NCBI GenBank assembly: GCA_964619625.1
Contig: CAZUFD010000001.1
Location: 59,316-123,315 of the forward strand
Direction of reading: 5' to 3'
From: an uncultured Gammaproteobacteria bacterium
GTDB taxonomy: Bacteria > Patescibacteriota > Patescibacteriia > Magasanikbacterales > GWA2-37-8
Length of the DNA stretch: 64,000 bases
The first letter of the stretch is position 1. Every line of letters begins with the position of its first letter. Both the position numbers and the translations under genes were made by a program. Of the stretch, positions 1-64,000 are shown one piece after another. The notes beneath the pieces are model-generated. The model was not told where the DNA came from, made no database searches, and worked only from the letters and a program-made list of their open reading frames with translations.

Positions 1-273
1 TTAATGTTATTTGGATTTTTGGCGCTTATACTGAGTTTTTTAGTTTTTCCCATCGGGCAACTTATTGCTTGGTTAACAGAAGTTGGCATACAGTATGTTA
101 TAATGATAACCAATTGGTTTGGAGGCAGAAGTTGGAGCGCCGTAGAAATTACGGTGCCGCTCTGGGCCATGATATTAATATATATTTTACTAGTTTTTTC
201 CATTGTAAAAAACAAATTAAGAAGTTTGAGTTATGAAAAAAGTCAAAGTATTTTCATCGGAACCAGGCTATAA
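1..273 (+). CDS. 3' end of a polytopic membrane protein; the gene continues upstream of the window. Identity unknown, possibly the ComEC/Rec2 membrane region.
   Basis: The ORF is open to the window edge. The translation is hydrophobic with at least 3 predicted TM helices. Identity is inferred only from the neighbouring ComEC-like MBL domain gene. Confidence 0.35.
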   Translation, partial: LMLFGFLALILSFLVFPIGQLIAWLTEVGIQYVIMITNWFGGRSWSAVEITVPLWAMILIYILLVFSIVKNKLRSLSYEKSQSIFIGTRL

Positions 274-838
274 TTTAGCCGCTGATGTGTACGATGAAAA
301 TGAAAATTATTTAAATAGTTTTGAGCAAGGCGAGCTTATTCCTTTGCTCGGCGCTTTGGCTGGCAAAAAAGTTTTAGATGTTGGGGCCGGCACGGGCCGT
401 CTATCTTTGCCTTTGGCAAACAGGGGAGCAGACGTTACGGCTTTAGATGTATCTTCCAAAATGTTAGATTTAATAAAAAAGAAGAATGTAAAAATTACTA
501 CTATAATTGGTGATGCGGAAGCGTTGCCTTTTGAAGATAATACATTTGATATTGTAACGGCCGCGTTTTTAATTGTGCACCTCAAAAATCCAACCAGATT
601 TTTTGATGAAGCGTATAGGGTATTAAAAGATGGGGGGATTTTGGCGGTAACTAACATTAACCAGAAAGATCCGCCGCAAGTAAAAACTAAAGAGGGGAAA
701 ATAATTATTGAATCTTTTTATCACCGTCCGGAAAAAATAATAGAAATATTACAGTCATTGGCTTTTAGCATTGAAGAAAATGTTTTTATAAAAGAAAAAG
801 AGCTTTGGATAAATCAGGTCGTGATAGCGAGGAAGTAA
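233..838 (+). CDS. Class I SAM-dependent methyltransferase (Methyltransf_11/UbiE-like)
   Basis: Motif I VLDVGAGTGRLS, an acidic residue after beta-2 (ALDVS) and a downstream DIVTAAFLIVHL motif are typical of Rossmann-fold SAM methyltransferases. Confidence 0.75.
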   Translation: MKKVKVFSSEPGYNLAADVYDENENYLNSFEQGELIPLLGALAGKKVLDVGAGTGRLSLPLANRGADVTALDVSSKMLDLIKKKNVKITTIIGDAEALPFEDNTFDIVTAAFLIVHLKNPTRFFDEAYRVLKDGGILAVTNINQKDPPQVKTKEGKIIIESFYHRPEKIIEILQSLAFSIEENVFIKEKELWINQVVIARK

Positions 839-920
839 ACAAAAACACCCCCTTCTTCCTATATCTACAAATTTTATAGACATGGGAAGGCCGAAGGGGG
901 TGTGGTTGTTTGTCCGGCCT

Positions 921-1271
921 TTATTCCTGGGGAAAGGTAATAGCTGGGTGGTTTCTAGGAACAAGACGTGGACAAGTTGCTTTGGGGTCATAGTCTACCG
1001 CAAACCTGTCAAACTGCGGGCTTTGTTCGCACCGAAGACAATCTTCGCCTTCGTTCATCCAAGACCCCTCGTCGCTTTGCAGTTGGCTAAAGTACGTTTT
1101 CTTGCAGTCTGGGCATTCCAGATTTGGACTCTGGGTCACATCTGCAGACTTGCATACGGGGCATCGCCAGACTGGGCCCAGCAGCGTGTCTTTAGAAAAC
1201 AGGTGCTTTTCTCTAGTTACACAGTTGCACCTAGGATTGTGGCATATCCAGATTTGCTCTGGGTTGCTCAT
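921..1271 (-). CDS. Cys-rich zinc-ribbon-like hypothetical protein in a GC-elevated islet
   Basis: Several CxxC/CPxC pairs (CHNPRCNC, CPVC, CPDC, CLRC). Local GC is about 50% against about 38% in the flanks. It overlaps a featureless 177-aa plus-strand ORF, which I treat as spurious. Confidence 0.45.
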   Translation of the reverse strand: MSNPEQIWICHNPRCNCVTREKHLFSKDTLLGPVWRCPVCKSADVTQSPNLECPDCKKTYFSQLQSDEGSWMNEGEDCLRCEQSPQFDRFAVDYDPKATCPRLVPRNHPAITFPQE

Positions 1272-1480
1272 AGATCCTCCATGTCGTCGTCAATGATTTC
1301 TGGAGCGGGAGTCAAAACAGGAAAGTTGGGCGGCGTTTTAGAAACATTTTTTAGACCACATTTTTTACACTCATGCCGTTTTGGCTTTCGTGTATACTTT
1401 GCGCCGCAGCCATAAGTAAGGCACCACCATTGAGTTTGTTCAGGCATCGATCTATTTCTCCTTAAGGGAGAACTTATCAT
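1268..1480 (-). CDS. Small zinc-ribbon-like hypothetical protein; 4-nt overlap (ATGA) with the downstream Cys-rich ORF
   Basis: CxxC...CxxC motifs (CLTYGC, CKKCG). It is translationally coupled to the 921..1271 ORF and lies in the same GC-elevated segment. Confidence 0.4.
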   Translation of the reverse strand: MISSPLRRNRSMPEQTQWWCLTYGCGAKYTRKPKRHECKKCGLKNVSKTPPNFPVLTPAPEIIDDDMEDL

Positions 1481-1498
1481 ACTTTTAAATTTAAATCA

Positions 1499-2362
1499 AT
1501 GCTCAGGAGTAAAAAAATCTTATTGGCAGCCAGCGCAGTTTTAATTATTTCATTAAGCCTGCTTTGTTATTTTTTATATAAAGAAAGCGCTAAACATAAT
1601 TTTCAAGTCACTTTTTTTGATATCGGCCAAGGCGACGCAGCTTTAATCCAATTTAACGATGGTAAAAAAATGTTGGTGGATTGCGGGCCGGATAGAAAAA
1701 TTCTCGCTAAACTCGGTAAGACTTTGCCATTTTATGATCGCACGATAGATTATGTTTTGGCCACTCATCCGGATCTAGATCATTACGGCGGCTGCGTGGA
1801 TGTGCTTAAAAATTATAAAGTAAAAGAAATTATTATAAATGGCCGTAAAAAAGAGTATAATCCGTATTGGCGAGAATGGGACAAGGCGGTAAAGAACGAA
1901 GGCGCGACCATAAAAGTTATGGATAGTCCGCAAGTCTGGCATATTGCCAGCTCAACTTTGGAATTTTTATCTCCGGACAGATCGTTGGCCTTAGATGTTA
2001 AAGAAGACGACAATAATAATTATTCCATAGTTTTTAGATTAACAAACGGCAATAAAAAATTTTTATTTACGGGTGATATGGAGGTACCGCTGGAAACAGC
2101 GCTTTTGAAAAAATATTGCCCAGTTACTTCTACGGGCTCATGCGCGGCCTTGGAATCGGATATCCTTAAAGTTGGCCATCATGGTAGCGACAGTTCTTCG
2201 GGTGAGGAGTTCTTGCGGGCGGTAAATCCAAAACAGGCTGTAATATCCAGCGGCAAAAATAACAAATACGGCCATCCGTCGTTGCGAGTCTTGAGAAAAA
2301 CGGAAAGAGCTGGCGCGGAGATACTGCGAACCGATACGGTAGGGGATATAATTAGATTTTAA
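1499..2362 (+). CDS. Metallo-beta-lactamase-fold hydrolase, ComEC/Rec2 C-terminal-domain-like, with an N-terminal TM anchor
   Basis: The HxHxDH motif is present as ATHPDLDHYGG. The downstream TGDME and VGHHGS motifs are characteristic of the ComEC-type MBL domain. The N-terminus is hydrophobic. Confidence 0.7.
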   Translation: MLRSKKILLAASAVLIISLSLLCYFLYKESAKHNFQVTFFDIGQGDAALIQFNDGKKMLVDCGPDRKILAKLGKTLPFYDRTIDYVLATHPDLDHYGGCVDVLKNYKVKEIIINGRKKEYNPYWREWDKAVKNEGATIKVMDSPQVWHIASSTLEFLSPDRSLALDVKEDDNNNYSIVFRLTNGNKKFLFTGDMEVPLETALLKKYCPVTSTGSCAALESDILKVGHHGSDSSSGEEFLRAVNPKQAVISSGKNNKYGHPSLRVLRKTERAGAEILRTDTVGDIIRF

Positions 2363-2572
2363 TACCCTGTATGGGTTCATGTGTCTTGACCTTGCTGCTG
2401 ACTGCAGGGTCGAACGACCCCGTGGATAAGTTATAAATTCTATTAAAAAACTTTAGATAAATTTTATCTCGTTTCCTGTATATTTATACCACTTACACAA
2501 TCGCGTGTAAGCTAGGAGACAAGAAAATGCGTTCTTTTCAGTGTCCGAAAAATCAATTCATCAGACTAAGCT

Positions 2573-3274
2573 ATGAATAAAAAAATAAATTACATTTTAA
2601 TTGTTATATTTATCGTTATAGGCATAACGACTGCTTTTTTTGTTCTGCGCAAGGATAAAAATCTGTCGGTTATAACACCGCCGCCAGACAAATTTATTAA
2701 ATTATCCGATACTGTATTTGACGCGACAAAGGTTATTTCGGATTTTGGTGTATTGGTGCGTTATCCTAGCAATGGTTTTTATGACTTAGGTGCTGAAGCC
2801 AGATTAACCGGATCGCGCTCTGAAGGGATGCCGCTATCCCCGTTTGATTTTGGGGGAATATTATCTATTGAGCAAAGCAGTATTTTTCCCATAGACAAGA
2901 CACCTAATGACGTTATCAAAGAAAAAGCCGTTAAAAGCGGCGAGCTCATATCTGTTTATATCGGAGTGCAAGATGCAAGTGTTATAAAAAAATATCCGAC
3001 CGAAAAAGATTATTTTGCGGCGGCTAATTTACCGGATAAGCTGTTGGCAACAAGGGAGGAGTTTGTTATCGGGAAACATAAATTTTTCGTCATTACTGTT
3101 CATAATAACGATCTTACCCAATGGCAAGCAATTTCTTATGGAACGAAAGAAGTAGTTTTTGTGGCTTTCACAGCCCCTGAAAGCGATAAAAACCCCGAAA
3201 ATATCCGAGAAATTTTCCGTCAACGCAATGAAAATATTTTTCTTGACTTCTTGGCGTATTTGGAATTTGATTAA
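2573..3274 (+). CDS. Hypothetical membrane-anchored protein, paralog 1
   Basis: N-terminal TM helix followed by ...VLRKDKN. Similar size and N-terminal architecture to the next gene. Confidence 0.5.
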   Translation: MNKKINYILIVIFIVIGITTAFFVLRKDKNLSVITPPPDKFIKLSDTVFDATKVISDFGVLVRYPSNGFYDLGAEARLTGSRSEGMPLSPFDFGGILSIEQSSIFPIDKTPNDVIKEKAVKSGELISVYIGVQDASVIKKYPTEKDYFAAANLPDKLLATREEFVIGKHKFFVITVHNNDLTQWQAISYGTKEVVFVAFTAPESDKNPENIREIFRQRNENIFLDFLAYLEFD

Positions 3275-3364
3275 GAAATTGATTATTTGTAATTGATTTT
3301 AAAAATTGTCCGACCAATATAGACATTCCTCGAGCGTTTAATTATCATACACTCATATCAAGCT

Positions 3365-4006
3365 ATGAAAATCAAACTAAATATTATTATCATTACTATA
3401 TCCGTCATCTTGATCGCGGTGACTATTTTTGTTATTCTGCGCAAAGATCAGAAATCATCGGCTACCCCCTCGCAAAGCAAAGCTGTTCAATTACCCAAAA
3501 CCATTTTTGATGCCACCACTACGGTACCCGGAACCAACTTCAGTTTTTCATACCCAAGTAAAGGATTTTACGGACTCGGAGCTAATTTGAACGTCAGTCG
3601 AGCGGAAGAATCGGCCAGCAATTACCACGCACGCGTCTCAGTACAAACAACAGTGCCATATATAACTGAAAAGGGGAGCGAATTTGTTGTGTTGACGGTA
3701 GGAGCAGGAAAACTACCAGCTAATCAGAAATCGCTTGAGGACGTTATTAACGCTATTGATCCTGATTCATACACTGGCCAATATGCCAAAATAAATGGAA
3801 AGCATCAAACCATTAACGGGCGAAAATTCTTTTTATCAAAAGTGACTGAAGATGCAACAACATGGGGAGCGTGGACGCTAGCAGGTGAAGATATTATTAC
3901 CGTGATGCTGGCCTACAAAGGAGGAGAAAGTGCGGAATCACAGGCTGCCTACCTAAACAATGACCAGCTTTTTTTGCAGATTCTTGAAAATATTTCCTTA
4001 AAATAA
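3365..4006 (+). CDS. Hypothetical membrane-anchored protein, paralog 2
   Basis: N-terminal TM helix followed by ...ILRKDQKS. It shares motifs with 2573..3274 such as FDAT and YPS.GFY.LGA. Confidence 0.5.
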   Translation: MKIKLNIIIITISVILIAVTIFVILRKDQKSSATPSQSKAVQLPKTIFDATTTVPGTNFSFSYPSKGFYGLGANLNVSRAEESASNYHARVSVQTTVPYITEKGSEFVVLTVGAGKLPANQKSLEDVINAIDPDSYTGQYAKINGKHQTINGRKFFLSKVTEDATTWGAWTLAGEDIITVMLAYKGGESAESQAAYLNNDQLFLQILENISLK

Positions 4007-4007
4007 T

Positions 4008-4571
4008 GTGACAACAAAAAAAGATAAAAAAACTTTAATTATTATTGGTTGCGTCGCCGTTATCGTAGCCGCTTACTTTTTAGGATCTTTGTCGGTAAAA
4101 AATTCACCCTCCACCGAATCTGATCAGGTAGAGAACGCTACAACCAGAGCCGCTACCGATACGGCTAAACTTTATGGAAAGATTGTAAAACTCAATAGCA
4201 AAAACACAGATTTGCGCTTGGTCGAGTGGGTTCAAGGCTCTGATAGTCAAGAGCAGGCCGCACTTGAAACCGGGCGCTGCACACTTGAACGAATCGAGAA
4301 GGATGAATGTCTGCCCAATCCATTTTTCATCCGCGAAACGCAAAAAACACTGACCTTGCCAATGACACCCGATATAAAGATTCAAGTTCTCTCCCCCGGT
4401 CCATCAGGCGAAATCAAACAAGATGAGCAACTCAATACGATTCATCGCGAAATCAACCTTGCTGATCTTGCAAAAATGCTCGAAAACCACGACTTCGCCG
4501 AGCAGACCCCTTTTATCTTTACGACACAATACGGCAGCATTATCAAGATTGAGGAACAATACATCCCGTAA
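4008..4571 (+). CDS. Hypothetical membrane-anchored protein
   Basis: N-terminal TM helix. Start is 1 nt after the previous stop. No recognisable motifs. Confidence 0.45.
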   Translation: MTTKKDKKTLIIIGCVAVIVAAYFLGSLSVKNSPSTESDQVENATTRAATDTAKLYGKIVKLNSKNTDLRLVEWVQGSDSQEQAALETGRCTLERIEKDECLPNPFFIRETQKTLTLPMTPDIKIQVLSPGPSGEIKQDEQLNTIHREINLADLAKMLENHDFAEQTPFIFTTQYGSIIKIEEQYIP

Positions 4572-4756
4572 CTGGCTGGCAGGAAATATTGAAAATGAAA
4601 TTTCCCTCGATTAAAGTTATAATACAAAAAAATAACTAAAGCCCCTGCCAAACCTTCCTCAATTTGACACCATGTCCATTCTATGATATCTTTCTCTTAT
4701 TAAAGAGCTTTCATAAAGAAACGCTCTTTTTTGTTAGCAAATTTTGTGCTATATTT

Positions 4757-4833
4757 GAAGTGAGTGAGCAAAGTAATTAAACTTGTTTTATTACTTTTGA
4801 GCGAACGAGAATATATGTGGCAAAGCCCATATA
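4757..4833 (+). repeat. Intergenic bipartite-hairpin repeat, copy A. An AT-rich hairpin, a GAGCGAACGAG spacer, then a TATATG-GGC/GCC-CATATA hairpin.
   Basis: Near-identical to 16464..16536 over about 73 nt. Related in reverse orientation to 9508..9590 and 13731..13812, and to 31741..31815. Confidence 0.7.
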
Positions 4834-4868
4834 ATAGTAACTAACTACTTTAATTTAAGAAAATACAT

Positions 4869-6098
4869 ATGTCAGATATCACCAAGGCCATGCAAGTATT
4901 GTGTGAGGAAAAAAACCTTTCTTACGAATCCGTATTAGAGGCGATTGAGTTTGCCCTTGCGGCCGCGTATCGTAAGGATTTTGGCAATAAGCAGCAAAAC
5001 ATCAAAGTAAAGTTTGATCCGGAGACTTCGGATATGAAGGCCTGGGATGTAAAAACCGTCGTAGAAGATATTCCCGAAGAAACACTGCTCGCCGCCCAGG
5101 AAGAATTAACCAAACGACGTGAAAAAGCCAAAGAAGAAAAACGGGAGCTTACGGAAGAAGAAACTGAAGATTTACCTCGCTTCAACCCAAAGACCGAGCT
5201 GATGATTTCCGCCGCCAAAGAAATAGATAAAAAAGTAAAAGTGGGAGAAGTAATGGAAATTCCATTAGAAATCCAACACGAATTTGGTCGCATGGCCGCG
5301 CAAACCGCCAAGCAGGTTATCATCCAAAAAATTCGCGAAGCCGAACGCGGTATCATGTTTAATGACTTTAAAGGCCAGGAAGGCCAATTGATCATGGGTA
5401 CGATCCAAAGAGCTGAAGCTCGCAAAGTTTTGGTTGATTTTGGAAAAGTTACCGGCGTACTTCTTGCAGATCAGCAAAACCCTCGCGATCATTATCGTCC
5501 AGGCGCTCGCATGAAGTTTTTGTTATTGTCCGTACAAATGACGCCGCGCGGTTTGGAAGTGTTATTGTCTCGCAGCGATGTCGGTATGGTGCGTGAAATT
5601 TTCAAACAAGAAATTCCGGAAATTAACGACGGTGTCATAGAAATTAAAGGCGTTGCCCGCGAAGCCGGTTTCCGTTCCAAAGTATCTGTATTTACTACCG
5701 ATAAATCAATTGATCCGATCGGCTCTTGTATCGGACAGAAAGGCAGCCGCATAAATACAATTATTGAAGAGCTAGGCGGAGAAAAAATTGATATCATCCA
5801 ATATAGCGAGGATGCGAAAGAGTATATTGCCCATGCTTTGGCTCCGGCAAAAATCTTGGGAGTAAAATTAAATGAGGCTGAAAAAATTGCCGAAGTATCC
5901 GTGGCTACGGATCAGTTCTCCTTGGCTATTGGCCGCAATGGACAAAATGTTCGTTTAGCTGCCAATTTGACCGGTTGGAGAATAGATGTGGTAGAAGAAG
6001 GTGGAAAACAAGAAGTTTCAAGCGATAAAGTTGAACCGGAAGCAGTAGAAGAAGTTGCCGTTGAAGAAGTTAAAGAAGAAGAAAAGGCCAAGGAATAA
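4869..6098 (+). CDS. nusA: Transcription termination/antitermination factor NusA
   Basis: N-terminal NusA domain, an S1-like region and tandem KH domains (GSCIGQKGSRINTIIEELGGEKIDII, AIGRNGQNVRLAANLTGWRIDV), with an acidic C-terminal tail. Confidence 0.85.
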   Translation: MSDITKAMQVLCEEKNLSYESVLEAIEFALAAAYRKDFGNKQQNIKVKFDPETSDMKAWDVKTVVEDIPEETLLAAQEELTKRREKAKEEKRELTEEETEDLPRFNPKTELMISAAKEIDKKVKVGEVMEIPLEIQHEFGRMAAQTAKQVIIQKIREAERGIMFNDFKGQEGQLIMGTIQRAEARKVLVDFGKVTGVLLADQQNPRDHYRPGARMKFLLLSVQMTPRGLEVLLSRSDVGMVREIFKQEIPEINDGVIEIKGVAREAGFRSKVSVFTTDKSIDPIGSCIGQKGSRINTIIEELGGEKIDIIQYSEDAKEYIAHALAPAKILGVKLNEAEKIAEVSVATDQFSLAIGRNGQNVRLAANLTGWRIDVVEEGGKQEVSSDKVEPEAVEEVAVEEVKEEEKAKE

Positions 6099-6132
6099 AT
6101 TCTGTATTCTTTATTCTAAATTCTAGCTAAAA

Positions 6133-6891
6133 TTGTTTATGTTTTCTATTTTCCACACCGTTCTGTATCAACCAATATTCAACCTCTTTGTTTTTTTGTA
6201 TAACATTTTGCCCGGACATGATGTTGGTTTGGTAATTTTGGCAATTACGATTTTAGTGCGTTTGGCAGTCTATCCGCTTACGAGCGCTTCCATAAAATCC
6301 CAGCGCGCCTTACAGGATTTGCAGCCAAAGTTAGCGGCTATAAAACAACAATACGCCGATGATAAACAAAAGCAAACAGTGGCTATCATGGAGATGTATA
6401 AAAATAACAAAGTAAACCCGCTGGCTTCTTGTTTGCCAATGTTAATTCAGTTGCCGATTTTGATTGCTTTGTACGCGGTGTTGCGGGACGGTTTAAATTC
6501 AAAAAATTTAGCAGATTCTCTGTATTCGTTTATCAGTAATCCGGGTACCATAAATCAAATTTCTCTTGGTTTCCTTAATATGGCCAAACCAAACTATGTG
6601 TTGGCAATACTCGCCGGTCTGGCGCAGTATTTCCAAGCCAAAACCCTGAGTACAAAAAATCCTCCTCTTCAAGCCGGTGAAGGTTCAAAAGACGAGGCAA
6701 TGATGTCTATGATGAACAAACAGATGCTTTATTTTATGCCAGTGATGACCGTGGTAATTGGTTTTAATTTGCCCGGCGGACTTACCCTGTATTGGTTCTT
6801 CAGTACATTGCTTATGGTGTTGCAACAGCTATGGATTTCTAAGAATTTCAAAAGCAAGGGCAGCGTCATTGAAGGGCAAATCGTTAAGTAA
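6133..6891 (+). CDS. yidC: Membrane protein insertase YidC/Oxa1 family (short form)
   Basis: Five TM helices, with conserved YidC core motifs (MLPMLIQLPILIALY, GGLTLYWFFSTLLMVLQQ). Confidence 0.8.
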   Translation: MFMFSIFHTVLYQPIFNLFVFLYNILPGHDVGLVILAITILVRLAVYPLTSASIKSQRALQDLQPKLAAIKQQYADDKQKQTVAIMEMYKNNKVNPLASCLPMLIQLPILIALYAVLRDGLNSKNLADSLYSFISNPGTINQISLGFLNMAKPNYVLAILAGLAQYFQAKTLSTKNPPLQAGEGSKDEAMMSMMNKQMLYFMPVMTVVIGFNLPGGLTLYWFFSTLLMVLQQLWISKNFKSKGSVIEGQIVK

Positions 6892-6932
6892 ATATCTCGT
6901 TAGTTAATGTATAACGTATCGGCACGTATTGT

Positions 6933-7199
6933 ATGATTATTAATCTGCGTACATTATTGCATCTGCCGGTTTATACCGAATCTGGAACGAAACTCGGTAC
7001 GGTTTTTGATTTAGAAGTAGATGCCGAAGGGCATGCCATAATGAAGTATTTTGTTAAAGCGAATTTTTTAAGCGTAAAATATTTTCTGATTGAGAAAAGT
7101 TTGGTAAAAGAAATTAAAGAAGACAAAATAGTTGTATATGATAGCGTGGAAAGGGGCAGTTTGCTTGAAGCGCCGCCCAACATGGCTTTAGGCGAGTAA
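6933..7199 (+). CDS. Small hypothetical protein, possibly PRC-barrel-like
   Basis: ORF only. A weak resemblance to a PRC-barrel N-terminus (YTESGTKLGTVFDLEVD). Confidence 0.35.
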   Translation: MIINLRTLLHLPVYTESGTKLGTVFDLEVDAEGHAIMKYFVKANFLSVKYFLIEKSLVKEIKEDKIVVYDSVERGSLLEAPPNMALGE

Positions 7200-7203
7200 C
7201 TGT

Positions 7204-8139
7204 ATGATTCAAGCTGAAACGCTGCAGCGCTCCATAAAAAATACCTTAACTTATTTTGATATAGCTGATTTTCCTCTTACCAAAGAGGAACTTTTTGTTT
7301 TTCTCTGGCAACCGCCCAAGGTTAGTTATGCGAATTTTTTAGAATTTTTACAGTCAAACAATTCGGCATTTGAAACCAAACAGGGTTTTTATTTTTTGCC
7401 GGGCAGATCCAAACTTATAGAAACTAGGCAGCGCCGGCTGCTTATTTCCGAAAAAAAACTTAAGATCGCTCGCCGGGCGGCCAGAATAATTCGTTCCATT
7501 CCATTTTTAAAAGCGGTTTTTGTGTGTAATACCGTCGGGGCGGAACAGGCGACAACGGATAGTGATATAGATTTTTTGATTATCACTGCCCCCAAAAGAA
7601 TTTGGATTACGAGACTCTTTGTAACGTTTTGGTTAAGCGTGTTTAGAATGCGGCGAGTAAAGGATAAAATAAAAGATAAGATATGCTTAAGTTTTTATGT
7701 AACTGCCGATAATTTGGATTTGGCAAAATTTAGAGTGGCCGATGACGACATACACTTTGCATTTTGGATACAGCAAATGTTGCCGATATATGACCCGGAT
7801 AATTATTACGCAAAATTTTTGCAAGCCAACGGGTGGATAAAGCAGTATTTGCCGCATACGGATGCTAGCCGTGTTTCATCGTATATTTTAAATGTTGCGG
7901 AATCTCGTTTTGGCAGGATTTGGAAACGCGCTTGGGAAAAAATGTGGCAGGGAAGTTATGGCGATTTAATTAACAATGAAGCTAAAAAAATACAATTATC
8001 CAAAATGAAGTTTTCCGGCAATAAAATAGATAGAGGCGAAGATAAAGGCGTGGTAATTTCCGATTCTATTTTGAAGTTTCATGAAAAAGATACAAGAGTT
8101 GAATATAGAGAATTATGGAAAAACAAAATTTCAGTTTAA
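7204..8139 (+). CDS. Hypothetical protein with a nucleotidyltransferase (pol-beta-like) motif
   Basis: G[AS]...D.D-like signature in CNTVGAEQATTDSDIDFLII. Confidence 0.45.
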   Translation: MIQAETLQRSIKNTLTYFDIADFPLTKEELFVFLWQPPKVSYANFLEFLQSNNSAFETKQGFYFLPGRSKLIETRQRRLLISEKKLKIARRAARIIRSIPFLKAVFVCNTVGAEQATTDSDIDFLIITAPKRIWITRLFVTFWLSVFRMRRVKDKIKDKICLSFYVTADNLDLAKFRVADDDIHFAFWIQQMLPIYDPDNYYAKFLQANGWIKQYLPHTDASRVSSYILNVAESRFGRIWKRAWEKMWQGSYGDLINNEAKKIQLSKMKFSGNKIDRGEDKGVVISDSILKFHEKDTRVEYRELWKNKISV

Positions 8140-9410
8140 TTTTAAAAAAAGTACAAGATTGGACATTGCTTGCGTTTTTGTTTTTGTTGCCCTGGCAAAC
8201 AAGATATATTTGGCAGTATGGCGATTTAAACGGCGGATATTGGGAATATGGCACGGGCAGTCTTTATGCAACCGAGATTTTGTTGTGGGTTGTTTTAATT
8301 TTATTTTTTGTTAATAATTTTCTAAACAAAGAAGTTTGGACAAATTTATTTAAAAAGAAGAATATTTTTTCTTTGGCATTTACTGGATTTTTGGCTGCAG
8401 CAGGCACGTCAGTAATTTTGAGTGAAAATTTTGGTATATCATACAATTATATTTTTCGTATTTTGGAAGGCATGGCCATAATGACGGTGTTGGCGCGATT
8501 AGGGTGGAATAATAAATATATTTTTGCTATCTGGCTAGGTGCGGTAGGGCAGGGTATATTGGCAATGTATCAATTTTTAAATCAGAGTGTTTTTGCAAGC
8601 TCTTGGCTAGGCATGGCCGGGCAGGAGGCGTATAATTTAGGCCCAAGCGTGATAGAGTTTGCCGACCAAAGATGGCTGCGCGCGTATGGCAGTTTTGGTT
8701 CGCCAAATTCTTTGGGGATTTATTTGGCAGTATTATTTGTTTTAGGTTTTATTCTGTATTTTAAAACGCAAATACCGCGCTATAAAATTTTAATCAGCGT
8801 CGGTCAGTTGCTAGTTTTGTCTGGCTTGATTCTTTCTTTTTCTCGCGGAGCGTGGCTGTCCACTTTAGTTGGGCTTGTATCTTTGGCCGTTGTTTTATTT
8901 TTTAAACAAAAAGATTTTTTACGAGATTTTATTAAGCAGACAGCCTTTGCTTTGGCGGTTGTAGTTTTTTGGGTAGCAATTTTTTACCCGGTGTTTAATG
9001 CCCGTTTTAACTTACAAAACCGTTTGGAAGCAAAATCTGTTTCCGAAAGAAAAGGGCAGTATAGCGAATCTTTGTCTTTTATCAAATCAAATCCAATTTT
9101 TGGGGTTGGGCCGGGCGTATATACTTTTGCTTTGGCCAAAAAATATCCGGAGCTAGCTTTTTGGCAGCTGCAGCCGATACATAATATTTATTTGCTTCTT
9201 CTTGTAGAAATGGGCATATTTGGTATGTTGGCCATATTTTTATTGGCTATTAGTATTGCTAGATTGATAATTAAAACTAACTTAATTTACGCACCAGTTT
9301 TGGTTGTCTTGTTTACTTCTGGGATGCTAGATCACTGGTTGGTCAGCCTGTTTACAGGCATGGTTTTTTGGTGGGTAGTTTTGGGTTTAGGTCTAAAAAG
9401 AGACTCTTGA
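8115..9410 (+). CDS. O-antigen ligase/polymerase-like (Wzy_C family) polytopic membrane protein
   Basis: At least 10 predicted TM helices. Contains the conserved Wzy_C loop motif SFSRGAWLS. Confidence 0.6.
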   Translation: MEKQNFSLILKKVQDWTLLAFLFLLPWQTRYIWQYGDLNGGYWEYGTGSLYATEILLWVVLILFFVNNFLNKEVWTNLFKKKNIFSLAFTGFLAAAGTSVILSENFGISYNYIFRILEGMAIMTVLARLGWNNKYIFAIWLGAVGQGILAMYQFLNQSVFASSWLGMAGQEAYNLGPSVIEFADQRWLRAYGSFGSPNSLGIYLAVLFVLGFILYFKTQIPRYKILISVGQLLVLSGLILSFSRGAWLSTLVGLVSLAVVLFFKQKDFLRDFIKQTAFALAVVVFWVAIFYPVFNARFNLQNRLEAKSVSERKGQYSESLSFIKSNPIFGVGPGVYTFALAKKYPELAFWQLQPIHNIYLLLLVEMGIFGMLAIFLLAISIARLIIKTNLIYAPVLVVLFTSGMLDHWLVSLFTGMVFWWVVLGLGLKRDS

Positions 9411-9507
9411 CACCCGGTTTTTCTTCTAGTAAAATGAGTTCACTCTTATCACTCTATTATTTTGAGTGCTAATAACTTTAATTAATAGCAATTAACTATC
9501 TAAATAT

Positions 9508-9590
9508 ATAGGGGCTTAAGCCGCATATATTCTCATTCACTCGGAATTAAATTAAACACATTTAATTTAATTCGCTCATTCATTTCGAAT
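9508..9590 (-). repeat. Intergenic bipartite-hairpin repeat, copy B, in reverse orientation. It ends at the groES start codon.
   Basis: Contains ATATAT-GGGGC-TTAA-GCCGC-ATATAT and the perfect AT hairpin GAATTAAATTAAA-cac-ATTTAATTTAATTC. Very similar to copy C. Confidence 0.65.
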
Positions 9591-9875
9591 ATGCAAATTA
9601 AACCATTAGGAGATAATGTTCTGGTAAAGCAAATCAAGGCCGATGAAGTGACTTCGTTTGGTTTGGTGTTGCCGGATAAAGACGAGAAAAAAGCCGAAGC
9701 CGAAGTAGTGGCCGTTGGTCCGGGTAAATTGCTTGAAAACGGACAGCGCAGCACTATGGAAGTAAAAGTAGGCGATAAAGTGTTATTAAAAAATTGGGGA
9801 GGAGAAAAAGTGGAATTAAATAAAGAAGAGTATAAAATTGTTTCACAGGATGATATTTTGGCAATAATTCAATAA
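9591..9875 (+). CDS. groES: Co-chaperonin GroES
   Basis: 94 aa. MQIKPLGDNVLVK...GLVLPD...mobile-loop pattern. Sits immediately upstream of groEL. Confidence 0.9.
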   Translation: MQIKPLGDNVLVKQIKADEVTSFGLVLPDKDEKKAEAEVVAVGPGKLLENGQRSTMEVKVGDKVLLKNWGGEKVELNKEEYKIVSQDDILAIIQ

Positions 9876-9974
9876 GAGTCTCATTTCTTAATTCACAATT
9901 GCTAGGGTTGAGTAAAAAAGAAAATTAATTTTCTTTTTTCGAAGCCCGACGTAATTGCAAAGTTTTACTTTTAA

Positions 9975-11630
<1,656 letters not shown>

Positions 11631-11646
11631 AAATCAAATTAAACAA

Positions 11647-11676
11647 AAGCGCTCCGAAAGGGGCGTTTTTGTTTGT
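11647..11676 (+). terminator. Rho-independent terminator after groEL
   Basis: GC stem CGCTCC-gaaa-GGGGCG followed by TTTTTGTTTG. Confidence 0.6.
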
Positions 11677-11722
11677 AAAAAATTTACATTAAGAGTAAAA
11701 TTAATTTAATCCATTTTGTTCT

Positions 11723-12223
11723 ATGAATTCAGCTATTCAATCTATAATTTCCGCATTTTCTGGTTTTCCTCCCGAACTGGCCACGTTTTTGGTAGCTATG
11801 ACGCCGATTTTGGAGCAAAGAGTAGCGCTACCCATGGCTATTATCGGTTTTGGCATGCCAGCCTGGAAGGCTCTTATAATTACACTTGCCGGAAATTTAT
11901 TGCCTATCACCGCATTATTGTATTTTGCCGATAATTTCCACCGTTGGGTGCAAAAAAATTCCGGTACTTTTTGGGGCAAAGCCTGGCTCAAGAAGCTTAA
12001 AGTAGCGCAGGAAAAATTTGCTAAGTATGAAAAGTACGGTCTACTTGGTCTGGCGATTTTTATCGCCTTACCAATTCCGGGCAGCGGAATTTTTACCGGT
12101 ACGATGTTGGCATTTTTGATGGGCGTGCCGTTTAAACACTCGCTGCCATATATTTGGGCGGCTGTTATTGGTTCATCTTTTGTAACTATGTTTATATCAA
12201 TTGGTGCTGATAAGATATTTTAG
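11723..12223 (+). CDS. Small polytopic membrane protein, putative small multidrug export family (COG2426-like)
   Basis: Four predicted TM helices. Resemblance to Sm_multidrug_ex-type proteins is recalled from memory, not searched. Confidence 0.45.
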   Translation: MNSAIQSIISAFSGFPPELATFLVAMTPILEQRVALPMAIIGFGMPAWKALIITLAGNLLPITALLYFADNFHRWVQKNSGTFWGKAWLKKLKVAQEKFAKYEKYGLLGLAIFIALPIPGSGIFTGTMLAFLMGVPFKHSLPYIWAAVIGSSFVTMFISIGADKIF

Positions 12224-12230
12224 GATTATT

Positions 12231-12653
12231 ATGGCAGAAGAGTCTGGTTCGAAAAAATCTATTTATGTTGATCCAAAACATATAGAACATGCTTTTGACT
12301 TTCCATTTTGGCGGGACAATAAAAAGCTATGGGCATTAGAAGTCCCTACTGAAGAGATGGATATTAATGAATTGTTGTGGATTTTAGAAGTTCCTTTTTG
12401 GGAAGATGAAAATGGAAATATTGTGATTTCGCCATTTGAAGTTATTAATAATCCAGATCAATATCCATTGCACAGAGATAAAATAAAAAATGCTGATATA
12501 ACACATCCCATTGATATAGCAAGGAATAAGAAAGGTGAGTGGTTGACCTTGGATGGACTGCATCGTCTAGTGAAATTGGTATTAGCAAAAGAAAAAATTA
12601 TTAAGATAAGAAAAATACCACCTGAACTCATTCCCTCAATAGCACAAGATTAG
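12231..12653 (+). CDS. Hypothetical protein with a possible ParB/Srx-like DGxHR motif
   Basis: Start chosen at MAEESG, which has an AGGA RBS. LTLDGLHRLVKLVLA resembles the ParB-nuclease-domain motif. Weak. Confidence 0.4.
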   Translation: MAEESGSKKSIYVDPKHIEHAFDFPFWRDNKKLWALEVPTEEMDINELLWILEVPFWEDENGNIVISPFEVINNPDQYPLHRDKIKNADITHPIDIARNKKGEWLTLDGLHRLVKLVLAKEKIIKIRKIPPELIPSIAQD

Positions 12654-12654
12654 T

Positions 12655-13731
12655 ATGTCCGTAGAAGATTTAAAAGAATTACAATCAAAAATAAAAGATA
12701 CAAAAAAACTTCTCAGTATTGAAGAGTTACAAAAGAAAATGGCGCAACTGGCAGATGAAATGAACGCGCCTGATTTTTGGAATAACCAAGAAAACGCCCA
12801 AGCGGTCAGCCAGGATTATCAAGATATAAAAAAAGAAATAGAAAAATTTGAAGACTTGGAAAAAAGAGCGAGCGACCTGTTGGAATTATCCGAATCCGGA
12901 GATGAATCATTGGCTGCGGAAATAGAAAGTCAAACCAAAAAATTACAAAAAGAATTCGCTGATTATGAATTTTTGGTACTGCTTAATGGGCCTTATGATA
13001 AAAATAACGCCATTATAACTATTCACGCCGGCGCCGGTGGTACCGAAGCTCAAGATTGGGCCGAAATGCTGCTAAGAATGATTATGCGTTTTTGCGATAA
13101 GATGCATTGGCAAACAAAAATTCTAGACGAATCGCGCGGAGCTGAAGCTGGTTATAAATCAGTAATGCTAGAAATAAAAGGAAGATACGCGTATGGATAT
13201 TTAAAATCCGAACACGGCGTGCACCGCCTGGTACGCATCTCTCCGTTTGATGCGGAAAAAATGCGCCACACTTCTTTTGCTTTAATAGAAGTTTTGCCCG
13301 AATTGGATGAAAAAATAAATATTGAAATTGATGCTAAAGATTTACGAATTGATACGTTTATGTCCGGCGGAAAAGGCGGGCAGAGCGTGAACACCACATA
13401 TTCGGCGGTGCGAATCGTGCATATTCCTACAAACATTTCTGTATCATGTCAGAACGAACGATCGCAGCAGCAAAACAAGGATATGGCCATGAAAATTTTG
13501 AAAGCAAAGTTGCATGCCTTGGAAGAAGAAAAGAAAGCCAAAGAACGCCAGGAAATGCGCGGCGAATTTAAATCCGCGGAGTGGGGCAATCAAATTCGTT
13601 CCTATGTGTTGCATCCATATCATTTAGTAAAAGATAACCGCAGCGAATATGAATCAGCAGACCCAGAATCAGTTTTGGAAGGAGATCTATTGCCGCTTAG
13701 CGAAGCGTATTTGAAATGGATAAAACAATAG
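12655..13731 (+). CDS. prfB: Peptide chain release factor 2
   Basis: The RF2-specific SPF tripeptide (RISPFD) and the GGQ motif (GGQSVNTT) are both present. The full N-terminus is in frame, so there is no +1 frameshift site. Confidence 0.9.
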   Translation: MSVEDLKELQSKIKDTKKLLSIEELQKKMAQLADEMNAPDFWNNQENAQAVSQDYQDIKKEIEKFEDLEKRASDLLELSESGDESLAAEIESQTKKLQKEFADYEFLVLLNGPYDKNNAIITIHAGAGGTEAQDWAEMLLRMIMRFCDKMHWQTKILDESRGAEAGYKSVMLEIKGRYAYGYLKSEHGVHRLVRISPFDAEKMRHTSFALIEVLPELDEKINIEIDAKDLRIDTFMSGGKGGQSVNTTYSAVRIVHIPTNISVSCQNERSQQQNKDMAMKILKAKLHALEEEKKAKERQEMRGEFKSAEWGNQIRSYVLHPYHLVKDNRSEYESADPESVLEGDLLPLSEAYLKWIKQ

Positions 13732-13812
13732 TATATGGGCTAAAGCCGCATATATTCTCATTCGCTCGGAAATAAATTAATACATTAATTTATTTCTCTC
13801 ACTCATTTCGAT
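13731..13812 (-). repeat. Intergenic bipartite-hairpin repeat, copy C, in reverse orientation. It fills the whole prfB-stop to tsaC-start gap.
   Basis: Contains ATATGGGC-TAAA-GCCGCATATAT and the perfect palindrome GAAATAAATTAAT-aca-TTAATTTATTTC. Its reverse complement aligns to copy A over about 75 nt, with compensatory changes in the GC hairpin. Confidence 0.7.
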
Positions 13813-13813
13813 T

Positions 13814-14416
13814 ATGGAAGTTTTAAAAGAGTGCAACCTGTCGGAAATAATCGTGGCTTTATTAGCAGGCAAGGTTTTGGTATTTCCTACGGAAACTTCT
13901 TATGGTTTGGGTTGTGACGCCACCAACCAAGAAGCCGTAAATAAAATTTTTAAGATAAAAGGCAGAAGCGATGATAAACCGCTTCTTATAGTAATGCCAA
14001 ATGTAGAAGTGGCAAAAAAATATGTGGTATGGAATAATACCATAGAGAAATTAGCAAGCGCGTATTGGCCAGGGGCCCTTACCATTGTTGGTCAAGCGTT
14101 GCCAAATTCCGGTTTGGCGAGCGGAGTAATCTCAAAAAATAATACCGTGGCCGTGCGTGTCAGCAAACATGATTTAGTAAAGTTTTTAAGCGAAAGTTTG
14201 GGTAAACCGCTTGTGGCAACTTCGGCCAATATCTCTGGTGCCGGAGATGTGTATAGCGGCAGCGCTGCCAAAATTATGTTTGCCGATAAAAAAAATCAGC
14301 CGGATATTATTTTAGATTTCGGAGAGTTGGAGCCCCGCCCTCCCACAACCCTGGTTGATGCAAGTAGTGATATAATGAGTATTATAAGACAAGGCCAAGT
14401 AGAAATAAACATCTAA
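13814..14416 (+). CDS. tsaC: L-threonylcarbamoyladenylate synthase (YrdC/TsaC/Sua5 domain)
   Basis: YrdC-domain motifs (FPTETSYGLGCDA and KGRSDDKPLLIVM) in a 200-aa single-domain protein. Confidence 0.8.
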   Translation: MEVLKECNLSEIIVALLAGKVLVFPTETSYGLGCDATNQEAVNKIFKIKGRSDDKPLLIVMPNVEVAKKYVVWNNTIEKLASAYWPGALTIVGQALPNSGLASGVISKNNTVAVRVSKHDLVKFLSESLGKPLVATSANISGAGDVYSGSAAKIMFADKKNQPDIILDFGELEPRPPTTLVDASSDIMSIIRQGQVEINI

Positions 14417-14418
14417 AC

Positions 14419-15567
14419 ATGTTTTCCATAAAAATTAAAGGCTGGGTAGCGTGGATGATAATCGGCATGGGTGCTGTAATTTTTTCTATTATATTTTTGG
14501 TTCAATATATTGTAGCCGTAGCCGAAACAGAATCCATGAGTGTTATGTCGCTGTTTCAGGCGGATCTTATTTCCGGCTATCAGCCCCGTAGCCGCAAAGA
14601 GCCTATAAAAGTAAAAGGTTTATACCTTACGGCATATTCGGCCGGCAGTGATAAAAAAATAAATTCCATAATTGATTTGGTAAATAAAACTGAACTAAAC
14701 GCGGTAGTCATAGATTTAAAAGATTATAGCGGTAAGGTGCTTTACGATTCACGAATCGCGCTAGTTGATGATTTGAAATTGCAAGATATTAGAATTAAAA
14801 ACGTTCCAGAGCTTCTGGAAAAATTGGATGATAATCATGTTTATAAAATCGCCCGTATTAGTGTTTTTCAAGATCCGATTTTGGCTGAACGTAAACCAGA
14901 GTGGGCTATAAAATCAAAAAAGGGCGGTTTGTGGCGGGATAAAAATAATTTGGCTTGGGTGGACCCGACTAATAAAGAAGTTTGGGCGTATGTGGCATCG
15001 GTCGCCAAAGAAGCTGGTCGGCTTGGTTTTGATGAAATAAATTTTGATTATATCCGGTTTCCCACCGATGGTCCGATGGGCGATATTGTTTATACTAACG
15101 GCAACAGCAAGCGCTACGAAGTCGTGGAAAAATTTTTTAAATACCTGTCTCATGAAATGCAAGACGAGCCAGTTTATATCTCGGCCGATTTATTTGGTCT
15201 GACTACGGAAAAGAAAGGGGAAGATGATATGCGAATCGGCCAGCGTTTGGACGATGCAGTTTTGTATTTTGATTATGTTATGCCCATGGTTTATCCGTCG
15301 CACTACCCGACCGGTTATCGCGGCTACAAAAACCCTGCCAATTACCCGTATGAAGTGGTTTATCAGTCTATGAAAGCCGGAGTAAAAAAATCCGAAGGAA
15401 AAAAAGCCAAGCTTCGCGCTTGGATTCAAGCGTTTAATTTGGGGGCGGTTTACGATGGTACAAAAATTCGCGCGGAGATAAAAGCGACCGATGACGCGGG
15501 TGCCGATGGCTGGGTGCTTTGGAACGCAGCTAACCGATATACGGATGCGGGTTTGGAAAAGGAGTGA
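14419..15567 (+). CDS. Putative glycoside-hydrolase-like TIM-barrel protein (GHL/DUF4015-like), membrane-anchored
   Basis: N-terminal TM helix. The motif FDEINFDYIRFP resembles the conserved ..DYIRYP motif of GHL-type putative glycosyl hydrolases. The family assignment is from memory. Confidence 0.5.
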   Translation: MFSIKIKGWVAWMIIGMGAVIFSIIFLVQYIVAVAETESMSVMSLFQADLISGYQPRSRKEPIKVKGLYLTAYSAGSDKKINSIIDLVNKTELNAVVIDLKDYSGKVLYDSRIALVDDLKLQDIRIKNVPELLEKLDDNHVYKIARISVFQDPILAERKPEWAIKSKKGGLWRDKNNLAWVDPTNKEVWAYVASVAKEAGRLGFDEINFDYIRFPTDGPMGDIVYTNGNSKRYEVVEKFFKYLSHEMQDEPVYISADLFGLTTEKKGEDDMRIGQRLDDAVLYFDYVMPMVYPSHYPTGYRGYKNPANYPYEVVYQSMKAGVKKSEGKKAKLRAWIQAFNLGAVYDGTKIRAEIKATDDAGADGWVLWNAANRYTDAGLEKE

Positions 15568-16409
15568 TCGGAATTATTATGAACCTAAAATTATTTAACG
15601 AAGATTATTTAAAACACCTCTGTAAACAATACGGCCTTATCCCCTCCAAAAAATACGGGCAGAATTTTTTGATAAATCCAGAACCGATAGAAGCCATGAT
15701 AGCGGCGGCGGAGATTAAAAAAGATGATACGGTGGTAGAAGTGGGTCCGGGCTTCGGCGTGCTTACGCTTGCTTTGGCCGAACAAGCAAAAAAGGTGTTG
15801 TCTTTTGAAATTGAAAAAAAACTGGAATCTTATTGGCAAGAACAAATGGAGCATAATAAAAATATAGAAATAATTTGGGGCAATATATTACACGAATTTA
15901 AAGGTGGTGGATTAAAAGCGGGGGAGTACAAAGTAGTAGCCAATTTGCCATATCAAATCACTTCGCATGTAATTAGGAAATTTTTAGAAATGGAAAATAG
16001 TCCGGAGATGTTAGTTTTGATGGTGCAAAAAGAAGTGGCCGAAAGAATTTGTGCGCAAGCAGGGGAGATGTCCGTCTTGGCAGTGTCTGTTCAGTATTAT
16101 GGTAAGCCAGAGATTGTCACTTTTGTACCACGTTCATCTTTTTGGCCAATGCCGGCGGTAGATTCGGCGGTGATTAAAATAAGAATTACGAATCATGAAC
16201 TAAGAAGCAAGAATAATAGCGAACATTTTTTCAAAATAATTAAAGCCGGGTTTTCCAGCCGCCGCAAAATGCTTATAAAAAATTTGAGCGCGGTGGCTGA
16301 TAAAAATATGTTGCGCGGTATCTTTAAAGAATTAAATATAGACGAAAAGGTGAGGGCGCAAGAATTAAGCGTGGAGCAGTGGAAAGAGATTGTAAGAAGT
16401 ATAGAGTAG
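15564..16409 (+). CDS. rsmA: 16S rRNA (adenine1518/1519-N6)-dimethyltransferase RsmA/KsgA
   Basis: YGQNFL motif and the SAM-binding VVEVGPGFGVLT motif, with a C-terminal helical domain. Confidence 0.9.
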   Translation: MIGIIMNLKLFNEDYLKHLCKQYGLIPSKKYGQNFLINPEPIEAMIAAAEIKKDDTVVEVGPGFGVLTLALAEQAKKVLSFEIEKKLESYWQEQMEHNKNIEIIWGNILHEFKGGGLKAGEYKVVANLPYQITSHVIRKFLEMENSPEMLVLMVQKEVAERICAQAGEMSVLAVSVQYYGKPEIVTFVPRSSFWPMPAVDSAVIKIRITNHELRSKNNSEHFFKIIKAGFSSRRKMLIKNLSAVADKNMLRGIFKELNIDEKVRAQELSVEQWKEIVRSIE

Positions 16410-16463
16410 TGAATAAGGTTATCCCCATTAAACTCTTTCGCATACTGTGATATACTATATTCG

Positions 16464-16536
16464 AAGTGAGCGAATATAGTAATAAAGCTTGCTTTGTTAC
16501 TTTTGAGCGAACGAGAATATATGTGGCAAAGCCCAT
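16464..16536 (+). repeat. Intergenic bipartite-hairpin repeat, copy D
   Basis: GAAGTGAGCGAATATAGTAATAAAGCTTGCTTTGTTACTTTTGAGCGAACGAGAATATATGTGGCAAAGCCCAT is near-identical to copy A. Confidence 0.7.
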
Positions 16537-16559
16537 GCAGTTAATTAACAGATGTTCGT

Positions 16560-17150
16560 ATGCCAGAGGAGCAAGATGAGAGACGGCTCTCTAAGGAACA
16601 AAAAATGGGCATAATCTTGCTCTCTATTTTTGCTGTATTCGCCATTGGCTTAGGTTTCTTGCAGATCCGCAATACCATGTATGCGCCGTTTGCGCTCAAT
16701 AATAAAGTTCCGTATGTAGTCAAAGATGATATAGAAACAAACGAAGCGTTAATGTATCGCGACACAGATAAAGACGGCCTTAATGATTTTGATGAATTGT
16801 ACGTATATATCACCAGTCCGTATTTAGCTGATACTGACTCCGATGGTATAAATGATAAAACCGAAATAGAAAAAGGATCAAACCCAATTTGTCCAGAAGG
16901 CCAAGTTTGTTCCGAAGCAGCGCTAAGCGGTGATACGCTCCCCAACACCACACCAATCGCGTCGGCTAGTTCAACATTGGGGCCGCCGCCTTCGGCCGAA
17001 GAGCTAGAAAAAATATTAAGCAGTCCGGCCGAGACTCGCAAGATGCTGCTGGCCGCGGGCTTTGATAAAAAGATTTTAGATCAAACATCCGACGAGGAAT
17101 TAATGAAGATGGTCAAAGAAATTTTAAGTTCTACGAGTACTCGATTTTAG
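16560..17150 (+). CDS. Membrane-anchored protein with Asp-rich calcium-binding (thrombospondin type-3/dockerin-like) repeats
   Basis: N-terminal TM helix. Repeats DTDKDGLNDFDE and DTDSDGINDKTE. Confidence 0.5.
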   Translation: MPEEQDERRLSKEQKMGIILLSIFAVFAIGLGFLQIRNTMYAPFALNNKVPYVVKDDIETNEALMYRDTDKDGLNDFDELYVYITSPYLADTDSDGINDKTEIEKGSNPICPEGQVCSEAALSGDTLPNTTPIASASSTLGPPPSAEELEKILSSPAETRKMLLAAGFDKKILDQTSDEELMKMVKEILSSTSTRF

Positions 17151-17158
17151 TATGCTAG

Positions 17159-20100
17159 TTGCCAGTTTGGCGTAATATGACAAAGTTTCAAAAATTCGGG
17201 ATAAAATTTTTGTTAGCAGTATTTACCTTTATCACTATCGGCGGATCTTTGTTTTATGTTCAGCCCGCCAAAGCTTTTCCTGTAGAAATTACCTGGGATC
17301 CGGGCTATGTTTGGAGTGTCTATAAAAGTTTTATAAAAGACGCGGCCGTAAGTATCAGCATCCAAACTTTTTCTTATTTTTTACGTCGAGTCGCGTATGA
17401 TTCGGCAGTTTGGCTTGCTTCCGGAGGAAAGGGGCAGGCATCTTTTGCGTATGGAAAAAACTTCGGTGATTATTTAAAAGACGTGGGTGATAGCGCCGCG
17501 GGTGTGGCCATTGAAGCTTTGGGCGAAGACTTTGGTTTTAATTTATGTAAGATTCCTGACCCAAAAATAGATTTGGCTATGCGTATCGGGCTTACGTATA
17601 AATTCATGGATTTAAAGCCGGATTTAAATACTGGTCCGGGAGTGCGTGAGCCAACTTGTACCTGGTCAACATTTCAAAATGACGTCTTAAGCGTGGATAA
17701 TTGGCAAAGCCAGTTTGGGAGCTCCGATAGTATAGCTCGTAAATTTAATGTGGCTTTTTCCGTAGAACAAACAGATATTGGTATCTTGCGCGGCGCTACA
17801 GATAAAATCAATAAATATGTGGCAAAGAAAATTGAAGCCGAGACGCTGCAAAGACAAGAGGGCGAGGGCTATTTGCCAAAAACTACGCTTATTTCCGGAG
17901 ATATTCTAGCTCCGGGCAAGAACATTTCCGAGGAAGCACAGGCGCAGAACCCTAACAAGCAAATCGAAGCGGCCCAAGCCGGATTTTTAACTACCTTGGG
18001 TACGGGTGCGGTCGGCACAATTGCCAGCGCCGGTTCAATATTTTTTAACACCTTAGCTTCACAAATGTTAAAAAATTGGCAGAATAAAGGCATGCTGCCG
18101 TTTGGTATTGGTTGTGTGGCTGGCGTGGGTACCGAATGTAAAGATGTGCAAGATACGCTAAGTAATTTACAGGGACAAGTTTCTCGCGGCGGCAGGCAGG
18201 CCGCACAGGCTTTGTTTAGCGATCTTTTAACGCCGCCAAATATCGCAGTTGATCAGTATAATGTTTTAGTAAATTTTACCAATTGTCCTACCAGCCCCGG
18301 TCCGGATAATTGTGTGGCGGATGCCGGTTTGGCCCAGGCCGCTCAAGAGGCAAATTCTGGCCGCACCGTTACGATCGCTGAAGCTTTAGAAAAAAATTGG
18401 CTCCATGCCGAATGGAGGCTAGTTTCTCCGGATAGGGTAGCCGATAATGTAGACCCAGGCTGTCACCAGCGAGCGTATTGTTATGCCAATATCGCCAAGC
18501 TGCGTAAAGCGCGAATTTTGCCGCTTGGTTTTGAAATCGCAGCCTTAAACAGCAACCCGGATCAGCCATGGACGCTCAAACAGGTTGTGGACGGATTTAA
18601 CGACTGTAATTTTATTAGAGATGTAAATGGTAATGTGGTGGGAGTTGATAACGATCCGGTCAATAAACCGTTCTGTAGATTGATTGATCCAAATTGGGTC
18701 TTGAAAGCGCCGTCGTCAAAGTGTAATTTCATGGCTTATGGAACCAGCCCATATTTTTCCGGTACGCCAAATCGTATTCAGGAGTGTGTAAATATGAGTA
18801 CCTGTGTGGCCTATGATAAGGATGGAAATTGTGCCACGCAAGGATACTGCACCCGAGAAAAAAATGTTTGGAAAATAGACGCGGCTAAATGTGATTCGCA
18901 AAATCGCACCTGCCGTACATTCCAGGATAGTACCGGCAAGACTGTAAGCTATTTGTACAGAACCTTGGATACCGGTTTTTGTAATCAAGATACCGTAGGC
19001 TGCGCCGAGTATAGTTTAAAGCAAAATACTGCCGGCAATTGGGTTGGATACGCGGAAAATGATCTAGGCTCTTTAGGAGAAAATTCTTCCGTTTACTTTA
19101 ATAATAAAGTTTCCACCAACTGTTCATCTAATTCAGACGGATGCTCTTCTTTCCAGGTGGCCAACAGTTCAGAAAAATTATATCTCAAAAAAGCGCCATA
19201 TTATAGCCAGTGTTATGATACGGATTTGTCTACGGCAGCCATAGATTGGCCGCGTACAGCCAGCGATTTAAATAGGCTGCCAAATAAACCGGCTTGCAAT
19301 AATTATTCCCAAGCCTGTATTGCCGACGAAGTAAATTGTAATTGGTACTCACCAACCAGTTATACGGGAGACAATATTCCCGGCAAATACACCCCGGCTA
19401 CTGTTTTGGAAGGCCAAATAGTTTGGAACGATCAGTGTGATGCTAGATGCGTGGGGTATGCCGCATACAGGGAAATGCCAAGTAATTATTCCAACGGTCA
19501 ACCTGTTTCTTACATTATTCCTTCATCTGGCAATTCGTGTAACGCCGTAGATGAGGGCTGTGCCAGCTTTACAAACCTCGGCACAACCGAAGGCGGTTTG
19601 GAAAAAGTTGAGCATTATTCTTATTTGCGACCTTGTATTTTGCCCGACACCACTAAACAAAAGACATTCTTTACATACGAAGGATCGGCTGTGGGCGGTT
19701 TCCAACTGAAGAGTTTTGTTTTAGAAAAAGATACGGATGGCAGTCCTAAATATTTTTATCGCACTGCCGATGATTTGGCTACGTATGCAGCTACTTGCAG
19801 CCAAAGCCTCTATCAACAAGGCTTGGCAAATCCGGATTGCCGTCAATTTAATGATGATCAAGGGGCTGTATATTACAAATTATTGTCAAAGACTATCGCG
19901 GTTGCCAGTAACTGTACGCCATTTAGATTAAATGATACCGAACTACACGATGTTGCGTTAAATGAAGTCAATTGTTTGGCGCAAAGAGGAAAATGGGATG
20001 CAACTGCCGGAAGTTGTCAGGTATGTTTCCAAAATGGTGAATACCGAGACGGTGAGTGTTTCTATTATGGCCTGCCCGGAAGTACGCCTAATACGGCCGG

Positions 20101-23100
20101 TACCAGCAAGCCATGCGCCGCAGCGGTAAATACCTGCCGCGCTTATAAAGGAAACACCGGCAACAATGTCCGTAATATTTTTACCAACAATTTTGAACAA
20201 GCGGTCGCGTCCGATGCTTTAGCTGGCTGGGGACCATCCGCGGATATCGCGCAATCACTTGAATCAACCCGGTCTGGAGAACATTCCTTGTCATATAATG
20301 GCACAGGCGCAGTATACAAGGACATACTATTAACTCCAGGTGAAAGTTATGATCTTACGTTCTGGGCCAAAGGAGCGGTGGGAGAAACAGTTACAGTTAC
20401 TTTAGAAAATAATCAAGTTTCTAATTTGGGTACAATCAGTGTCGGCGATGCTTGGCAAAATTATCACCTCGGTCCAATAGAATTAGCCGGAAATGTTTCC
20501 AGTACCAAATTGCAATTTGCAGTTAACGGCCGGTTATTCTTGGATAATGTTCGCCTCAAAGAAGTTGCCGATTTTATCTATCTTGTCAAAAATTCCCTCA
20601 GTGTTGATCCGGTTTGTGATAGCAATCTAAACGATAATTTACCGGGCGAAGCCTTGGGTTGTTCGCAGTATCAGACCCCAGATAATAGGCCAATTTATTT
20701 AACTGGTTTTACTTCGCTGTGTCGTGAAAAAGCAATCGGTTGTACGGCAGTATATGATACGCGCAATACGCCGGATGAAGTCGGCCCACGAGCGTATAAT
20801 GTTTGGCTATCTGGGCCAGAAGGTCAAAGTACCAGCCGAAATATTATTGGCACGGAATATAGATGCCAGGTTGCGCTTGGTCAAAAAGGTTGTTATGTAC
20901 ATGTAACCGGCGCAAATTTAAGCGCTATAGTTGCCGGCGGAGGCGCGATAGTTACTTCAACTATATACGTGCAGCCAGATTCGCCAACTACCACGCCTCT
21001 ATATTTAGTAGCTAGCCGTGAAGCGACCTGTAGTCCGGTTGATTTAGGTTGTACGAAAGCCGGAAAACTGGTACAGACTCCAACCGGCCCAACGTATACC
21101 GAGGTAATAGTCAAAAAAGATCCGAGCAGTTTTAATACCACGCTTTGTCAGCAGGAAGCGGTTGGTTGTAACGCATACTCTTCAAGCGATGGGGCGCTGT
21201 ACTTTAAAGATCCGCAGTATTTAGGTCAAAAAGTTTGCGCTTACAGAGATAATATAACTAAAAACGGTGTTAGATATAATGGTTGGTTCTGGAAAGGCGT
21301 AGGCAAGTGTGGCGCCGGCGCCGTCAGCGATCCATTCTGTACCAAAGACAGCGATTGCGCGGCCGGAGTTACCTGTAATCAAAAAGATGAACAGCCGTGC
21401 TATCCAAATTATTTGCAATCCGGAAATAGCTACGGCCTGTGGTCGTATGGCGTAAGCAGTTCATATAATAATTTTGTGGGTGAATGTCCTGCTACCCAAA
21501 ACGGTTGTACCGAATTTATAGATCGTAATGAAAATAATAAAACATATTATCTTATTAATGATGACAGGTTAAAGACACAGCAAACTGAATGCAACGGACA
21601 AATCAGTGAAAAATCCGGTTGTATATTGCTTGATAAAACCGATTCGCCAAATAAATTATGGAATACAGCCGCTTCGTATGCGGCCAGCGCCGGCCAAAAT
21701 AATAATTTAGTCGCGCCAGTTGCTGGAACAGGTACGGCCACAAACGATGCCAATGTTATTTTGAAAGTCAGCCGAGATAGAGAATGTGGAGAGTGGCTCC
21801 AATGCCGATCTTCGCATCGTGTCTTTGACACGCAATCGGGCAGCTACAAAGAAGTTTGTGACGCCATCGGCCGCTGTAATAAATCTTTGGATTCATACAG
21901 CAACACCGACTTTATCAATTGCTCCAATTGGCTTGATAACAACCACGAACTCAGCAATCAGATTTTAACTGATGACGCGTACCGCAATCGCAATACCACT
22001 TGGAAAGGCCAGGACTTTAGCGGTTACAGTATTTTAAATACTTTCCCTGTGGAAGAATTGTCCGAAGTAAATGTGGGCAACGCTACCGTGGCCGATTGGC
22101 GTTTGGCCAAAACACTCGCTTGTGGCGGAGGTCCTAATTGCAGATCTGCCGCCGACCTTAATAGTCCATCTTGTAGATCAACCAGTGTTGGGTTGCCGTG
22201 TGGTCGCAATAATGCTGGTGTTTGTTTGGGTTCGGTAAATCCAGTTTGTGTCCAGGATTTAGACAGTCCGGCTGTTGGTGTTCCTCGTCAATCCATAGCG
22301 CCAAGCTGTCGCGCTTATCCGGAAGAAACTTCGCCGTTCCCCAATAGCCAAGCTATCAACGAGTCGCTTGCGTTTAATTCTGTAAATACATGTAATGAAA
22401 ATCCGGGCTTTAGCAATGATCCTGCTAAATACAACAGTTGTGAATGTAATTACACCAAAGTTACATATGGAGACGCAATCACAAAATATTGGAATTTCAG
22501 CAATCCGAACAATGAGGGTATCTTGGATGCCAATAATCAAAATTTACAAGGCGTGGTAAGTGGAATCTGTGTTGGCGGCGACAGCGCCGATCGGGCTTGT
22601 GATTCAGATAGTGATTGCGCTGGCGGAAGCTGTCAAAAATTAAAGAAACAATCTCGTCTTATCGGTTGGCAAGGATATTGTGTGGAACCTGATTTGTCCA
22701 GACCGCTTAATGCCGAACAAAATAGTTTTGCCTGCTTAACCTGGTTCCCTAAAGACAATATCACCGGCGCGTTTGATATAAATAATCAGCATGTGGAGGC
22801 CGGTTTCCAGGCGACCGAAACAAACGGTAAATATTACTGCTTGGAAGCAAAAGGTTATCAGGAAACTAATAGTAATACGGCGGTAAATGGAACGGGTGCG
22901 CTTACATATAACAAGCTTTTGGGGGGCGTGTTAGTCGATCATAATGGAAGTAATAATACTACTAATAGAGAAAAAAGAGTTATAGCAGTAAGTAGTGGCC
23001 GTCCGATTTATCGCGATGAGATTGATTATATTTTAATATCTCCTGGAACCGGTGGCGGAAGCTGGTTTCCAAATACCAGCGAACCTTTCCTGTCTTTCTA

Positions 23101-24757
23101 TATTAGAAATGGTTTGATTACAAAATATAATGGTCCAGTTTGGAATGTAGTAAGAAAGAACGGAAACGATCCAAATGAAGAAATAATTCAAAATGCTCAG
23201 CAGCTTTATAAAGAAGCTGTTAGTTTGGCACCTGGTCAGTATGTTTGGTCCGATGGACGAGATAGTAGATATTGGTATATACGTCATGATGATGGCCAAG
23301 GCGACGGTAACGATCATTATCAGTATGCTGATCCATATTCAGCTGCCACCGGCCCTTTTGCTGATCTGTTAAGATCAGACTGCGCTGGCAGTATAGATGT
23401 AAATGGTAGGGATGACTATCAAGGTGCTTGTTTAGGTATAAATGTAGATGATAACGATGATGGTTGTGCGATAAGGGTAGTCTTTGATCCGGATGGTCGT
23501 TTAAATAGAGTAAACCTGGTTTGTTTTACCGGTGATAGCGCTCAAAATGAAGGAAGATATTTCAATGTTTACGTAGGGCTGCGCGAACCTTGCGCCAATA
23601 TTGCTCAAACCGAAACAAATCCGTATACATCCGTTGGTTGGACAGACAGGTTGTGGCGTCAAAGTACATTTGCAATCCCAACATTAAATTATCGTAATTC
23701 ACTTATCAGTTCTCCATACGGTAGTTTGGCTATGCCAAGTTCACTTGTGCCGGATAAATTAATTAATCTCTTTACCCATTACAACAGCACTGTCTTTGAT
23801 CCGCCGCCTGCGGTGGCCGGTGCTCCTTATTCTTGTATTGGCACTTGTTTACAGACCAATCCAACGGCTCAAGAAGGTTTGTCTGGCACGGCCAGCCAAA
23901 GAACAGGTTTTCAAGGCCAAGAAAGTCTGGGACAAATTTTTGCCAAAGTTGATAATGTTTGGAATTGGGGCTTTAGTACTGTCAATTCAGCCTGGTCGTA
24001 TCAAGCAAATACAAGTCTTACTTATAACTTTACCGAAAGATCATCCGATGCCAATGCTCCGCAAGTCCGCGCTTTGGGAGCCTGCAGACCCGGAGGAAAA
24101 TGTTTGGAAGGTAATGTTGCCGGTATGAGTATAAACGATAGAGCCAGCGGTGATATCGTGTTTAATAGCAACGTTGGTGTTGTTAATGCCAAATTCTTTG
24201 GCTTTGCCAACCAAGATCAAATGCCAATTAGAAAAATTAAATTGGATTGGGGAGACGGCAATGTTGTTTCTCTAGACGGTTATTTCCGTAATCAGCGCGG
24301 CACTGTAAATGGTACCTGCGGATCTGGCGGCACTTGTCTGATTGGCTCGGTTGCCACAGGCAAGTCATGTTCCTCAAACAGCGATTGTACGAATATGGAT
24401 AATTGTTTTGCCGAAAGTCAGGCGCCAAACTTTGGACAGATTGCCGGTAAAACTTGTGACTCCGCCTATTTCCGATTTGATCATGTCTATCAGTGTTCTC
24501 GCGAAAGCAGTAGTTGGACAAATAGTTGTCCGAACGCGCAAGCCCAGAGTTTGTATGGCGGCTGTTGCGCGTTCCAGCCAAAAGTTCAATTAAAAGATAA
24601 TTGGGGATGGTGTAATGGAACTTGTACCGGCGGAGTTGGTGGCAATGGCTGCTATGATAGAGATTGGGGACCGGTGTTAGATCAAAGTTTAGAATGTAAT
24701 TCTTCGGGCGCATATACTCCGTTTGCCGGCAGGATTATAGTTATCCCGAATGATTAA
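17159..24757 (+). CDS. Giant (2532 aa) Cys-rich secreted/surface protein with a carbohydrate-binding-module-like segment; function unknown
   Basis: Single 7.6-kb ORF with an N-terminal TM/signal segment and more than 150 Cys residues. A CBM_4_9-like stretch (YDLTFWAKGAVGETVTVTLENNQV...LFLDNVRLKEV). The C-terminus carries short Cys-rich repeat patterns such as CDSDSDCAGGSC and CSSNSDCTNMDNC. Confidence 0.7.
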   Translation: MPVWRNMTKFQKFGIKFLLAVFTFITIGGSLFYVQPAKAFPVEITWDPGYVWSVYKSFIKDAAVSISIQTFSYFLRRVAYDSAVWLASGGKGQASFAYGKNFGDYLKDVGDSAAGVAIEALGEDFGFNLCKIPDPKIDLAMRIGLTYKFMDLKPDLNTGPGVREPTCTWSTFQNDVLSVDNWQSQFGSSDSIARKFNVAFSVEQTDIGILRGATDKINKYVAKKIEAETLQRQEGEGYLPKTTLISGDILAPGKNISEEAQAQNPNKQIEAAQAGFLTTLGTGAVGTIASAGSIFFNTLASQMLKNWQNKGMLPFGIGCVAGVGTECKDVQDTLSNLQGQVSRGGRQAAQALFSDLLTPPNIAVDQYNVLVNFTNCPTSPGPDNCVADAGLAQAAQEANSGRTVTIAEALEKNWLHAEWRLVSPDRVADNVDPGCHQRAYCYANIAKLRKARILPLGFEIAALNSNPDQPWTLKQVVDGFNDCNFIRDVNGNVVGVDNDPVNKPFCRLIDPNWVLKAPSSKCNFMAYGTSPYFSGTPNRIQECVNMSTCVAYDKDGNCATQGYCTREKNVWKIDAAKCDSQNRTCRTFQDSTGKTVSYLYRTLDTGFCNQDTVGCAEYSLKQNTAGNWVGYAENDLGSLGENSSVYFNNKVSTNCSSNSDGCSSFQVANSSEKLYLKKAPYYSQCYDTDLSTAAIDWPRTASDLNRLPNKPACNNYSQACIADEVNCNWYSPTSYTGDNIPGKYTPATVLEGQIVWNDQCDARCVGYAAYREMPSNYSNGQPVSYIIPSSGNSCNAVDEGCASFTNLGTTEGGLEKVEHYSYLRPCILPDTTKQKTFFTYEGSAVGGFQLKSFVLEKDTDGSPKYFYRTADDLATYAATCSQSLYQQGLANPDCRQFNDDQGAVYYKLLSKTIAVASNCTPFRLNDTELHDVALNEVNCLAQRGKWDATAGSCQVCFQNGEYRDGECFYYGLPGSTPNTAGTSKPCAAAVNTCRAYKGNTGNNVRNIFTNNFEQAVASDALAGWGPSADIAQSLESTRSGEHSLSYNGTGAVYKDILLTPGESYDLTFWAKGAVGETVTVTLENNQVSNLGTISVGDAWQNYHLGPIELAGNVSSTKLQFAVNGRLFLDNVRLKEVADFIYLVKNSLSVDPVCDSNLNDNLPGEALGCSQYQTPDNRPIYLTGFTSLCREKAIGCTAVYDTRNTPDEVGPRAYNVWLSGPEGQSTSRNIIGTEYRCQVALGQKGCYVHVTGANLSAIVAGGGAIVTSTIYVQPDSPTTTPLYLVASREATCSPVDLGCTKAGKLVQTPTGPTYTEVIVKKDPSSFNTTLCQQEAVGCNAYSSSDGALYFKDPQYLGQKVCAYRDNITKNGVRYNGWFWKGVGKCGAGAVSDPFCTKDSDCAAGVTCNQKDEQPCYPNYLQSGNSYGLWSYGVSSSYNNFVGECPATQNGCTEFIDRNENNKTYYLINDDRLKTQQTECNGQISEKSGCILLDKTDSPNKLWNTAASYAASAGQNNNLVAPVAGTGTATNDANVILKVSRDRECGEWLQCRSSHRVFDTQSGSYKEVCDAIGRCNKSLDSYSNTDFINCSNWLDNNHELSNQILTDDAYRNRNTTWKGQDFSGYSILNTFPVEELSEVNVGNATVADWRLAKTLACGGGPNCRSAADLNSPSCRSTSVGLPCGRNNAGVCLGSVNPVCVQDLDSPAVGVPRQSIAPSCRAYPEETSPFPNSQAINESLAFNSVNTCNENPGFSNDPAKYNSCECNYTKVTYGDAITKYWNFSNPNNEGILDANNQNLQGVVSGICVGGDSADRACDSDSDCAGGSCQKLKKQSRLIGWQGYCVEPDLSRPLNAEQNSFACLTWFPKDNITGAFDINNQHVEAGFQATETNGKYYCLEAKGYQETNSNTAVNGTGALTYNKLLGGVLVDHNGSNNTTNREKRVIAVSSGRPIYRDEIDYILISPGTGGGSWFPNTSEPFLSFYIRNGLITKYNGPVWNVVRKNGNDPNEEIIQNAQQLYKEAVSLAPGQYVWSDGRDSRYWYIRHDDGQGDGNDHYQYADPYSAATGPFADLLRSDCAGSIDVNGRDDYQGACLGINVDDNDDGCAIRVVFDPDGRLNRVNLVCFTGDSAQNEGRYFNVYVGLREPCANIAQTETNPYTSVGWTDRLWRQSTFAIPTLNYRNSLISSPYGSLAMPSSLVPDKLINLFTHYNSTVFDPPPAVAGAPYSCIGTCLQTNPTAQEGLSGTASQRTGFQGQESLGQIFAKVDNVWNWGFSTVNSAWSYQANTSLTYNFTERSSDANAPQVRALGACRPGGKCLEGNVAGMSINDRASGDIVFNSNVGVVNAKFFGFANQDQMPIRKIKLDWGDGNVVSLDGYFRNQRGTVNGTCGSGGTCLIGSVATGKSCSSNSDCTNMDNCFAESQAPNFGQIAGKTCDSAYFRFDHVYQCSRESSSWTNSCPNAQAQSLYGGCCAFQPKVQLKDNWGWCNGTCTGGVGGNGCYDRDWGPVLDQSLECNSSGAYTPFAGRIIVIPND

Positions 24758-24772
24758 AATTTATAGATAACA

Positions 24773-24803
24773 AAAAATCTCCCAAATGGGAGATTTTTTG
24801 TTC
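24773..24803. terminator. Bidirectional rho-independent terminator between the giant gene and the convergent lipoprotein gene
   Basis: AAAAAATCTCCCA-aa-TGGGAGATTTTTTG is a perfect 8-bp stem flanked by A-runs and T-runs. Confidence 0.7.
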
Positions 24804-24889
24804 TACTCAAAAGAAGAGATTCTTCTGTTAAGTTGAAGGCGCGGCTCGGACAGTTGAAGGTCCGGCTCGCGCTGGTTGATGGTGGGGTG

Positions 24890-25324
24890 TTAGCCGCATG
24901 TACATTGCTGGGTGTGGTTCGCCGTCGTGGTGCAAGCGAAGCGTCCGTCGTCCTGGAAGTCCTCCAAAGTCGGCATTGCCTGACATGCCTCCAGACAGAA
25001 GGCGTAACAGGTGCCATTCTCTACGACAAACCGCAAGGTGCAGCTGTTCCAGCTGTTATCACCGAGGTTGCACGAACATGCCGTTTGCGTGACCTGTGTG
25101 CGGTACATCGCACAGACATCCGTCGGCGCATCAGTCATGGTCGTGTTGGCGTCGGGGCAGGTGGCGGAGTTGCCGCAACCATTGCCGTCGGGGGGCAGGT
25201 TGCCACCATCCACTTCCGTGGTGTCGTCATCACCATCGTCGGGCGAACTGCCGCAGCCGGCGGTCAGTGCCAGGACCAGGAAGACGAGGGAAACAGCCTT
25301 CGTAACCGTGTAGTTGTAGCTCAT
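24890..25324 (-). CDS. Cys-rich (17 Cys) small lipoprotein encoded in a high-GC (about 60%) islet
   Basis: Lipobox LALTAGC after a signal peptide. G/C dominates third codon positions. The region carries overlapping ORFs on both strands, as expected for high-GC DNA. The minus frame is chosen because of the signal/lipobox. Confidence 0.5.
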   Translation of the reverse strand: MSYNYTVTKAVSLVFLVLALTAGCGSSPDDGDDDTTEVDGGNLPPDGNGCGNSATCPDANTTMTDAPTDVCAMYRTQVTQTACSCNLGDNSWNSCTLRFVVENGTCYAFCLEACQAMPTLEDFQDDGRFACTTTANHTQQCTCG

Positions 25325-25894
25325 CTGAGTCTCCTTCGTCGCTTATGGCGACTTGTTGGGAATTGGGTCGCCTTGGGCGACGAGGTAAGCGTGACGATTA
25401 CCTAGGTCATTAACTGCCTCGTTTTTCGGAGCAATTAGCGACCTGGGTAATCCCGCTTTACTTATGTTTTTTCCACCATCAATTATTGGCTAAATTTGGA
25501 GTTTCCTCTAAAGTTAGCACTTTTTAAAGAGCGTGTTATCTTACGATAACGACCAATTATAGCATATTTTCAGGGTTTTGTCAACCCTGGCCGTAGCCAT
25601 AGTAGGATGCACAAAAAAGTCCTCGCACGCACCCCATTCTTTGTTTGAGAAAATTTTTATCAAACAAAGAACAGGCACCTGCTATGTATGCGCCTACCGG
25701 AAAAATCATTCGTTTCTTATTTCTTAAATCATTATACACCCTATTGCCGTTATTGTTACATAGGCACTTATGCACAGCCCATAAACTCATAAAAAATATT
25801 GTTTCTTTTATCCACAATTCGCTTTTTTAAGCGGCTTTTTAATTGTTGACTGAGCCAAAATATGATACAATTACTTTACCATAATTGATACAGA

Positions 25895-28800
25895 ATGCTT
25901 GCGAGACTTAAAAATAATTTATTTTTGGTTTTCAGTAAAGGCTGGAATTTTTTGCGTCCTCGTCAGAAGCTTGGGTTAATCAGTTTTGTAATTATTTCAA
26001 GTTTAATTATAGCTGTCTGGTTTATATTCACTCCCGTATCTTACGCGCAGAGTTTGGCTGGGGCGGGTGAGTGGCTTCTGGAATTATTTTCCGATCTTCT
26101 CTTTGCGCTTGCCGGTCTTTTTATTAAGCTAACTTTTTTCTCTCTAAAATTTATTATAGAAGTAGCCGGCTACAATGGCTTTATAGATTCTCCGGCGGTA
26201 ATTGTTGGCTGGGTAATGGTGCGCGACATTACCAATATGTTTTTTGTGGTGGTACTGCTTATTATATCTTTCGGCACGATTTTGGGCTTAGAACAATATG
26301 AATATAAAAAATTATTGGTCAAGCTTCTCATGGCTGCAGTTATCGTAAATTTTAGCCGTCTGATCTGCGGACTCATTATAGATATTGCCCAAGTGGTGAT
26401 GATCACATTTGTAAACGGAATTGCGGCCACGGCGAGCGGCAACTTGGTAAACATGTTTCAGGTAGATCAGATATTTAAATTGGCTGAAGGACAAACAACC
26501 AAAGTTGGTTCTACCTTTGAAATTTTTTTGGCAGCCGTAGCCGCGATTGTGTTTGCCACCATGATGCTTGTTACCATGCTAACTTTTTTGTTTTTACTCT
26601 TGGCGCGTATGGCCATGCTTTGGGTGCTCATCGTTTTATCTCCATTTGCCTTTGTGTTAAATGTTTTGCCGCAGACAGAAAAATACGCCAGTCAGTGGTG
26701 GGAGCAGTTTGGAGGCCATGTCGTAGCCGGCCCCATCATTGCTTTTTTTCTTTGGTTGTCATTTGTAACCGTCGGCGCGGGCACGGCTTTTGATGAAATT
26801 AAAAAACATAATGCTTTGCCGCAAGATCAAACTACCGTCTCGCCTGAAGAAGAGCAAACTGGCGTTACTCAAATCATGAGTTGGGCAAAGATGGCAAATT
26901 TTGCAATTGCAATTGCAATGCTGCTTGCGGGCGCGAAAATGGCTGAACAGCTTGGTGTAGTTGGCGGAGGTTTGATGGGCAAAGCCGGAGAGCTCGGAGG
27001 GAAAGTTGCCAGGTATGCTTCCGGTTTACAGGCTGCCAGATGGACTGCGGGTAATGTGCTAAAGCCGGCAGCCAAGTTAGCTGGGCAGGGTCTTTATTAT
27101 GGAACTAATAGAATTCCAGGACTTGCCGGTATTCATCCCGAAGCTTGGAAGCGCAGAGGTAGGAATATTAAAAGCAGAGTGGTAGGTTGGTATAATGAAG
27201 GAAAAGTTAAAGGCACGGTACAAGCCGGAGAAATTTCTAAAGCTTTTAAAGTAAATAAAAAAGGCGAGTATGTAAAGGGTAAAGAAAAAGTAAAAAAGGT
27301 AGATGAGAAGGGTGATATTATGTATGAAAAGGATGAACATGGTAATTATAAGCTCGATAAACAAGGAAATAAAATTGCCATGTACGAAGAAGCAAGAGAC
27401 AAGGAAGGGAACATTTTGAGAGATAAGGATAACAATGTTATTTATAAAGAACAAGAAATTTTGCAGAGCGGTGCGGGTGATTGGTTTAAACGGCAATTTG
27501 CGCGCGCAAGATTAGAGTTTGGAGGGGGTTATGATGCTTTCCATCAGGCTTATTCTGAAGATTTGGAAGCAACAGCAGAAGCGAAGCATGAACAGCTTGA
27601 TCATTTGGCAAGTACTAGCAGTTTGCCTGTAGGTTTGGAGAAACAAAAAGCCAAGGAGTGGCTAGAATTTTTGGAACATACAGGTACTGATATTAAACTC
27701 GGAAAAGCAGCAGATATGGATAAGCTGCGAGAGGATATCATGCACACTATTGAACATGGTGGGCCAGATGTAAATAAAAATCTTGCGAAGCTTGGCTTGA
27801 ATGACAAGGAAATCTTTAAGGCAAAAGAAGGTTTTGACAGGTTTAATAGATCAATGCAGTATAAGGCTAGTACTAAAGTTGCAAAAGAATATGTTGGAGA
27901 AGAGCATAAGAAGCAAGAATTAAAGGCATTACAAAAATATCTTGGAAAAGCAGAAGGTGTTACTTTGGAGAGCAAGACAGCCGAATTAAAAGCAGGGACA
28001 AAACAGATTGAAGAAAAACTGCAGTCACAAAAAGAATTGGAGGAGTTAAAAGAAATAAAGAAATTGCTAGAAGGAAAGGGTGAAAAAGTTCAAGCAGTTA
28101 TACTCTCTACCAGAGCCGAGCTTTTAAATTCTAAAGAGGCTGTAGATATAAAAAATGAAGAAGACAGTTTGCGCGCGCGAGCCCGAGATTATGTAAAGCG
28201 CGGAGAAGAAGATAAGGCGGAAGCGTATCTGAGAAGAGCTGATTCTTTGGGTTTGGAAAAAGCCAGAGAAGCAACCAAAAATTTGTCTGGTGATGAAATG
28301 GCAGCGCGCGCGGCTCTTTTAGCAAACAGGTTAGTTGCAGCTAGAAAAGTTGGTAATGAAGATGAGATTAATGCTTTGGTTCAAAAGTTAGCAGTGCTTA
28401 GAAGTACTGCTATGACCCAGCCTGCCTGGATTAGTCCAGTGGTAGATCGCGAGATAGAAAGAGCTATAGGTATCACTGCTGCCCAAAAGGCTGGCATGAC
28501 ACCGCAACAATATAATTTATCTTTGGATTTAGGTAAAATTTCTGGTGTTAAAAGAGTCGCGACTGACGCAGGCGAGTTAGAAAGTCGTTTAGGGGGTCCA
28601 GCAAAAAATCAAGCTTATTTAAGAGATAGAAGATTGGCAGTAGAAAGCGCTCTTGAGAAGTCAAGGCGCGAGGTTGCGGGAACAATTGAACCTGATTATG
28701 ATAGAGACAAAGGAAAGGTAATATATAGAGTGGTGACAGTTGCAGATTCAAAAAAATCAGATGCTGAGTATATGGCTTGGAGTAAGAAGGTAGATTTAAC

Positions 28801-29080
28801 CACTTCAGCCGGAGCCCCTATTTCTAATTTAGGTCGTGATACAAGCGGTAAGATTTTAAAAGAAGCTTTACAAACATGCGCAACAGAAGTTGAATTAATG
28901 GCCAGCAAGCTGGCAGGTTTAACTGCAAATCAGTTCAATAGAATTCCTAAAGTTATTGAGGATTTGCAAAAATCAGATGATGAAGTAAAAAAAGCGATAG
29001 TAGCAATGGTTCAGGCAAATGATGGTCATAATAAAGATTTCTTGAAACAATTAAAGTCTGCCTTAAATGTTGAAGATTAA
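25895..29080 (+). CDS. VirB6/TrbL(PrgH)-like polytopic membrane protein with a roughly 700-aa K/E-rich coiled-coil C-terminal extension
   Basis: The N-terminal 300 aa have about 6-7 TM helices, in a position expected for a T4SS VirB6 analog. The rest is a low-complexity KE-rich helical region. The call rests on context and architecture. Confidence 0.5.
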   Translation: MLARLKNNLFLVFSKGWNFLRPRQKLGLISFVIISSLIIAVWFIFTPVSYAQSLAGAGEWLLELFSDLLFALAGLFIKLTFFSLKFIIEVAGYNGFIDSPAVIVGWVMVRDITNMFFVVVLLIISFGTILGLEQYEYKKLLVKLLMAAVIVNFSRLICGLIIDIAQVVMITFVNGIAATASGNLVNMFQVDQIFKLAEGQTTKVGSTFEIFLAAVAAIVFATMMLVTMLTFLFLLLARMAMLWVLIVLSPFAFVLNVLPQTEKYASQWWEQFGGHVVAGPIIAFFLWLSFVTVGAGTAFDEIKKHNALPQDQTTVSPEEEQTGVTQIMSWAKMANFAIAIAMLLAGAKMAEQLGVVGGGLMGKAGELGGKVARYASGLQAARWTAGNVLKPAAKLAGQGLYYGTNRIPGLAGIHPEAWKRRGRNIKSRVVGWYNEGKVKGTVQAGEISKAFKVNKKGEYVKGKEKVKKVDEKGDIMYEKDEHGNYKLDKQGNKIAMYEEARDKEGNILRDKDNNVIYKEQEILQSGAGDWFKRQFARARLEFGGGYDAFHQAYSEDLEATAEAKHEQLDHLASTSSLPVGLEKQKAKEWLEFLEHTGTDIKLGKAADMDKLREDIMHTIEHGGPDVNKNLAKLGLNDKEIFKAKEGFDRFNRSMQYKASTKVAKEYVGEEHKKQELKALQKYLGKAEGVTLESKTAELKAGTKQIEEKLQSQKELEELKEIKKLLEGKGEKVQAVILSTRAELLNSKEAVDIKNEEDSLRARARDYVKRGEEDKAEAYLRRADSLGLEKAREATKNLSGDEMAARAALLANRLVAARKVGNEDEINALVQKLAVLRSTAMTQPAWISPVVDREIERAIGITAAQKAGMTPQQYNLSLDLGKISGVKRVATDAGELESRLGGPAKNQAYLRDRRLAVESALEKSRREVAGTIEPDYDRDKGKVIYRVVTVADSKKSDAEYMAWSKKVDLTTSAGAPISNLGRDTSGKILKEALQTCATEVELMASKLAGLTANQFNRIPKVIEDLQKSDDEVKKAIVAMVQANDGHNKDFLKQLKSALNVED

Positions 29081-29085
29081 TTTGT

Positions 29086-30096
29086 ATGTCGGTATATCCA
29101 AATTTTAAAAATTTATCTCCTGCGGAACTTGAGCAAGAAGAATTAAGATTTAATTCTAAAATTAGTAATGCGGAATTAGCCGATGAGGCGTGGGAACAGC
29201 TCGCTAATTTATTTGATCAAAATTCAGATTTGAAACAGGCCTATAGGGTTTCTTATTGGAGATGGTTTGTGATATTAAGCTGGCAAAAAGTATACGCGGT
29301 TTCTCCGGAGATGCTGCTACTCATGATGAAAGACCAAGTTCCTGCGGCAATATTTTCTAATGTTGACGTACTTGAGGTACTTCTGCGGTATTTGGCTCAA
29401 AATTTTTATTCTCGAGATGATGCCGGTATTTTTATTAATAAATTAAAATCAGAATTTTTCGGATCGGAAATGGTTTTTGGAGACTGGCAAGGACAAAACA
29501 TTAAAATAAAAGATATTATTTCCGAATATTTTTTATTGAATAAAAGAGGCGCTGACTCAATAGAGACCGCGGAATTTATCAATAAATTAAGACAGTTGAT
29601 GTTTCCAAAAGATGCGTTATCATATGCTTATGTAGACCCAGATGAAGGGGTAAACAGATTTTTGGCTTTGATTAATTTTTTTCAAGATATAGATGATGAT
29701 AAGAAAATTCGTGACGTGTTAAATATGTTTTTGCTTCCCGAGAATGCCCCTGGCATTATTCAGGGAGAAAATGCTAATGAAAGCCTAGAATCAACAGCGG
29801 AAGAAACTGGGCCAGTGCCTCAACCAGCTACAGAAGAAAAAACTGAAGTTGAAAAAAATATTGTGCAACCTAGCTATCAAAAAATCCCAGCAGTAGAGCC
29901 GCAAGCTCGGCTCACAGCGGAACAGGTAAAATCCCAAATAGAAAAAGAATTTAAAAAAGACGCGGAAGGAAACTTTGAAAATATAGAAGGTGTCATGCAA
30001 AAACTGGCTGAATTATCGGAAAAATATAATGATCCTAGAGTTGCGGACATGTTGTATTTTGACGAAGAGTCAAATCAATTTAAGTGGAGCGTGTAA
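29086..30096 (+). CDS. Hypothetical soluble protein in the T4SS-like cluster
   Basis: ORF with tight spacing to its neighbours. No recognisable motifs. Confidence 0.45.
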   Translation: MSVYPNFKNLSPAELEQEELRFNSKISNAELADEAWEQLANLFDQNSDLKQAYRVSYWRWFVILSWQKVYAVSPEMLLLMMKDQVPAAIFSNVDVLEVLLRYLAQNFYSRDDAGIFINKLKSEFFGSEMVFGDWQGQNIKIKDIISEYFLLNKRGADSIETAEFINKLRQLMFPKDALSYAYVDPDEGVNRFLALINFFQDIDDDKKIRDVLNMFLLPENAPGIIQGENANESLESTAEETGPVPQPATEEKTEVEKNIVQPSYQKIPAVEPQARLTAEQVKSQIEKEFKKDAEGNFENIEGVMQKLAELSEKYNDPRVADMLYFDEESNQFKWSV

Positions 30097-30105
30097 CATG
30101 CATAT

Positions 30106-31299
30106 ATGGCCGAGCCAATGATTACAATTAAGAAGCCGGACGGAACTTTTACCAAAGTTCCGCTTAGTGAATTTAAAAAAATGCAGGCAAAACCTGCGCC
30201 AAGTCCTGCGGCTGCGTCTGTCCCGGCAGTTGAAATAAAAAAACAAATGGAAGCAGCAATTGAACCTGTTAAGAAAGAACCGGAAGTTGAAACACATAAG
30301 CCGCTCGCATCTCATGTTCATCGTGCGCATGCTGCTCACGCGGCATCTAAACATCCGGTAGAAATTAAAAAACATACATCCGCGCATCACGCAACTCACG
30401 CTCATAAAAAATTAACTCGTGAAGATGCCAAATCTCCGTTGGAGGAAAAGATGCCGGTAAAAACTGACGCGCCTATGGTGAGCGCTAAACGTGACGATCA
30501 GGTAGAGGAAGTGATCAGGAAAATTGGTTTTGGGGTGGCGCCGGATTTGCAAGGCAGATTGAAAAGTCTGATTCTGGCCAAGTTAAAAGATATAAAAAGT
30601 GAAGATGAGATGCGAGATATGCTTTTGCGTCCGGTAAAAAATAGCGGCTTGGGATTATCCGAAGGACAGGTAGAAAAAATTATTAAATTGTGTCGAGAAG
30701 TATTGGGAGCTAATGCTGCAAAAGCTGCAAGTGATAATGCGCAGACGCCAATTTTGAAAGGCAAATCCAGCGGCATGGCACTTATGGTAGAACCGCCCGA
30801 ATTACCAATGGTGATACCTGTAAAAAGCAGCTTTTCTGTGAAAAATTCCACTCCGCCGGTAGCGCCCAACAAATCCGCAACCGATACCATTGTTTCAAAG
30901 ATAATAAAGGAAAACATGGTTGACGAGCCGATGTTTAAAATTAGCAATAAGCCCGCAGTCAGACAAGTAGTACAAGATATTTCCGTTCCGGATATGGAAA
31001 TGGGACCGGTGGAAGAGTTTAAATCAATAACTATCACTGAATTTAGAAGATTGTCCAGCAATCCGGAAGAAGCGGCCAAACGACTATATCAAAAAATGTC
31101 CAATTTGCAAGAAGAATCATTCGTGTGGTATTTGGATGCAGTCGCGGCATATCATAACTCGCCGCTATATTTGGAATATATGTCGGTGGTAAGCCAGTCG
31201 CTGGCGGAAAGAAAATCACTGGCGAATGTACTTGCGGCAAAAAATGGTATAAAATTAAATGAGATGATGGCAATTATTGAAATGGAAAAAATGTTATAA
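30106..31299 (+). CDS. Hypothetical protein with a His/Ala-rich segment
   Basis: HVHRAHAAHAASKHP...HTSAHHATHAHKK. The rest is unrecognised. Confidence 0.45.
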   Translation: MAEPMITIKKPDGTFTKVPLSEFKKMQAKPAPSPAAASVPAVEIKKQMEAAIEPVKKEPEVETHKPLASHVHRAHAAHAASKHPVEIKKHTSAHHATHAHKKLTREDAKSPLEEKMPVKTDAPMVSAKRDDQVEEVIRKIGFGVAPDLQGRLKSLILAKLKDIKSEDEMRDMLLRPVKNSGLGLSEGQVEKIIKLCREVLGANAAKAASDNAQTPILKGKSSGMALMVEPPELPMVIPVKSSFSVKNSTPPVAPNKSATDTIVSKIIKENMVDEPMFKISNKPAVRQVVQDISVPDMEMGPVEEFKSITITEFRRLSSNPEEAAKRLYQKMSNLQEESFVWYLDAVAAYHNSPLYLEYMSVVSQSLAERKSLANVLAAKNGIKLNEMMAIIEMEKML

Positions 31300-31306
31300 T
31301 ATTAAT

Positions 31307-31741
31307 ATGGATCAATTTGTCGTGCCACAATTTATAGAAGTAGAAGATAAGATTTTTGGTCCAATTACGACCAGACAGTTTATTATTTTACTTGTGGCCG
31401 CTTTGATTTTATTTATCACTTTCAAATTAGCGGATACGGCCCTGTTTATTTTTTTGGCTGCGCTTATTGGCGGGTTGGCGCTAATTATCGCGTTTGTAAA
31501 AATAAACGGCCAGCCGTTTCATTATTTTTTACTAAATCTAGTTCAAACCGTTCGCCGCCCCAGTCGTAGGATTTGGTACAAAGATTTTACTAAGGCCGAA
31601 CTAACGGAATCAATTAAATCCGGAAAAATAGAGGTCGTAGAAGCCGTAAAAGAAGTGCCAAAAATGTCATATAGCCGTATTCGCGATCTGTCTCTTATTG
31701 TAAACACTGGCGGTTATTATAGTGGAAGCGAGCGAGAATAA
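31307..31741 (+). CDS. PrgI/VirB3-like small two-TM protein of Gram-positive-type T4SS
   Basis: Start chosen at MDQFVVPQFIEVEDKIFGPITTRQFIILL. Two TM helices, lying directly upstream of VirB4 as in the prgI-prgJ arrangement. Confidence 0.5.
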   Translation: MDQFVVPQFIEVEDKIFGPITTRQFIILLVAALILFITFKLADTALFIFLAALIGGLALIIAFVKINGQPFHYFLLNLVQTVRRPSRRIWYKDFTKAELTESIKSGKIEVVEAVKEVPKMSYSRIRDLSLIVNTGGYYSGSERE

Positions 31742-31815
31742 TACATTATGTATAATGTATTATCGAGCGAACGACACTATATGCGGCCTTTAGGCCCATA
31801 TAGCCAGCGAGCATG
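31741..31815 (+). repeat. Intergenic bipartite-hairpin repeat, copy E. It starts at the stop codon of the upstream gene.
   Basis: ATACATTAT-gt-ATAATGTAT hairpin, then GAGCGAACGAC, then CTATATGCGGCC-TTTA-GGCCCATATAG hairpin. Confidence 0.6.
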
Positions 31816-31832
31816 AATAGTAAATAATACAT

Positions 31833-32510
31833 ATGGAAGAAAAGCCAAAGAAAAAGAAAATTAAAGTCCCCAGCGCTCAAAGCCATCTCCCGTTTGCGGA
31901 GGTGAAGTTTGATACGGTAATCATGAAAGATGGAACATTGCGGGCGGTGCTTATGGTGTCCAGTATAAATTTTGCTTTAAAGAACGAAGATGAGCAAAAC
32001 GCGATTATTTCTTCGTATGTTTCTTTTTTGAATGGCATTGATTTTCCGCTGCAGATTGTGGTGCAATCTCGGCAGCTATACATTAAACCATATTTGGAAA
32101 AGTTGTTAAAAAAAGAACGTGAACAAACCAATGAATTATTGCGCGTACAGATAGCCGATTACAGATCATTCGTATCCGAACTCGTAAGCCTGGGAAATAT
32201 TATGAGCAAACAATTCTTTGTAGTTGTTTCGTACGATCCGCTTTCCAACAGAAAAAAAGGTTTTTGGTCTAGAATTAAAGAGGTAGTTAATCCAGCCGTC
32301 ACTATAAAATTAAAAGATGAACGGTTTCAACTGCGCAAACACGATCTTGATATGAGGGTGCGCCAAATAGAATCGGGATTAACCAGCATGAATTTAGAAG
32401 TGGTCAGACTGGACACGCAATCATTGATAGAATTATTCTATTCCACCTATAATCCTGATATTGCGTTTAGCGAGCATTTGCCCCCCGTAAATGAACTAAG
32501 AGTGGAATAA
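31833..32510 (+). CDS. VirB4/TraE/PrgJ N-terminal domain fragment. It is in the same frame as the downstream ATPase ORF, separated by one TAA.
   Basis: LRAVLMVSSINFALKNEDEQNAIISSY matches the conserved N-terminal region of conjugative VirB4-family proteins. The stop at 32508-32510 is followed in frame by the ATG at 32523. Confidence 0.6.
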   Translation: MEEKPKKKKIKVPSAQSHLPFAEVKFDTVIMKDGTLRAVLMVSSINFALKNEDEQNAIISSYVSFLNGIDFPLQIVVQSRQLYIKPYLEKLLKKEREQTNELLRVQIADYRSFVSELVSLGNIMSKQFFVVVSYDPLSNRKKGFWSRIKEVVNPAVTIKLKDERFQLRKHDLDMRVRQIESGLTSMNLEVVRLDTQSLIELFYSTYNPDIAFSEHLPPVNELRVE

Positions 32511-32522
32511 TTTAAGAATTAT

Positions 32523-34394
32523 ATGGCTTTTAAACCAAAATTTGCTACCGGATCATTTTCCAAACAGAAGGGGCCTTTGACTAGCAAGGAAGAAGAGATC
32601 AGTAAAAAATCCGGTGAGGAACTTGTAACCCTGGAAGAAGAAAGGGTATATCGTGAAGGCACGGTTTCCATTAAGGATTTGCTTGCGCCTTCGGCTTTTA
32701 ATGTTGAATCAAATTTTGTAAAGTTAGGCGATATATTTTGCCGGACGATTTTTGTTGTAACGTACCCGAGGTATATTTCCATCGGCTGGAGTTCGCCGGT
32801 ATTAAATTTATCCATCACGATGGATGTGGGAATGTTTTTCTATCCCGTAAAATCCGCCATTATTTTAAAACAGTTAAAAAATAAAGTCGGCGCCTTGGAA
32901 GCGCAGCTTAACGCGGATTCGGAAAAAGGCGCGCCGCGCGACCCGGTGCGTGAAACGGCTTTGCGTGATATTGAACAGTTGCGTGATGATCTAACTCAAG
33001 GTATTGAACACTTTTTCCAATTCTCATTTTACGTAACCCTTTACGCCAAAAGCAAAGAAGAGCTTGACCAAACTTCGGAAGACGTGGAAAATATTTTTGG
33101 CTCCAAACTTATTACCAGCCGTAAAGTTTTATATCAGGCTGAGCAGGGTTTTAATTCCACTTTGCCGCTGGCCAATGACGAACTGATGATTTCATTTAAC
33201 TTAAATTCTTCGCCGATTGCCGCGTCTTTTCCATTTACTTCCGCCGAACTTACTTCCGATGATGGTATTTTGTATGGCGTCAATCGCCACAATAACAGTC
33301 TTATTTTGTTTGATAGATTTTCTTTACAGAATGCCAATATGGCCGTGTTTGCGACCTCCGGTGCCGGTAAAAGTTACGCGATTAAATTGGAAATTTTGCG
33401 CAGTATGATGATGGGGGTTGATGTTATCGTAATTGACCCGGAAATGGAATATAAACATTTGGCCGATGCCGTGGGCGGAACCTATATAAACATTTCTCTT
33501 TCTTCCGAAGCCAAAGTAAATCCGTTTGATTTGCCTAGACCAACCGGCGGAGAAGATTTTTCCACCGAAGATATTATTCGCGGCGCCGTTATAACCGTAA
33601 AAGGTTTGCTTCGTATCATGCTTGGCAATCTTACCACGGAGCAGGATTCTATTATAGACAGAGCGCTTATTGAAACATACGCTAAAAAAGATATTACGCC
33701 CGAAGCGGATTTGGCTGTAGTTCAGGCGCCGATAGTGCAAGATTTGCAAGAAATTTTGGAAGGCATGGAAGGCTCCGGAGATTTGGTATTAAGACTTAAA
33801 AAATATACCGAAGGTACGTTTAGCGGGCTCTTCAACGCTCCAACCAATGTGGACATGAAAAATCAACTCGTGGTATTTAGCGTGCGTGATTTAGAAGACG
33901 AGCTTCGTCCGATGGCTATATACGCGATTGTTAACTATATTTGGAATGTTGTACGTTCGGAACGAAAGAAGAGAATTTTGGTAATTGATGAGGCATGGTG
34001 GCTGATGCAGCACGAAGATAGCGCGCGGTTTATTTTTGCCTTGGTTAAGCGCGCCCGCAAATATTATTTAGGAGTTACAACCATTACCCAGGATGTAAAT
34101 GACTTTTTAAAATCACAGTACGGTCAGGCTATAGTTACAAACTCCGCTTTGCAGCTCTTGCTCCGCCAGTCACCGGCGGCCATTGATTTGGTGCAAAAAG
34201 TTTTTATCCTTACCGAAGGCGAAAAATATTTACTCTTAGAGAGTGGAGTAGGGGAAGGGATATTTTTCGCCGGTAATAAGCATGCGGCTATAAAGGTGGT
34301 AGCTTCGTATACCGAAGATCAGCTCGTAACCACCAACCCGGAGCAGCTCTTAGAAATAGAAAGGTCTAAAAAAGAATTTGAAAAACAAATATAA
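32523..34394 (+). CDS. virB4: Type IV secretion ATPase VirB4/TrbE/CagE family (central and C-terminal ATPase domains)
   Basis: Walker A ATSGAGKSYAIKLE, Walker B ILVIDEAWWLM, and the YPRYISIGW region typical of VirB4. Confidence 0.8.
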   Translation: MAFKPKFATGSFSKQKGPLTSKEEEISKKSGEELVTLEEERVYREGTVSIKDLLAPSAFNVESNFVKLGDIFCRTIFVVTYPRYISIGWSSPVLNLSITMDVGMFFYPVKSAIILKQLKNKVGALEAQLNADSEKGAPRDPVRETALRDIEQLRDDLTQGIEHFFQFSFYVTLYAKSKEELDQTSEDVENIFGSKLITSRKVLYQAEQGFNSTLPLANDELMISFNLNSSPIAASFPFTSAELTSDDGILYGVNRHNNSLILFDRFSLQNANMAVFATSGAGKSYAIKLEILRSMMMGVDVIVIDPEMEYKHLADAVGGTYINISLSSEAKVNPFDLPRPTGGEDFSTEDIIRGAVITVKGLLRIMLGNLTTEQDSIIDRALIETYAKKDITPEADLAVVQAPIVQDLQEILEGMEGSGDLVLRLKKYTEGTFSGLFNAPTNVDMKNQLVVFSVRDLEDELRPMAIYAIVNYIWNVVRSERKKRILVIDEAWWLMQHEDSARFIFALVKRARKYYLGVTTITQDVNDFLKSQYGQAIVTNSALQLLLRQSPAAIDLVQKVFILTEGEKYLLLESGVGEGIFFAGNKHAAIKVVASYTEDQLVTTNPEQLLEIERSKKEFEKQI

Positions 34395-34420
34395 TAGAAA
34401 TTAGAATTTAATAAAAATGT

Positions 34421-35002
34421 ATGTCACTTCGCGCTCGTATTTTCATTATTATCAGTGTTATAATGCTTCTGGTTTTAGCGGTAAGCATATTCTTAATCGT
34501 AAGAAACAAAAATAAAAAAACCGAAAATGCAAATCCGACAACTGCCACCACCAGCACAAGTAATAATACTCAGTCGGGCAGTCAGGTCGTGGTAGATGGC
34601 CAGCTACCAGCCGGACTAACGGCCCGAACGCCAACCTCGCTAGAGGTGGAAAAAAATAGCGTAGAGCAGCTCGCTAAAATTTTTGTAGAGCGATACGGAT
34701 CGTATTCTACGGATAATGAATTTCAAAATATTAAAGAATCAGAATCGTTGGTTACAAAGTCGTTATGGACAAAAATCAGCGCCGGTATGAACATAAAGCC
34801 CGGTAAAGATTTTGTAGGCGTTACCACTAAAGTGATTAGCGCAAGTATTGCCGATTGGACAGCTAGTAAAGCTACAGTACAGTTGCGACTCATGAGAGAA
34901 GAAAATAAAAATGGCGTAGTGTCTACTCGTTATCAAAATGCAACCGTGGAGATGGTTAAACAAGGTAATGTATGGTTGGCAAACGCGCTCGTTTGGAATT
35001 AA
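34421..35002 (+). CDS. Hypothetical membrane-anchored protein. Its size and position are compatible with a VirB8-like component, but this is speculative.
   Basis: N-terminal TM helix plus a roughly 150-aa extracytoplasmic domain. Confidence 0.4.
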   Translation: MSLRARIFIIISVIMLLVLAVSIFLIVRNKNKKTENANPTTATTSTSNNTQSGSQVVVDGQLPAGLTARTPTSLEVEKNSVEQLAKIFVERYGSYSTDNEFQNIKESESLVTKSLWTKISAGMNIKPGKDFVGVTTKVISASIADWTASKATVQLRLMREENKNGVVSTRYQNATVEMVKQGNVWLANALVWN

Positions 35003-35637
35003 TTAAAGGCTGGGTAAAAGACTGTCTCTTTCCCAAATTTTGTGTCGGTTGCAAAGCAGAAGATCTGTGGTTATGCGATGGTTGCGCTGGTAAAATTATC
35101 AAGATAAAAAATACTTCTTCTTCGGAAAGTAAGGCCCTGGCCCATATTGATGGGGTGGCGGCCTTATTTGATTATGGCGAAAATATAGTTTCAGAATTGA
35201 TTAAACTGTTTAAGTATAATTATATAACAGAACTTACGGAAGTATTTAGAAAAATTGTTAATGATATTAATGTAGAGTTTGATAATAAAAATTTTGTGAT
35301 TATGCCCGTACCGCTGCATCCGCGCCGCCAGCGGGAAAGAGGGTTTAATCAGTCTGAAATTTTGGCAGAAATTTTTGCTGAAAAATTACATTTGCAAGTA
35401 AATAAGGATTTGCGCCGCGTTATTTATACGCAGCAGCAAGCGGCACTATCGGCCGAAAAGCGGTTGGTTAATTTAAAAGATGCCTTTGCTTTTGATGCTG
35501 TGGGGCAAGCAGTTCCGGAGAGAGTTTTATTGGTAGATGATGTATTTACGACTGGAGCCACGATGAGCGAGTGTGCCAAGGCGCTGAAAAATAAAGGAGT
35601 AAAGACTGTTTGTTGTTTAGCGCTGGCTAAAGGCTGA
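34972..35637 (+). CDS. comFC: ComF family protein (ComFC), a phosphoribosyltransferase-type competence protein
   Basis: N-terminal CxxC...CxxC zinc finger (CVGCKAEDLWLCDGC) and the PRTase motif VLLVDDVFTTGATM. Confidence 0.75.
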   Translation: MVGKRARLELIKGWVKDCLFPKFCVGCKAEDLWLCDGCAGKIIKIKNTSSSESKALAHIDGVAALFDYGENIVSELIKLFKYNYITELTEVFRKIVNDINVEFDNKNFVIMPVPLHPRRQRERGFNQSEILAEIFAEKLHLQVNKDLRRVIYTQQQAALSAEKRLVNLKDAFAFDAVGQAVPERVLLVDDVFTTGATMSECAKALKNKGVKTVCCLALAKG

Positions 35638-35641
35638 GGCT

Positions 35642-35974
35642 TTAAAAAGGCAGTAGGGCGCGAGCGTCAGGATTCATCCTATCTATTGTCCATATTGGAT
35701 CCCATACCAAATCTACCACAACCTTTTTTACTTTGGGTAATTTTTTCATTTCTTCTTTTATTTGTTCAATAAGACTGGCGCCATACGGACACCCCATGCT
35801 GGTAAAAGTCATGGTAACAAGCGCTTGGCCATTTTTTATTTCTACGTTATAGATTAAACCCAATTCTACGATTCCCATACCCATTTCGGGATCAAAAATA
35901 GTATTGAGTATTTTCCAATATTCTTGGGTGCGTTTTTCCGGCGGCACGGGAATTATAGTTTTATTTTTGCTCAT
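35642..35974 (-). CDS. DUF59/MIP18-family Fe-S assembly protein (SufT-like)
   Basis: IFDPEMGMGIVELGLIY...TFTSMGCP is the DUF59 signature. It is the last gene of the suf operon. Confidence 0.65.
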   Translation of the reverse strand: MSKNKTIIPVPPEKRTQEYWKILNTIFDPEMGMGIVELGLIYNVEIKNGQALVTMTFTSMGCPYGASLIEQIKEEMKKLPKVKKVVVDLVWDPIWTIDRMNPDARALLPF

Positions 35975-36332
35975 ATATTTTTATAGCCTTTTGCAGGGCA
36001 TTTAATCCAAGCAGGGCGCATTTTAACCGAGCCGTGGTAATAGTAATGCCCAGTAGATCAAAAATATGTTTGGCTTTTATTTTTTTTAGAGACGAAATTT
36101 TTTTGCCTTCAGCGGCATCGGACAGAAGCGACATTGATGCTTGGCTAATAGCGCAGCCATTGCCTGCAAAACCAATTTTTTCTACAACATTATTTTTTAT
36201 TTTTAAATCAAGCTTAATCACGTCGCCGCAGAGCGGGTTGTGTTCGGTAGCAGTAACCGTGGCGTCACTAAGCGCGCCTGCGTGATGGGGGTGTTGGTAA
36301 TGATCAAGAATTGTTTCGGTATATATGTCCAC
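35961..36332 (-). CDS. sufU: SufU/IscU-like Fe-S cluster scaffold/sulfur-transfer protein
   Basis: PLCGDVIKL and GNGCAISQAS Cys motifs in the NifU-like N-terminal domain. Confidence 0.75.
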   Translation of the reverse strand: MDIYTETILDHYQHPHHAGALSDATVTATEHNPLCGDVIKLDLKIKNNVVEKIGFAGNGCAISQASMSLLSDAAEGKKISSLKKIKAKHIFDLLGITITTARLKCALLGLNALQKAIKIYEQK

Positions 36333-36333
36333 G

Positions 36334-37554
36334 TTATTTAATTTTAAAAGTTTTTAATACTTTCTTTAAAGCTTTTTCAGCCGTATCTATATCTTTTTTT
36401 GTATTATATATATAAAAACTCATGCGCGCGGTGCCATATACTCCCAGATAATTCATGAGCGGTTCAGCACAATGCAATCCGGAACGGATAGCTATGCCTT
36501 CGTTGTTAAATATCGTGGCAATGTCGTGCGGATGCACGCCGTCAATCGCAAAAGAGAGAACTCCACCGGCATCCTGAGGCTTGGAAGGAGAAAAAACTTT
36601 TACTTGCGGATAACGGCCCAGCATTTTTTTGGCATAGGCAAGTAGTTCTTGTTCGTGGGCCATAATTTTTTTAAATCCAATGTTGCTGAGATAATCTATA
36701 GCCGCGCCAAAGGCGATAACGCCCGCAATATTTGGCGTGCCGGCTTCAAATTTCCAAGGGCCGCTGCGATAGGTGGCAGATGTTGCTTTGACGGATTCTA
36801 CCATTTCGCCGCCATACATAAACGGCGTCATCTCTTCCATAAGAGATTGTTTTACATATAGTACGCCAACACCTGTCGGCCCAAGCATTTTGTGGGCGGA
36901 AAAAGCAAAAAAATCGCAATTTAAGTTACGGACATCGGTGGGCATATGTCCTACGCTTTGCGCGCCATCTACCATTACTTTGGCACCAACCGCATGCGCC
37001 AGAGCCGTCATTTTTTTAACCGGCACTATAGTCCCTGTTACATTAGATTGGGCAGTTAAGCAAACCAGTTTTGTTTTGGGTGTTAGCAGTTTCTTATACG
37101 CTTCTATATCTAAAGTATAATCGGCAGTTAAAGGAATGATATGTAAAACAGCCTGTTTATTTTTTGCCAGTTCTTGCCACGGCACTAAATTGGCATGGTG
37201 TTCTAAAGCGCTGACAATTATTTCGTCTCCGGCAGAAATATATTTCTGCCCCCAAGCCACAGCCGCGCAATTTATAGATTCAGTAGTATTTTTGGTAAAA
37301 ATTATCTCTTCTTCCGTACGCGCGCCAATAAAATCAGCAACCTTTTTTCTTACAGCTTCGTATTGTTCTGTTGCCTCTTCCGATAGTGCGTGGATACCGC
37401 GATGGATATTAGCGTTAGAAGTACTATAAAATTTTTCCAAAGATTTTAAAACAATTTTTGGTTTTTGGGTGGTGGAAGCATTATCAAGATAGACAAGAGG
37501 TTTGCCGTTGATTGTGCGTTTGAAGATAGGGAAGTCCTTTTTAATTTGCTGCAT
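36334..37554 (-). CDS. sufS: Cysteine desulfurase SufS (class V aminotransferase)
   Basis: The PLP-lysine region SAHKMLGPTGVG and the active-site region RSGLHCAEP. Start trimmed to MQQIKKDF to avoid an 80-nt overlap with sufD. Confidence 0.85.
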   Translation of the reverse strand: MQQIKKDFPIFKRTINGKPLVYLDNASTTQKPKIVLKSLEKFYSTSNANIHRGIHALSEEATEQYEAVRKKVADFIGARTEEEIIFTKNTTESINCAAVAWGQKYISAGDEIIVSALEHHANLVPWQELAKNKQAVLHIIPLTADYTLDIEAYKKLLTPKTKLVCLTAQSNVTGTIVPVKKMTALAHAVGAKVMVDGAQSVGHMPTDVRNLNCDFFAFSAHKMLGPTGVGVLYVKQSLMEEMTPFMYGGEMVESVKATSATYRSGPWKFEAGTPNIAGVIAFGAAIDYLSNIGFKKIMAHEQELLAYAKKMLGRYPQVKVFSPSKPQDAGGVLSFAIDGVHPHDIATIFNNEGIAIRSGLHCAEPLMNYLGVYGTARMSFYIYNTKKDIDTAEKALKKVLKTFKIK

Positions 37555-37558
37555 ACCT

Positions 37559-38281
37559 TTAACCAAGAAAATTATTAACCGCGGTACGAATAGTATCTTG
37601 AATCGTTGTGTCCGGTATATGTGCCAGTTCCGCTTCAAAAAATCCTTGCACTAAGAGTGATCTGGCGTGTGCTTCGGATAGTCCCCGCGAACAAAGATAA
37701 AATAAAGCTTCTTCGTCTATTTTCCCCACACTGGCGCTATGCCCGGCTTTTACGTCATCTGTTTTTATTTCCAAATTGGGCGAGGTTTTTGCCTTTGCCT
37801 CATCAGATAGTAATAGAGTGTGGTGAGAAAAATATGTATTCGCACCCCGTGCGTTTTTTTCAATCCGGCAATCTCCTTCAATGTGGCAGCTTGCCTGATC
37901 CGTGAGGCCGGCTCGGACCATGATTCTAATTTTAGTATGAGGAGCGCTGTGGCGAGCTTCTATCTTTGCTGAAAATGAATTGTTATTTTTTCCTAAGATG
38001 AAAAAAATACATTCGCATTTTGCTCCGCGTTCTTTGGCGTTAATAATAAAATTGTGCAAATCAGGCCAGCCTTCGGTGGCTAGACAAATCAAGGTTACAT
38101 CCGCATTTTTTTTCAAAGTAATCTGTCCGTGTGGAATTGTATTAAAAAAATACAAAGCCTGCCTGCCGCCGACAGTTAAAGATTTGGGAAATTTTGTCCC
38201 GATTTTGCTTTTGGCAAAATCGAGGATCCTCGATTCCGACTTTGAATCGGAATCGGGATAATTTAACTTTTTATTTTTCAT
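37559..38281 (-). CDS. sufD: Fe-S cluster assembly protein SufD (short form)
   Basis: A SufB/SufD beta-helix C-terminal region (HSASVGKIDEEALFYLCSRGLSEAHAR). Positioned between sufB and sufS. Confidence 0.6.
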   Translation of the reverse strand: MKNKKLNYPDSDSKSESRILDFAKSKIGTKFPKSLTVGGRQALYFFNTIPHGQITLKKNADVTLICLATEGWPDLHNFIINAKERGAKCECIFFILGKNNNSFSAKIEARHSAPHTKIRIMVRAGLTDQASCHIEGDCRIEKNARGANTYFSHHTLLLSDEAKAKTSPNLEIKTDDVKAGHSASVGKIDEEALFYLCSRGLSEAHARSLLVQGFFEAELAHIPDTTIQDTIRTAVNNFLG

Positions 38282-38287
38282 ATTAGT

Positions 38288-39706
38288 TTAACCAACTGAA
38301 CCGGTCATCTCCAAAGTAAGCAACCTGTTAAGTTCAACTGCGTATTCCATAGGAAGTTGCTTTACAATTGGGCTGGCAAATCCGTTTACAATAAGCGTGG
38401 CCGCTTGTTCCTCCGAAAGTCCGCGGCTCATGAGATAAAATAATTCATCTTCGCCAATACTGGCTACAGTCGCTTCATGGGCAATAGTTACGTCTTTTTC
38501 TTTAATATCCATGGTTGGATAGGTATCCGAACGGGAAGCCGGATCAAGCATGAGCGCATCACAAACCACGCGAGTTTTTACGTTTTTCGCTCCTTTAATT
38601 ACTTTTACCAAACCGCGGTAGGTAGTACGACCGCCATTTTTACTAATAGATTTGGAAATAATCGTAGAACTGGTATCCGGAGCCAAATGAATTGCTTTGC
38701 CGCCCGCGTCTTGGTGTTGGCCCTTACCCGCAAAGGCCAGAGACTGAATTTCTCCTTTAGCGCCTCGTTCACGCAAGATAACACTAGGGTATTTCATGGT
38801 TGCTTTTGAGCCTAAATTACAATCCAACCAAAACATATGGCCATTTTCATAGACAGATGCTCGTTTGGTAACCAGATTATATACGTTGCCGGACCAATTT
38901 TGAACCGTGGTATATTGCACGCGCGCGTTTTTTTTCACTACAATTTCTACAACAGCTGAATGCAGGGAATCGCTGGAGTAGGTTGGGGCAGTGCAGCCTT
39001 CCACATAATGTACCGAGCTGCCTTCATCGGCAATAATGAGCGTGCGTTCAAATTGCCCCATGTTTTTCATGTTGATGCGGAAGTAGGCTTGAAGGGGGAG
39101 TTCCACATGCACGCCCTTAGGCACGTAAATAAAACTTCCACCCGACCACACGGCCGAATTTAAAGCTGAAAATTTATTATCATGCGTAGGCACAACAGTG
39201 CCAAAATGTTTTTTAAATAATTCCGGATGGTTTTTGAGCGCGTCATCGGTTGATTCAAAAATAACTCCCTGTTTGGCTAGGTTTTCAGCCAGGGAATGAT
39301 AAATCATCTCCGATTCAAATTGAGCGCCGCTGCCGGATAAAAATTTTTGTTCAGCTTGCGGTACGCCTAATTTATCAAATGTATTTTTAATTTCAGCCGG
39401 CACATCTTCCCAATTGCGTTTGGTTTGGTCTTGGGGGCGAACGTAGTAGTGAATATTATCAAAGTCAATCTTAGACAAATCCGCGCCCCAACTTGGCATA
39501 TGTTTTTCCAAAAATATTTCGTATGCCTTTAAACGAAAATCCAACATCCATTCGGGTTCGGATTTTTGGCGAGAAATTTCTTTGATTATTTCCGGTGTTA
39601 GTCCTTTTTTGGCGGTAAAAACACTAGCTGTTTTGGTACGAAAACCGGGGGCATATTTATTGCCGGTTTTGTTAATCAGCTTTTTTGTTTTTACGGGAAT
39701 TGGCAT
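38288..39706 (-). CDS. sufB: Fe-S cluster assembly protein SufB
   Basis: 472 aa with the conserved SufB C-terminus ([26 protein letters not shown]). Confidence 0.9.
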
Positions 39707-39715
39707 AGGCAGTTG

Positions 39716-39900
39716 TTGTCATTCCGATCGAAGGAGTTTAGCGACTGAGTGGAGGAATCTCTGTCATCCCCCTCTGCCCGAGAGGGGGTAGGGGGAGTGG
39801 GAGTTGACAACTTTGGCAACTCCCTCTCGCTCCCTCTTGGTAAGAGGGAGATTACCGGACAGAGATCCCTCGTCGGCCAAAAGGCCTCGCTCGGGATGAC
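39716..39900. repeat. GC-rich 185-nt long imperfect palindrome / multi-hairpin element in the sufC-sufB intergenic region
   Basis: GTCATCCC at 39763-39770 pairs with GGGATGAC at 39893-39900, and GGAATCTCTGTC pairs with GACAGAGATCC. Internal hairpins are CCCCTCT-gcccg-AGAGGGG, GGGAGTTG...CAACTCCC and TCCCTCTT-ggt-AAGAGGGA. GC is about 58% against an AT-rich surround. Confidence 0.6.
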
Positions 39901-39912
39901 AAAATAAATTGT

Positions 39913-40671
39913 TTATTTCTTTATAAAAGACTCAAATCCGTCTTTTTCTATCTTTTTCAAAATTTCCGTGCCGCCGCTAGCAACAATTTTACCTTTGGAC
40001 ATAATATGAATTTTATCGGGTTTGATAAAATCTAAAACGCGAGGATTGTGACTGACGATTACAAGACCCATTTTTTGTTTTTTATGAATCGTATTAATTT
40101 GTTTGCTGACAATTTTCAGCGCGTCTATGTCTAGCCCTGAATCAATTTCATCTAGGAAGGCAAAAGCCGGCTGTAGCATTGCCATTTGCAACACCTCGGA
40201 TTTCTTTTTTTCTCCGCCGGAAAATCCGTCATTTATAGAGCGAGACATAAACGCAGGATCAATATTTAGCTTATTCATTTCTTCCCGCATCAGGCCGGCA
40301 AATTGAGCCGGAGCCATAGCCGGTTTTTTATTTTTTTGAGCAGCATGAATCGTATTTTTTGCGAGGCGCAAAAAATTTCCCAAAGCTACTCCGGCTACGA
40401 CTTGCGGATGTTGGAAAGCTAAAAATAATCCGGCCTGGGCGCGTTCGGACGGGGAAAGACCAAGAAGATTTTTTTTATCCAGTTTGGCCGAACCCATAGT
40501 GACGGTATATTTAGGGCTGCCCATCAGGACGGATAGAAGAGTGCTTTTTCCCGACCCATTCTGACCCATAATAATGTGAATTTCACCGGAAGAAACGCTA
40601 AAAGAAACGCCATTTAAGATTTTGGTGTTACCAACCGTGGCATGGAGGTTTTTTATCGTTAGATTAGGCAT
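39913..40671 (-). CDS. sufC: Fe-S cluster assembly ATPase SufC
   Basis: ABC ATPase with Walker A GQNGSGKST. The N-terminus (MPNLTIKNLHATV) and the 252-aa size are typical of SufC. Confidence 0.9.
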   Translation of the reverse strand: MPNLTIKNLHATVGNTKILNGVSFSVSSGEIHIIMGQNGSGKSTLLSVLMGSPKYTVTMGSAKLDKKNLLGLSPSERAQAGLFLAFQHPQVVAGVALGNFLRLAKNTIHAAQKNKKPAMAPAQFAGLMREEMNKLNIDPAFMSRSINDGFSGGEKKKSEVLQMAMLQPAFAFLDEIDSGLDIDALKIVSKQINTIHKKQKMGLVIVSHNPRVLDFIKPDKIHIMSKGKIVASGGTEILKKIEKDGFESFIKK

Positions 40672-40793
40672 ATTTGTATAGGTAATGCAGACCTTATAGT
40701 ACCGCTAAAAAGGCTAGGCGTCAATGATAACAAAAACAAAAATCCCATCCGAGTTTTTGGCTACAAATGGGACTTTTTAGGAGTATAAATGGA

Positions 40794-41198
40794 TTATTCG
40801 GTAACTTTCAAAGTACCCCATTGACCGCCAGCTCTGTGGCCGGGTTTGGAGCAGTAATAGACAAATTCTCCGGCTTTGTCGGCGGTAAATTCAACGATCA
40901 CTTCCTGATTAAGCGGTAATTCTTTGGCAACGGTAAATTCATCAATGACAAAGTCGTGCATGCCCAACGTGTTGGTGATTTTAACTTTTACTTTGTCTCC
41001 TTTTTTCACATTCATTTCCGGAAGAGAGAAAATTGGTTTTTTGAGAGCCGGATCATAATATGCGGTCATGGTGAATTCTTTAACCGATTCAACTTTTGCA
41101 TTTTCTTGTGTTGGAGCGGAAACTTTTTTTGCGTTCCACATATATGCAACGCCGCCAACTAGGGCTATAGCCAAAATGAGAACTACTACTTTTTTCAT
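40794..41198 (-). CDS. Cupredoxin-like (plastocyanin/azurin-fold) secreted protein
   Basis: Signal/TM N-terminus. GMHDF...YYCSKPGHRAGGQWG matches the His...Cys...His...Met copper-ligand spacing of cupredoxins. Confidence 0.55.
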   Translation of the reverse strand: MKKVVVLILAIALVGGVAYMWNAKKVSAPTQENAKVESVKEFTMTAYYDPALKKPIFSLPEMNVKKGDKVKVKITNTLGMHDFVIDEFTVAKELPLNQEVIVEFTADKAGEFVYYCSKPGHRAGGQWGTLKVTE

Positions 41199-41228
41199 AC
41201 TAATAAAAAATTATTTAATTAATATAAA

Positions 41229-41600
41229 TTATAAGCAAGAACGAGCCGCAAAGTAATCGCTTGCGGTTGGTTGGGATCCATTTTTAATTTCATTGGCGCG
41301 CTTGGCGCCTAATTTTGCATAAAAGCATGCTTCCATTGTCGGGGTAATTGTAGAAGGCAGCGATGCCGGGTCAATGCCGATTTTTTCTAGCGCTTTTTCT
41401 TGGGCGGGTGATAGCAGGGGGTTTTTATCGGCAGAGGTACCGGCTGTTTGCGGTGTGGTTGATGCTGATTGACTAGTAAAACTTTTTATGATTGGTTTGA
41501 TGCCGTATGGGTCAGCTACGTATAAGTAAACACCTCCCAAAATAAGCAGGAAGAAGATTACCCCAAGAGTTATAAAAAATATTTGTAGAAATTTTTTCAT
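41229..41600 (-). CDS. Hypothetical membrane-anchored protein
   Basis: N-terminal TM helix. No motifs. Confidence 0.4.
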   Translation of the reverse strand: MKKFLQIFFITLGVIFFLLILGGVYLYVADPYGIKPIIKSFTSQSASTTPQTAGTSADKNPLLSPAQEKALEKIGIDPASLPSTITPTMEACFYAKLGAKRANEIKNGSQPTASDYFAARSCL

Positions 41601-41660
41601 ATACGGTTATTATGCTAAGTAAATGTATTATATCACTACTCAAAACAATATTCTAGTTTC

Positions 41661-42044
41661 TTATTTTTCATAAATTTCAATCGGTAACCCATCGGAATCT
41701 CTAAAGAACGCAAATTTTTTATTTGTAATCTCATCCACCCGTACTTCTTCGGTTTCAACACCTCTATCATTCAAATCCTTAACCGTCTTTTCAATTGAGT
41801 CTACTTCAAAAGCCAAATGTCGCAATCCGCAAGCTTCAGGGTTGGAAATTCTAGTTGGGGGATTGGGGAATGAAAAAAGTTCAATTTGCGATCCGGCAAT
41901 ACTAATGTCCAGTTTATACGAATTACGTTCGGCTCGGTATGTTTCTTTAATGATGCTGCCGCCCAATATATCCGTATAAAAAGATTTTGATTTTTGGTAA
42001 TCAGAGCAGATAATGGCAACATGATGAACCTTATTAAATTTCAT
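41661..42044 (-). CDS. VOC-family protein (glyoxalase/bleomycin-resistance fold)
   Basis: 127 aa. N-terminus HHVAIICSDYQKSKSFY and the paired beta-alpha-beta-beta-beta module pattern typical of VOC proteins. Confidence 0.65.
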   Translation of the reverse strand: MKFNKVHHVAIICSDYQKSKSFYTDILGGSIIKETYRAERNSYKLDISIAGSQIELFSFPNPPTRISNPEACGLRHLAFEVDSIEKTVKDLNDRGVETEEVRVDEITNKKFAFFRDSDGLPIEIYEK

Positions 42045-42046
42045 AA

Positions 42047-44407
42047 TTATGGCGTTTTTATCACATGCCTAATCTTATACTGACTCAGCGCTCCAATATG
42101 GTTCAAATCATCAATGCCAATCTTGCCAATATACAAGTACTTTATTTTTTCCACAGCATTGTCTTTTAAGTATTCTTCCACAGCCTGCAAGCCTCTAAAA
42201 TAAATCGTGTCGCGGGTAAACGCTATTTTTTTGTTTGTATCTGCCAGGCCGCGCTTAACTTTTACGCAGGTGCGCCAGGCCGACTCGTCTCCCAGCCCGT
42301 AATTACTTTTTAAATAATGAAATAAATCTACAAATGACATTTCTTGCGCCAAATACGCGCCGATAGACCGCAGCGGCGCCCAAATTTCTTTTTCTCCAAG
42401 CGGCACGCCCAAAGCGTGTTGATTGTATACAGCCAACCCCTCTTCAGTAGCAATGTATCCGGCAGTGCCGACTTCAAACAGTTTATATTTTTGCAAGCGG
42501 CTGTTTTCAGCCCTATAAATATGTGTTTCAATTTCGTGCGCAATCACTGCTTTAAGTCGGTTTTCGGTAAATGTCACTCCTTCCCGCAGAAATATTGTGC
42601 CGGCCAGACTTATTGAAATATCGTTTACGCGCCCCGCGGCTATCTTTATATGCCAATTGGTTAGTTTGTGTTCTTCCAAAAATAGCGTGAGCCGTTTTAC
42701 AATCTGTTTGAAGCTTAGTTTGGCGCTGTCATCGGGCTGAATCGGATGTTCGTGAATATAGCGGACGGCTTGATCGTATAGTACGCGACTGGCTGGGCCA
42801 TATAACTTTTCCGAAGCTTGCTGCAATTTTGGAGTATCCAATGATTCCAATAAATCTAATTTTGTTTCTATTTCAACTATTTTCTTTTTATATAGATTAT
42901 ATAACGGATGGTTAAGCGCTTCGGGTAGAGCCTTTAGGTCTTTTTTAATTTGAGCAATAGGCAAAGAATGGGCGCGGTATAAAAATTGAGGCGAGCGAAC
43001 GGGATTTTCTAGAAACGTTTGTTTTTCTTCATCGTGGTTTAACGGCCGCAGCAATCCGGCGATGGTAATTTTTTTATCTATTTCGTATAATTTTTTATCA
43101 ATATTTTTTAGAATTTTTTCCGTTCGTTCACTATCAATTTTTGGACTTTGATAGGGCAGATGTTTGTTGAGCGTGCTATGAATTGTAAAATGTTCAAGAA
43201 ACTTGCCGCCAATAACCGCTTTATATGTTTGATTTTCTAAGTTGCCAAAGGTGGCGGGAATGGTAAGCCGTTTGCCTTTTAATTTAATATCAATAAAGGA
43301 ATCCTCGGTTTCAATGTCGCTCAGACTGCGGTCAAGCAGAACGCCGTCATAATGCGGATCAATTTTTGCGAGGATGTGGTCGTACTTGGTATTTAATAAT
43401 TCTATATGTTCAAATAATCCGATTGCCGTACGGCTGGGAGCGCTTTCTTTTGTTTCTGCCGGCACATTAGAGCTGAAAAGCGCTTTGCATAGCTCAACAC
43501 CCTTTTCAGGACTTGGAACTTTCAGATCCGCCACTTTTTTTAATCGCGCGCGCAGCGGAATTTGGCTGGCAATTTGAATAGAGAGGCCGGCTCGAGCATT
43601 AAGCTCCAATATTTTTATACCGTTTGTGGTAAGCGCCAAATCCGCGGCTAAAAATCCAATTTGACTGACTTTTTGCGCGTTAGCGGCAGCCAAAAGAATT
43701 TTGTCCCATTCAGGAATTTCTAAATCAGATAATTTTTCTCCGTTAGGCAAGGTGCGAATAAATTTTCCTTTGTGAACCGCATAGGCGGCGCTGCCAGTCG
43801 CAATATCAATGCCTATACCAACCGCCCCTAAATGTAAATTTGCTTTGCCCTGCGACTGTTCCGTAGGTAGGCGCAGCATGGCTAGGACCGGAATATAATT
43901 AAATACAATAATTCGGATATCGGGCAAACCTTGCTTAACGTATGGTTTAAAAAAATCATGAGCCATAAGCCGTTCTTCAATAATTGCTTGATCATATAAA
44001 CCCGATATGGCATATTCTCCGTCTAAGATAGAAGAGACATGCCGGCTAATATCTTGCCAACTATGCTCCTGGCCGCTAATATCTATAAAATTACCGCCTT
44101 TTTTTTCTACAAATACCATAATGCCTTCGCCGCCATACCCATGGTTTGGTTTGATTACGAAATTATCAGGCAGGCTTTTAGGATTAAAATGTTTGAGTTC
44201 GTTATAATTTTTAATTACGGTATATACTTTGGCCGCGCCCAGCCCTCGTGACTGCAAATAATTTTTGGTAAACATTTTATCATCAGCAAAACTTTTATTG
44301 GCTTTGGAATTAAATCTGCTGATATACAAAAGATTGCGCGCGTTAATGCCGAGCACGCCGGATAATCGTTCAAAAAAAGATAATTTGTACTGATGGGATA
44401 GCGCCAT
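42047..44407 (-). CDS. Fusion of an ATP-grasp ligase (alpha-L-glutamate-ligase-like/ATPgrasp_ST-like) with a DUF1704 'QEGLA-motif' HExxH putative zinc peptidase
   Basis: N-terminal GINARNLLYI...KPNHGYGGEGI...ILELNARAG is an ATP-grasp signature. The C-terminus has an HExxH (VIAHEIETHIY) followed by TAGYIATEEGLAVYNQ, the QEGLA-type motif. Confidence 0.6.
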   Translation of the reverse strand: MALSHQYKLSFFERLSGVLGINARNLLYISRFNSKANKSFADDKMFTKNYLQSRGLGAAKVYTVIKNYNELKHFNPKSLPDNFVIKPNHGYGGEGIMVFVEKKGGNFIDISGQEHSWQDISRHVSSILDGEYAISGLYDQAIIEERLMAHDFFKPYVKQGLPDIRIIVFNYIPVLAMLRLPTEQSQGKANLHLGAVGIGIDIATGSAAYAVHKGKFIRTLPNGEKLSDLEIPEWDKILLAAANAQKVSQIGFLAADLALTTNGIKILELNARAGLSIQIASQIPLRARLKKVADLKVPSPEKGVELCKALFSSNVPAETKESAPSRTAIGLFEHIELLNTKYDHILAKIDPHYDGVLLDRSLSDIETEDSFIDIKLKGKRLTIPATFGNLENQTYKAVIGGKFLEHFTIHSTLNKHLPYQSPKIDSERTEKILKNIDKKLYEIDKKITIAGLLRPLNHDEEKQTFLENPVRSPQFLYRAHSLPIAQIKKDLKALPEALNHPLYNLYKKKIVEIETKLDLLESLDTPKLQQASEKLYGPASRVLYDQAVRYIHEHPIQPDDSAKLSFKQIVKRLTLFLEEHKLTNWHIKIAAGRVNDISISLAGTIFLREGVTFTENRLKAVIAHEIETHIYRAENSRLQKYKLFEVGTAGYIATEEGLAVYNQHALGVPLGEKEIWAPLRSIGAYLAQEMSFVDLFHYLKSNYGLGDESAWRTCVKVKRGLADTNKKIAFTRDTIYFRGLQAVEEYLKDNAVEKIKYLYIGKIGIDDLNHIGALSQYKIRHVIKTP

Positions 44408-44409
44408 AC

Positions 44410-45942
44410 CTATTCTTGATGTTCGGTAAGCAGGCTTCTAAATCGGAAATATTCGGCTATGCGTAAGCCGGTGAATTTGCCCAAGAGAAGTGTGGCTATA
44501 ACCGGCACAAGTACCAGTTCGGGCCATGATAGTAATACGTTATTAAAGTAAGCCCAAGTAATAAGATAGTAGGAAGCAATAACAATAAGAAGCGTGCCGG
44601 CTACGGCTACAATCGCGCTGCGAACACCCTCTTCGTTTTGCGCGGCCATAAATTTTTCCGAAACGGTTGACATCACAAGCATTGGGAATATGGCCATAGA
44701 AAGCGGCACGGAGGTGCCGTATTGCAAGGCCAGCCAAATTACAAATAAAAATGAGAGACTGATCAAAGCTAAATGGAGAGCCATTTTTGGCAGGTACAAT
44801 AATTCAAATTTGTTCAAAATAAATTTGGCAATATAGCCGATTACCACCGCGAAAATAAAGGTAAGAATGCCAAGGCCTAAACCGAGGATAAAGAATGAAA
44901 TGGCAATGATGACCGGGGTATAGACGCCAAACGCGCTAATGCCAATGACTTGTCTGGCAAACGAAGCAATGAAGGCTAGAAATGGCACGATAAGAATGAT
45001 ATATACAATATTGGAAGAGACGCCTTTGGAAACCAGGTCAGTCACAAAGTGAGAAAGAAGAAAGACTGATGATTTATCACCGCGCTGGTCTATAATTCTA
45101 TATTCAATACTCCGACTTTGGAGAGTGCCGGCTATCTGGTCTGTCTCTTTGGTGATAAAAATAGGATTAATCGCTTCTTTGCGAGTGAGGAGAATATAAC
45201 TTGGCTCCACCAAATTAAACGTTTGATAAGCTAGGTTGGAAATAGTGTTTAGGTCGCTGTCGGAGATAACGGCAAAAAATTTATTTTTAATGATGGTTTT
45301 ATCTTCTGGTTTTAAATCTTTCCAGTACAGATTAAACGCCTGCATGCCAAGCGGTGATTGGGTGTAAAAAATCAACACATTTGAATCTTTGATATAGTCT
45401 GTGTTTTCTTTTATTTTCTGTACCAGAGCATCTTCGGTAAGAAGCGCGCCTTCCTTTTCGGCTATAGGCAGGAGCTGCAAAGCGACGCCGTTTTCGGCGG
45501 CTTGGGTTTTTAAATTCTCAATTTCTTTTTCGCTTTTTTGATCAATAATAAGCAAGGCGCTACTATTAAAAACAAAAATGTCTTTGCTTATGCTGGCGGT
45601 TGAGGTAGCTTGGCGAATGGTAAGCGTGATAGTTTTTTTTCCTACGGTTGAGAATTGCTGCACGATTTCTTTGCCCGTCACCTTGGGGCCGCTGCCAAAA
45701 TCCCAAACATATTCCGCAGGGGTGGTAGAAGATAATAGAATTGAATCAGAAGCGTCAAAGATAGCTTTTTTATTTATGCGCACCAGGTCATCGGAAGTAA
45801 TTATGGCTTCAAGTTGTTTAGCTGGCTGCAGAGGCAGCGGAGCGGGGGAGGTTGCCACGGTTTGGGCATGTATAGAAGACGGGATTGTAGTTGCCAGTAG
45901 AAAATAAAGAATAGAATATAGTGATACTATTTTTTTCTTCAT
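44410..45942 (-). CDS. Signal peptide, a roughly 290-aa extracytoplasmic domain and a 7-TM C-terminal region. Possibly the '7TM fused to inactive transglutaminase-like domain' family.
   Basis: Start is 3 nt after the stop of the ATP-grasp/peptidase gene. Seven predicted TM helices in the C-terminal 220 aa. The family assignment comes from architecture and neighbourhood only. Confidence 0.5.
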   Translation of the reverse strand: MKKKIVSLYSILYFLLATTIPSSIHAQTVATSPAPLPLQPAKQLEAIITSDDLVRINKKAIFDASDSILLSSTTPAEYVWDFGSGPKVTGKEIVQQFSTVGKKTITLTIRQATSTASISKDIFVFNSSALLIIDQKSEKEIENLKTQAAENGVALQLLPIAEKEGALLTEDALVQKIKENTDYIKDSNVLIFYTQSPLGMQAFNLYWKDLKPEDKTIIKNKFFAVISDSDLNTISNLAYQTFNLVEPSYILLTRKEAINPIFITKETDQIAGTLQSRSIEYRIIDQRGDKSSVFLLSHFVTDLVSKGVSSNIVYIILIVPFLAFIASFARQVIGISAFGVYTPVIIAISFFILGLGLGILTFIFAVVIGYIAKFILNKFELLYLPKMALHLALISLSFLFVIWLALQYGTSVPLSMAIFPMLVMSTVSEKFMAAQNEEGVRSAIVAVAGTLLIVIASYYLITWAYFNNVLLSWPELVLVPVIATLLLGKFTGLRIAEYFRFRSLLTEHQE

Positions 45943-46071
45943 AGTATATAGTATTGATTTTAGAAACTTACTATATCATAGGAAAGCGGCCGAGACAATA
46001 AAATTGACAAAATGATTCCGTAGGATTACTGTTATTATTGATTCTTTTTATGTTTTAAACAAGTAAAACGT

Positions 46072-47007
46072 ATGAAAAAACTTGCTATATATTTTTCCGA
46101 TCCCGAACCGATGGGCTACCCGTTTAATTCCAAGTATCCTTATTGGGAAATTTATCAAGGCATTATTAAAGATATAGAAGCGCAAGGGCATAGCGTGTAT
46201 GTTGTTCGCGGTAATTCATACCTCGGCAAGGGCGTATTTTCACATGGCTGGCGAGTTGTTGGCGGTGTGATGGTGCCGGTAGCCGAGCCGATTACCGTAG
46301 ATTTAATTTTTAACCGCGATGACAAAAATACCATTCCCGCAATTTACGATTGCCCGATCATAAATCATCCGGATTTGGATAGATTATGCGTAGACAAGGT
46401 TGAGACCGCAAAATTTTTTCCCGAGCTTTCGCCCAAAACTAAAGCCATTAATTCATACCAGGAATATTTGGATGCAATTAAGGAGTGGGGTTTTGGTCCG
46501 GAAGAAAAGATTGTTTTAAAAAAGAATTTTTTATCCGGCGGCCGCGGCATTTATATTCGTCCGATAAAAGAGGTTGCCGAATCATTGTATGATGACTGGA
46601 AAGATATTCTTGTTCAAGAATTTGTAGACAATTCCATTGGAATTCCGGAAATAATTGAAGGTTTGCACGATATTCGCGTAGTAACTATTAACGGCGAACC
46701 GGTGTATACGTTTGTGCGCGTACCCCCAGCTGGATCATTTTTAGCCAATGTTTCCCAGGGCGGCACCGAGATACCGTTAAGTTTAAGCAAGCTTCCGAAC
46801 AATTTGTTGAAATTGGTTGAAGAAATAAATAAAAAGCTGTCTCATTATAGGCCGAGTATGTTTGCTTCGGACTTTGTTAATTCTAAAAATGGATTTAAGT
46901 TGGTAGAGCTTAATTCTCGCCCAGCTGTCTGCATCCCTTCACTTTCTTCGGAAACCAAAAATTATATTGATAAGATTGTGCAGCTCCTTGTACAAGAGCT
47001 GTCCTAA
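46072..47007 (+). CDS. RimK-like ATP-grasp ligase, tandem paralog 1
   Basis: GGRGIYIRP...VQEFV...HDIRVVTINGEPV...ANVSQGG...ELNSRPAV ATP-grasp motifs. Confidence 0.6.
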   Translation: MKKLAIYFSDPEPMGYPFNSKYPYWEIYQGIIKDIEAQGHSVYVVRGNSYLGKGVFSHGWRVVGGVMVPVAEPITVDLIFNRDDKNTIPAIYDCPIINHPDLDRLCVDKVETAKFFPELSPKTKAINSYQEYLDAIKEWGFGPEEKIVLKKNFLSGGRGIYIRPIKEVAESLYDDWKDILVQEFVDNSIGIPEIIEGLHDIRVVTINGEPVYTFVRVPPAGSFLANVSQGGTEIPLSLSKLPNNLLKLVEEINKKLSHYRPSMFASDFVNSKNGFKLVELNSRPAVCIPSLSSETKNYIDKIVQLLVQELS

Positions 47008-47028
47008 AATTATTTGCTTGCTTAACCC

Positions 47029-47992
47029 TATGAAAAAACTCGCTATTTATTTTTCCAATCCCAAACCAATGGGCGATCCGTTTGATTTGCGATATCCATA
47101 TTGGCAGATTTATAAAGAAATAATTAGAAACGTGGAAAAACAGGGGATAGATGTATATGTTACCAGGGCTAAAGATTCGTATTTGGGTAAAGGTGTTTTT
47201 ACCCATGGTTGGAAAGTAGACGGGGAAGAATTGATAGAAATAAATGAGCCAATTACCGTAGATTTAATTTTTCATCGCGGCAGTCAAGCCACCATTCCCG
47301 CGACCTATGATTGTCCAATCATAAACCATCCGGATCTGGAGCGATTTTGCGGAGATAAGATAAAAGTAAACCAGGTATTTGCCGATATTTCTCCCAAAAC
47401 CAAAGCTGTTAATTCATACCAAGAATACCTGGATACCATTACAGAATGGAATTTTAATCCTGAAGACAAGATTGTCGTAAAGAAGAATTTTCTCTACGGC
47501 GGGCACGGAGTATATATTCGTCCGATAAAAGAAATTACCGAATCGCTTTATGAAAATTGGCGCGATGTTCTAATGCAAGAATTCGTTGATAGTTCGGGGG
47601 GTATTGCCGGGATTGTTGAGGGCTTGCATGATATACGCGTAGTAACTATTAACGGCGAGCCAGTATATTCGTTTGTGCGGACTCCTCCCGTTGGATCGTT
47701 TTTAGCCAATGTTTCCCAAGGAGGCGCGGAAAAGGCAGTGCCACTTTCCCAATTACCCGCGGAATTACTAAAATTAGTTGAAAGAGTAAATAAGGAATTA
47801 GCGCAATACAGGCCCAGCATCTTTGCTTCCGATTTTTTCAATTCCAAAGACGGTTTTAAATTGATTGAATTAAATTCCCGTCCGGCTGTGTGCGACCCAG
47901 CCCAATCTCCGGAAACCAGAAATTATATTGATAAAATTATCCAATTACTCGTACATACCATCAATAATTCTTTTAAAATTGAGAAAAATTAA
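47029..47992 (+). CDS. RimK-like ATP-grasp ligase, tandem paralog 2
   Basis: Start set at the MKKLAIYFSNPKPMG that matches paralog 1. The two align along their full length (roughly 60% identity by eye). Confidence 0.6.
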
Positions 47993-48051
47993 AACAGGTC
48001 GTATTAAGTTTCCTTTATACTAGGATGATTTTAAAGTAGACGACAAAGACA

Positions 48052-48324
48052 TTAGTTTCTCTTTTTAAGAAACATTGTTTTGAGTACGAGAGTGGTTTTT
48101 CCGTCGCGGCACTCAACCGTTTCGGTGTCGGAAGGAAGCCGGATATTTTTAAAAACAGTTCCAATTTTATAGGTAACCGAAGAACCTTTTAATTTTAAGT
48201 CTTTATTTAGTTGTACGGAATCACCTTCGGCAAGTACGTTGCCGTTACAATCTTTTGTTTCTGACATAGTGTATGAATAGATAAATAATTTATTTTGCGT
48301 TTGGGTCTGCTTGATGAAGACCAA
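48052..48324 (-). CDS. PhnA/YjdC C-terminal-domain-like small protein
   Basis: KDCNGNVLAEGDSVQLNKDLKLKGSS...GTVFKNIRL resembles the conserved PhnA C-terminal domain. The true start may be the internal Met (MSETKD). Confidence 0.55.
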   Translation of the reverse strand: MVFIKQTQTQNKLFIYSYTMSETKDCNGNVLAEGDSVQLNKDLKLKGSSVTYKIGTVFKNIRLPSDTETVECRDGKTTLVLKTMFLKKRN

Positions 48325-48500
48325 AAGTATTTCCTTCGGTGTCTAGATAATATCCTTGCCAAGCCATACCTTCTATGGCAAATTTTGGCATAGCCACCAC
48401 ACCGCCTGCGTCGCAGAACATCGCTCCGGCGTTCGAATCCCTATGTGACCAAAGCAGTTTGGTCACATTTATATCTTATTCGCTACACTTCGTTTCGCTG

Positions 48501-48585
48501 CGGAGAGGGAGGGATTCGAACCCTCGGTGCCTTGCGGCACACAGCTTTAGCAAAGCTGCACAATCGACCACTCTGACACCTCTCC
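48501..48585 (-). tRNA. tRNA-Ser (anticodon GCU), type II with a long variable arm
   Basis: Acceptor GGAGAGG/CCTCTCC. Anticodon arm CAGCT-TTGCTAA-AGCTG. Variable-arm hairpin GTGCC-gcaa-GGCAC. T arm GAGGG-TTCGAAT-CCCTC. Discriminator G, and no CCA encoded. Confidence 0.8.
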
Positions 48586-48638
48586 AGGTGTTGGCTTTTA
48601 AATACCAAAGATTATATATTTTTGCTTAAAATAGGGAT

Positions 48639-48980
48639 TTAGTCAACTATTTTGTGCTGTTCCGGAGTCCATTGCGGGGCGTTGATAATAGATATTAATA
48701 ATTCATTGCCTTCTACCCAATAAATTTCTCCTTTTTCAAAATAATATAAATCGCCTTGGTTTAGAGCAAAATCGCCTTTTTCCGAATGAACAGTGCCAAA
48801 TCCGGAAATTACATAATACACTTCTTCACATCCGATGTTGCTTGCTCTATTCGCTTCCGGATAGCGGCCGTTAATTAGTGCGGTTGCATAACTAAAATTT
48901 TTGCTTGGGTATTCATATTCCCAAACAGTGCAATCTGGACAATTTTGTTTCTCCCTAGCTTCTGATTTTTTGATTAGCAT
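48639..48980 (-). CDS. Cupin-domain protein
   Basis: 113 aa. G.E.YYVISG..G.V.....F.L..GD cupin motifs. Confidence 0.6.
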   Translation of the reverse strand: MLIKKSEAREKQNCPDCTVWEYEYPSKNFSYATALINGRYPEANRASNIGCEEVYYVISGFGTVHSEKGDFALNQGDLYYFEKGEIYWVEGNELLISIINAPQWTPEQHKIVD

Positions 48981-49022
48981 AAATTTTTGTTGCCCGCCTA
49001 GACTAAAGCTTCAGCATGGCGC

Positions 49023-49112
49023 TGGCGGAGAGATAGAGATTCGAACTCTAGAGGCCCTTGCGGGCCCGGCAGTTTAGTAAACTGCTGCCTTAAACCACTC
49101 GGCCATCTCTCC
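49023..49112 (-). tRNA. Type II tRNA, Ser-like, with encoded CCA. The anticodon reads as ACU.
   Basis: Acceptor GGAGAGA/TCTCTCC. Ser-type D arm GCC-GAGTGGTTTAA-GGC. Anticodon arm GCAGT-TTACTAA-ACTGC. Variable-arm hairpin GGCCC-gcaa-GGGCC. T arm TAGAG-TTCGAAT-CTCTA. Discriminator G followed by CCA. Confidence 0.7.
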
Positions 49113-49217
49113 TAATTATATATTTTTTAGTAGCGATAGTGTACCAAAAAATCAGATAAAGTCAATATTGGTCTGTCTGTAATTTTTTTCAATTTTGGTA
49201 TATGATATTGTATAAAT

Positions 49218-50159
49218 ATGCATAAAGCTCTCAGGTTTCTTCTTAATACTATTTTAGCCACAATTATAATCGGTGGTTTTGTTTATTTTTTCCGTGCACC
49301 AATACGACATTCGTTAACTCAAATTCAAACGGAATATTTTCCTTGCCGCCAGCCGATTGCCTATAGCCTCGGTTCTTTTGATGAAAAATTTGGTATTTCC
49401 CAAAAAGATTTCCTAAGCGCCATTAGCGCCGCTGAACAAGTGTGGGAAGATCCGATTAGTAAAGACTTGTTCGCGTATAAGGAAGATGGGGGCTTAAAAA
49501 TAAACCTTATTTACGACAATCGTCAGGAAGCAACTGTAAAACTGCAGGAATTAGGTTTGAGCGTCAAAGATGATAGAGATTCGTATGAAGCCGTGAAGGC
49601 GAAATACGACGCCATGAAAGCCAGCTATCTTAAAGACAAGGCGGTGCTTGCTAACACAATTGCGGAATTTGAAGTTATGAAACGCAAATATGAAGCAGAC
49701 GTGGAATATTGGAACAGCCGAGGCGGCGCGCGCAAAGAAGCCTACGATAAATTGGAAGAAGACAGGCTGGCTTTAAACGCTAAAATTGATCAGATTAATC
49801 AAATGCAAAATAATTTGAACGCTAAGGTAAATAATATAAACGCGCTTGTCACGGTGCTTAACCGATTGGCTGCCTCGCTCAATATTACCGTAGATAAATA
49901 TAACCAAATTGGCGGAGAGTTGGGCGCAGAATTTGAAGAGGGTACATATCGTAGTGATCAAAGCGGTCAAGCTATAGATATTTATCAGTTTGATAATCGG
50001 GCCAAATTAATCCGAGTGCTAGCGCATGAACTTGGTCATGCGCTAGGTTTGGAACATGTGGAAGATGCGAAAGCTATAATGTATAGCTTTAATAATGGAA
50101 TTAATGATAAGCCTACAGACAGCGATCTGTCAGCGCTTAAGATGCTTTGTAATATTTAG
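49218..50159 (+). CDS. Membrane-anchored zinc metallopeptidase of the metzincin/matrixin type with a central coiled-coil
   Basis: N-terminal TM helix and a C-terminal HELGHALGLEH (HExxHxxGxxH) motif. Confidence 0.6.
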   Translation: MHKALRFLLNTILATIIIGGFVYFFRAPIRHSLTQIQTEYFPCRQPIAYSLGSFDEKFGISQKDFLSAISAAEQVWEDPISKDLFAYKEDGGLKINLIYDNRQEATVKLQELGLSVKDDRDSYEAVKAKYDAMKASYLKDKAVLANTIAEFEVMKRKYEADVEYWNSRGGARKEAYDKLEEDRLALNAKIDQINQMQNNLNAKVNNINALVTVLNRLAASLNITVDKYNQIGGELGAEFEEGTYRSDQSGQAIDIYQFDNRAKLIRVLAHELGHALGLEHVEDAKAIMYSFNNGINDKPTDSDLSALKMLCNI

Positions 50160-50270
50160 TTTGTCCCCATTCTTTCTTGGGCGTTTTATCCAAGTATGGT
50201 AAACTACATACACGCATTTGTGGTGTAATCACTTTTATACTGAATAACTGTAGAAATTTCTCTTTACTGT

Positions 50271-50951
50271 ATGATAAAACTAAGCGGCGTTACTAAAATT
50301 TATCCTACCGGCACCCCGGCCGTACGAAATCTAAACTTGCATATAGGTGCGGGTGATTTTGTGTCCATTGTGGGCCAGAGCGGTACGGGCAAAACAACGC
50401 TTGTAAAAATGCTGATTGCCGAAGAAAGACCCAATAAAGGCACGATAGAAATCGGCGATACGGATATTACCAAGATTAGTTCCAGTGATATTCCGTATTT
50501 GCGCCGGCAAATTGGCGTAGTTTTTCAGGATTATAAATTATTACCAAAGAGAACCGTATACGAAAATGTGGCTTTTGCTTTGGAAGTGGCCGGAGAAAAA
50601 AGAGATCGTATTCACCAGGTGGTGCCTCAAGTGCTAGAAATTGTAAATTTATCTCATAAAGCCAGCAGCTATCCGCCGCAATTATCCGGTGGCGAACAGC
50701 AGCGCACGGCTATTGCCAGATCGCTCGTGCACCGCCCAAAAATTATGATTGCCGATGAGCCGACCGGAAACTTGGATTCCATCAATACCGAAGAAATTAT
50801 TTCTATTTTAAAAAAAATAAATGAGTTTGGCACGACGATTATTTTGGTTACGCACAATCGCGAAGTGGTAAATCATTTGCGCCGCCGCGTTGTTACCATG
50901 CATGGCGGAGAGATAATCAGCGATGAACATGACGGTAAATACAAATTATAA
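50271..50951 (+). CDS. ftsE: Cell-division ABC ATPase FtsE
   Basis: Walker A GQSGTGKTT, signature LSGGEQQR, Walker B IMIADEPTG. Followed by ftsX. Confidence 0.9.
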   Translation: MIKLSGVTKIYPTGTPAVRNLNLHIGAGDFVSIVGQSGTGKTTLVKMLIAEERPNKGTIEIGDTDITKISSSDIPYLRRQIGVVFQDYKLLPKRTVYENVAFALEVAGEKRDRIHQVVPQVLEIVNLSHKASSYPPQLSGGEQQRTAIARSLVHRPKIMIADEPTGNLDSINTEEIISILKKINEFGTTIILVTHNREVVNHLRRRVVTMHGGEIISDEHDGKYKL

Positions 50952-50989
50952 GCGAAGCTTAAAATTTTGTCATCCTAGAAATTATAAAT

Positions 50990-51898
50990 ATGCTATCTTT
51001 TTTTAGAGTTTTAAAGTTCGCGCTCCAGGATTTGTGGCGAAATATCAGCTTGTCTTTCATGACGGTTTTTATTTTGGTTTTGATGCTGCTTTCCGTAAAC
51101 ACGCTGTGGTCTTTAGATGTACTAACCAAACAAGCCGTGGAAGCGGTAAAAAAACAAATTGATGTCAGCATATATTTTGTGCCGGAAGCCACGGAAAAAA
51201 ACGTGACTGAAATTAAAAATTATGTCATGCTGTTTCCCGAAGTAACGGATGTGCGAGTACAGACAAAGGAACAGGTGCTTGCCGATTTTCGCGAGAAACA
51301 TAAAAATCAAAAAGAAGCCTTGGAAGCGCTGGATGAACTTGGCGCCAATCCGTTTGGCCCGACCATGATTATAAAAACTAAAGAACCGAAGGACTATAAA
51401 AAAATCATAGATGCTTTAAACGTGCCGGAATACGAAAGTATTATTGAAGCCAAGAGCTTTGATAATCACGAAGAAGTCATTACGCGATTACAAAATATCA
51501 CTAACCGTATTGAACGAGTTGGTTTTGGCCTAACCATTTTATTTGCCTTGATTTCTTTCCTGATTATCTTTAATACTATTCGCGTGGCTATTGCTACCCA
51601 AAAGGTTGAAATTGGTATCAAGAGACTTGTGGGAGCCAGCAATTGGTTTATTCGCGGGCCATATTTGGTTGAATCGGTGATTTTTACCATTATTAGTGTT
51701 TCCTGCACGATTGGACTCGTATACCTTGCTCTACGTTGGATAGATCCGTATTTAGCGGTGATTTTGCCTAATGGATTCTCCTTGACAAATTACTTCTATT
51801 CTAATATGCTGATGCTGTTTGGAGCGCAAGCTCTGGCAGTACTTCTTCTTACAATGCTGTCCAGCCTTTTGGCTATGCGCAAACAGTTGAAAGTCTAA
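50990..51898 (+). CDS. ftsX: Cell-division permease FtsX
   Basis: One N-terminal TM helix, a periplasmic domain, then three C-terminal TM helices. The position after ftsE is typical. Confidence 0.85.
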   Translation: MLSFFRVLKFALQDLWRNISLSFMTVFILVLMLLSVNTLWSLDVLTKQAVEAVKKQIDVSIYFVPEATEKNVTEIKNYVMLFPEVTDVRVQTKEQVLADFREKHKNQKEALEALDELGANPFGPTMIIKTKEPKDYKKIIDALNVPEYESIIEAKSFDNHEEVITRLQNITNRIERVGFGLTILFALISFLIIFNTIRVAIATQKVEIGIKRLVGASNWFIRGPYLVESVIFTIISVSCTIGLVYLALRWIDPYLAVILPNGFSLTNYFYSNMLMLFGAQALAVLLLTMLSSLLAMRKQLKV

Positions 51899-51899
51899 C

Positions 51900-51970
51900 T
51901 CCGAGATCGTCTAATGGTAGGACAGCAGCCTTTGAAGCTGTTTATCCTGGTTCGAATCCAGGTCTCGGAA
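51900..51970 (+). tRNA. tRNA-Gln (anticodon UUG)
   Basis: Acceptor TCCGAGA/TCTCGGA. Anticodon arm GCAGC-CTTTGAA-GCTGT. T arm CCTGG-TTCGAAT-CCAGG. It begins 2 nt after the ftsX stop. Confidence 0.8.
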
Positions 51971-53206
51971 CTAATTTACGGTTACGATATAAATGAGGCC
52001 CGATTTGTCATCGGAAATATACATCGTGCCATTTGGCAGTGTGAGAATATCTACGGGTCTGCCGTAGGTTTTGTTTTTTTGTCCCAGCCAGCCGGAAATA
52101 AAATCTTCCATGCCGGTTATTTTTGGTTTATCGCCGCTATAATCCACATCTAGTTTTACAATTTTATAACCTGTCGGCGTCGTGCGATTCCAAGATCCGT
52201 GAAATGCCACGAGCAAGTGGCCTTTTAGATTATCCGGCCAGCCGGAATTTGGTATGAAAGATAGGCCCAGCGGTGCCGAGTGGGCGGGTAAGTCGTAAAA
52301 GCTTGGAGTTTCAAACGGTTCCATGCATGGATTGCGAATATAGGTATTTTTATCAAATTTTGTGTCGTGAATATTTTGTCCGTAACAAATTGGCCAGCCA
52401 TAATTTTTTTCGTTTTCCACGATGTTAATTTCATCCGGCGGCAGATCGTCTCCGAGGAAATCTCGTCCCATTTCGGTCGCCCATATCTTGCCGTTTTGCC
52501 AGGTAAAAAATACGGCATTACGCAGCCCGCGGGCATACTGTTTAAAGTCATTTCCATCTTTTTCCATGGAATAAATTGCCGCGCGACGAGCATCTTTTTC
52601 ATGGCATGTATCGCACGAAGATCCGATGGAAACATATAATCTTTTATCCGGACCAAAACCGATGGTGCGAGTGAAGTGCGTGCCTCTGGTTGGCAAGTCA
52701 ATTATTTTATGCAGCGTATCTTCCGAATATACGCGAACTTTTGATATGCGATGTTCTTCGGCAATGTAGAGCTCAAACGGATCATCAGGATTAAAGGCTA
52801 GGCCGTGCGGTTTGCGCAAGCCTTTAAAGATCGCGGTTTGCTTAGTAGCTTTTCCATCCTTTATTTCTATAAGCGTAACTTGTCCTTGTTTAGTTTGGCT
52901 GACCCATAGATTTCCCATGCTATCTACAGCTAAAACTCTGGCTCCGGGTACTTTTGCCAAGGTATTTATAGAAAAACCAGCCGGTAATTTTAAAGGAATG
53001 CCTGTATTGTTTACAGCCGGAGTAGATGTTTGGGGAGAAGAGGTGGGGGGAGTGTTTGTATTTGTTTCAGTTGAGGTTGGATTAATTTTTTCCGGAGGTT
53101 GTAAAGCTACCCATGCGCCGCGTAAATTTTGATAATAAAATACTCCCATGTAAATGATAAGGGATAGCGCGATCAGAGTGCCGATAATAAGGATTATTTT
53201 TTTCAT
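51971..53206 (-). CDS. PQQ-dependent sugar (glucose/sorbosone) dehydrogenase-like beta-propeller protein
   Basis: Signal/TM N-terminus. Conserved SGDH-family stretches (GLAFNPDDPFELYIAEEH, ...DGKNYGWPICYGQ..., SAPLGLSF...LLVAFHGSWNR). Confidence 0.75.
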   Translation of the reverse strand: MKKIILIIGTLIALSLIIYMGVFYYQNLRGAWVALQPPEKINPTSTETNTNTPPTSSPQTSTPAVNNTGIPLKLPAGFSINTLAKVPGARVLAVDSMGNLWVSQTKQGQVTLIEIKDGKATKQTAIFKGLRKPHGLAFNPDDPFELYIAEEHRISKVRVYSEDTLHKIIDLPTRGTHFTRTIGFGPDKRLYVSIGSSCDTCHEKDARRAAIYSMEKDGNDFKQYARGLRNAVFFTWQNGKIWATEMGRDFLGDDLPPDEINIVENEKNYGWPICYGQNIHDTKFDKNTYIRNPCMEPFETPSFYDLPAHSAPLGLSFIPNSGWPDNLKGHLLVAFHGSWNRTTPTGYKIVKLDVDYSGDKPKITGMEDFISGWLGQKNKTYGRPVDILTLPNGTMYISDDKSGLIYIVTVN

Positions 53207-53389
53207 ATTATATTTATCGTATCTCAGAAAGTGGTGCGGGTCAATAAAAAAACCACCGTAATATATGTGGTAAAAATAGAGCCCTCGGAAACGGAGATGC
53301 GCAGGCTACGGCAGACCGCGTTTGGGGAGGTAGTTGCCATACAGACTTTGCGCAGGAGGGGAGGAGGGTTGTCTGTACGCGTAACGCGC

Positions 53390-53745
53390 TGTGCTGCGGC
53401 AGCTGAGTCCAATCGGCACCATCCAAATTGTCTTAGATTTGCTTTCGCTCATCCCGAAGCCCACGGGCTCCATTTGGGCGATACCTACTGAACTGCCTAA
53501 TCTCCGTTTCCGAGTTCGCAATCATGGTATCAAATGCCTGTATCATTGTAAAGTTTGCAAAAACAAAAAACAACTTCTTGAGGAAGTGTTAAGTAAAACC
53601 GTCACCCAGAAGCCAGAGACGGGCCTTGCAAGGAGTAGAAAAGTCATTCGGGCCATCACGGGGGTGAGAGGCCGCCAAACAAATTTTCTACCGCATCCAA
53701 GCCTGAGGGAGCTTGGTGGCTTTAAATGTTGATTCTAGTTCTGCG
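53390..53745 (+). ncRNA. rnpB: Candidate RNase P RNA (rnpB). The ends are approximate.
   Basis: A 0.5-kb ORF-free, GC-richer stretch. GAAGCCCACGGGCUCCAUUUGGGCG at 53456-53480 resembles bacterial CR-I/P4-5' (GGAAAGUCCGGGCUCCAUAGGGCA). About 260 nt downstream, UGGUGGCUUUAAAUG at 53715-53729 resembles P4-3' (CCGGCUUAUCGG) and can pair with the 5' strand with one bulged nucleotide. The spacing matches that in the E. coli P RNA. Confidence 0.4.
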
Positions 53746-53892
53746 TTGGCCTATTGCTGAATCAACACTTTCCTGCATCTCTGACCTCTGGGGACTTAAG
53801 CTACTTATACCACAAAGTCATACTTTTGTCAATATTCAATATAAAGAATAGATTGTTTTTTCTTCTTTTTTTCGTTAAAATAATAGGTACAT

Positions 53893-54588
53893 ATGCCAAG
53901 GATAGTAGATCTAACATTAAACGGAAATAATTGGCAGGTTCACTTACGCGACGAAGCGGATGAGAGTGTGTTTAACGAAATATTTAAACTCCACGAGTAC
54001 CGCCGGGCCGAAGAAGTAATAGAAAATGCCAAATATCCAATCGTAGACGCGGGCGCTCACGCGGGATTTTTTTGCATGTATTGCCGAAGTAAGAATAAAA
54101 AGGTCAATATTTTTGCGATTGAACCTGAGCCGAATAATATTAAATTGCTAAGGGAGCATATAAAGAAAAATAAGATTGCCGGAGTGGAAGTGGTAGAGGC
54201 GGCCCTCTCCGTATCAAGCGGTTTAAGAAGTTTGTTGTTATCTGCGGATAGTCATAACCATAAACTGGCCGAATCGGAAGATTTTGATAAAGTATTAGAA
54301 GTCCAAACCTTTTCTTTTTTGGATTTTTGTAAAAAATACAAGATTAAAAAAATTTCTTTGTTAAAAATGGATATTGAGGGCGGCGAGTATGAGGTGTTTG
54401 ACGGTATGTCGGAAGCAGATTTTGCGATGGTAAATAACGTGATTTTGGAGTATCATGTAAGTAGGGAAAAGGCCATAGAACTTGAAGAAAAATTAAGAGT
54501 TAACGGTTTTGGCGTACAGATTTTTCCTTCCAAATTTGATAAAACTATGGGCTTTATCTTTGCCCGTAACAAAAGATTCAACGAGTAA
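53893..54588 (+). CDS. FkbM-family SAM-dependent methyltransferase
   Basis: DAGAHAGFF...IFAIEPEPNN...LKMDIEGGEYEV is the FkbM-domain pattern. Confidence 0.7.
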   Translation: MPRIVDLTLNGNNWQVHLRDEADESVFNEIFKLHEYRRAEEVIENAKYPIVDAGAHAGFFCMYCRSKNKKVNIFAIEPEPNNIKLLREHIKKNKIAGVEVVEAALSVSSGLRSLLLSADSHNHKLAESEDFDKVLEVQTFSFLDFCKKYKIKKISLLKMDIEGGEYEVFDGMSEADFAMVNNVILEYHVSREKAIELEEKLRVNGFGVQIFPSKFDKTMGFIFARNKRFNE

Positions 54589-54594
54589 TTAATT

Positions 54595-55926
54595 ATGTCA
54601 GAAAAACAGGCTTGGGTCGTGGCCGTGGATATGGGGTATGGCCATCAGCGCGCTGCCTATCCCTTACGGCATTTATCTCCCACCGGCAAAGTTATCATTG
54701 CCAATAATTATCAGGGTATCCCCAAAAAGGATTATAATATTTGGCATGAATCCGAAGTATTTTATGGGTTTGTCTCCCGACTTATTAATATTCCCTTAAT
54801 TGGAGAGAAGCTTTTTAATTTATACGATAAGTTGCAGGCCATTAGAGAGTTTTATCCGCGCCGTGATTTGTCTGCTCCCAGCACACAGTTGAAAGCCATG
54901 TATAGTCTAATAAAAAAAGGCTGGGGCAAGGATTTTATAAATTTTTTAAATACCAAAGACATTCCGCTCATCACCACGTTTTTTTCTGTGGCTTTTATGG
55001 CTGAAGAACATAAGTTTAAAAATGAAATCTATTTGGTATTATGTGACGCGGATATCAGTCGGGCTTGGGTGGCGATGAATCCTCAAAAAAGCCGGATAAA
55101 ATATTTGGCTCCCTGCCGCCGCGTGGTGGACAGGTTAAAACTATATAGGGTTCCCAGTAAAAATATTTTTCTAACCGGTTTTCCGTTGCCTGAAGAAAAT
55201 TTGGGCGATGATGGATTGCGTACGTTAAAATCGGATTTGTTATCTAGAATTCATAATTTGGATCCGCAAAAAAGATACAGACAGAAATATGCGGATACGG
55301 TAGCGAAATTTTTAAAAACTGCCGGTGAAGACATAAAACATCCGCACCATCCGCTTACGCTGACCTTTGCCGTGGGTGGAGCCGGCGCGCAAAAGAAAAT
55401 CGCCAAAGATATTTTATTTAGTCTTAAAAAAAGATTGTTGAAAGGCGATTTGCATTTAAATTTGATCGCCGGCACCCGCAATGACGTATATTTATATTTT
55501 CAAGAACAAATTTCTGAATGCGGACTTACAAAATTACTTGGCAAAAATATCAATGTTTTGTTTGCTTTGGAAAAAGAAGATTATTTCCAGCAATTTAACG
55601 AGCTGCTTCGCACCACCGATGTGCTTTGGACCAAGCCCAGTGAGCTGGTTTTCTATGCGGGTTTAGGCGTGCCGCTGATTATGGCTCCGTCTGTAGGCGC
55701 GCAGGAAATATTTAACCGCACTTGGCTTAAGACCATAAACGCCGGTATTGCCCAAAACAATCCCAAGTACGCTCACGAATGGCTGTTTGATTGGGTGGAT
55801 AGCGGCTGGCTGGCCGAGGCGGCCATGGCCGGGTTTTTGGATGGCCGGCAGTTCGGTGTTTCCAATATTACAGATGTGGTCTTTAACGGGGTAAAAGAGC
55901 CGGCCAAAAATTATCAGCTTATGTAG
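54595..55926 (+). CDS. Hypothetical protein, possibly a GT-B-fold glycosyltransferase-like enzyme
   Basis: The N-terminal MGYGHQRAA resembles the G-loop of MurG/MGDG-synthase-type enzymes. This is weak. Confidence 0.35.
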   Translation: MSEKQAWVVAVDMGYGHQRAAYPLRHLSPTGKVIIANNYQGIPKKDYNIWHESEVFYGFVSRLINIPLIGEKLFNLYDKLQAIREFYPRRDLSAPSTQLKAMYSLIKKGWGKDFINFLNTKDIPLITTFFSVAFMAEEHKFKNEIYLVLCDADISRAWVAMNPQKSRIKYLAPCRRVVDRLKLYRVPSKNIFLTGFPLPEENLGDDGLRTLKSDLLSRIHNLDPQKRYRQKYADTVAKFLKTAGEDIKHPHHPLTLTFAVGGAGAQKKIAKDILFSLKKRLLKGDLHLNLIAGTRNDVYLYFQEQISECGLTKLLGKNINVLFALEKEDYFQQFNELLRTTDVLWTKPSELVFYAGLGVPLIMAPSVGAQEIFNRTWLKTINAGIAQNNPKYAHEWLFDWVDSGWLAEAAMAGFLDGRQFGVSNITDVVFNGVKEPAKNYQLM

Positions 55927-55930
55927 CGCT

Positions 55931-56284
55931 TTGTTGGGTTCGGTTTTTGATTTAAATATTATGGAGGAAATAAGAAAACAAATTATTGAATTATTGGATG
56001 AGATTATAGTTTTTGAGGCCAAGTTTAAAAAAGAAATTTTAGACAAAACCGAAGATTTGACCGAGGATAGGCTGAAAGAGCTGGAAATTATTTTACTCGA
56101 GGTAAAAGAGTGGCAGCAAAAAACATTAGAGAAGATTTTAAAGGAGGATCCGGATTTTTATAATAGAATCCTGATTGCCAGGAGACAGGTTGAAGAAAAA
56201 ATATTAAATATGTATAAACAAAAAATAGCCGCGGAAGATCATGAGAAAATGCAAATTATTTTAAATAAAATAGACTCCTTATAA
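55931..56284 (+). CDS. Small coiled-coil hypothetical protein
   Basis: ORF with K/E-rich helical composition. Confidence 0.4.
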   Translation: MLGSVFDLNIMEEIRKQIIELLDEIIVFEAKFKKEILDKTEDLTEDRLKELEIILLEVKEWQQKTLEKILKEDPDFYNRILIARRQVEEKILNMYKQKIAAEDHEKMQIILNKIDSL

Positions 56285-56291
56285 ATAGCAT

Positions 56292-58547
56292 ATGACTAGC
56301 GCAGATATAGAAGCAAAAAAAGAAAGCGGAAATATTGAATTACCGCCATTTGAAGCGGCGGCGCGGACTCCGACCCTTGAAGACTTTCGCAAGTTAATAA
56401 AAGATCTGCCGGCGCTAGAAAAATTAGTTGCTGATGGCAAGCTAAAACCGGAAGATTTTATTGGGGCAGCTGATTTAGTCGCTGAAGCGGTTGAAGGCGC
56501 TGATGAAGAAATTTCGGCAGAGCTTGAGGCGTACCAGGGAAGATTGATAGAATTTTTAACCGCTGAAAGAGAAAAAAGTGAAAGTCCGGCAGGGCGCGCG
56601 GAAAGAGATATTAAGCTGGCGGTGGAGATAGATAAAATGGCGGAAGGCGCGCGAGAGTATAAAAAAGAAGTGTTAGCCGGAATTTTAGAAAGAAAGCAAT
56701 CGGGAAATTTTTTTGGTAAAACTAAAAAAATTGATGAAACTGGAAAAGAAGAGTGGGTTAGTAATCTCAAAACCGGAGATCGGCTGGTAAGTTTTTTGGT
56801 GCCTGGGGCGGACTTTCTTTCCATTAAATACTTAAATGACAATATTTTCGGCCCCCAAATTACAAATAAGATAATTGAAAAAAAACGTGAAGTATTAGAA
56901 GCTGAAATAAAAAAATTTGATAAAAATGCTTCATTAATCCAGTCTGATTATAAAACCGAGGTCGTTAAGCTTTCCAAGGATTCTGTAATTGATAATAAAA
57001 AACTCGGAGATATAACGCGTGCCGTGGATGCGGAGATGACAAAGTTTATCTCTGAAAAAATAGTTGATGGGTTGGTGGGTGGCGAGCGAAGCGCGTTAGA
57101 GCCTCTTATTATAAAAAGAGAAGAGAATAAATTTGCAGACAGTAATGAGCGCAAACTTAACGACGAAGCTATCAAAATGCACGAATCACGAATAAATAAA
57201 TGGGACCAGTTTAAGCGACAATTATTAGGCACAGATTCAAGCAAGGGTGGTTTTAGGATGAATTATGGCGTAGCCGTGGTAAATGGGGAAGAGGCTACAG
57301 ATAAGTTGTTGGCTCTAAACCAGTCGCTACAAACTAGCCGCATGGCCAGAGAAGCGCAAGATGGCAGTTATGGAGCAGAGTATAGTGAAGCTAAAAATTT
57401 GCAAGAGATAGAAAATATAAAAGATTTAAGAAATGAAATTGTAGGAGGTGGTAATAAAATTACGGACTTAGATGGGAATGAGTTTGTAATTTTTTTGCCT
57501 GTGCCGGTTGAGAGCGCGGTAACCAGATATTCACTTAATCGAGATTTATTGCGCGATGTTCGTAAGGGTAAGTTTAAGACAAAAAATACAGAATTGCTTA
57601 GTAAAATATCCTTGTATGTTAAAAAGTTAAATATTTTAGACGCGGTTAAACCTTTTATATCAGAAGAGATAGGCGCTGTTACCAGCGCGGTTGATCGCAA
57701 CCAGGAACTGGCAGAAAAAATGAAGAGCGGGGAACTGGCTGTTGAGGATCGGAAGCGGGTGGTAGAAATATTACGGGCCAATGAAAAAGATGAAAAATAT
57801 ACTTCTGCCGCTGAATTCCATAAGCGTGCCATAGAAATGAATGATGCGGCCTATGTAAGTTTAGATGTGTTGGATTTGGGTGTAGATTTGCTTTTGGAAT
57901 ATGAAAGTGCTTTGCAGGATATTGAAGCTACTGATGAAAGCGATAGAGCTCGTAAATTTAACGAGGTTTCTTTGTCAGCCGGGGATGAGACTACTAAAAA
58001 ATTGAGGGAATTTAGAGAAAAAGTAGCCGAGGTATATAGGAAGTTTGGTTTAGAGGATGATTTAGTGGTGGGAGATATTGGAGGAGACGAACTGACGCTG
58101 GCAGTTAATGTGGGAGAAGGAAGTGTGCTGAGCAAAAAGGGTAAGATGGATGAATTTTTGTTCGCCTTAAAAGAGGCGACAAATACTCGGGTAATTAAAA
58201 CCGTAGTCTCACGAGCTGAAAAGCATGTTGGCAGCGAAACCAGCGAACAAAGCAAGGTAGAAGCGCATCTAGAGGCAATTAAACGAGCTGAAGATGGGGC
58301 AGCTATCGCTAAAGATTTAGAAGAGGGAGCAAGAAAGTTGACTTTGTTACTTAAGCGAGAAGGTAAGGATGCGGTCGCGCAGAAGTTAGATGGGTTAAGT
58401 AAAGTATTTATGATAGAAGGAAATGAAGTAAAATCTAACTTTGTGATAATGGATAATGATGGTGGGTTTAAGATAGCCAATGGTGATAATGGTGAATTTG
58501 ATTATAATTCAATTAAAAAAGATTTGGATAAGATTTTGGGTAGATAG
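56292..58547 (+). CDS. Large (751 aa) K/E-rich coiled-coil hypothetical protein
   Basis: Long ORF with low-complexity charged helical composition and no catalytic motifs. Confidence 0.5.
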   Translation: MTSADIEAKKESGNIELPPFEAAARTPTLEDFRKLIKDLPALEKLVADGKLKPEDFIGAADLVAEAVEGADEEISAELEAYQGRLIEFLTAEREKSESPAGRAERDIKLAVEIDKMAEGAREYKKEVLAGILERKQSGNFFGKTKKIDETGKEEWVSNLKTGDRLVSFLVPGADFLSIKYLNDNIFGPQITNKIIEKKREVLEAEIKKFDKNASLIQSDYKTEVVKLSKDSVIDNKKLGDITRAVDAEMTKFISEKIVDGLVGGERSALEPLIIKREENKFADSNERKLNDEAIKMHESRINKWDQFKRQLLGTDSSKGGFRMNYGVAVVNGEEATDKLLALNQSLQTSRMAREAQDGSYGAEYSEAKNLQEIENIKDLRNEIVGGGNKITDLDGNEFVIFLPVPVESAVTRYSLNRDLLRDVRKGKFKTKNTELLSKISLYVKKLNILDAVKPFISEEIGAVTSAVDRNQELAEKMKSGELAVEDRKRVVEILRANEKDEKYTSAAEFHKRAIEMNDAAYVSLDVLDLGVDLLLEYESALQDIEATDESDRARKFNEVSLSAGDETTKKLREFREKVAEVYRKFGLEDDLVVGDIGGDELTLAVNVGEGSVLSKKGKMDEFLFALKEATNTRVIKTVVSRAEKHVGSETSEQSKVEAHLEAIKRAEDGAAIAKDLEEGARKLTLLLKREGKDAVAQKLDGLSKVFMIEGNEVKSNFVIMDNDGGFKIANGDNGEFDYNSIKKDLDKILGR

Positions 58548-58630
58548 GAAATTAATTGTAAGGGCTAAAGCCCGAATAAAATTATTGACAATTCAGGTGA
58601 AACATATTATATTATTTCCACTTGAATTAT

Positions 58631-58702
58631 TCCCGGGTAGCGCAGCGGTAGCGCAGTTGGCTGTTAACCAATTGGTCGTCGGTTCGAATCCGACCCCGGG
58701 AG
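58631..58702 (+). tRNA. tRNA-Asn (anticodon GUU)
   Basis: Acceptor TCCCGGG/CCCGGGA. D arm GCGC-AGCGGTA-GCGC. Anticodon arm GTTGG-CTGTTAA-CCAAT. T arm GTCGG-TTCGAAT-CCGAC. Discriminator G. Confidence 0.85.
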
Positions 58703-58719
58703 CAGAGGAAAGAACTAGC

Positions 58720-59946
58720 ATGATGGTTCTTTTCTTTTTTAAAAACTATTTTAAATACATGTTAAAAAATCATCACAAAAATGTCCTTATCGTGGCTCTT
58801 ATCGCCCTGGTAAACATGCTTGGGTACGGCATTATCATCCCTTTAATGTATGGCTATTCAAAAAAATTTGGCCTCTCAGATTTTGAGAATGGTCTTTTAT
58901 TTGCTATTTTTTCAGTCTGCCAATTTTTTTCTACACCAATTATCGGCCGGTTGTCCGATAAATACGGTCGCAAGCCAATGCTTCTTATTTCTATAATCGG
59001 CACCGCTTTATCATTTTTCATGATGGCTTTTGCTCCAAACGCATTAGTATTATTTTTGTCACGCGCTTTGGACGGCCTCACTGCCGGAAATATTCCTGTT
59101 GCCTTTGCTGTAATTTCTGATTCAACCAAACCAGAAGAACGCGCCAAAGCCTTTGGTCTTATCAGTTCAGCTTTTAATTTTGGTTTTGTTTTTGGGCCAG
59201 CCATCGCCGCGTTTACGGTGGGTTATTATCAACCATTGCCATTTATTATTGCCGGCGTCGTTACCGTCGGGGCGGCCATACTCACGGCTCTGTATTTGCC
59301 GGAAACAAATGAGCATATGGGCGAAGTGGCGCACAGCAAACTTTTTGATTTCAAAAAAATGTGGCACACCTTGTTTGATCCAAATGTCGGCACTACTTTT
59401 GTGATATCGTTTCTATTTATGTTGGCATTTGCCAGCGCCCTTATTTATGGCTTCCAACCGTTTACCTTAAATGTTTTGCATATCAACGAATCGCAAAACG
59501 CTATGCTTTTTACTTTGTTTGGAAGCATAGGACTTTTTGCGCAAACTTTTTTAGTTGGCCGTTTTTCAAAAAAACTTGGCATCAAAAAAGCATTCTCCAC
59601 CGGCATACTGCTGACAGCCATGTCTTTTTTTATTATGTTCCTGTCCCGTTCGGTCGTGGTTTTTGTTATCGCGATGGTTATAATGGCGCTTTTTAACAGT
59701 ATTGCCCAAACTCTTTTTCCGACTATTCTTTCCCAAGAAGCAGACGCAAAATCACAAGGCACTATTATGGGTCTGAATTCGTCATACCAAAGTATTGGCA
59801 TGATTGCGGGTCCGATTCTGGGCGGTGTTGTTGCAAGCCTGGCAATTTCATTGCCATTTCTATTTGGCAGCGTTCTGCTTCTCATTTGTTTTCTCCTATC
59901 ATTTAAAATTCTTCGTCCCGGCATAAAAAAGGAGTCAGCTTTCTAA
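58720..59946 (+). CDS. MFS transporter
   Basis: Start reset to MMVLFF, which has a GAGGAAAG RBS, because the longer ORF runs through tRNA-Asn. Twelve TM helices and the MFS motif GRLSDKYGRKP. Confidence 0.75.
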   Translation: MMVLFFFKNYFKYMLKNHHKNVLIVALIALVNMLGYGIIIPLMYGYSKKFGLSDFENGLLFAIFSVCQFFSTPIIGRLSDKYGRKPMLLISIIGTALSFFMMAFAPNALVLFLSRALDGLTAGNIPVAFAVISDSTKPEERAKAFGLISSAFNFGFVFGPAIAAFTVGYYQPLPFIIAGVVTVGAAILTALYLPETNEHMGEVAHSKLFDFKKMWHTLFDPNVGTTFVISFLFMLAFASALIYGFQPFTLNVLHINESQNAMLFTLFGSIGLFAQTFLVGRFSKKLGIKKAFSTGILLTAMSFFIMFLSRSVVVFVIAMVIMALFNSIAQTLFPTILSQEADAKSQGTIMGLNSSYQSIGMIAGPILGGVVASLAISLPFLFGSVLLLICFLLSFKILRPGIKKESAF

Positions 59947-60028
59947 AGTCCAGAAGGTGAGCATACCGCAAGGAATTAGAATTGATATTTTTTAAGTTGA
60001 CAAAGTATTCATTTTTGCTAATGTTGAA

Positions 60029-62194
60029 ATGGTTTTCGCAATGTTTGCGTTTGCCAAAAACACCAAACATGGAGGGGTTATGCGCTCGCATCAGGATATT
60101 CGTCGTATTCTCGCGGAGCGCATTCTTGCCCTCCTTGAGATCAGTGCAAAACTGCCGCAACCGTTTCGGCCTTATCAGTACCAGGCCATGTCAAACATGG
60201 TTGATTGGCTGAAGGACAGTTCCGGAACCAAGCGTGGTTATGTGGAACACGCGACCGGTTTGGGTAAAACAGTGCTATTTGCGTCTCTGGCCGCTGTCTG
60301 CCATGGACTGCGTATCTTGATTGTTGAGCCGAGCAAGGTGCTCGTGGAACAAACAATCCATCGCGTTGCACAGTACAGCGGTGGTCCGGTGGGCTACATT
60401 GCTTCGGTGGAAGATATTCGCAATGACGAAGGTCAGCTGATTGGTCGCCGAGGGTATGAAGGCGTCAACATTGTAGTTACCACAGATGAGAGTCTGTGCG
60501 CCTATGCAGCTGAACTTGCGCTCCGGTACCAGCCCGATGTTGTGGTATTTGATGAGTGTCACTGGGGCTATCTCAGTAATACTGATGCGGCTCTGGCTCA
60601 TTTTTCCGAAGCTGTCATTATCGGCTTCTCGGCCACTGCCAACTATCTCACTCCTGTGTGCTCGCAGTCCTCGGTTCCACTTCGTCTAGAAAATCAACGC
60701 GAGCTTTATGGTCTGCCTCATCGGATGGCAAGCCAATACTTCGGTACGCTTATTGATCGGCGCACGCTGATCTGGGGAATCCAAAATGGCTGGCTTGCTC
60801 CGCTAGCTTGGGATTCGTTTGAGACTAACTTGTCTCTTGGAAATATTGTCATCCAGGAAGGGGATTGCGGTCTGGACTATCACATGGCCGCTATCACCAA
60901 TTTTCTTGGTGGCAATTGGATGGCCATAACTCGAATGGTCTGTGACTTGTACGCAAGCGGCAAATACGATCTAGCTAAGCGGCAGGTGTTTGCAGTGTGT
61001 CCGGGTGTTAGAGAAGCAGAAGAGCTTGCCGCTGCCATCAACCTTTTGGGAGTGTCATCAGCCTGTGTGGTCGGCAAAACCAGCGGCAAGGATCGTCGGG
61101 CTGCAATTAGTGCTCATAAGACCAAAGGCGTACGACTCTTAACTTCAGTGGGTGTCCTCCGTGAAGGTTGGGACGGTGAGGCAGAGGTTTGCCTGAATCT
61201 TCGTCTTACGATTTCGCAAGTGCGATATGAGCAAACGCTTGGTCGTATCCTGCGTCCTCGTCAGAATAAGGTCAGCCTGATGCTTGATGCTAACTTTCAG
61301 ACCTTCAATGGCCTGCAGCCGCTGACCGCGTCGTATCTTTATGGCCAGATCAACTCAGGTGTTATACCGGGTGACATCCTGGTAAATACACAAGAGGGTG
61401 CTGCGGGTGTAATCCGATCGCCAAGCCTCTCGCCTTATCTAGTTTCTGACAAACAGCAGCCGAAACCCAAGGCCACTGAGATTAAGATGGACACCGACCA
61501 AATAGTGTTGCACTTGCTGTTTAGACTCCTGTGCGAACATTTGGTAGAGAGACCGGGCGATAGACAGTATATCAAGGTGCCGATCACCTTGTTGCAGAAC
61601 CGATGCGGACAAGATCGAAAGACAGCTGAACAATTCCTGGAAAAGATGTGTAAGGCTGGTTTCATTGGAGGGCAGCCTCCATGGGATATAGTTTGGCCAA
61701 TGGTTAAGATTGACCGTACGGTTCAGGAAAGCAGGCGTGGCAGCAACAGATCGCGCCGCAATCAAACGGTACGTAGGTCACTCAGTGTTCATCATACGAA
61801 TGCAGACTACCACCGCACGCTCCGAGAGAGAAGCTTCAATGTTACTGGCTCGGCCATTGTACACGCGCCGCAACTGATTCTGGAAGATGTGTATGCCTTG
61901 GGCAAAGATCTCGTTATTGCGGTGCTAGAGACACTTGCAGCAAGCGGCGCTATCGAACAAGTCCAAGATTGGACAGTGGTCAGAATCAATGAAGTGCCAG
62001 AGAAGCCTTCGGTCAAGCGTAAGAAGCAAAAAAGAAGGCGAAAACGAACGAGTCCGGCGACTGAGCCACGACCGATCCCTGATGATCTAGGTGTCATTTT
62101 GCAGGATTTAAAGTTAAAGTTCCTGCAAATGTTCTGGCGTTTGGTTGAAAATAGTTTTGAGGAGCATCTGAGGAGGAAAAAAACAAAAGGGTAA
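60029..62194 (+). CDS. Superfamily-2 (DEAD/DEAH-like) helicase with a roughly 300-aa C-terminal region ending in a basic KRKKQKRRRKR tail; GC-elevated
   Basis: Motif I TGLGKT, motif II VVVFDECHW, motif VI QTLGRILRPRQ. GC is about 52% against the roughly 40% background. The start may be at MRSHQD (60080). Confidence 0.6.
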   Translation: MVFAMFAFAKNTKHGGVMRSHQDIRRILAERILALLEISAKLPQPFRPYQYQAMSNMVDWLKDSSGTKRGYVEHATGLGKTVLFASLAAVCHGLRILIVEPSKVLVEQTIHRVAQYSGGPVGYIASVEDIRNDEGQLIGRRGYEGVNIVVTTDESLCAYAAELALRYQPDVVVFDECHWGYLSNTDAALAHFSEAVIIGFSATANYLTPVCSQSSVPLRLENQRELYGLPHRMASQYFGTLIDRRTLIWGIQNGWLAPLAWDSFETNLSLGNIVIQEGDCGLDYHMAAITNFLGGNWMAITRMVCDLYASGKYDLAKRQVFAVCPGVREAEELAAAINLLGVSSACVVGKTSGKDRRAAISAHKTKGVRLLTSVGVLREGWDGEAEVCLNLRLTISQVRYEQTLGRILRPRQNKVSLMLDANFQTFNGLQPLTASYLYGQINSGVIPGDILVNTQEGAAGVIRSPSLSPYLVSDKQQPKPKATEIKMDTDQIVLHLLFRLLCEHLVERPGDRQYIKVPITLLQNRCGQDRKTAEQFLEKMCKAGFIGGQPPWDIVWPMVKIDRTVQESRRGSNRSRRNQTVRRSLSVHHTNADYHRTLRERSFNVTGSAIVHAPQLILEDVYALGKDLVIAVLETLAASGAIEQVQDWTVVRINEVPEKPSVKRKKQKRRRKRTSPATEPRPIPDDLGVILQDLKLKFLQMFWRLVENSFEEHLRRKKTKG

Positions 62195-62413
62195 TGATTT
62201 CTTACGGAAAGGAGAAGTCTCAACCATTACCCCGTTGTCCTTTGGGAAACATTTTGTTTTTCAGAGGATGCCGATTTCTCATCAAGTATTTAGAATGCTT
62301 TTAGATGAAGCTTATGTAAAGCTTCGTTTTTTGTATACGTATAATATAAATTATCCACAGGTAAGGTAGTGGTAAAACTTGTACAAAGTATTTGACATTA
62401 GGTATACTACCTT

Positions 62414-62434
62414 GTAACCTGGGGGGTAGGTTAA
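62414..62434 (+). promoter_or_regulatory. Putative CsoR operator (inverted repeat flanking a G-tract), 15 nt upstream of csoR
   Basis: TAACCT-GGGGGG-t-AGGTTA is an inverted repeat around a G-tract. It resembles the GC-tract pseudo-palindromes bound by CsoR-family repressors. Confidence 0.35.
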
Positions 62435-62448
62435 TAATTAATATATCT

Positions 62449-62712
62449 ATGAAACATAATATCAATACAAAGAAACTGCTTAAATCATCCAAGCAAGCAC
62501 AGGGGACTTTGGCAAAGGTTGTAGAGATGGTTGAAGAAAATCGTTACTGTCCAGATATAATTCAACAGGTTGACAGCGTGATCGGGCTGCTTAAAACCGC
62601 CAAGCGGGAACTATTATCCGGACACCTTGATACATGCGTTGCTCATCAGTTGGTTACTAACAAGAAAAAAGCGATTGACGAGTTAATTAAGATTTATAAC
62701 CTTTCCAATTAA
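62449..62712 (+). CDS. csoR: CsoR/RcnR-family metal-sensing transcriptional repressor
   Basis: Start at MKHNINTKK. The conserved ligand positions are present (RYCPDI ... SGHLDTC), and the product is about 90 aa. Confidence 0.75.
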
Positions 62713-62713
62713 T

Positions 62714-64000
62714 ATGGACATGCCGAAAAAATTTACAATTAAGGGTATGCACTGCGCTTCGTGCGCTGCTACAATTGAAAAAAGTTTTAAAAAAGTAGAG
62801 GGCGTTTCTTCGGCTGAAGTTAATTATGGCACTGAAACAGCCAAAGTTACCTTTGACGAAACCAAAACAAACCCGCAGGAACTTTCTAAAACGATTGAAC
62901 CGCTTGGCTATTCAATTTCCATGCCTTCTGCCGAAGAGATGGGAATGTCGGAAAGCGAACATGCGGCGCACTTAGGGCTTAATCAATCCAAAAAGGAAAA
63001 GCTCGCCGAAGTTAAGGGCATGAGAACTATGGTACTTTCTGCCATCCCCCTGGCAATTTTTGCCGCTTTTGTTATGGGGTGGGATATTTTTGCTCAGTAT
63101 GGCGTCGTGTCTGGGACAGGTAGTGTAGTAAAGGAATTTTTTCATCATCTTCTCCCTTTAATGGCAACCTATACGCTTTTTGTTGTGGGCAAGCCATACT
63201 TGCTCGGTTTTTACAGGTTTCTCCGATATGGCAAAGCAAACATGGATACGCTGATCGGCATTGGAACTACTGCCGCCTTTTTATATAGCTTTGCAGTTAC
63301 GGCTTTTGAAGATACGCTTCGGCCTTTTATAAACGTTGACTATCAGTACTACGACGTGACAATCGTGGTCATTACCTTTATTGCCCTTGGGAAATATCTT
63401 GAGGCAAGATCGAAAATAAAGACGGGAGATGCCATAGAAAAACTTCTTAATCTTCAAGCAAAAACGGCGCTTGTTATCCGTGACGGAAAAGAAATAGAAA
63501 TATCAGTAAACGACGTAAGGCACGGAGATTTGATTATCGTAAAACCTGGCGCAAAGATTCCAGTGGATGGCGTCATAACAGATGGCAGTTCTTTTGTTGA
63601 CGAATCCATGGTAACCGGAGAGCCGATGCCGGCGGAGAAAAAGATTGGCGACAGCGTTGTGTCCGGAACTATCAACACCAGTGGTTCGTTTACATTTAAA
63701 GCAGCCAAAGTTGGGTCTGAAACACTGCTTGCTCAGATTATACGGATGGTTGAAGACGCTCAGGGCAGCAAGGCTCCAATTCAGGCGCTTGCAGATAAAA
63801 TTTCCTCAATCTTTGTTCCGATAGTTCTTGTTATCGCATTCCTTACTCTTGGAGCATGGCTTATTATTGGGTCGCGGTATTTAGGATTCTCCCAAGCTTT
63901 ATCATTTGGTCTTGTCTCGTTTGTGGGGATTTTGGTTATTGCCTGTCCTTGCGCTCTTGGTCTGGCTACTCCGACAGCGATTATTGTAGGAGTGGGTAAG
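62714..64000 (+). CDS. copA: Copper-translocating P1B-type ATPase CopA. The 5' part only; it runs off the window.
   Basis: N-terminal HMA domain [13 protein letters not shown], a TM region, and the CPC motif ([12 protein letters not shown]) near the window end. Confidence 0.85.

Follow-up and report, generated by a model that had tools for sequence, protein, structure and literature searches.

This work describes a two-gene core module, a seven-transmembrane (7TM) protein followed by a three-domain fusion protein, that is conserved across Patescibacteria and that, together with two accessory ligase genes, occupies positions 42047-47992 of the 64,000-nt stretch of DNA analyzed here (the window). 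We propose that it is a Patescibacteria form of the Rim/Rlo systems, anchored in the membrane, that "writes and erases" the C-terminal tail of a protein, and we consider this reading about evenly poised between right and wrong. It builds on what was observed: the identity of the domains, the conservation of catalytic residues, the linkage of the genes, and a tail that varies together with the type of peptidase. The features of the module are as follows.

44410..45942, minus strand: 7TM membrane protein gene, 510 aa, with signal peptide, PKD domain, alpha/beta ectodomain, seven TM helices, and a predicted cytoplasmic C-terminal tail (profile matches and AF2 model)
45865..45942, minus strand: signal peptide, aa 1-26 (...SSIHA/Q), read from the sequence; a hydrophobic N-terminal helix in the model
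45592..45801, minus strand: PKD domain of the 7TM protein, aa 48-117, predicted extracellular
45088..45564, minus strand: flavodoxin-like alpha/beta ectodomain, aa 127-285, at the place where RloB has its "inactive transglutaminase" domain
44431..45018, minus strand: 7TM_transglut domain, aa 309-504 (Pfam PF14402, 2.1e-32)
44437-44469, minus strand: near-invariant juxtamembrane motif GLRIAEYFRFR, predicted cytoplasmic, within the 7TM_transglut domain
44413..44430, minus strand: C-terminal tail LTEHQE, its terminal Glu being the proposed acceptor and recognition site (comparison of homologue tails)
42047..44407, minus strand: three-domain fusion protein gene, 786 aa (profile matches, homologues, and AF2 model)
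43532..44338, minus strand: ATP-grasp ligase domain of the fusion, aa 24-292, RloC/TIGR02291-like (Pfam ATPgrasp_ST, 1.1e-57)
43172..43435, minus strand: degenerate RimB/RloA-type retropepsin domain, aa 325-412, with catalytic D-T-G changed to D-P-H (AKIDPH at 43352-43369)
42080..43099, minus strand: MATCAP (DUF1704/QEGLA) zinc carboxypeptidase domain, aa 437-776 (HEIETH at 42521-42538; EEGLA at 42431-42445)
45943..46071, no strand: divergent intergenic region of 129 bp between the core operon and the accessory ligases
46072..47007, plus strand: accessory RimK-like ATP-grasp ligase a, 311 aa, divergent from the core operon (Pfam/NCBIfam profiles)
47030..47992, plus strand: accessory RimK-like ATP-grasp ligase b, 320 aa counted from ATG 47030, tandem paralogue of a (Pfam/NCBIfam profiles)

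An ORF check recovered all four ORFs at the coordinates given in a preliminary description of this DNA, and the translational adjacency claimed there for the 7TM and fusion genes was borne out by a spacer of 2 nt between the 7TM stop codon and the fusion ATG. The family assignments made in that description (ATPgrasp_ST, MATCAP/DUF1704, 7TM_transglut, and RimK) were likewise upheld by an HMM check using Pfam and NCBIfam profile searches. The 7TM gene lies directly 5' of the fusion gene in 10/10 close genome loci, and the same order was found in Buchananbacteria, Kerfeldbacteria, and other contigs (48 loci overall); the exception is a fusion at locus L013 without an adjacent 7TM gene. A single-protein scan of genome contigs retrieved close relatives only, and distant contexts were gathered by a contig search and a metagenome scan. 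Pattern design relied on a 10-sequence alignment, since one of 36 sequences was too diverse for it. The divergent intergenic region presumably carries the promoters. One extended -10-like site was located there, at 45998-45970 on the minus strand, in a scan that was not enriched over shuffles, and promoter and terminator predictions were no better than those for shuffles.

For the fusion protein, the ligase domain matched ATPgrasp_ST (PF14397) with 195.8 bits against a cutoff of 31.4. It also matched TIGR02291 (3.4e-77), with a score of 259.5 that falls below the equivalog cutoff of 314.2, and we therefore assign the ligase to the ATPgrasp_ST family and not to the equivalog. The C-terminal part has the MATCAP fold: PF08014 (MATCAP, formerly DUF1704) matched aa 471-776 (1.5e-41) with 143 bits against a cutoff of 27, and TIGR02421 ("QEGLA") matched at 4.1e-49 with a score of 167.8, below its equivalog cutoff of 338.65. 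The nucleotide- and Mg-binding residues of the ATP-grasp domain are conserved, and these residues and HExxH...EEG are invariant in 37 homologues with 45 to 85% identity. The HEIETH (aa 624-629) and EEGLA (aa 655-659) motifs have aligned counterparts in human MATCAP (HEIGTH and EEGLA) and make up a complete gluzincin-type site composed of HExxH and the downstream Glu of (Q/E)EGLA. Judged by these residues, both the ATP-grasp and MATCAP domains look active. The AF2 model of the fusion has a pLDDT of 85.5, and its inter-domain geometry is unreliable (pTM 0.51).

Between the two enzymes lies a domain with a retropepsin-like fold and homology to RimB/RloA (PF05618), in which the catalytic Asp-Thr/Ser-Gly is missing and AKIDPH stands in its place. 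This motif is degenerate in 46/48 fusions with MATCAP, and every partner lacking MATCAP keeps it intact, a pattern that suggests one active peptidase per system, either retropepsin or MATCAP; as a variant of the Rim/Rlo ligase-peptidase systems, the module uses MATCAP in place of the retropepsin. The preliminary description had recognized the ATP-grasp and HExxH/QEGLA domains correctly but took the protein for a two-domain fusion. Its view of the ligase-peptidase fusion as an unusual elaboration gives way to that of a standard Patescibacteria architecture, as the best-scoring clusters listed (at least 120, with 44 to 100% identity) are all full-length fusions.

The membrane protein matched 7TM_transglut with 113 bits against a cutoff of 25, in agreement with the signal peptide and seven TM helices described for it earlier, and its AF2 model has a pLDDT of 80.9. 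G492, L493, R494, E497, and F501 are invariant in the homologue alignment, and K and R are restricted to the predicted cytoplasmic loops. By this predicted topology, the C-terminal tail is cytoplasmic, on the same side of the membrane as the fusion enzymes. The label "inactive transglutaminase-fused" did not survive: a Pfam search of the window 7TM protein gave no match to the inactive transglutaminase domain (PF14400), and the ectodomain consists of the PKD and flavodoxin-like domains, a replacement that the first reading had missed. The NCBIfam model for RloB (NF052267) scored 71 on this protein against a cutoff of 900.

What singles out the tail is its relation to the peptidase. The 7TM protein ends in Glu in 48/48 loci in which its gene is followed by one for an ATP-grasp::MATCAP fusion (-EE in 44, -QE in 4), compared to only 2/30 loci that lack MATCAP and in which the ATP-grasp partner either carries an active retropepsin itself or is accompanied by a separate RloA. 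Among dereplicated MATCAP-linked homologues (n = 46), position -1 is always E (46/46), and at position -2, 42 have E and 4 have Q; entropy is 0 bits at -1, 0.43 at -2, and about 3 at -3 to -10, so that constraint does not extend beyond the two terminal residues. Tails of the retropepsin class show no comparable constraint at the final two positions. The association of tail with peptidase class has an uncorrected Fisher p of 3.6e-19, and this covariation is not phylogenetically independent, with a neighbor-joining tree needing just ~2 partner switches and ~4 tail changes. The whole family numbers about 1,500 members. As background, of 267 mechanical ORFs in the window, 14 have a terminal E, whereas a terminal EE is absent. 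No alternative -EE-ending ORF that might serve as a substrate was found nearby in the window, nor were any -EE-ending neighbors found in the proteobacterial QEGLA loci. The conserved -EE terminus, a candidate substrate, had escaped the first reading.

By analogy with known tail-modifying enzymes, the cytoplasmic -EE tail would be the substrate, which the ligase extends and MATCAP trims. Some -EE-tailed 7TM genes (L037 and L083) lie without a ligase within 5 kb. Moreover, the retropepsin-class tails and the one Aeromonas RloB tail examined are basic or varied, not acidic; the tail is therefore no obvious acceptor for the same ligase family in that sister class, and the rule that the tail is the substrate is not general across the family. 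Such nonacidic tails are in keeping with an alternative in which the ligase or ligases make a free acidic oligo- or polypeptide (e.g., poly-alpha-Glu) that the 7TM protein exports or anchors and whose length MATCAP sets or which it recycles, with -EE mimicking the product, for docking or autoinhibition, and not acting as an acceptor. RimK makes free poly-alpha-glutamate besides modifying ribosomal protein S6, and arrays of one to three extra ligases would suit stepwise peptide synthesis. In Pseudomonas, RloA is periplasmic, so that some RloC product has to exert its effect across the membrane, and free polyglutamate was considered by the authors of that study (PMC12239564). However, all catalytic domains encoded in the window are predicted to be cytoplasmic and fused, and an exported product is therefore not needed; the TM bundle has no solved homologue and no transporter-like match. 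Taken alone, the alternative also leaves unexplained why the last two residues are fixed, and only in company with a carboxypeptidase. We regard it as unlikely.

A second alternative places the module in cell wall precursor editing: on the inner side of the membrane, the ligases would extend a peptidoglycan precursor (stem peptide or cross-bridge) with amino acids, the carboxypeptidase would trim these, and the 7TM protein would serve as a scaffold or flippase-like partner. It draws on the class A PBP gene that lies co-directionally downstream in 15 of ~30 retropepsin-class loci and on the cell-shape defects, beta-lactam sensitivity, and hypo-osmotic lysis of rlo mutants (PMC12239564). We find it improbable, since a PBP neighbor occurs in 0/48 MATCAP-class loci, the nearest structural relatives of the fusion ligase act on protein C termini and not on nucleotide precursors, and the -EE tail is again left unexplained.

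The accessory ligases a and b are paralogues with 68% identity, as expected from the tandem pair of RimK-type genes described earlier. Both match RimK and GSH-S ATP-grasp models above Pfam cutoffs (RimK PF08443, 34 and 36.5 bits against a cutoff of 21) and score about 40 bits on TIGR00768, below its cutoff of 143.4; no S6 gene is present within the window. Ligase b most likely starts at ATG 47030 and not at TTG 46967 of the mechanical ORF call. Using purpose-built HMM and phmmer searches for linked genes, we found one to three stand-alone ATP-grasp genes flanking the core in 17/78 loci with a classifiable partner, in several lineages. It is nonetheless conceivable, if somewhat doubtful, that the tandem ligases stand outside the system as ordinary neighbors (glutamyl ligases for a cofactor or of the S6 type, for instance) whose adjacency reflects synteny within a single Magasanikbacteria clade. 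The exact divergent adjacency is limited to relatives whose fusion is at least 70% identical and is absent from L008 and L009, and orthologues also occur unlinked, between uvrC and uvrA (including on the contig of L008) and inside a suf operon. Against mere neighborhood stands the tightness of the linkage, with gaps to the core of 0 to 9 nt in L026, L030, L046, and L052, and the fact that it recurs with both peptidase classes, in varied gene orders, and in several lineages unrelated to one another. The RimK-like pair is a facultative addition to the module; the earlier grouping of such ligases with it is supported by this recurrence, though their orthologues are also found in unrelated contexts.

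In the write-and-erase reading that we prefer, the 7TM protein, with its ectodomain outside and its C terminus inside, would present a short -Glu(-Glu) tail after the GLRxxEYxRFR helix. The fusion protein, translated from the adjacent gene, would dock at this tail, and its ATP-grasp domain would use ATP to ligate one or more amino acids to the terminal carboxylate. The added residue is most likely L-Glu, given the analogy to RimK and to the Rlo/Rim peptidases, which cleave polyglutamate. The MATCAP domain would then trim added residues back to the encoded -EE. The middle retropepsin domain may be a mere relic, or it may bind acidic tails as an adaptor. In loci that have them, stand-alone RimK-like ligases might lengthen or diversify the tail. 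Tail length could set the activity of the 7TM protein, and the Pseudomonas rlo phenotypes point to a possible output in cell envelope or osmotic homeostasis. A further point against this model is that a ligase fused to its own eraser would run a futile ATP cycle unless regulated. The preliminary notion of a ligase and a peptidase that add and remove amino acid tails fits all results obtained here. Another, highly improbable alternative is that the tail Glu serves as a covalent handle that is loaded with an amino acid (cf. LysX/ArgX on LysW), which is processed while tethered and released by a metallopeptidase. In the AAA lysine pathway, LysW likewise ends in Glu, and the metallopeptidase LysK releases the product. 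However, no kinase, reductase, or aminotransferase is conserved beside the module, and a 7TM protein would be an odd carrier.

If correct, the write-and-erase reading would be the first to propose a function for any bacterial MATCAP/DUF1704 protein and would give the first bacterial membrane protein target of C-terminal amino acid ligation. The variant supplies a specific candidate for the substrate of Rlo-type systems, the C-terminal -EE of the 7TM partner, and it offers a natural experiment in which tail type switches along with peptidase type. We further suggest, tentatively and with less than even confidence, a bacterial "tail code": ATP-grasp ligases would reversibly lengthen the tubulin-like -EE of the 7TM partner, the Rlo-type substrate in this reading, MATCAP would trim it again, and the eukaryotic TTL/TTLL-MATCAP pairing would descend from this coupled prokaryotic writer and eraser. 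The machinery for tubulin tyrosination and glutamylation in eukaryotes would then be connected to an already coupled prokaryotic system. Should the tail not be the substrate, the work still describes a widespread Patescibacteria variant of a known system.

The closest known system is RloABC of Pseudomonas aeruginosa, for which genetics and protease biochemistry have been published, so that the module type is no longer wholly "experimentally uncharacterized," as first described (PMC12239564). There, ligase and 7TM protein act together genetically and are opposed by the peptidase, in that deletion of either the 7TM or the ligase gene suppresses peptidase loss; RloA cleaves polyglutamate, the physiological substrate of Rlo systems is an acknowledged open question, and Pseudomonas Rlo systems affect osmotic tolerance, antibiotic resistance, and biofilm (PMC12239564). 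The window shares with RloABC a 7TM_transglut protein directly followed by an ATPgrasp_ST (TIGR02291-like) ligase, plus a RimB/RloA-fold peptidase. It differs in that the active peptidase is a MATCAP zinc carboxypeptidase, which is cytoplasmic because it is fused to the ligase, whereas the retropepsin is fused and catalytically dead; no separate secreted RloA retropepsin gene is present at the window locus, the sole retropepsin domain being internal to the cytoplasmic fusion. The one proteobacterial 7TM locus inspected, from Aeromonas (L018), has the rloABC arrangement of 7TM protein, ATP-grasp ligase, and secreted retropepsin; its RloB carries PF14400 where the window protein has PKD and alpha/beta domains, and its tail ends in ...GKDK, unlike the -EE of the MATCAP class. 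The Patescibacteria sister class with ATPgrasp_ST::RimB-like fusions (e.g., L019, L020, and L047) resembles the window module in gene order (7TM gene, then ligase fusion), in the family of its 7TM protein, in the juxtamembrane motif, and in the extra ATP-grasp ligases that may accompany it in arrays, but it has an active K(I/V)DTG retropepsin, no MATCAP, tails not terminated by E, and often a class A PBP gene next. The proteobacterial QEGLA (TIGR02421) loci also encode MATCAP beside an ATP-grasp ligase; in the two loci inspected, however, the adjoining ligase is GshB-like, MATCAP is fused to or beside an FGase-type amidohydrolase, and no 7TM gene lies nearby. As such, the conserved triad of ligase, QEGLA protein, and 7TM protein put forward earlier was not found outside the Patescibacteria fusions in these two QEGLA loci and the Aeromonas 7TM locus.

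RimK and RimB act on S6, and TTL/TTLL ligases and MATCAP act on tubulin tails. Compared to the RimK-RimB/S6 pair, the window ligase belongs to another ATP-grasp subfamily, the eraser is a metallocarboxypeptidase in one polypeptide with the ligase, and the proposed target is a membrane protein. A literature search returned no report of carboxypeptidase activity on acidic tails for a bacterial MATCAP member and no paper tying MATCAP to bacterial ATP-grasp ligases or 7TM proteins. Among eukaryotes, the MATCAP/TMCP family acts on the acidic -EE(Y) tails of tubulin, stripping the C-terminal Tyr and Glu, and deglutamylates as well; the human and Tetrahymena enzymes have carboxypeptidase activity on acidic C-terminal tails (PMC10499314). 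The window module has the same two enzyme folds as the tubulin cycle of TTL/TTLL and MATCAP (TMCP1/2), and an acidic C-terminal -EE tail, but it is bacterial, its enzymes are fused, and its proposed substrate is a 7TM protein.

The four genes that the preliminary description placed in this region are real and not chance ORFs, since all four have many full-length homologues; for the fusion and 7TM proteins, homologues are 28-100% identical. The closest relatives belong to Candidatus Magasanikbacteria and other Patescibacteria. The genes are as follows:

44410-45942, minus strand: 7TM protein, 510 aa, with a signal peptide, a PKD domain (aa 48-117), an alpha/beta domain (~160 aa) and a C-terminal 7TM_transglut domain (PF14402, 2.1e-32)
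42047-44407, minus strand: fusion protein, 786 aa, beginning 2 nt past the 7TM stop codon
46072-47007, plus strand: RimK/GshB-like ATP-grasp protein a, divergent from the core
47030-47992, plus strand: RimK/GshB-like ATP-grasp protein b, divergent from the core

The fusion protein matches ATPgrasp_ST (1.1e-57) and MATCAP (formerly DUF1704 in Pfam; 1.5e-41), as well as TIGR02291 (3.4e-77) and TIGR02421 "QEGLA" (4.1e-49), scoring under the equivalog cut-offs of both TIGR models. Across 37 homologues, the ATP-grasp residues K86, D256, E268, N270 and R272 are invariant, as are the zinc site H624-E625-x-x-H629 and E655-E656-G657; the HEIGTH and EEGLA motifs of human MATCAP align with HEIETH and EEGLA of the fusion. 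The ATP-grasp domain matches the ligases ArgX/LysX (17.8, 14.8), whose target is the C-terminal Glu of LysW, and RimK (14.5), whose target is that of S6. The MATCAP domain matches human MATCAP (15.4 over 277 residues). The middle beta domain, not identified by sequence alone, matches PA0462, a periplasmic aspartic peptidase of P. aeruginosa (12.0), and DUF785 (11.3). In other Patescibacteria, sister proteins join ATPgrasp_ST to a RimB-like PF05618 domain, which a profile built from the fusion's middle domain matches with 96.7% probability (E 3.6e-10). Because of this match, and because the sisters' catalytic K-I-D-T-G is K-I-D-P-H in this fusion, the protein is taken to consist of a ligase, a dead retropepsin and a MATCAP peptidase.

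The order 7TM gene to fusion gene is found in 10/10 close genome loci, in Buchananbacteria (where the 7TM protein has only 269 aa and no ectodomain), in Kerfeldbacteria and in one further MAG. Including a metagenome scan, the pair occurs in 48 loci; metagenome-locus ORFs were called mechanically, and the top-80 selection was ordered by similarity to the window protein. Each of the 120 top-scoring clusters listed, clustered at 90% identity, is a full-length fusion (44-100% identity). The fusion had been considered an unusual elaboration; given that the pair is conserved across loci, it is instead the normal architecture of this Patescibacteria group. No ligase lies in the 5 kb downstream of two -EE-tailed 7TM genes (L037, L083), and no 7TM gene adjoins a Peregrinibacteria ATP-grasp::MATCAP fusion (L013), so some genomes can carry the two genes unlinked. 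A glyoxalase/VOC-family gene (41661-42044, minus strand) begins 2 nt past the fusion stop codon and looks co-transcribed. It probably lies outside the module, as the adjacency is retained only in one 98% identical locus (L001).

Among Patescibacteria-type partners without MATCAP, the D-T/S-G retropepsin motif is kept in 29/29; the retropepsin is mostly fused, and is a separate small ORF in two loci. In Aeromonas, RloA is encoded separately and secreted. Of the MATCAP fusions, 46/48 have a degenerate motif. The other two, L021 (7557-9950) and L099, carry intact-looking motifs (KIDTG, KMDSG) and may be intermediates in which both peptidases are active. This distribution suggests that MATCAP has taken the place of the retropepsin in a Rim/Rlo-type system, with one peptidase per system. 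A gene for a class A PBP (both transglycosylase and transpeptidase) comes after the 7TM/ATP-grasp::retropepsin module, in the same direction, in 15 of ~30 retropepsin-class loci (listed with PBP: L019, L020, L045, L047, L052, L053, L057, L064, L067, L072-L076, L079 and L095) and in 0/48 MATCAP-class loci.

Almost all of 35 aligned PKD-7TM homologues end in -EE, -QE or -EEE. A set of 78 loci was sorted by the domains of the downstream ligase, using self-built HMMs and motif inspection. The 7TM protein ends in E in all 48 loci with a downstream ATP-grasp::MATCAP (one terminal E in 4, two in 34, three in 9 and four in 1), versus 2 of the 30 with an ATP-grasp lacking MATCAP (Fisher p = 3.6e-19, uncorrected, from cases that are not independent, since 2 switches of partner and 4 of tail type suffice on a neighbour-joining 7TM-domain tree built without the tail). 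MATCAP-linked 7TM proteins form two deep groups in this tree. After dereplication, all 46 MATCAP-linked tails have E at position -1, and at position -2 they have E (42) or Q (4); from -3 to -10 they vary (~3 bits) as much as any retropepsin-class tail position. As window background, 14/267 mechanical ORFs end in E and 0 in EE. The pattern shows strong purifying selection on exactly the last two residues, only with a carboxypeptidase partner, and this holds despite the non-independence caveat. The tail directly follows GLRxxEYxRFR, the most conserved motif of the 7TM family, and the C-terminus is predicted to be cytoplasmic by hydropathy, the positive-inside rule and a model.

At the -EE end of S6, RimK extends and RimB trims. 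On -EE(Y) tubulin tails, MATCAP/TMCP enzymes strip off the C-terminal Tyr and Glu, and they also deglutamylate (PMC10499314). In the P. aeruginosa rloABC operon, deleting rloB (7TM) or rloC (ligase) suppresses loss of the RloA peptidases, which cleave polyglutamate (PMC12239564). Taking the three systems together, the best-supported reading, to which we give an even chance, makes the 7TM tail the substrate, which the ATP-grasp domain would extend, probably with Glu, and MATCAP would trim back to the encoded -EE. Its main weakness is that retropepsin-class tails are basic or varied, so the 7TM tail may not be what this ligase family uses in that class. This leaves room for models built on a free peptide or export, which we consider unlikely, on a peptidoglycan precursor, which is distinctly improbable, or on a LysW-like carrier, which is barely credible.

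The two RimK-like proteins share 68% identity. Two copies adjoin the core in L001-L003, one in L005-L007 and none in L008 and L009, and the exact tandem arrangement is limited to the closest clade; orthologues elsewhere lie between uvrC and uvrA or within a suf operon. That in this window they are unrelated neighbours, as these placements would allow, is nevertheless somewhat unlikely, because stand-alone ATP-grasp genes adjoin the core in 17/78 classifiable loci, in both peptidase classes, several lineages and varied gene orders: upstream and co-directional with gaps of 3-9 nt (L026, L030), downstream of the fusion (L022, L024), or behind the ATP-grasp::retropepsin gene as an array of one to three (L046, L047, L052, L053). 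We conclude from these gene neighbourhoods that the tandem pair are putative facultative accessory ligases. On a Peregrinibacteria JGI contig (P0265), an orthologue sits inside the suf operon directly after SufC; the window's own suf Fe-S assembly operon (SufS, SufD-like, SufB, SufC; 36334-40671, minus strand) lies ~1.4 kb beyond the fusion gene. Contamination or transfer is suggested by a RimK-like protein (P0233) that carries the label Paucibacter sp. and shares 68% identity with the window's. Seven MAG contigs titled "uncultured Gammaproteobacteria" (L002-L006, L009, L010) are probably mislabelled, since they have gene order and proteins of 60-80% identity in common with Magasanikbacteria.

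Beyond the tandem ligases lie:

48500-48585 and 49023-49112, minus strand: two neighbouring tRNA-Ser genes (ARAGORN), one with anticodon ACT (unusual A34), the other GCT
49218-50159, plus strand: protein with a long coiled coil and, at its C-terminus, an M10-like HExxH zinc peptidase, directly upstream of ftsE
50271-50951, plus strand: ftsE
50990-51898, plus strand: ftsX

A mechanically called ORF (48375-48629) that overlaps the tRNA gene at 48500-48585 is probably spurious. The peptidase-ftsE-ftsX layout recalls EnvC/PcsB-type FtsEX-controlled cell-wall hydrolases, but with a metallopeptidase.

The proposed triad of ligase, QEGLA protein and 7TM protein holds in the fused Patescibacteria form and fails in the two proteobacterial QEGLA loci inspected, where a GshB-like ligase and an FGase domain stand beside the QEGLA protein and no 7TM gene was found; it thus appears to be realised as such mainly in the fused form. 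In the proteobacterial loci L014 (Roseateles, 4394-8156) and L015 (Photobacterium, 4053-7047), MATCAP/QEGLA is fused to or beside an N-formylglutamate-amidohydrolase-type domain and has a GshB-like ATP-grasp as its partner. Low salinity strongly induces a related gene pair in Photobacterium. The searchable literature yielded no account of the dead retropepsin, the -EE tail covariation or the switch in peptidase type. The locus is not a strict RloABC system, because it lacks a transglutaminase ectodomain and a secreted RloA and its 7TM protein scores far under the RloB model cut-off. By analogy, it would work like the Rim/Rlo systems and the TTL/TTLL-MATCAP cycle of tubulin.
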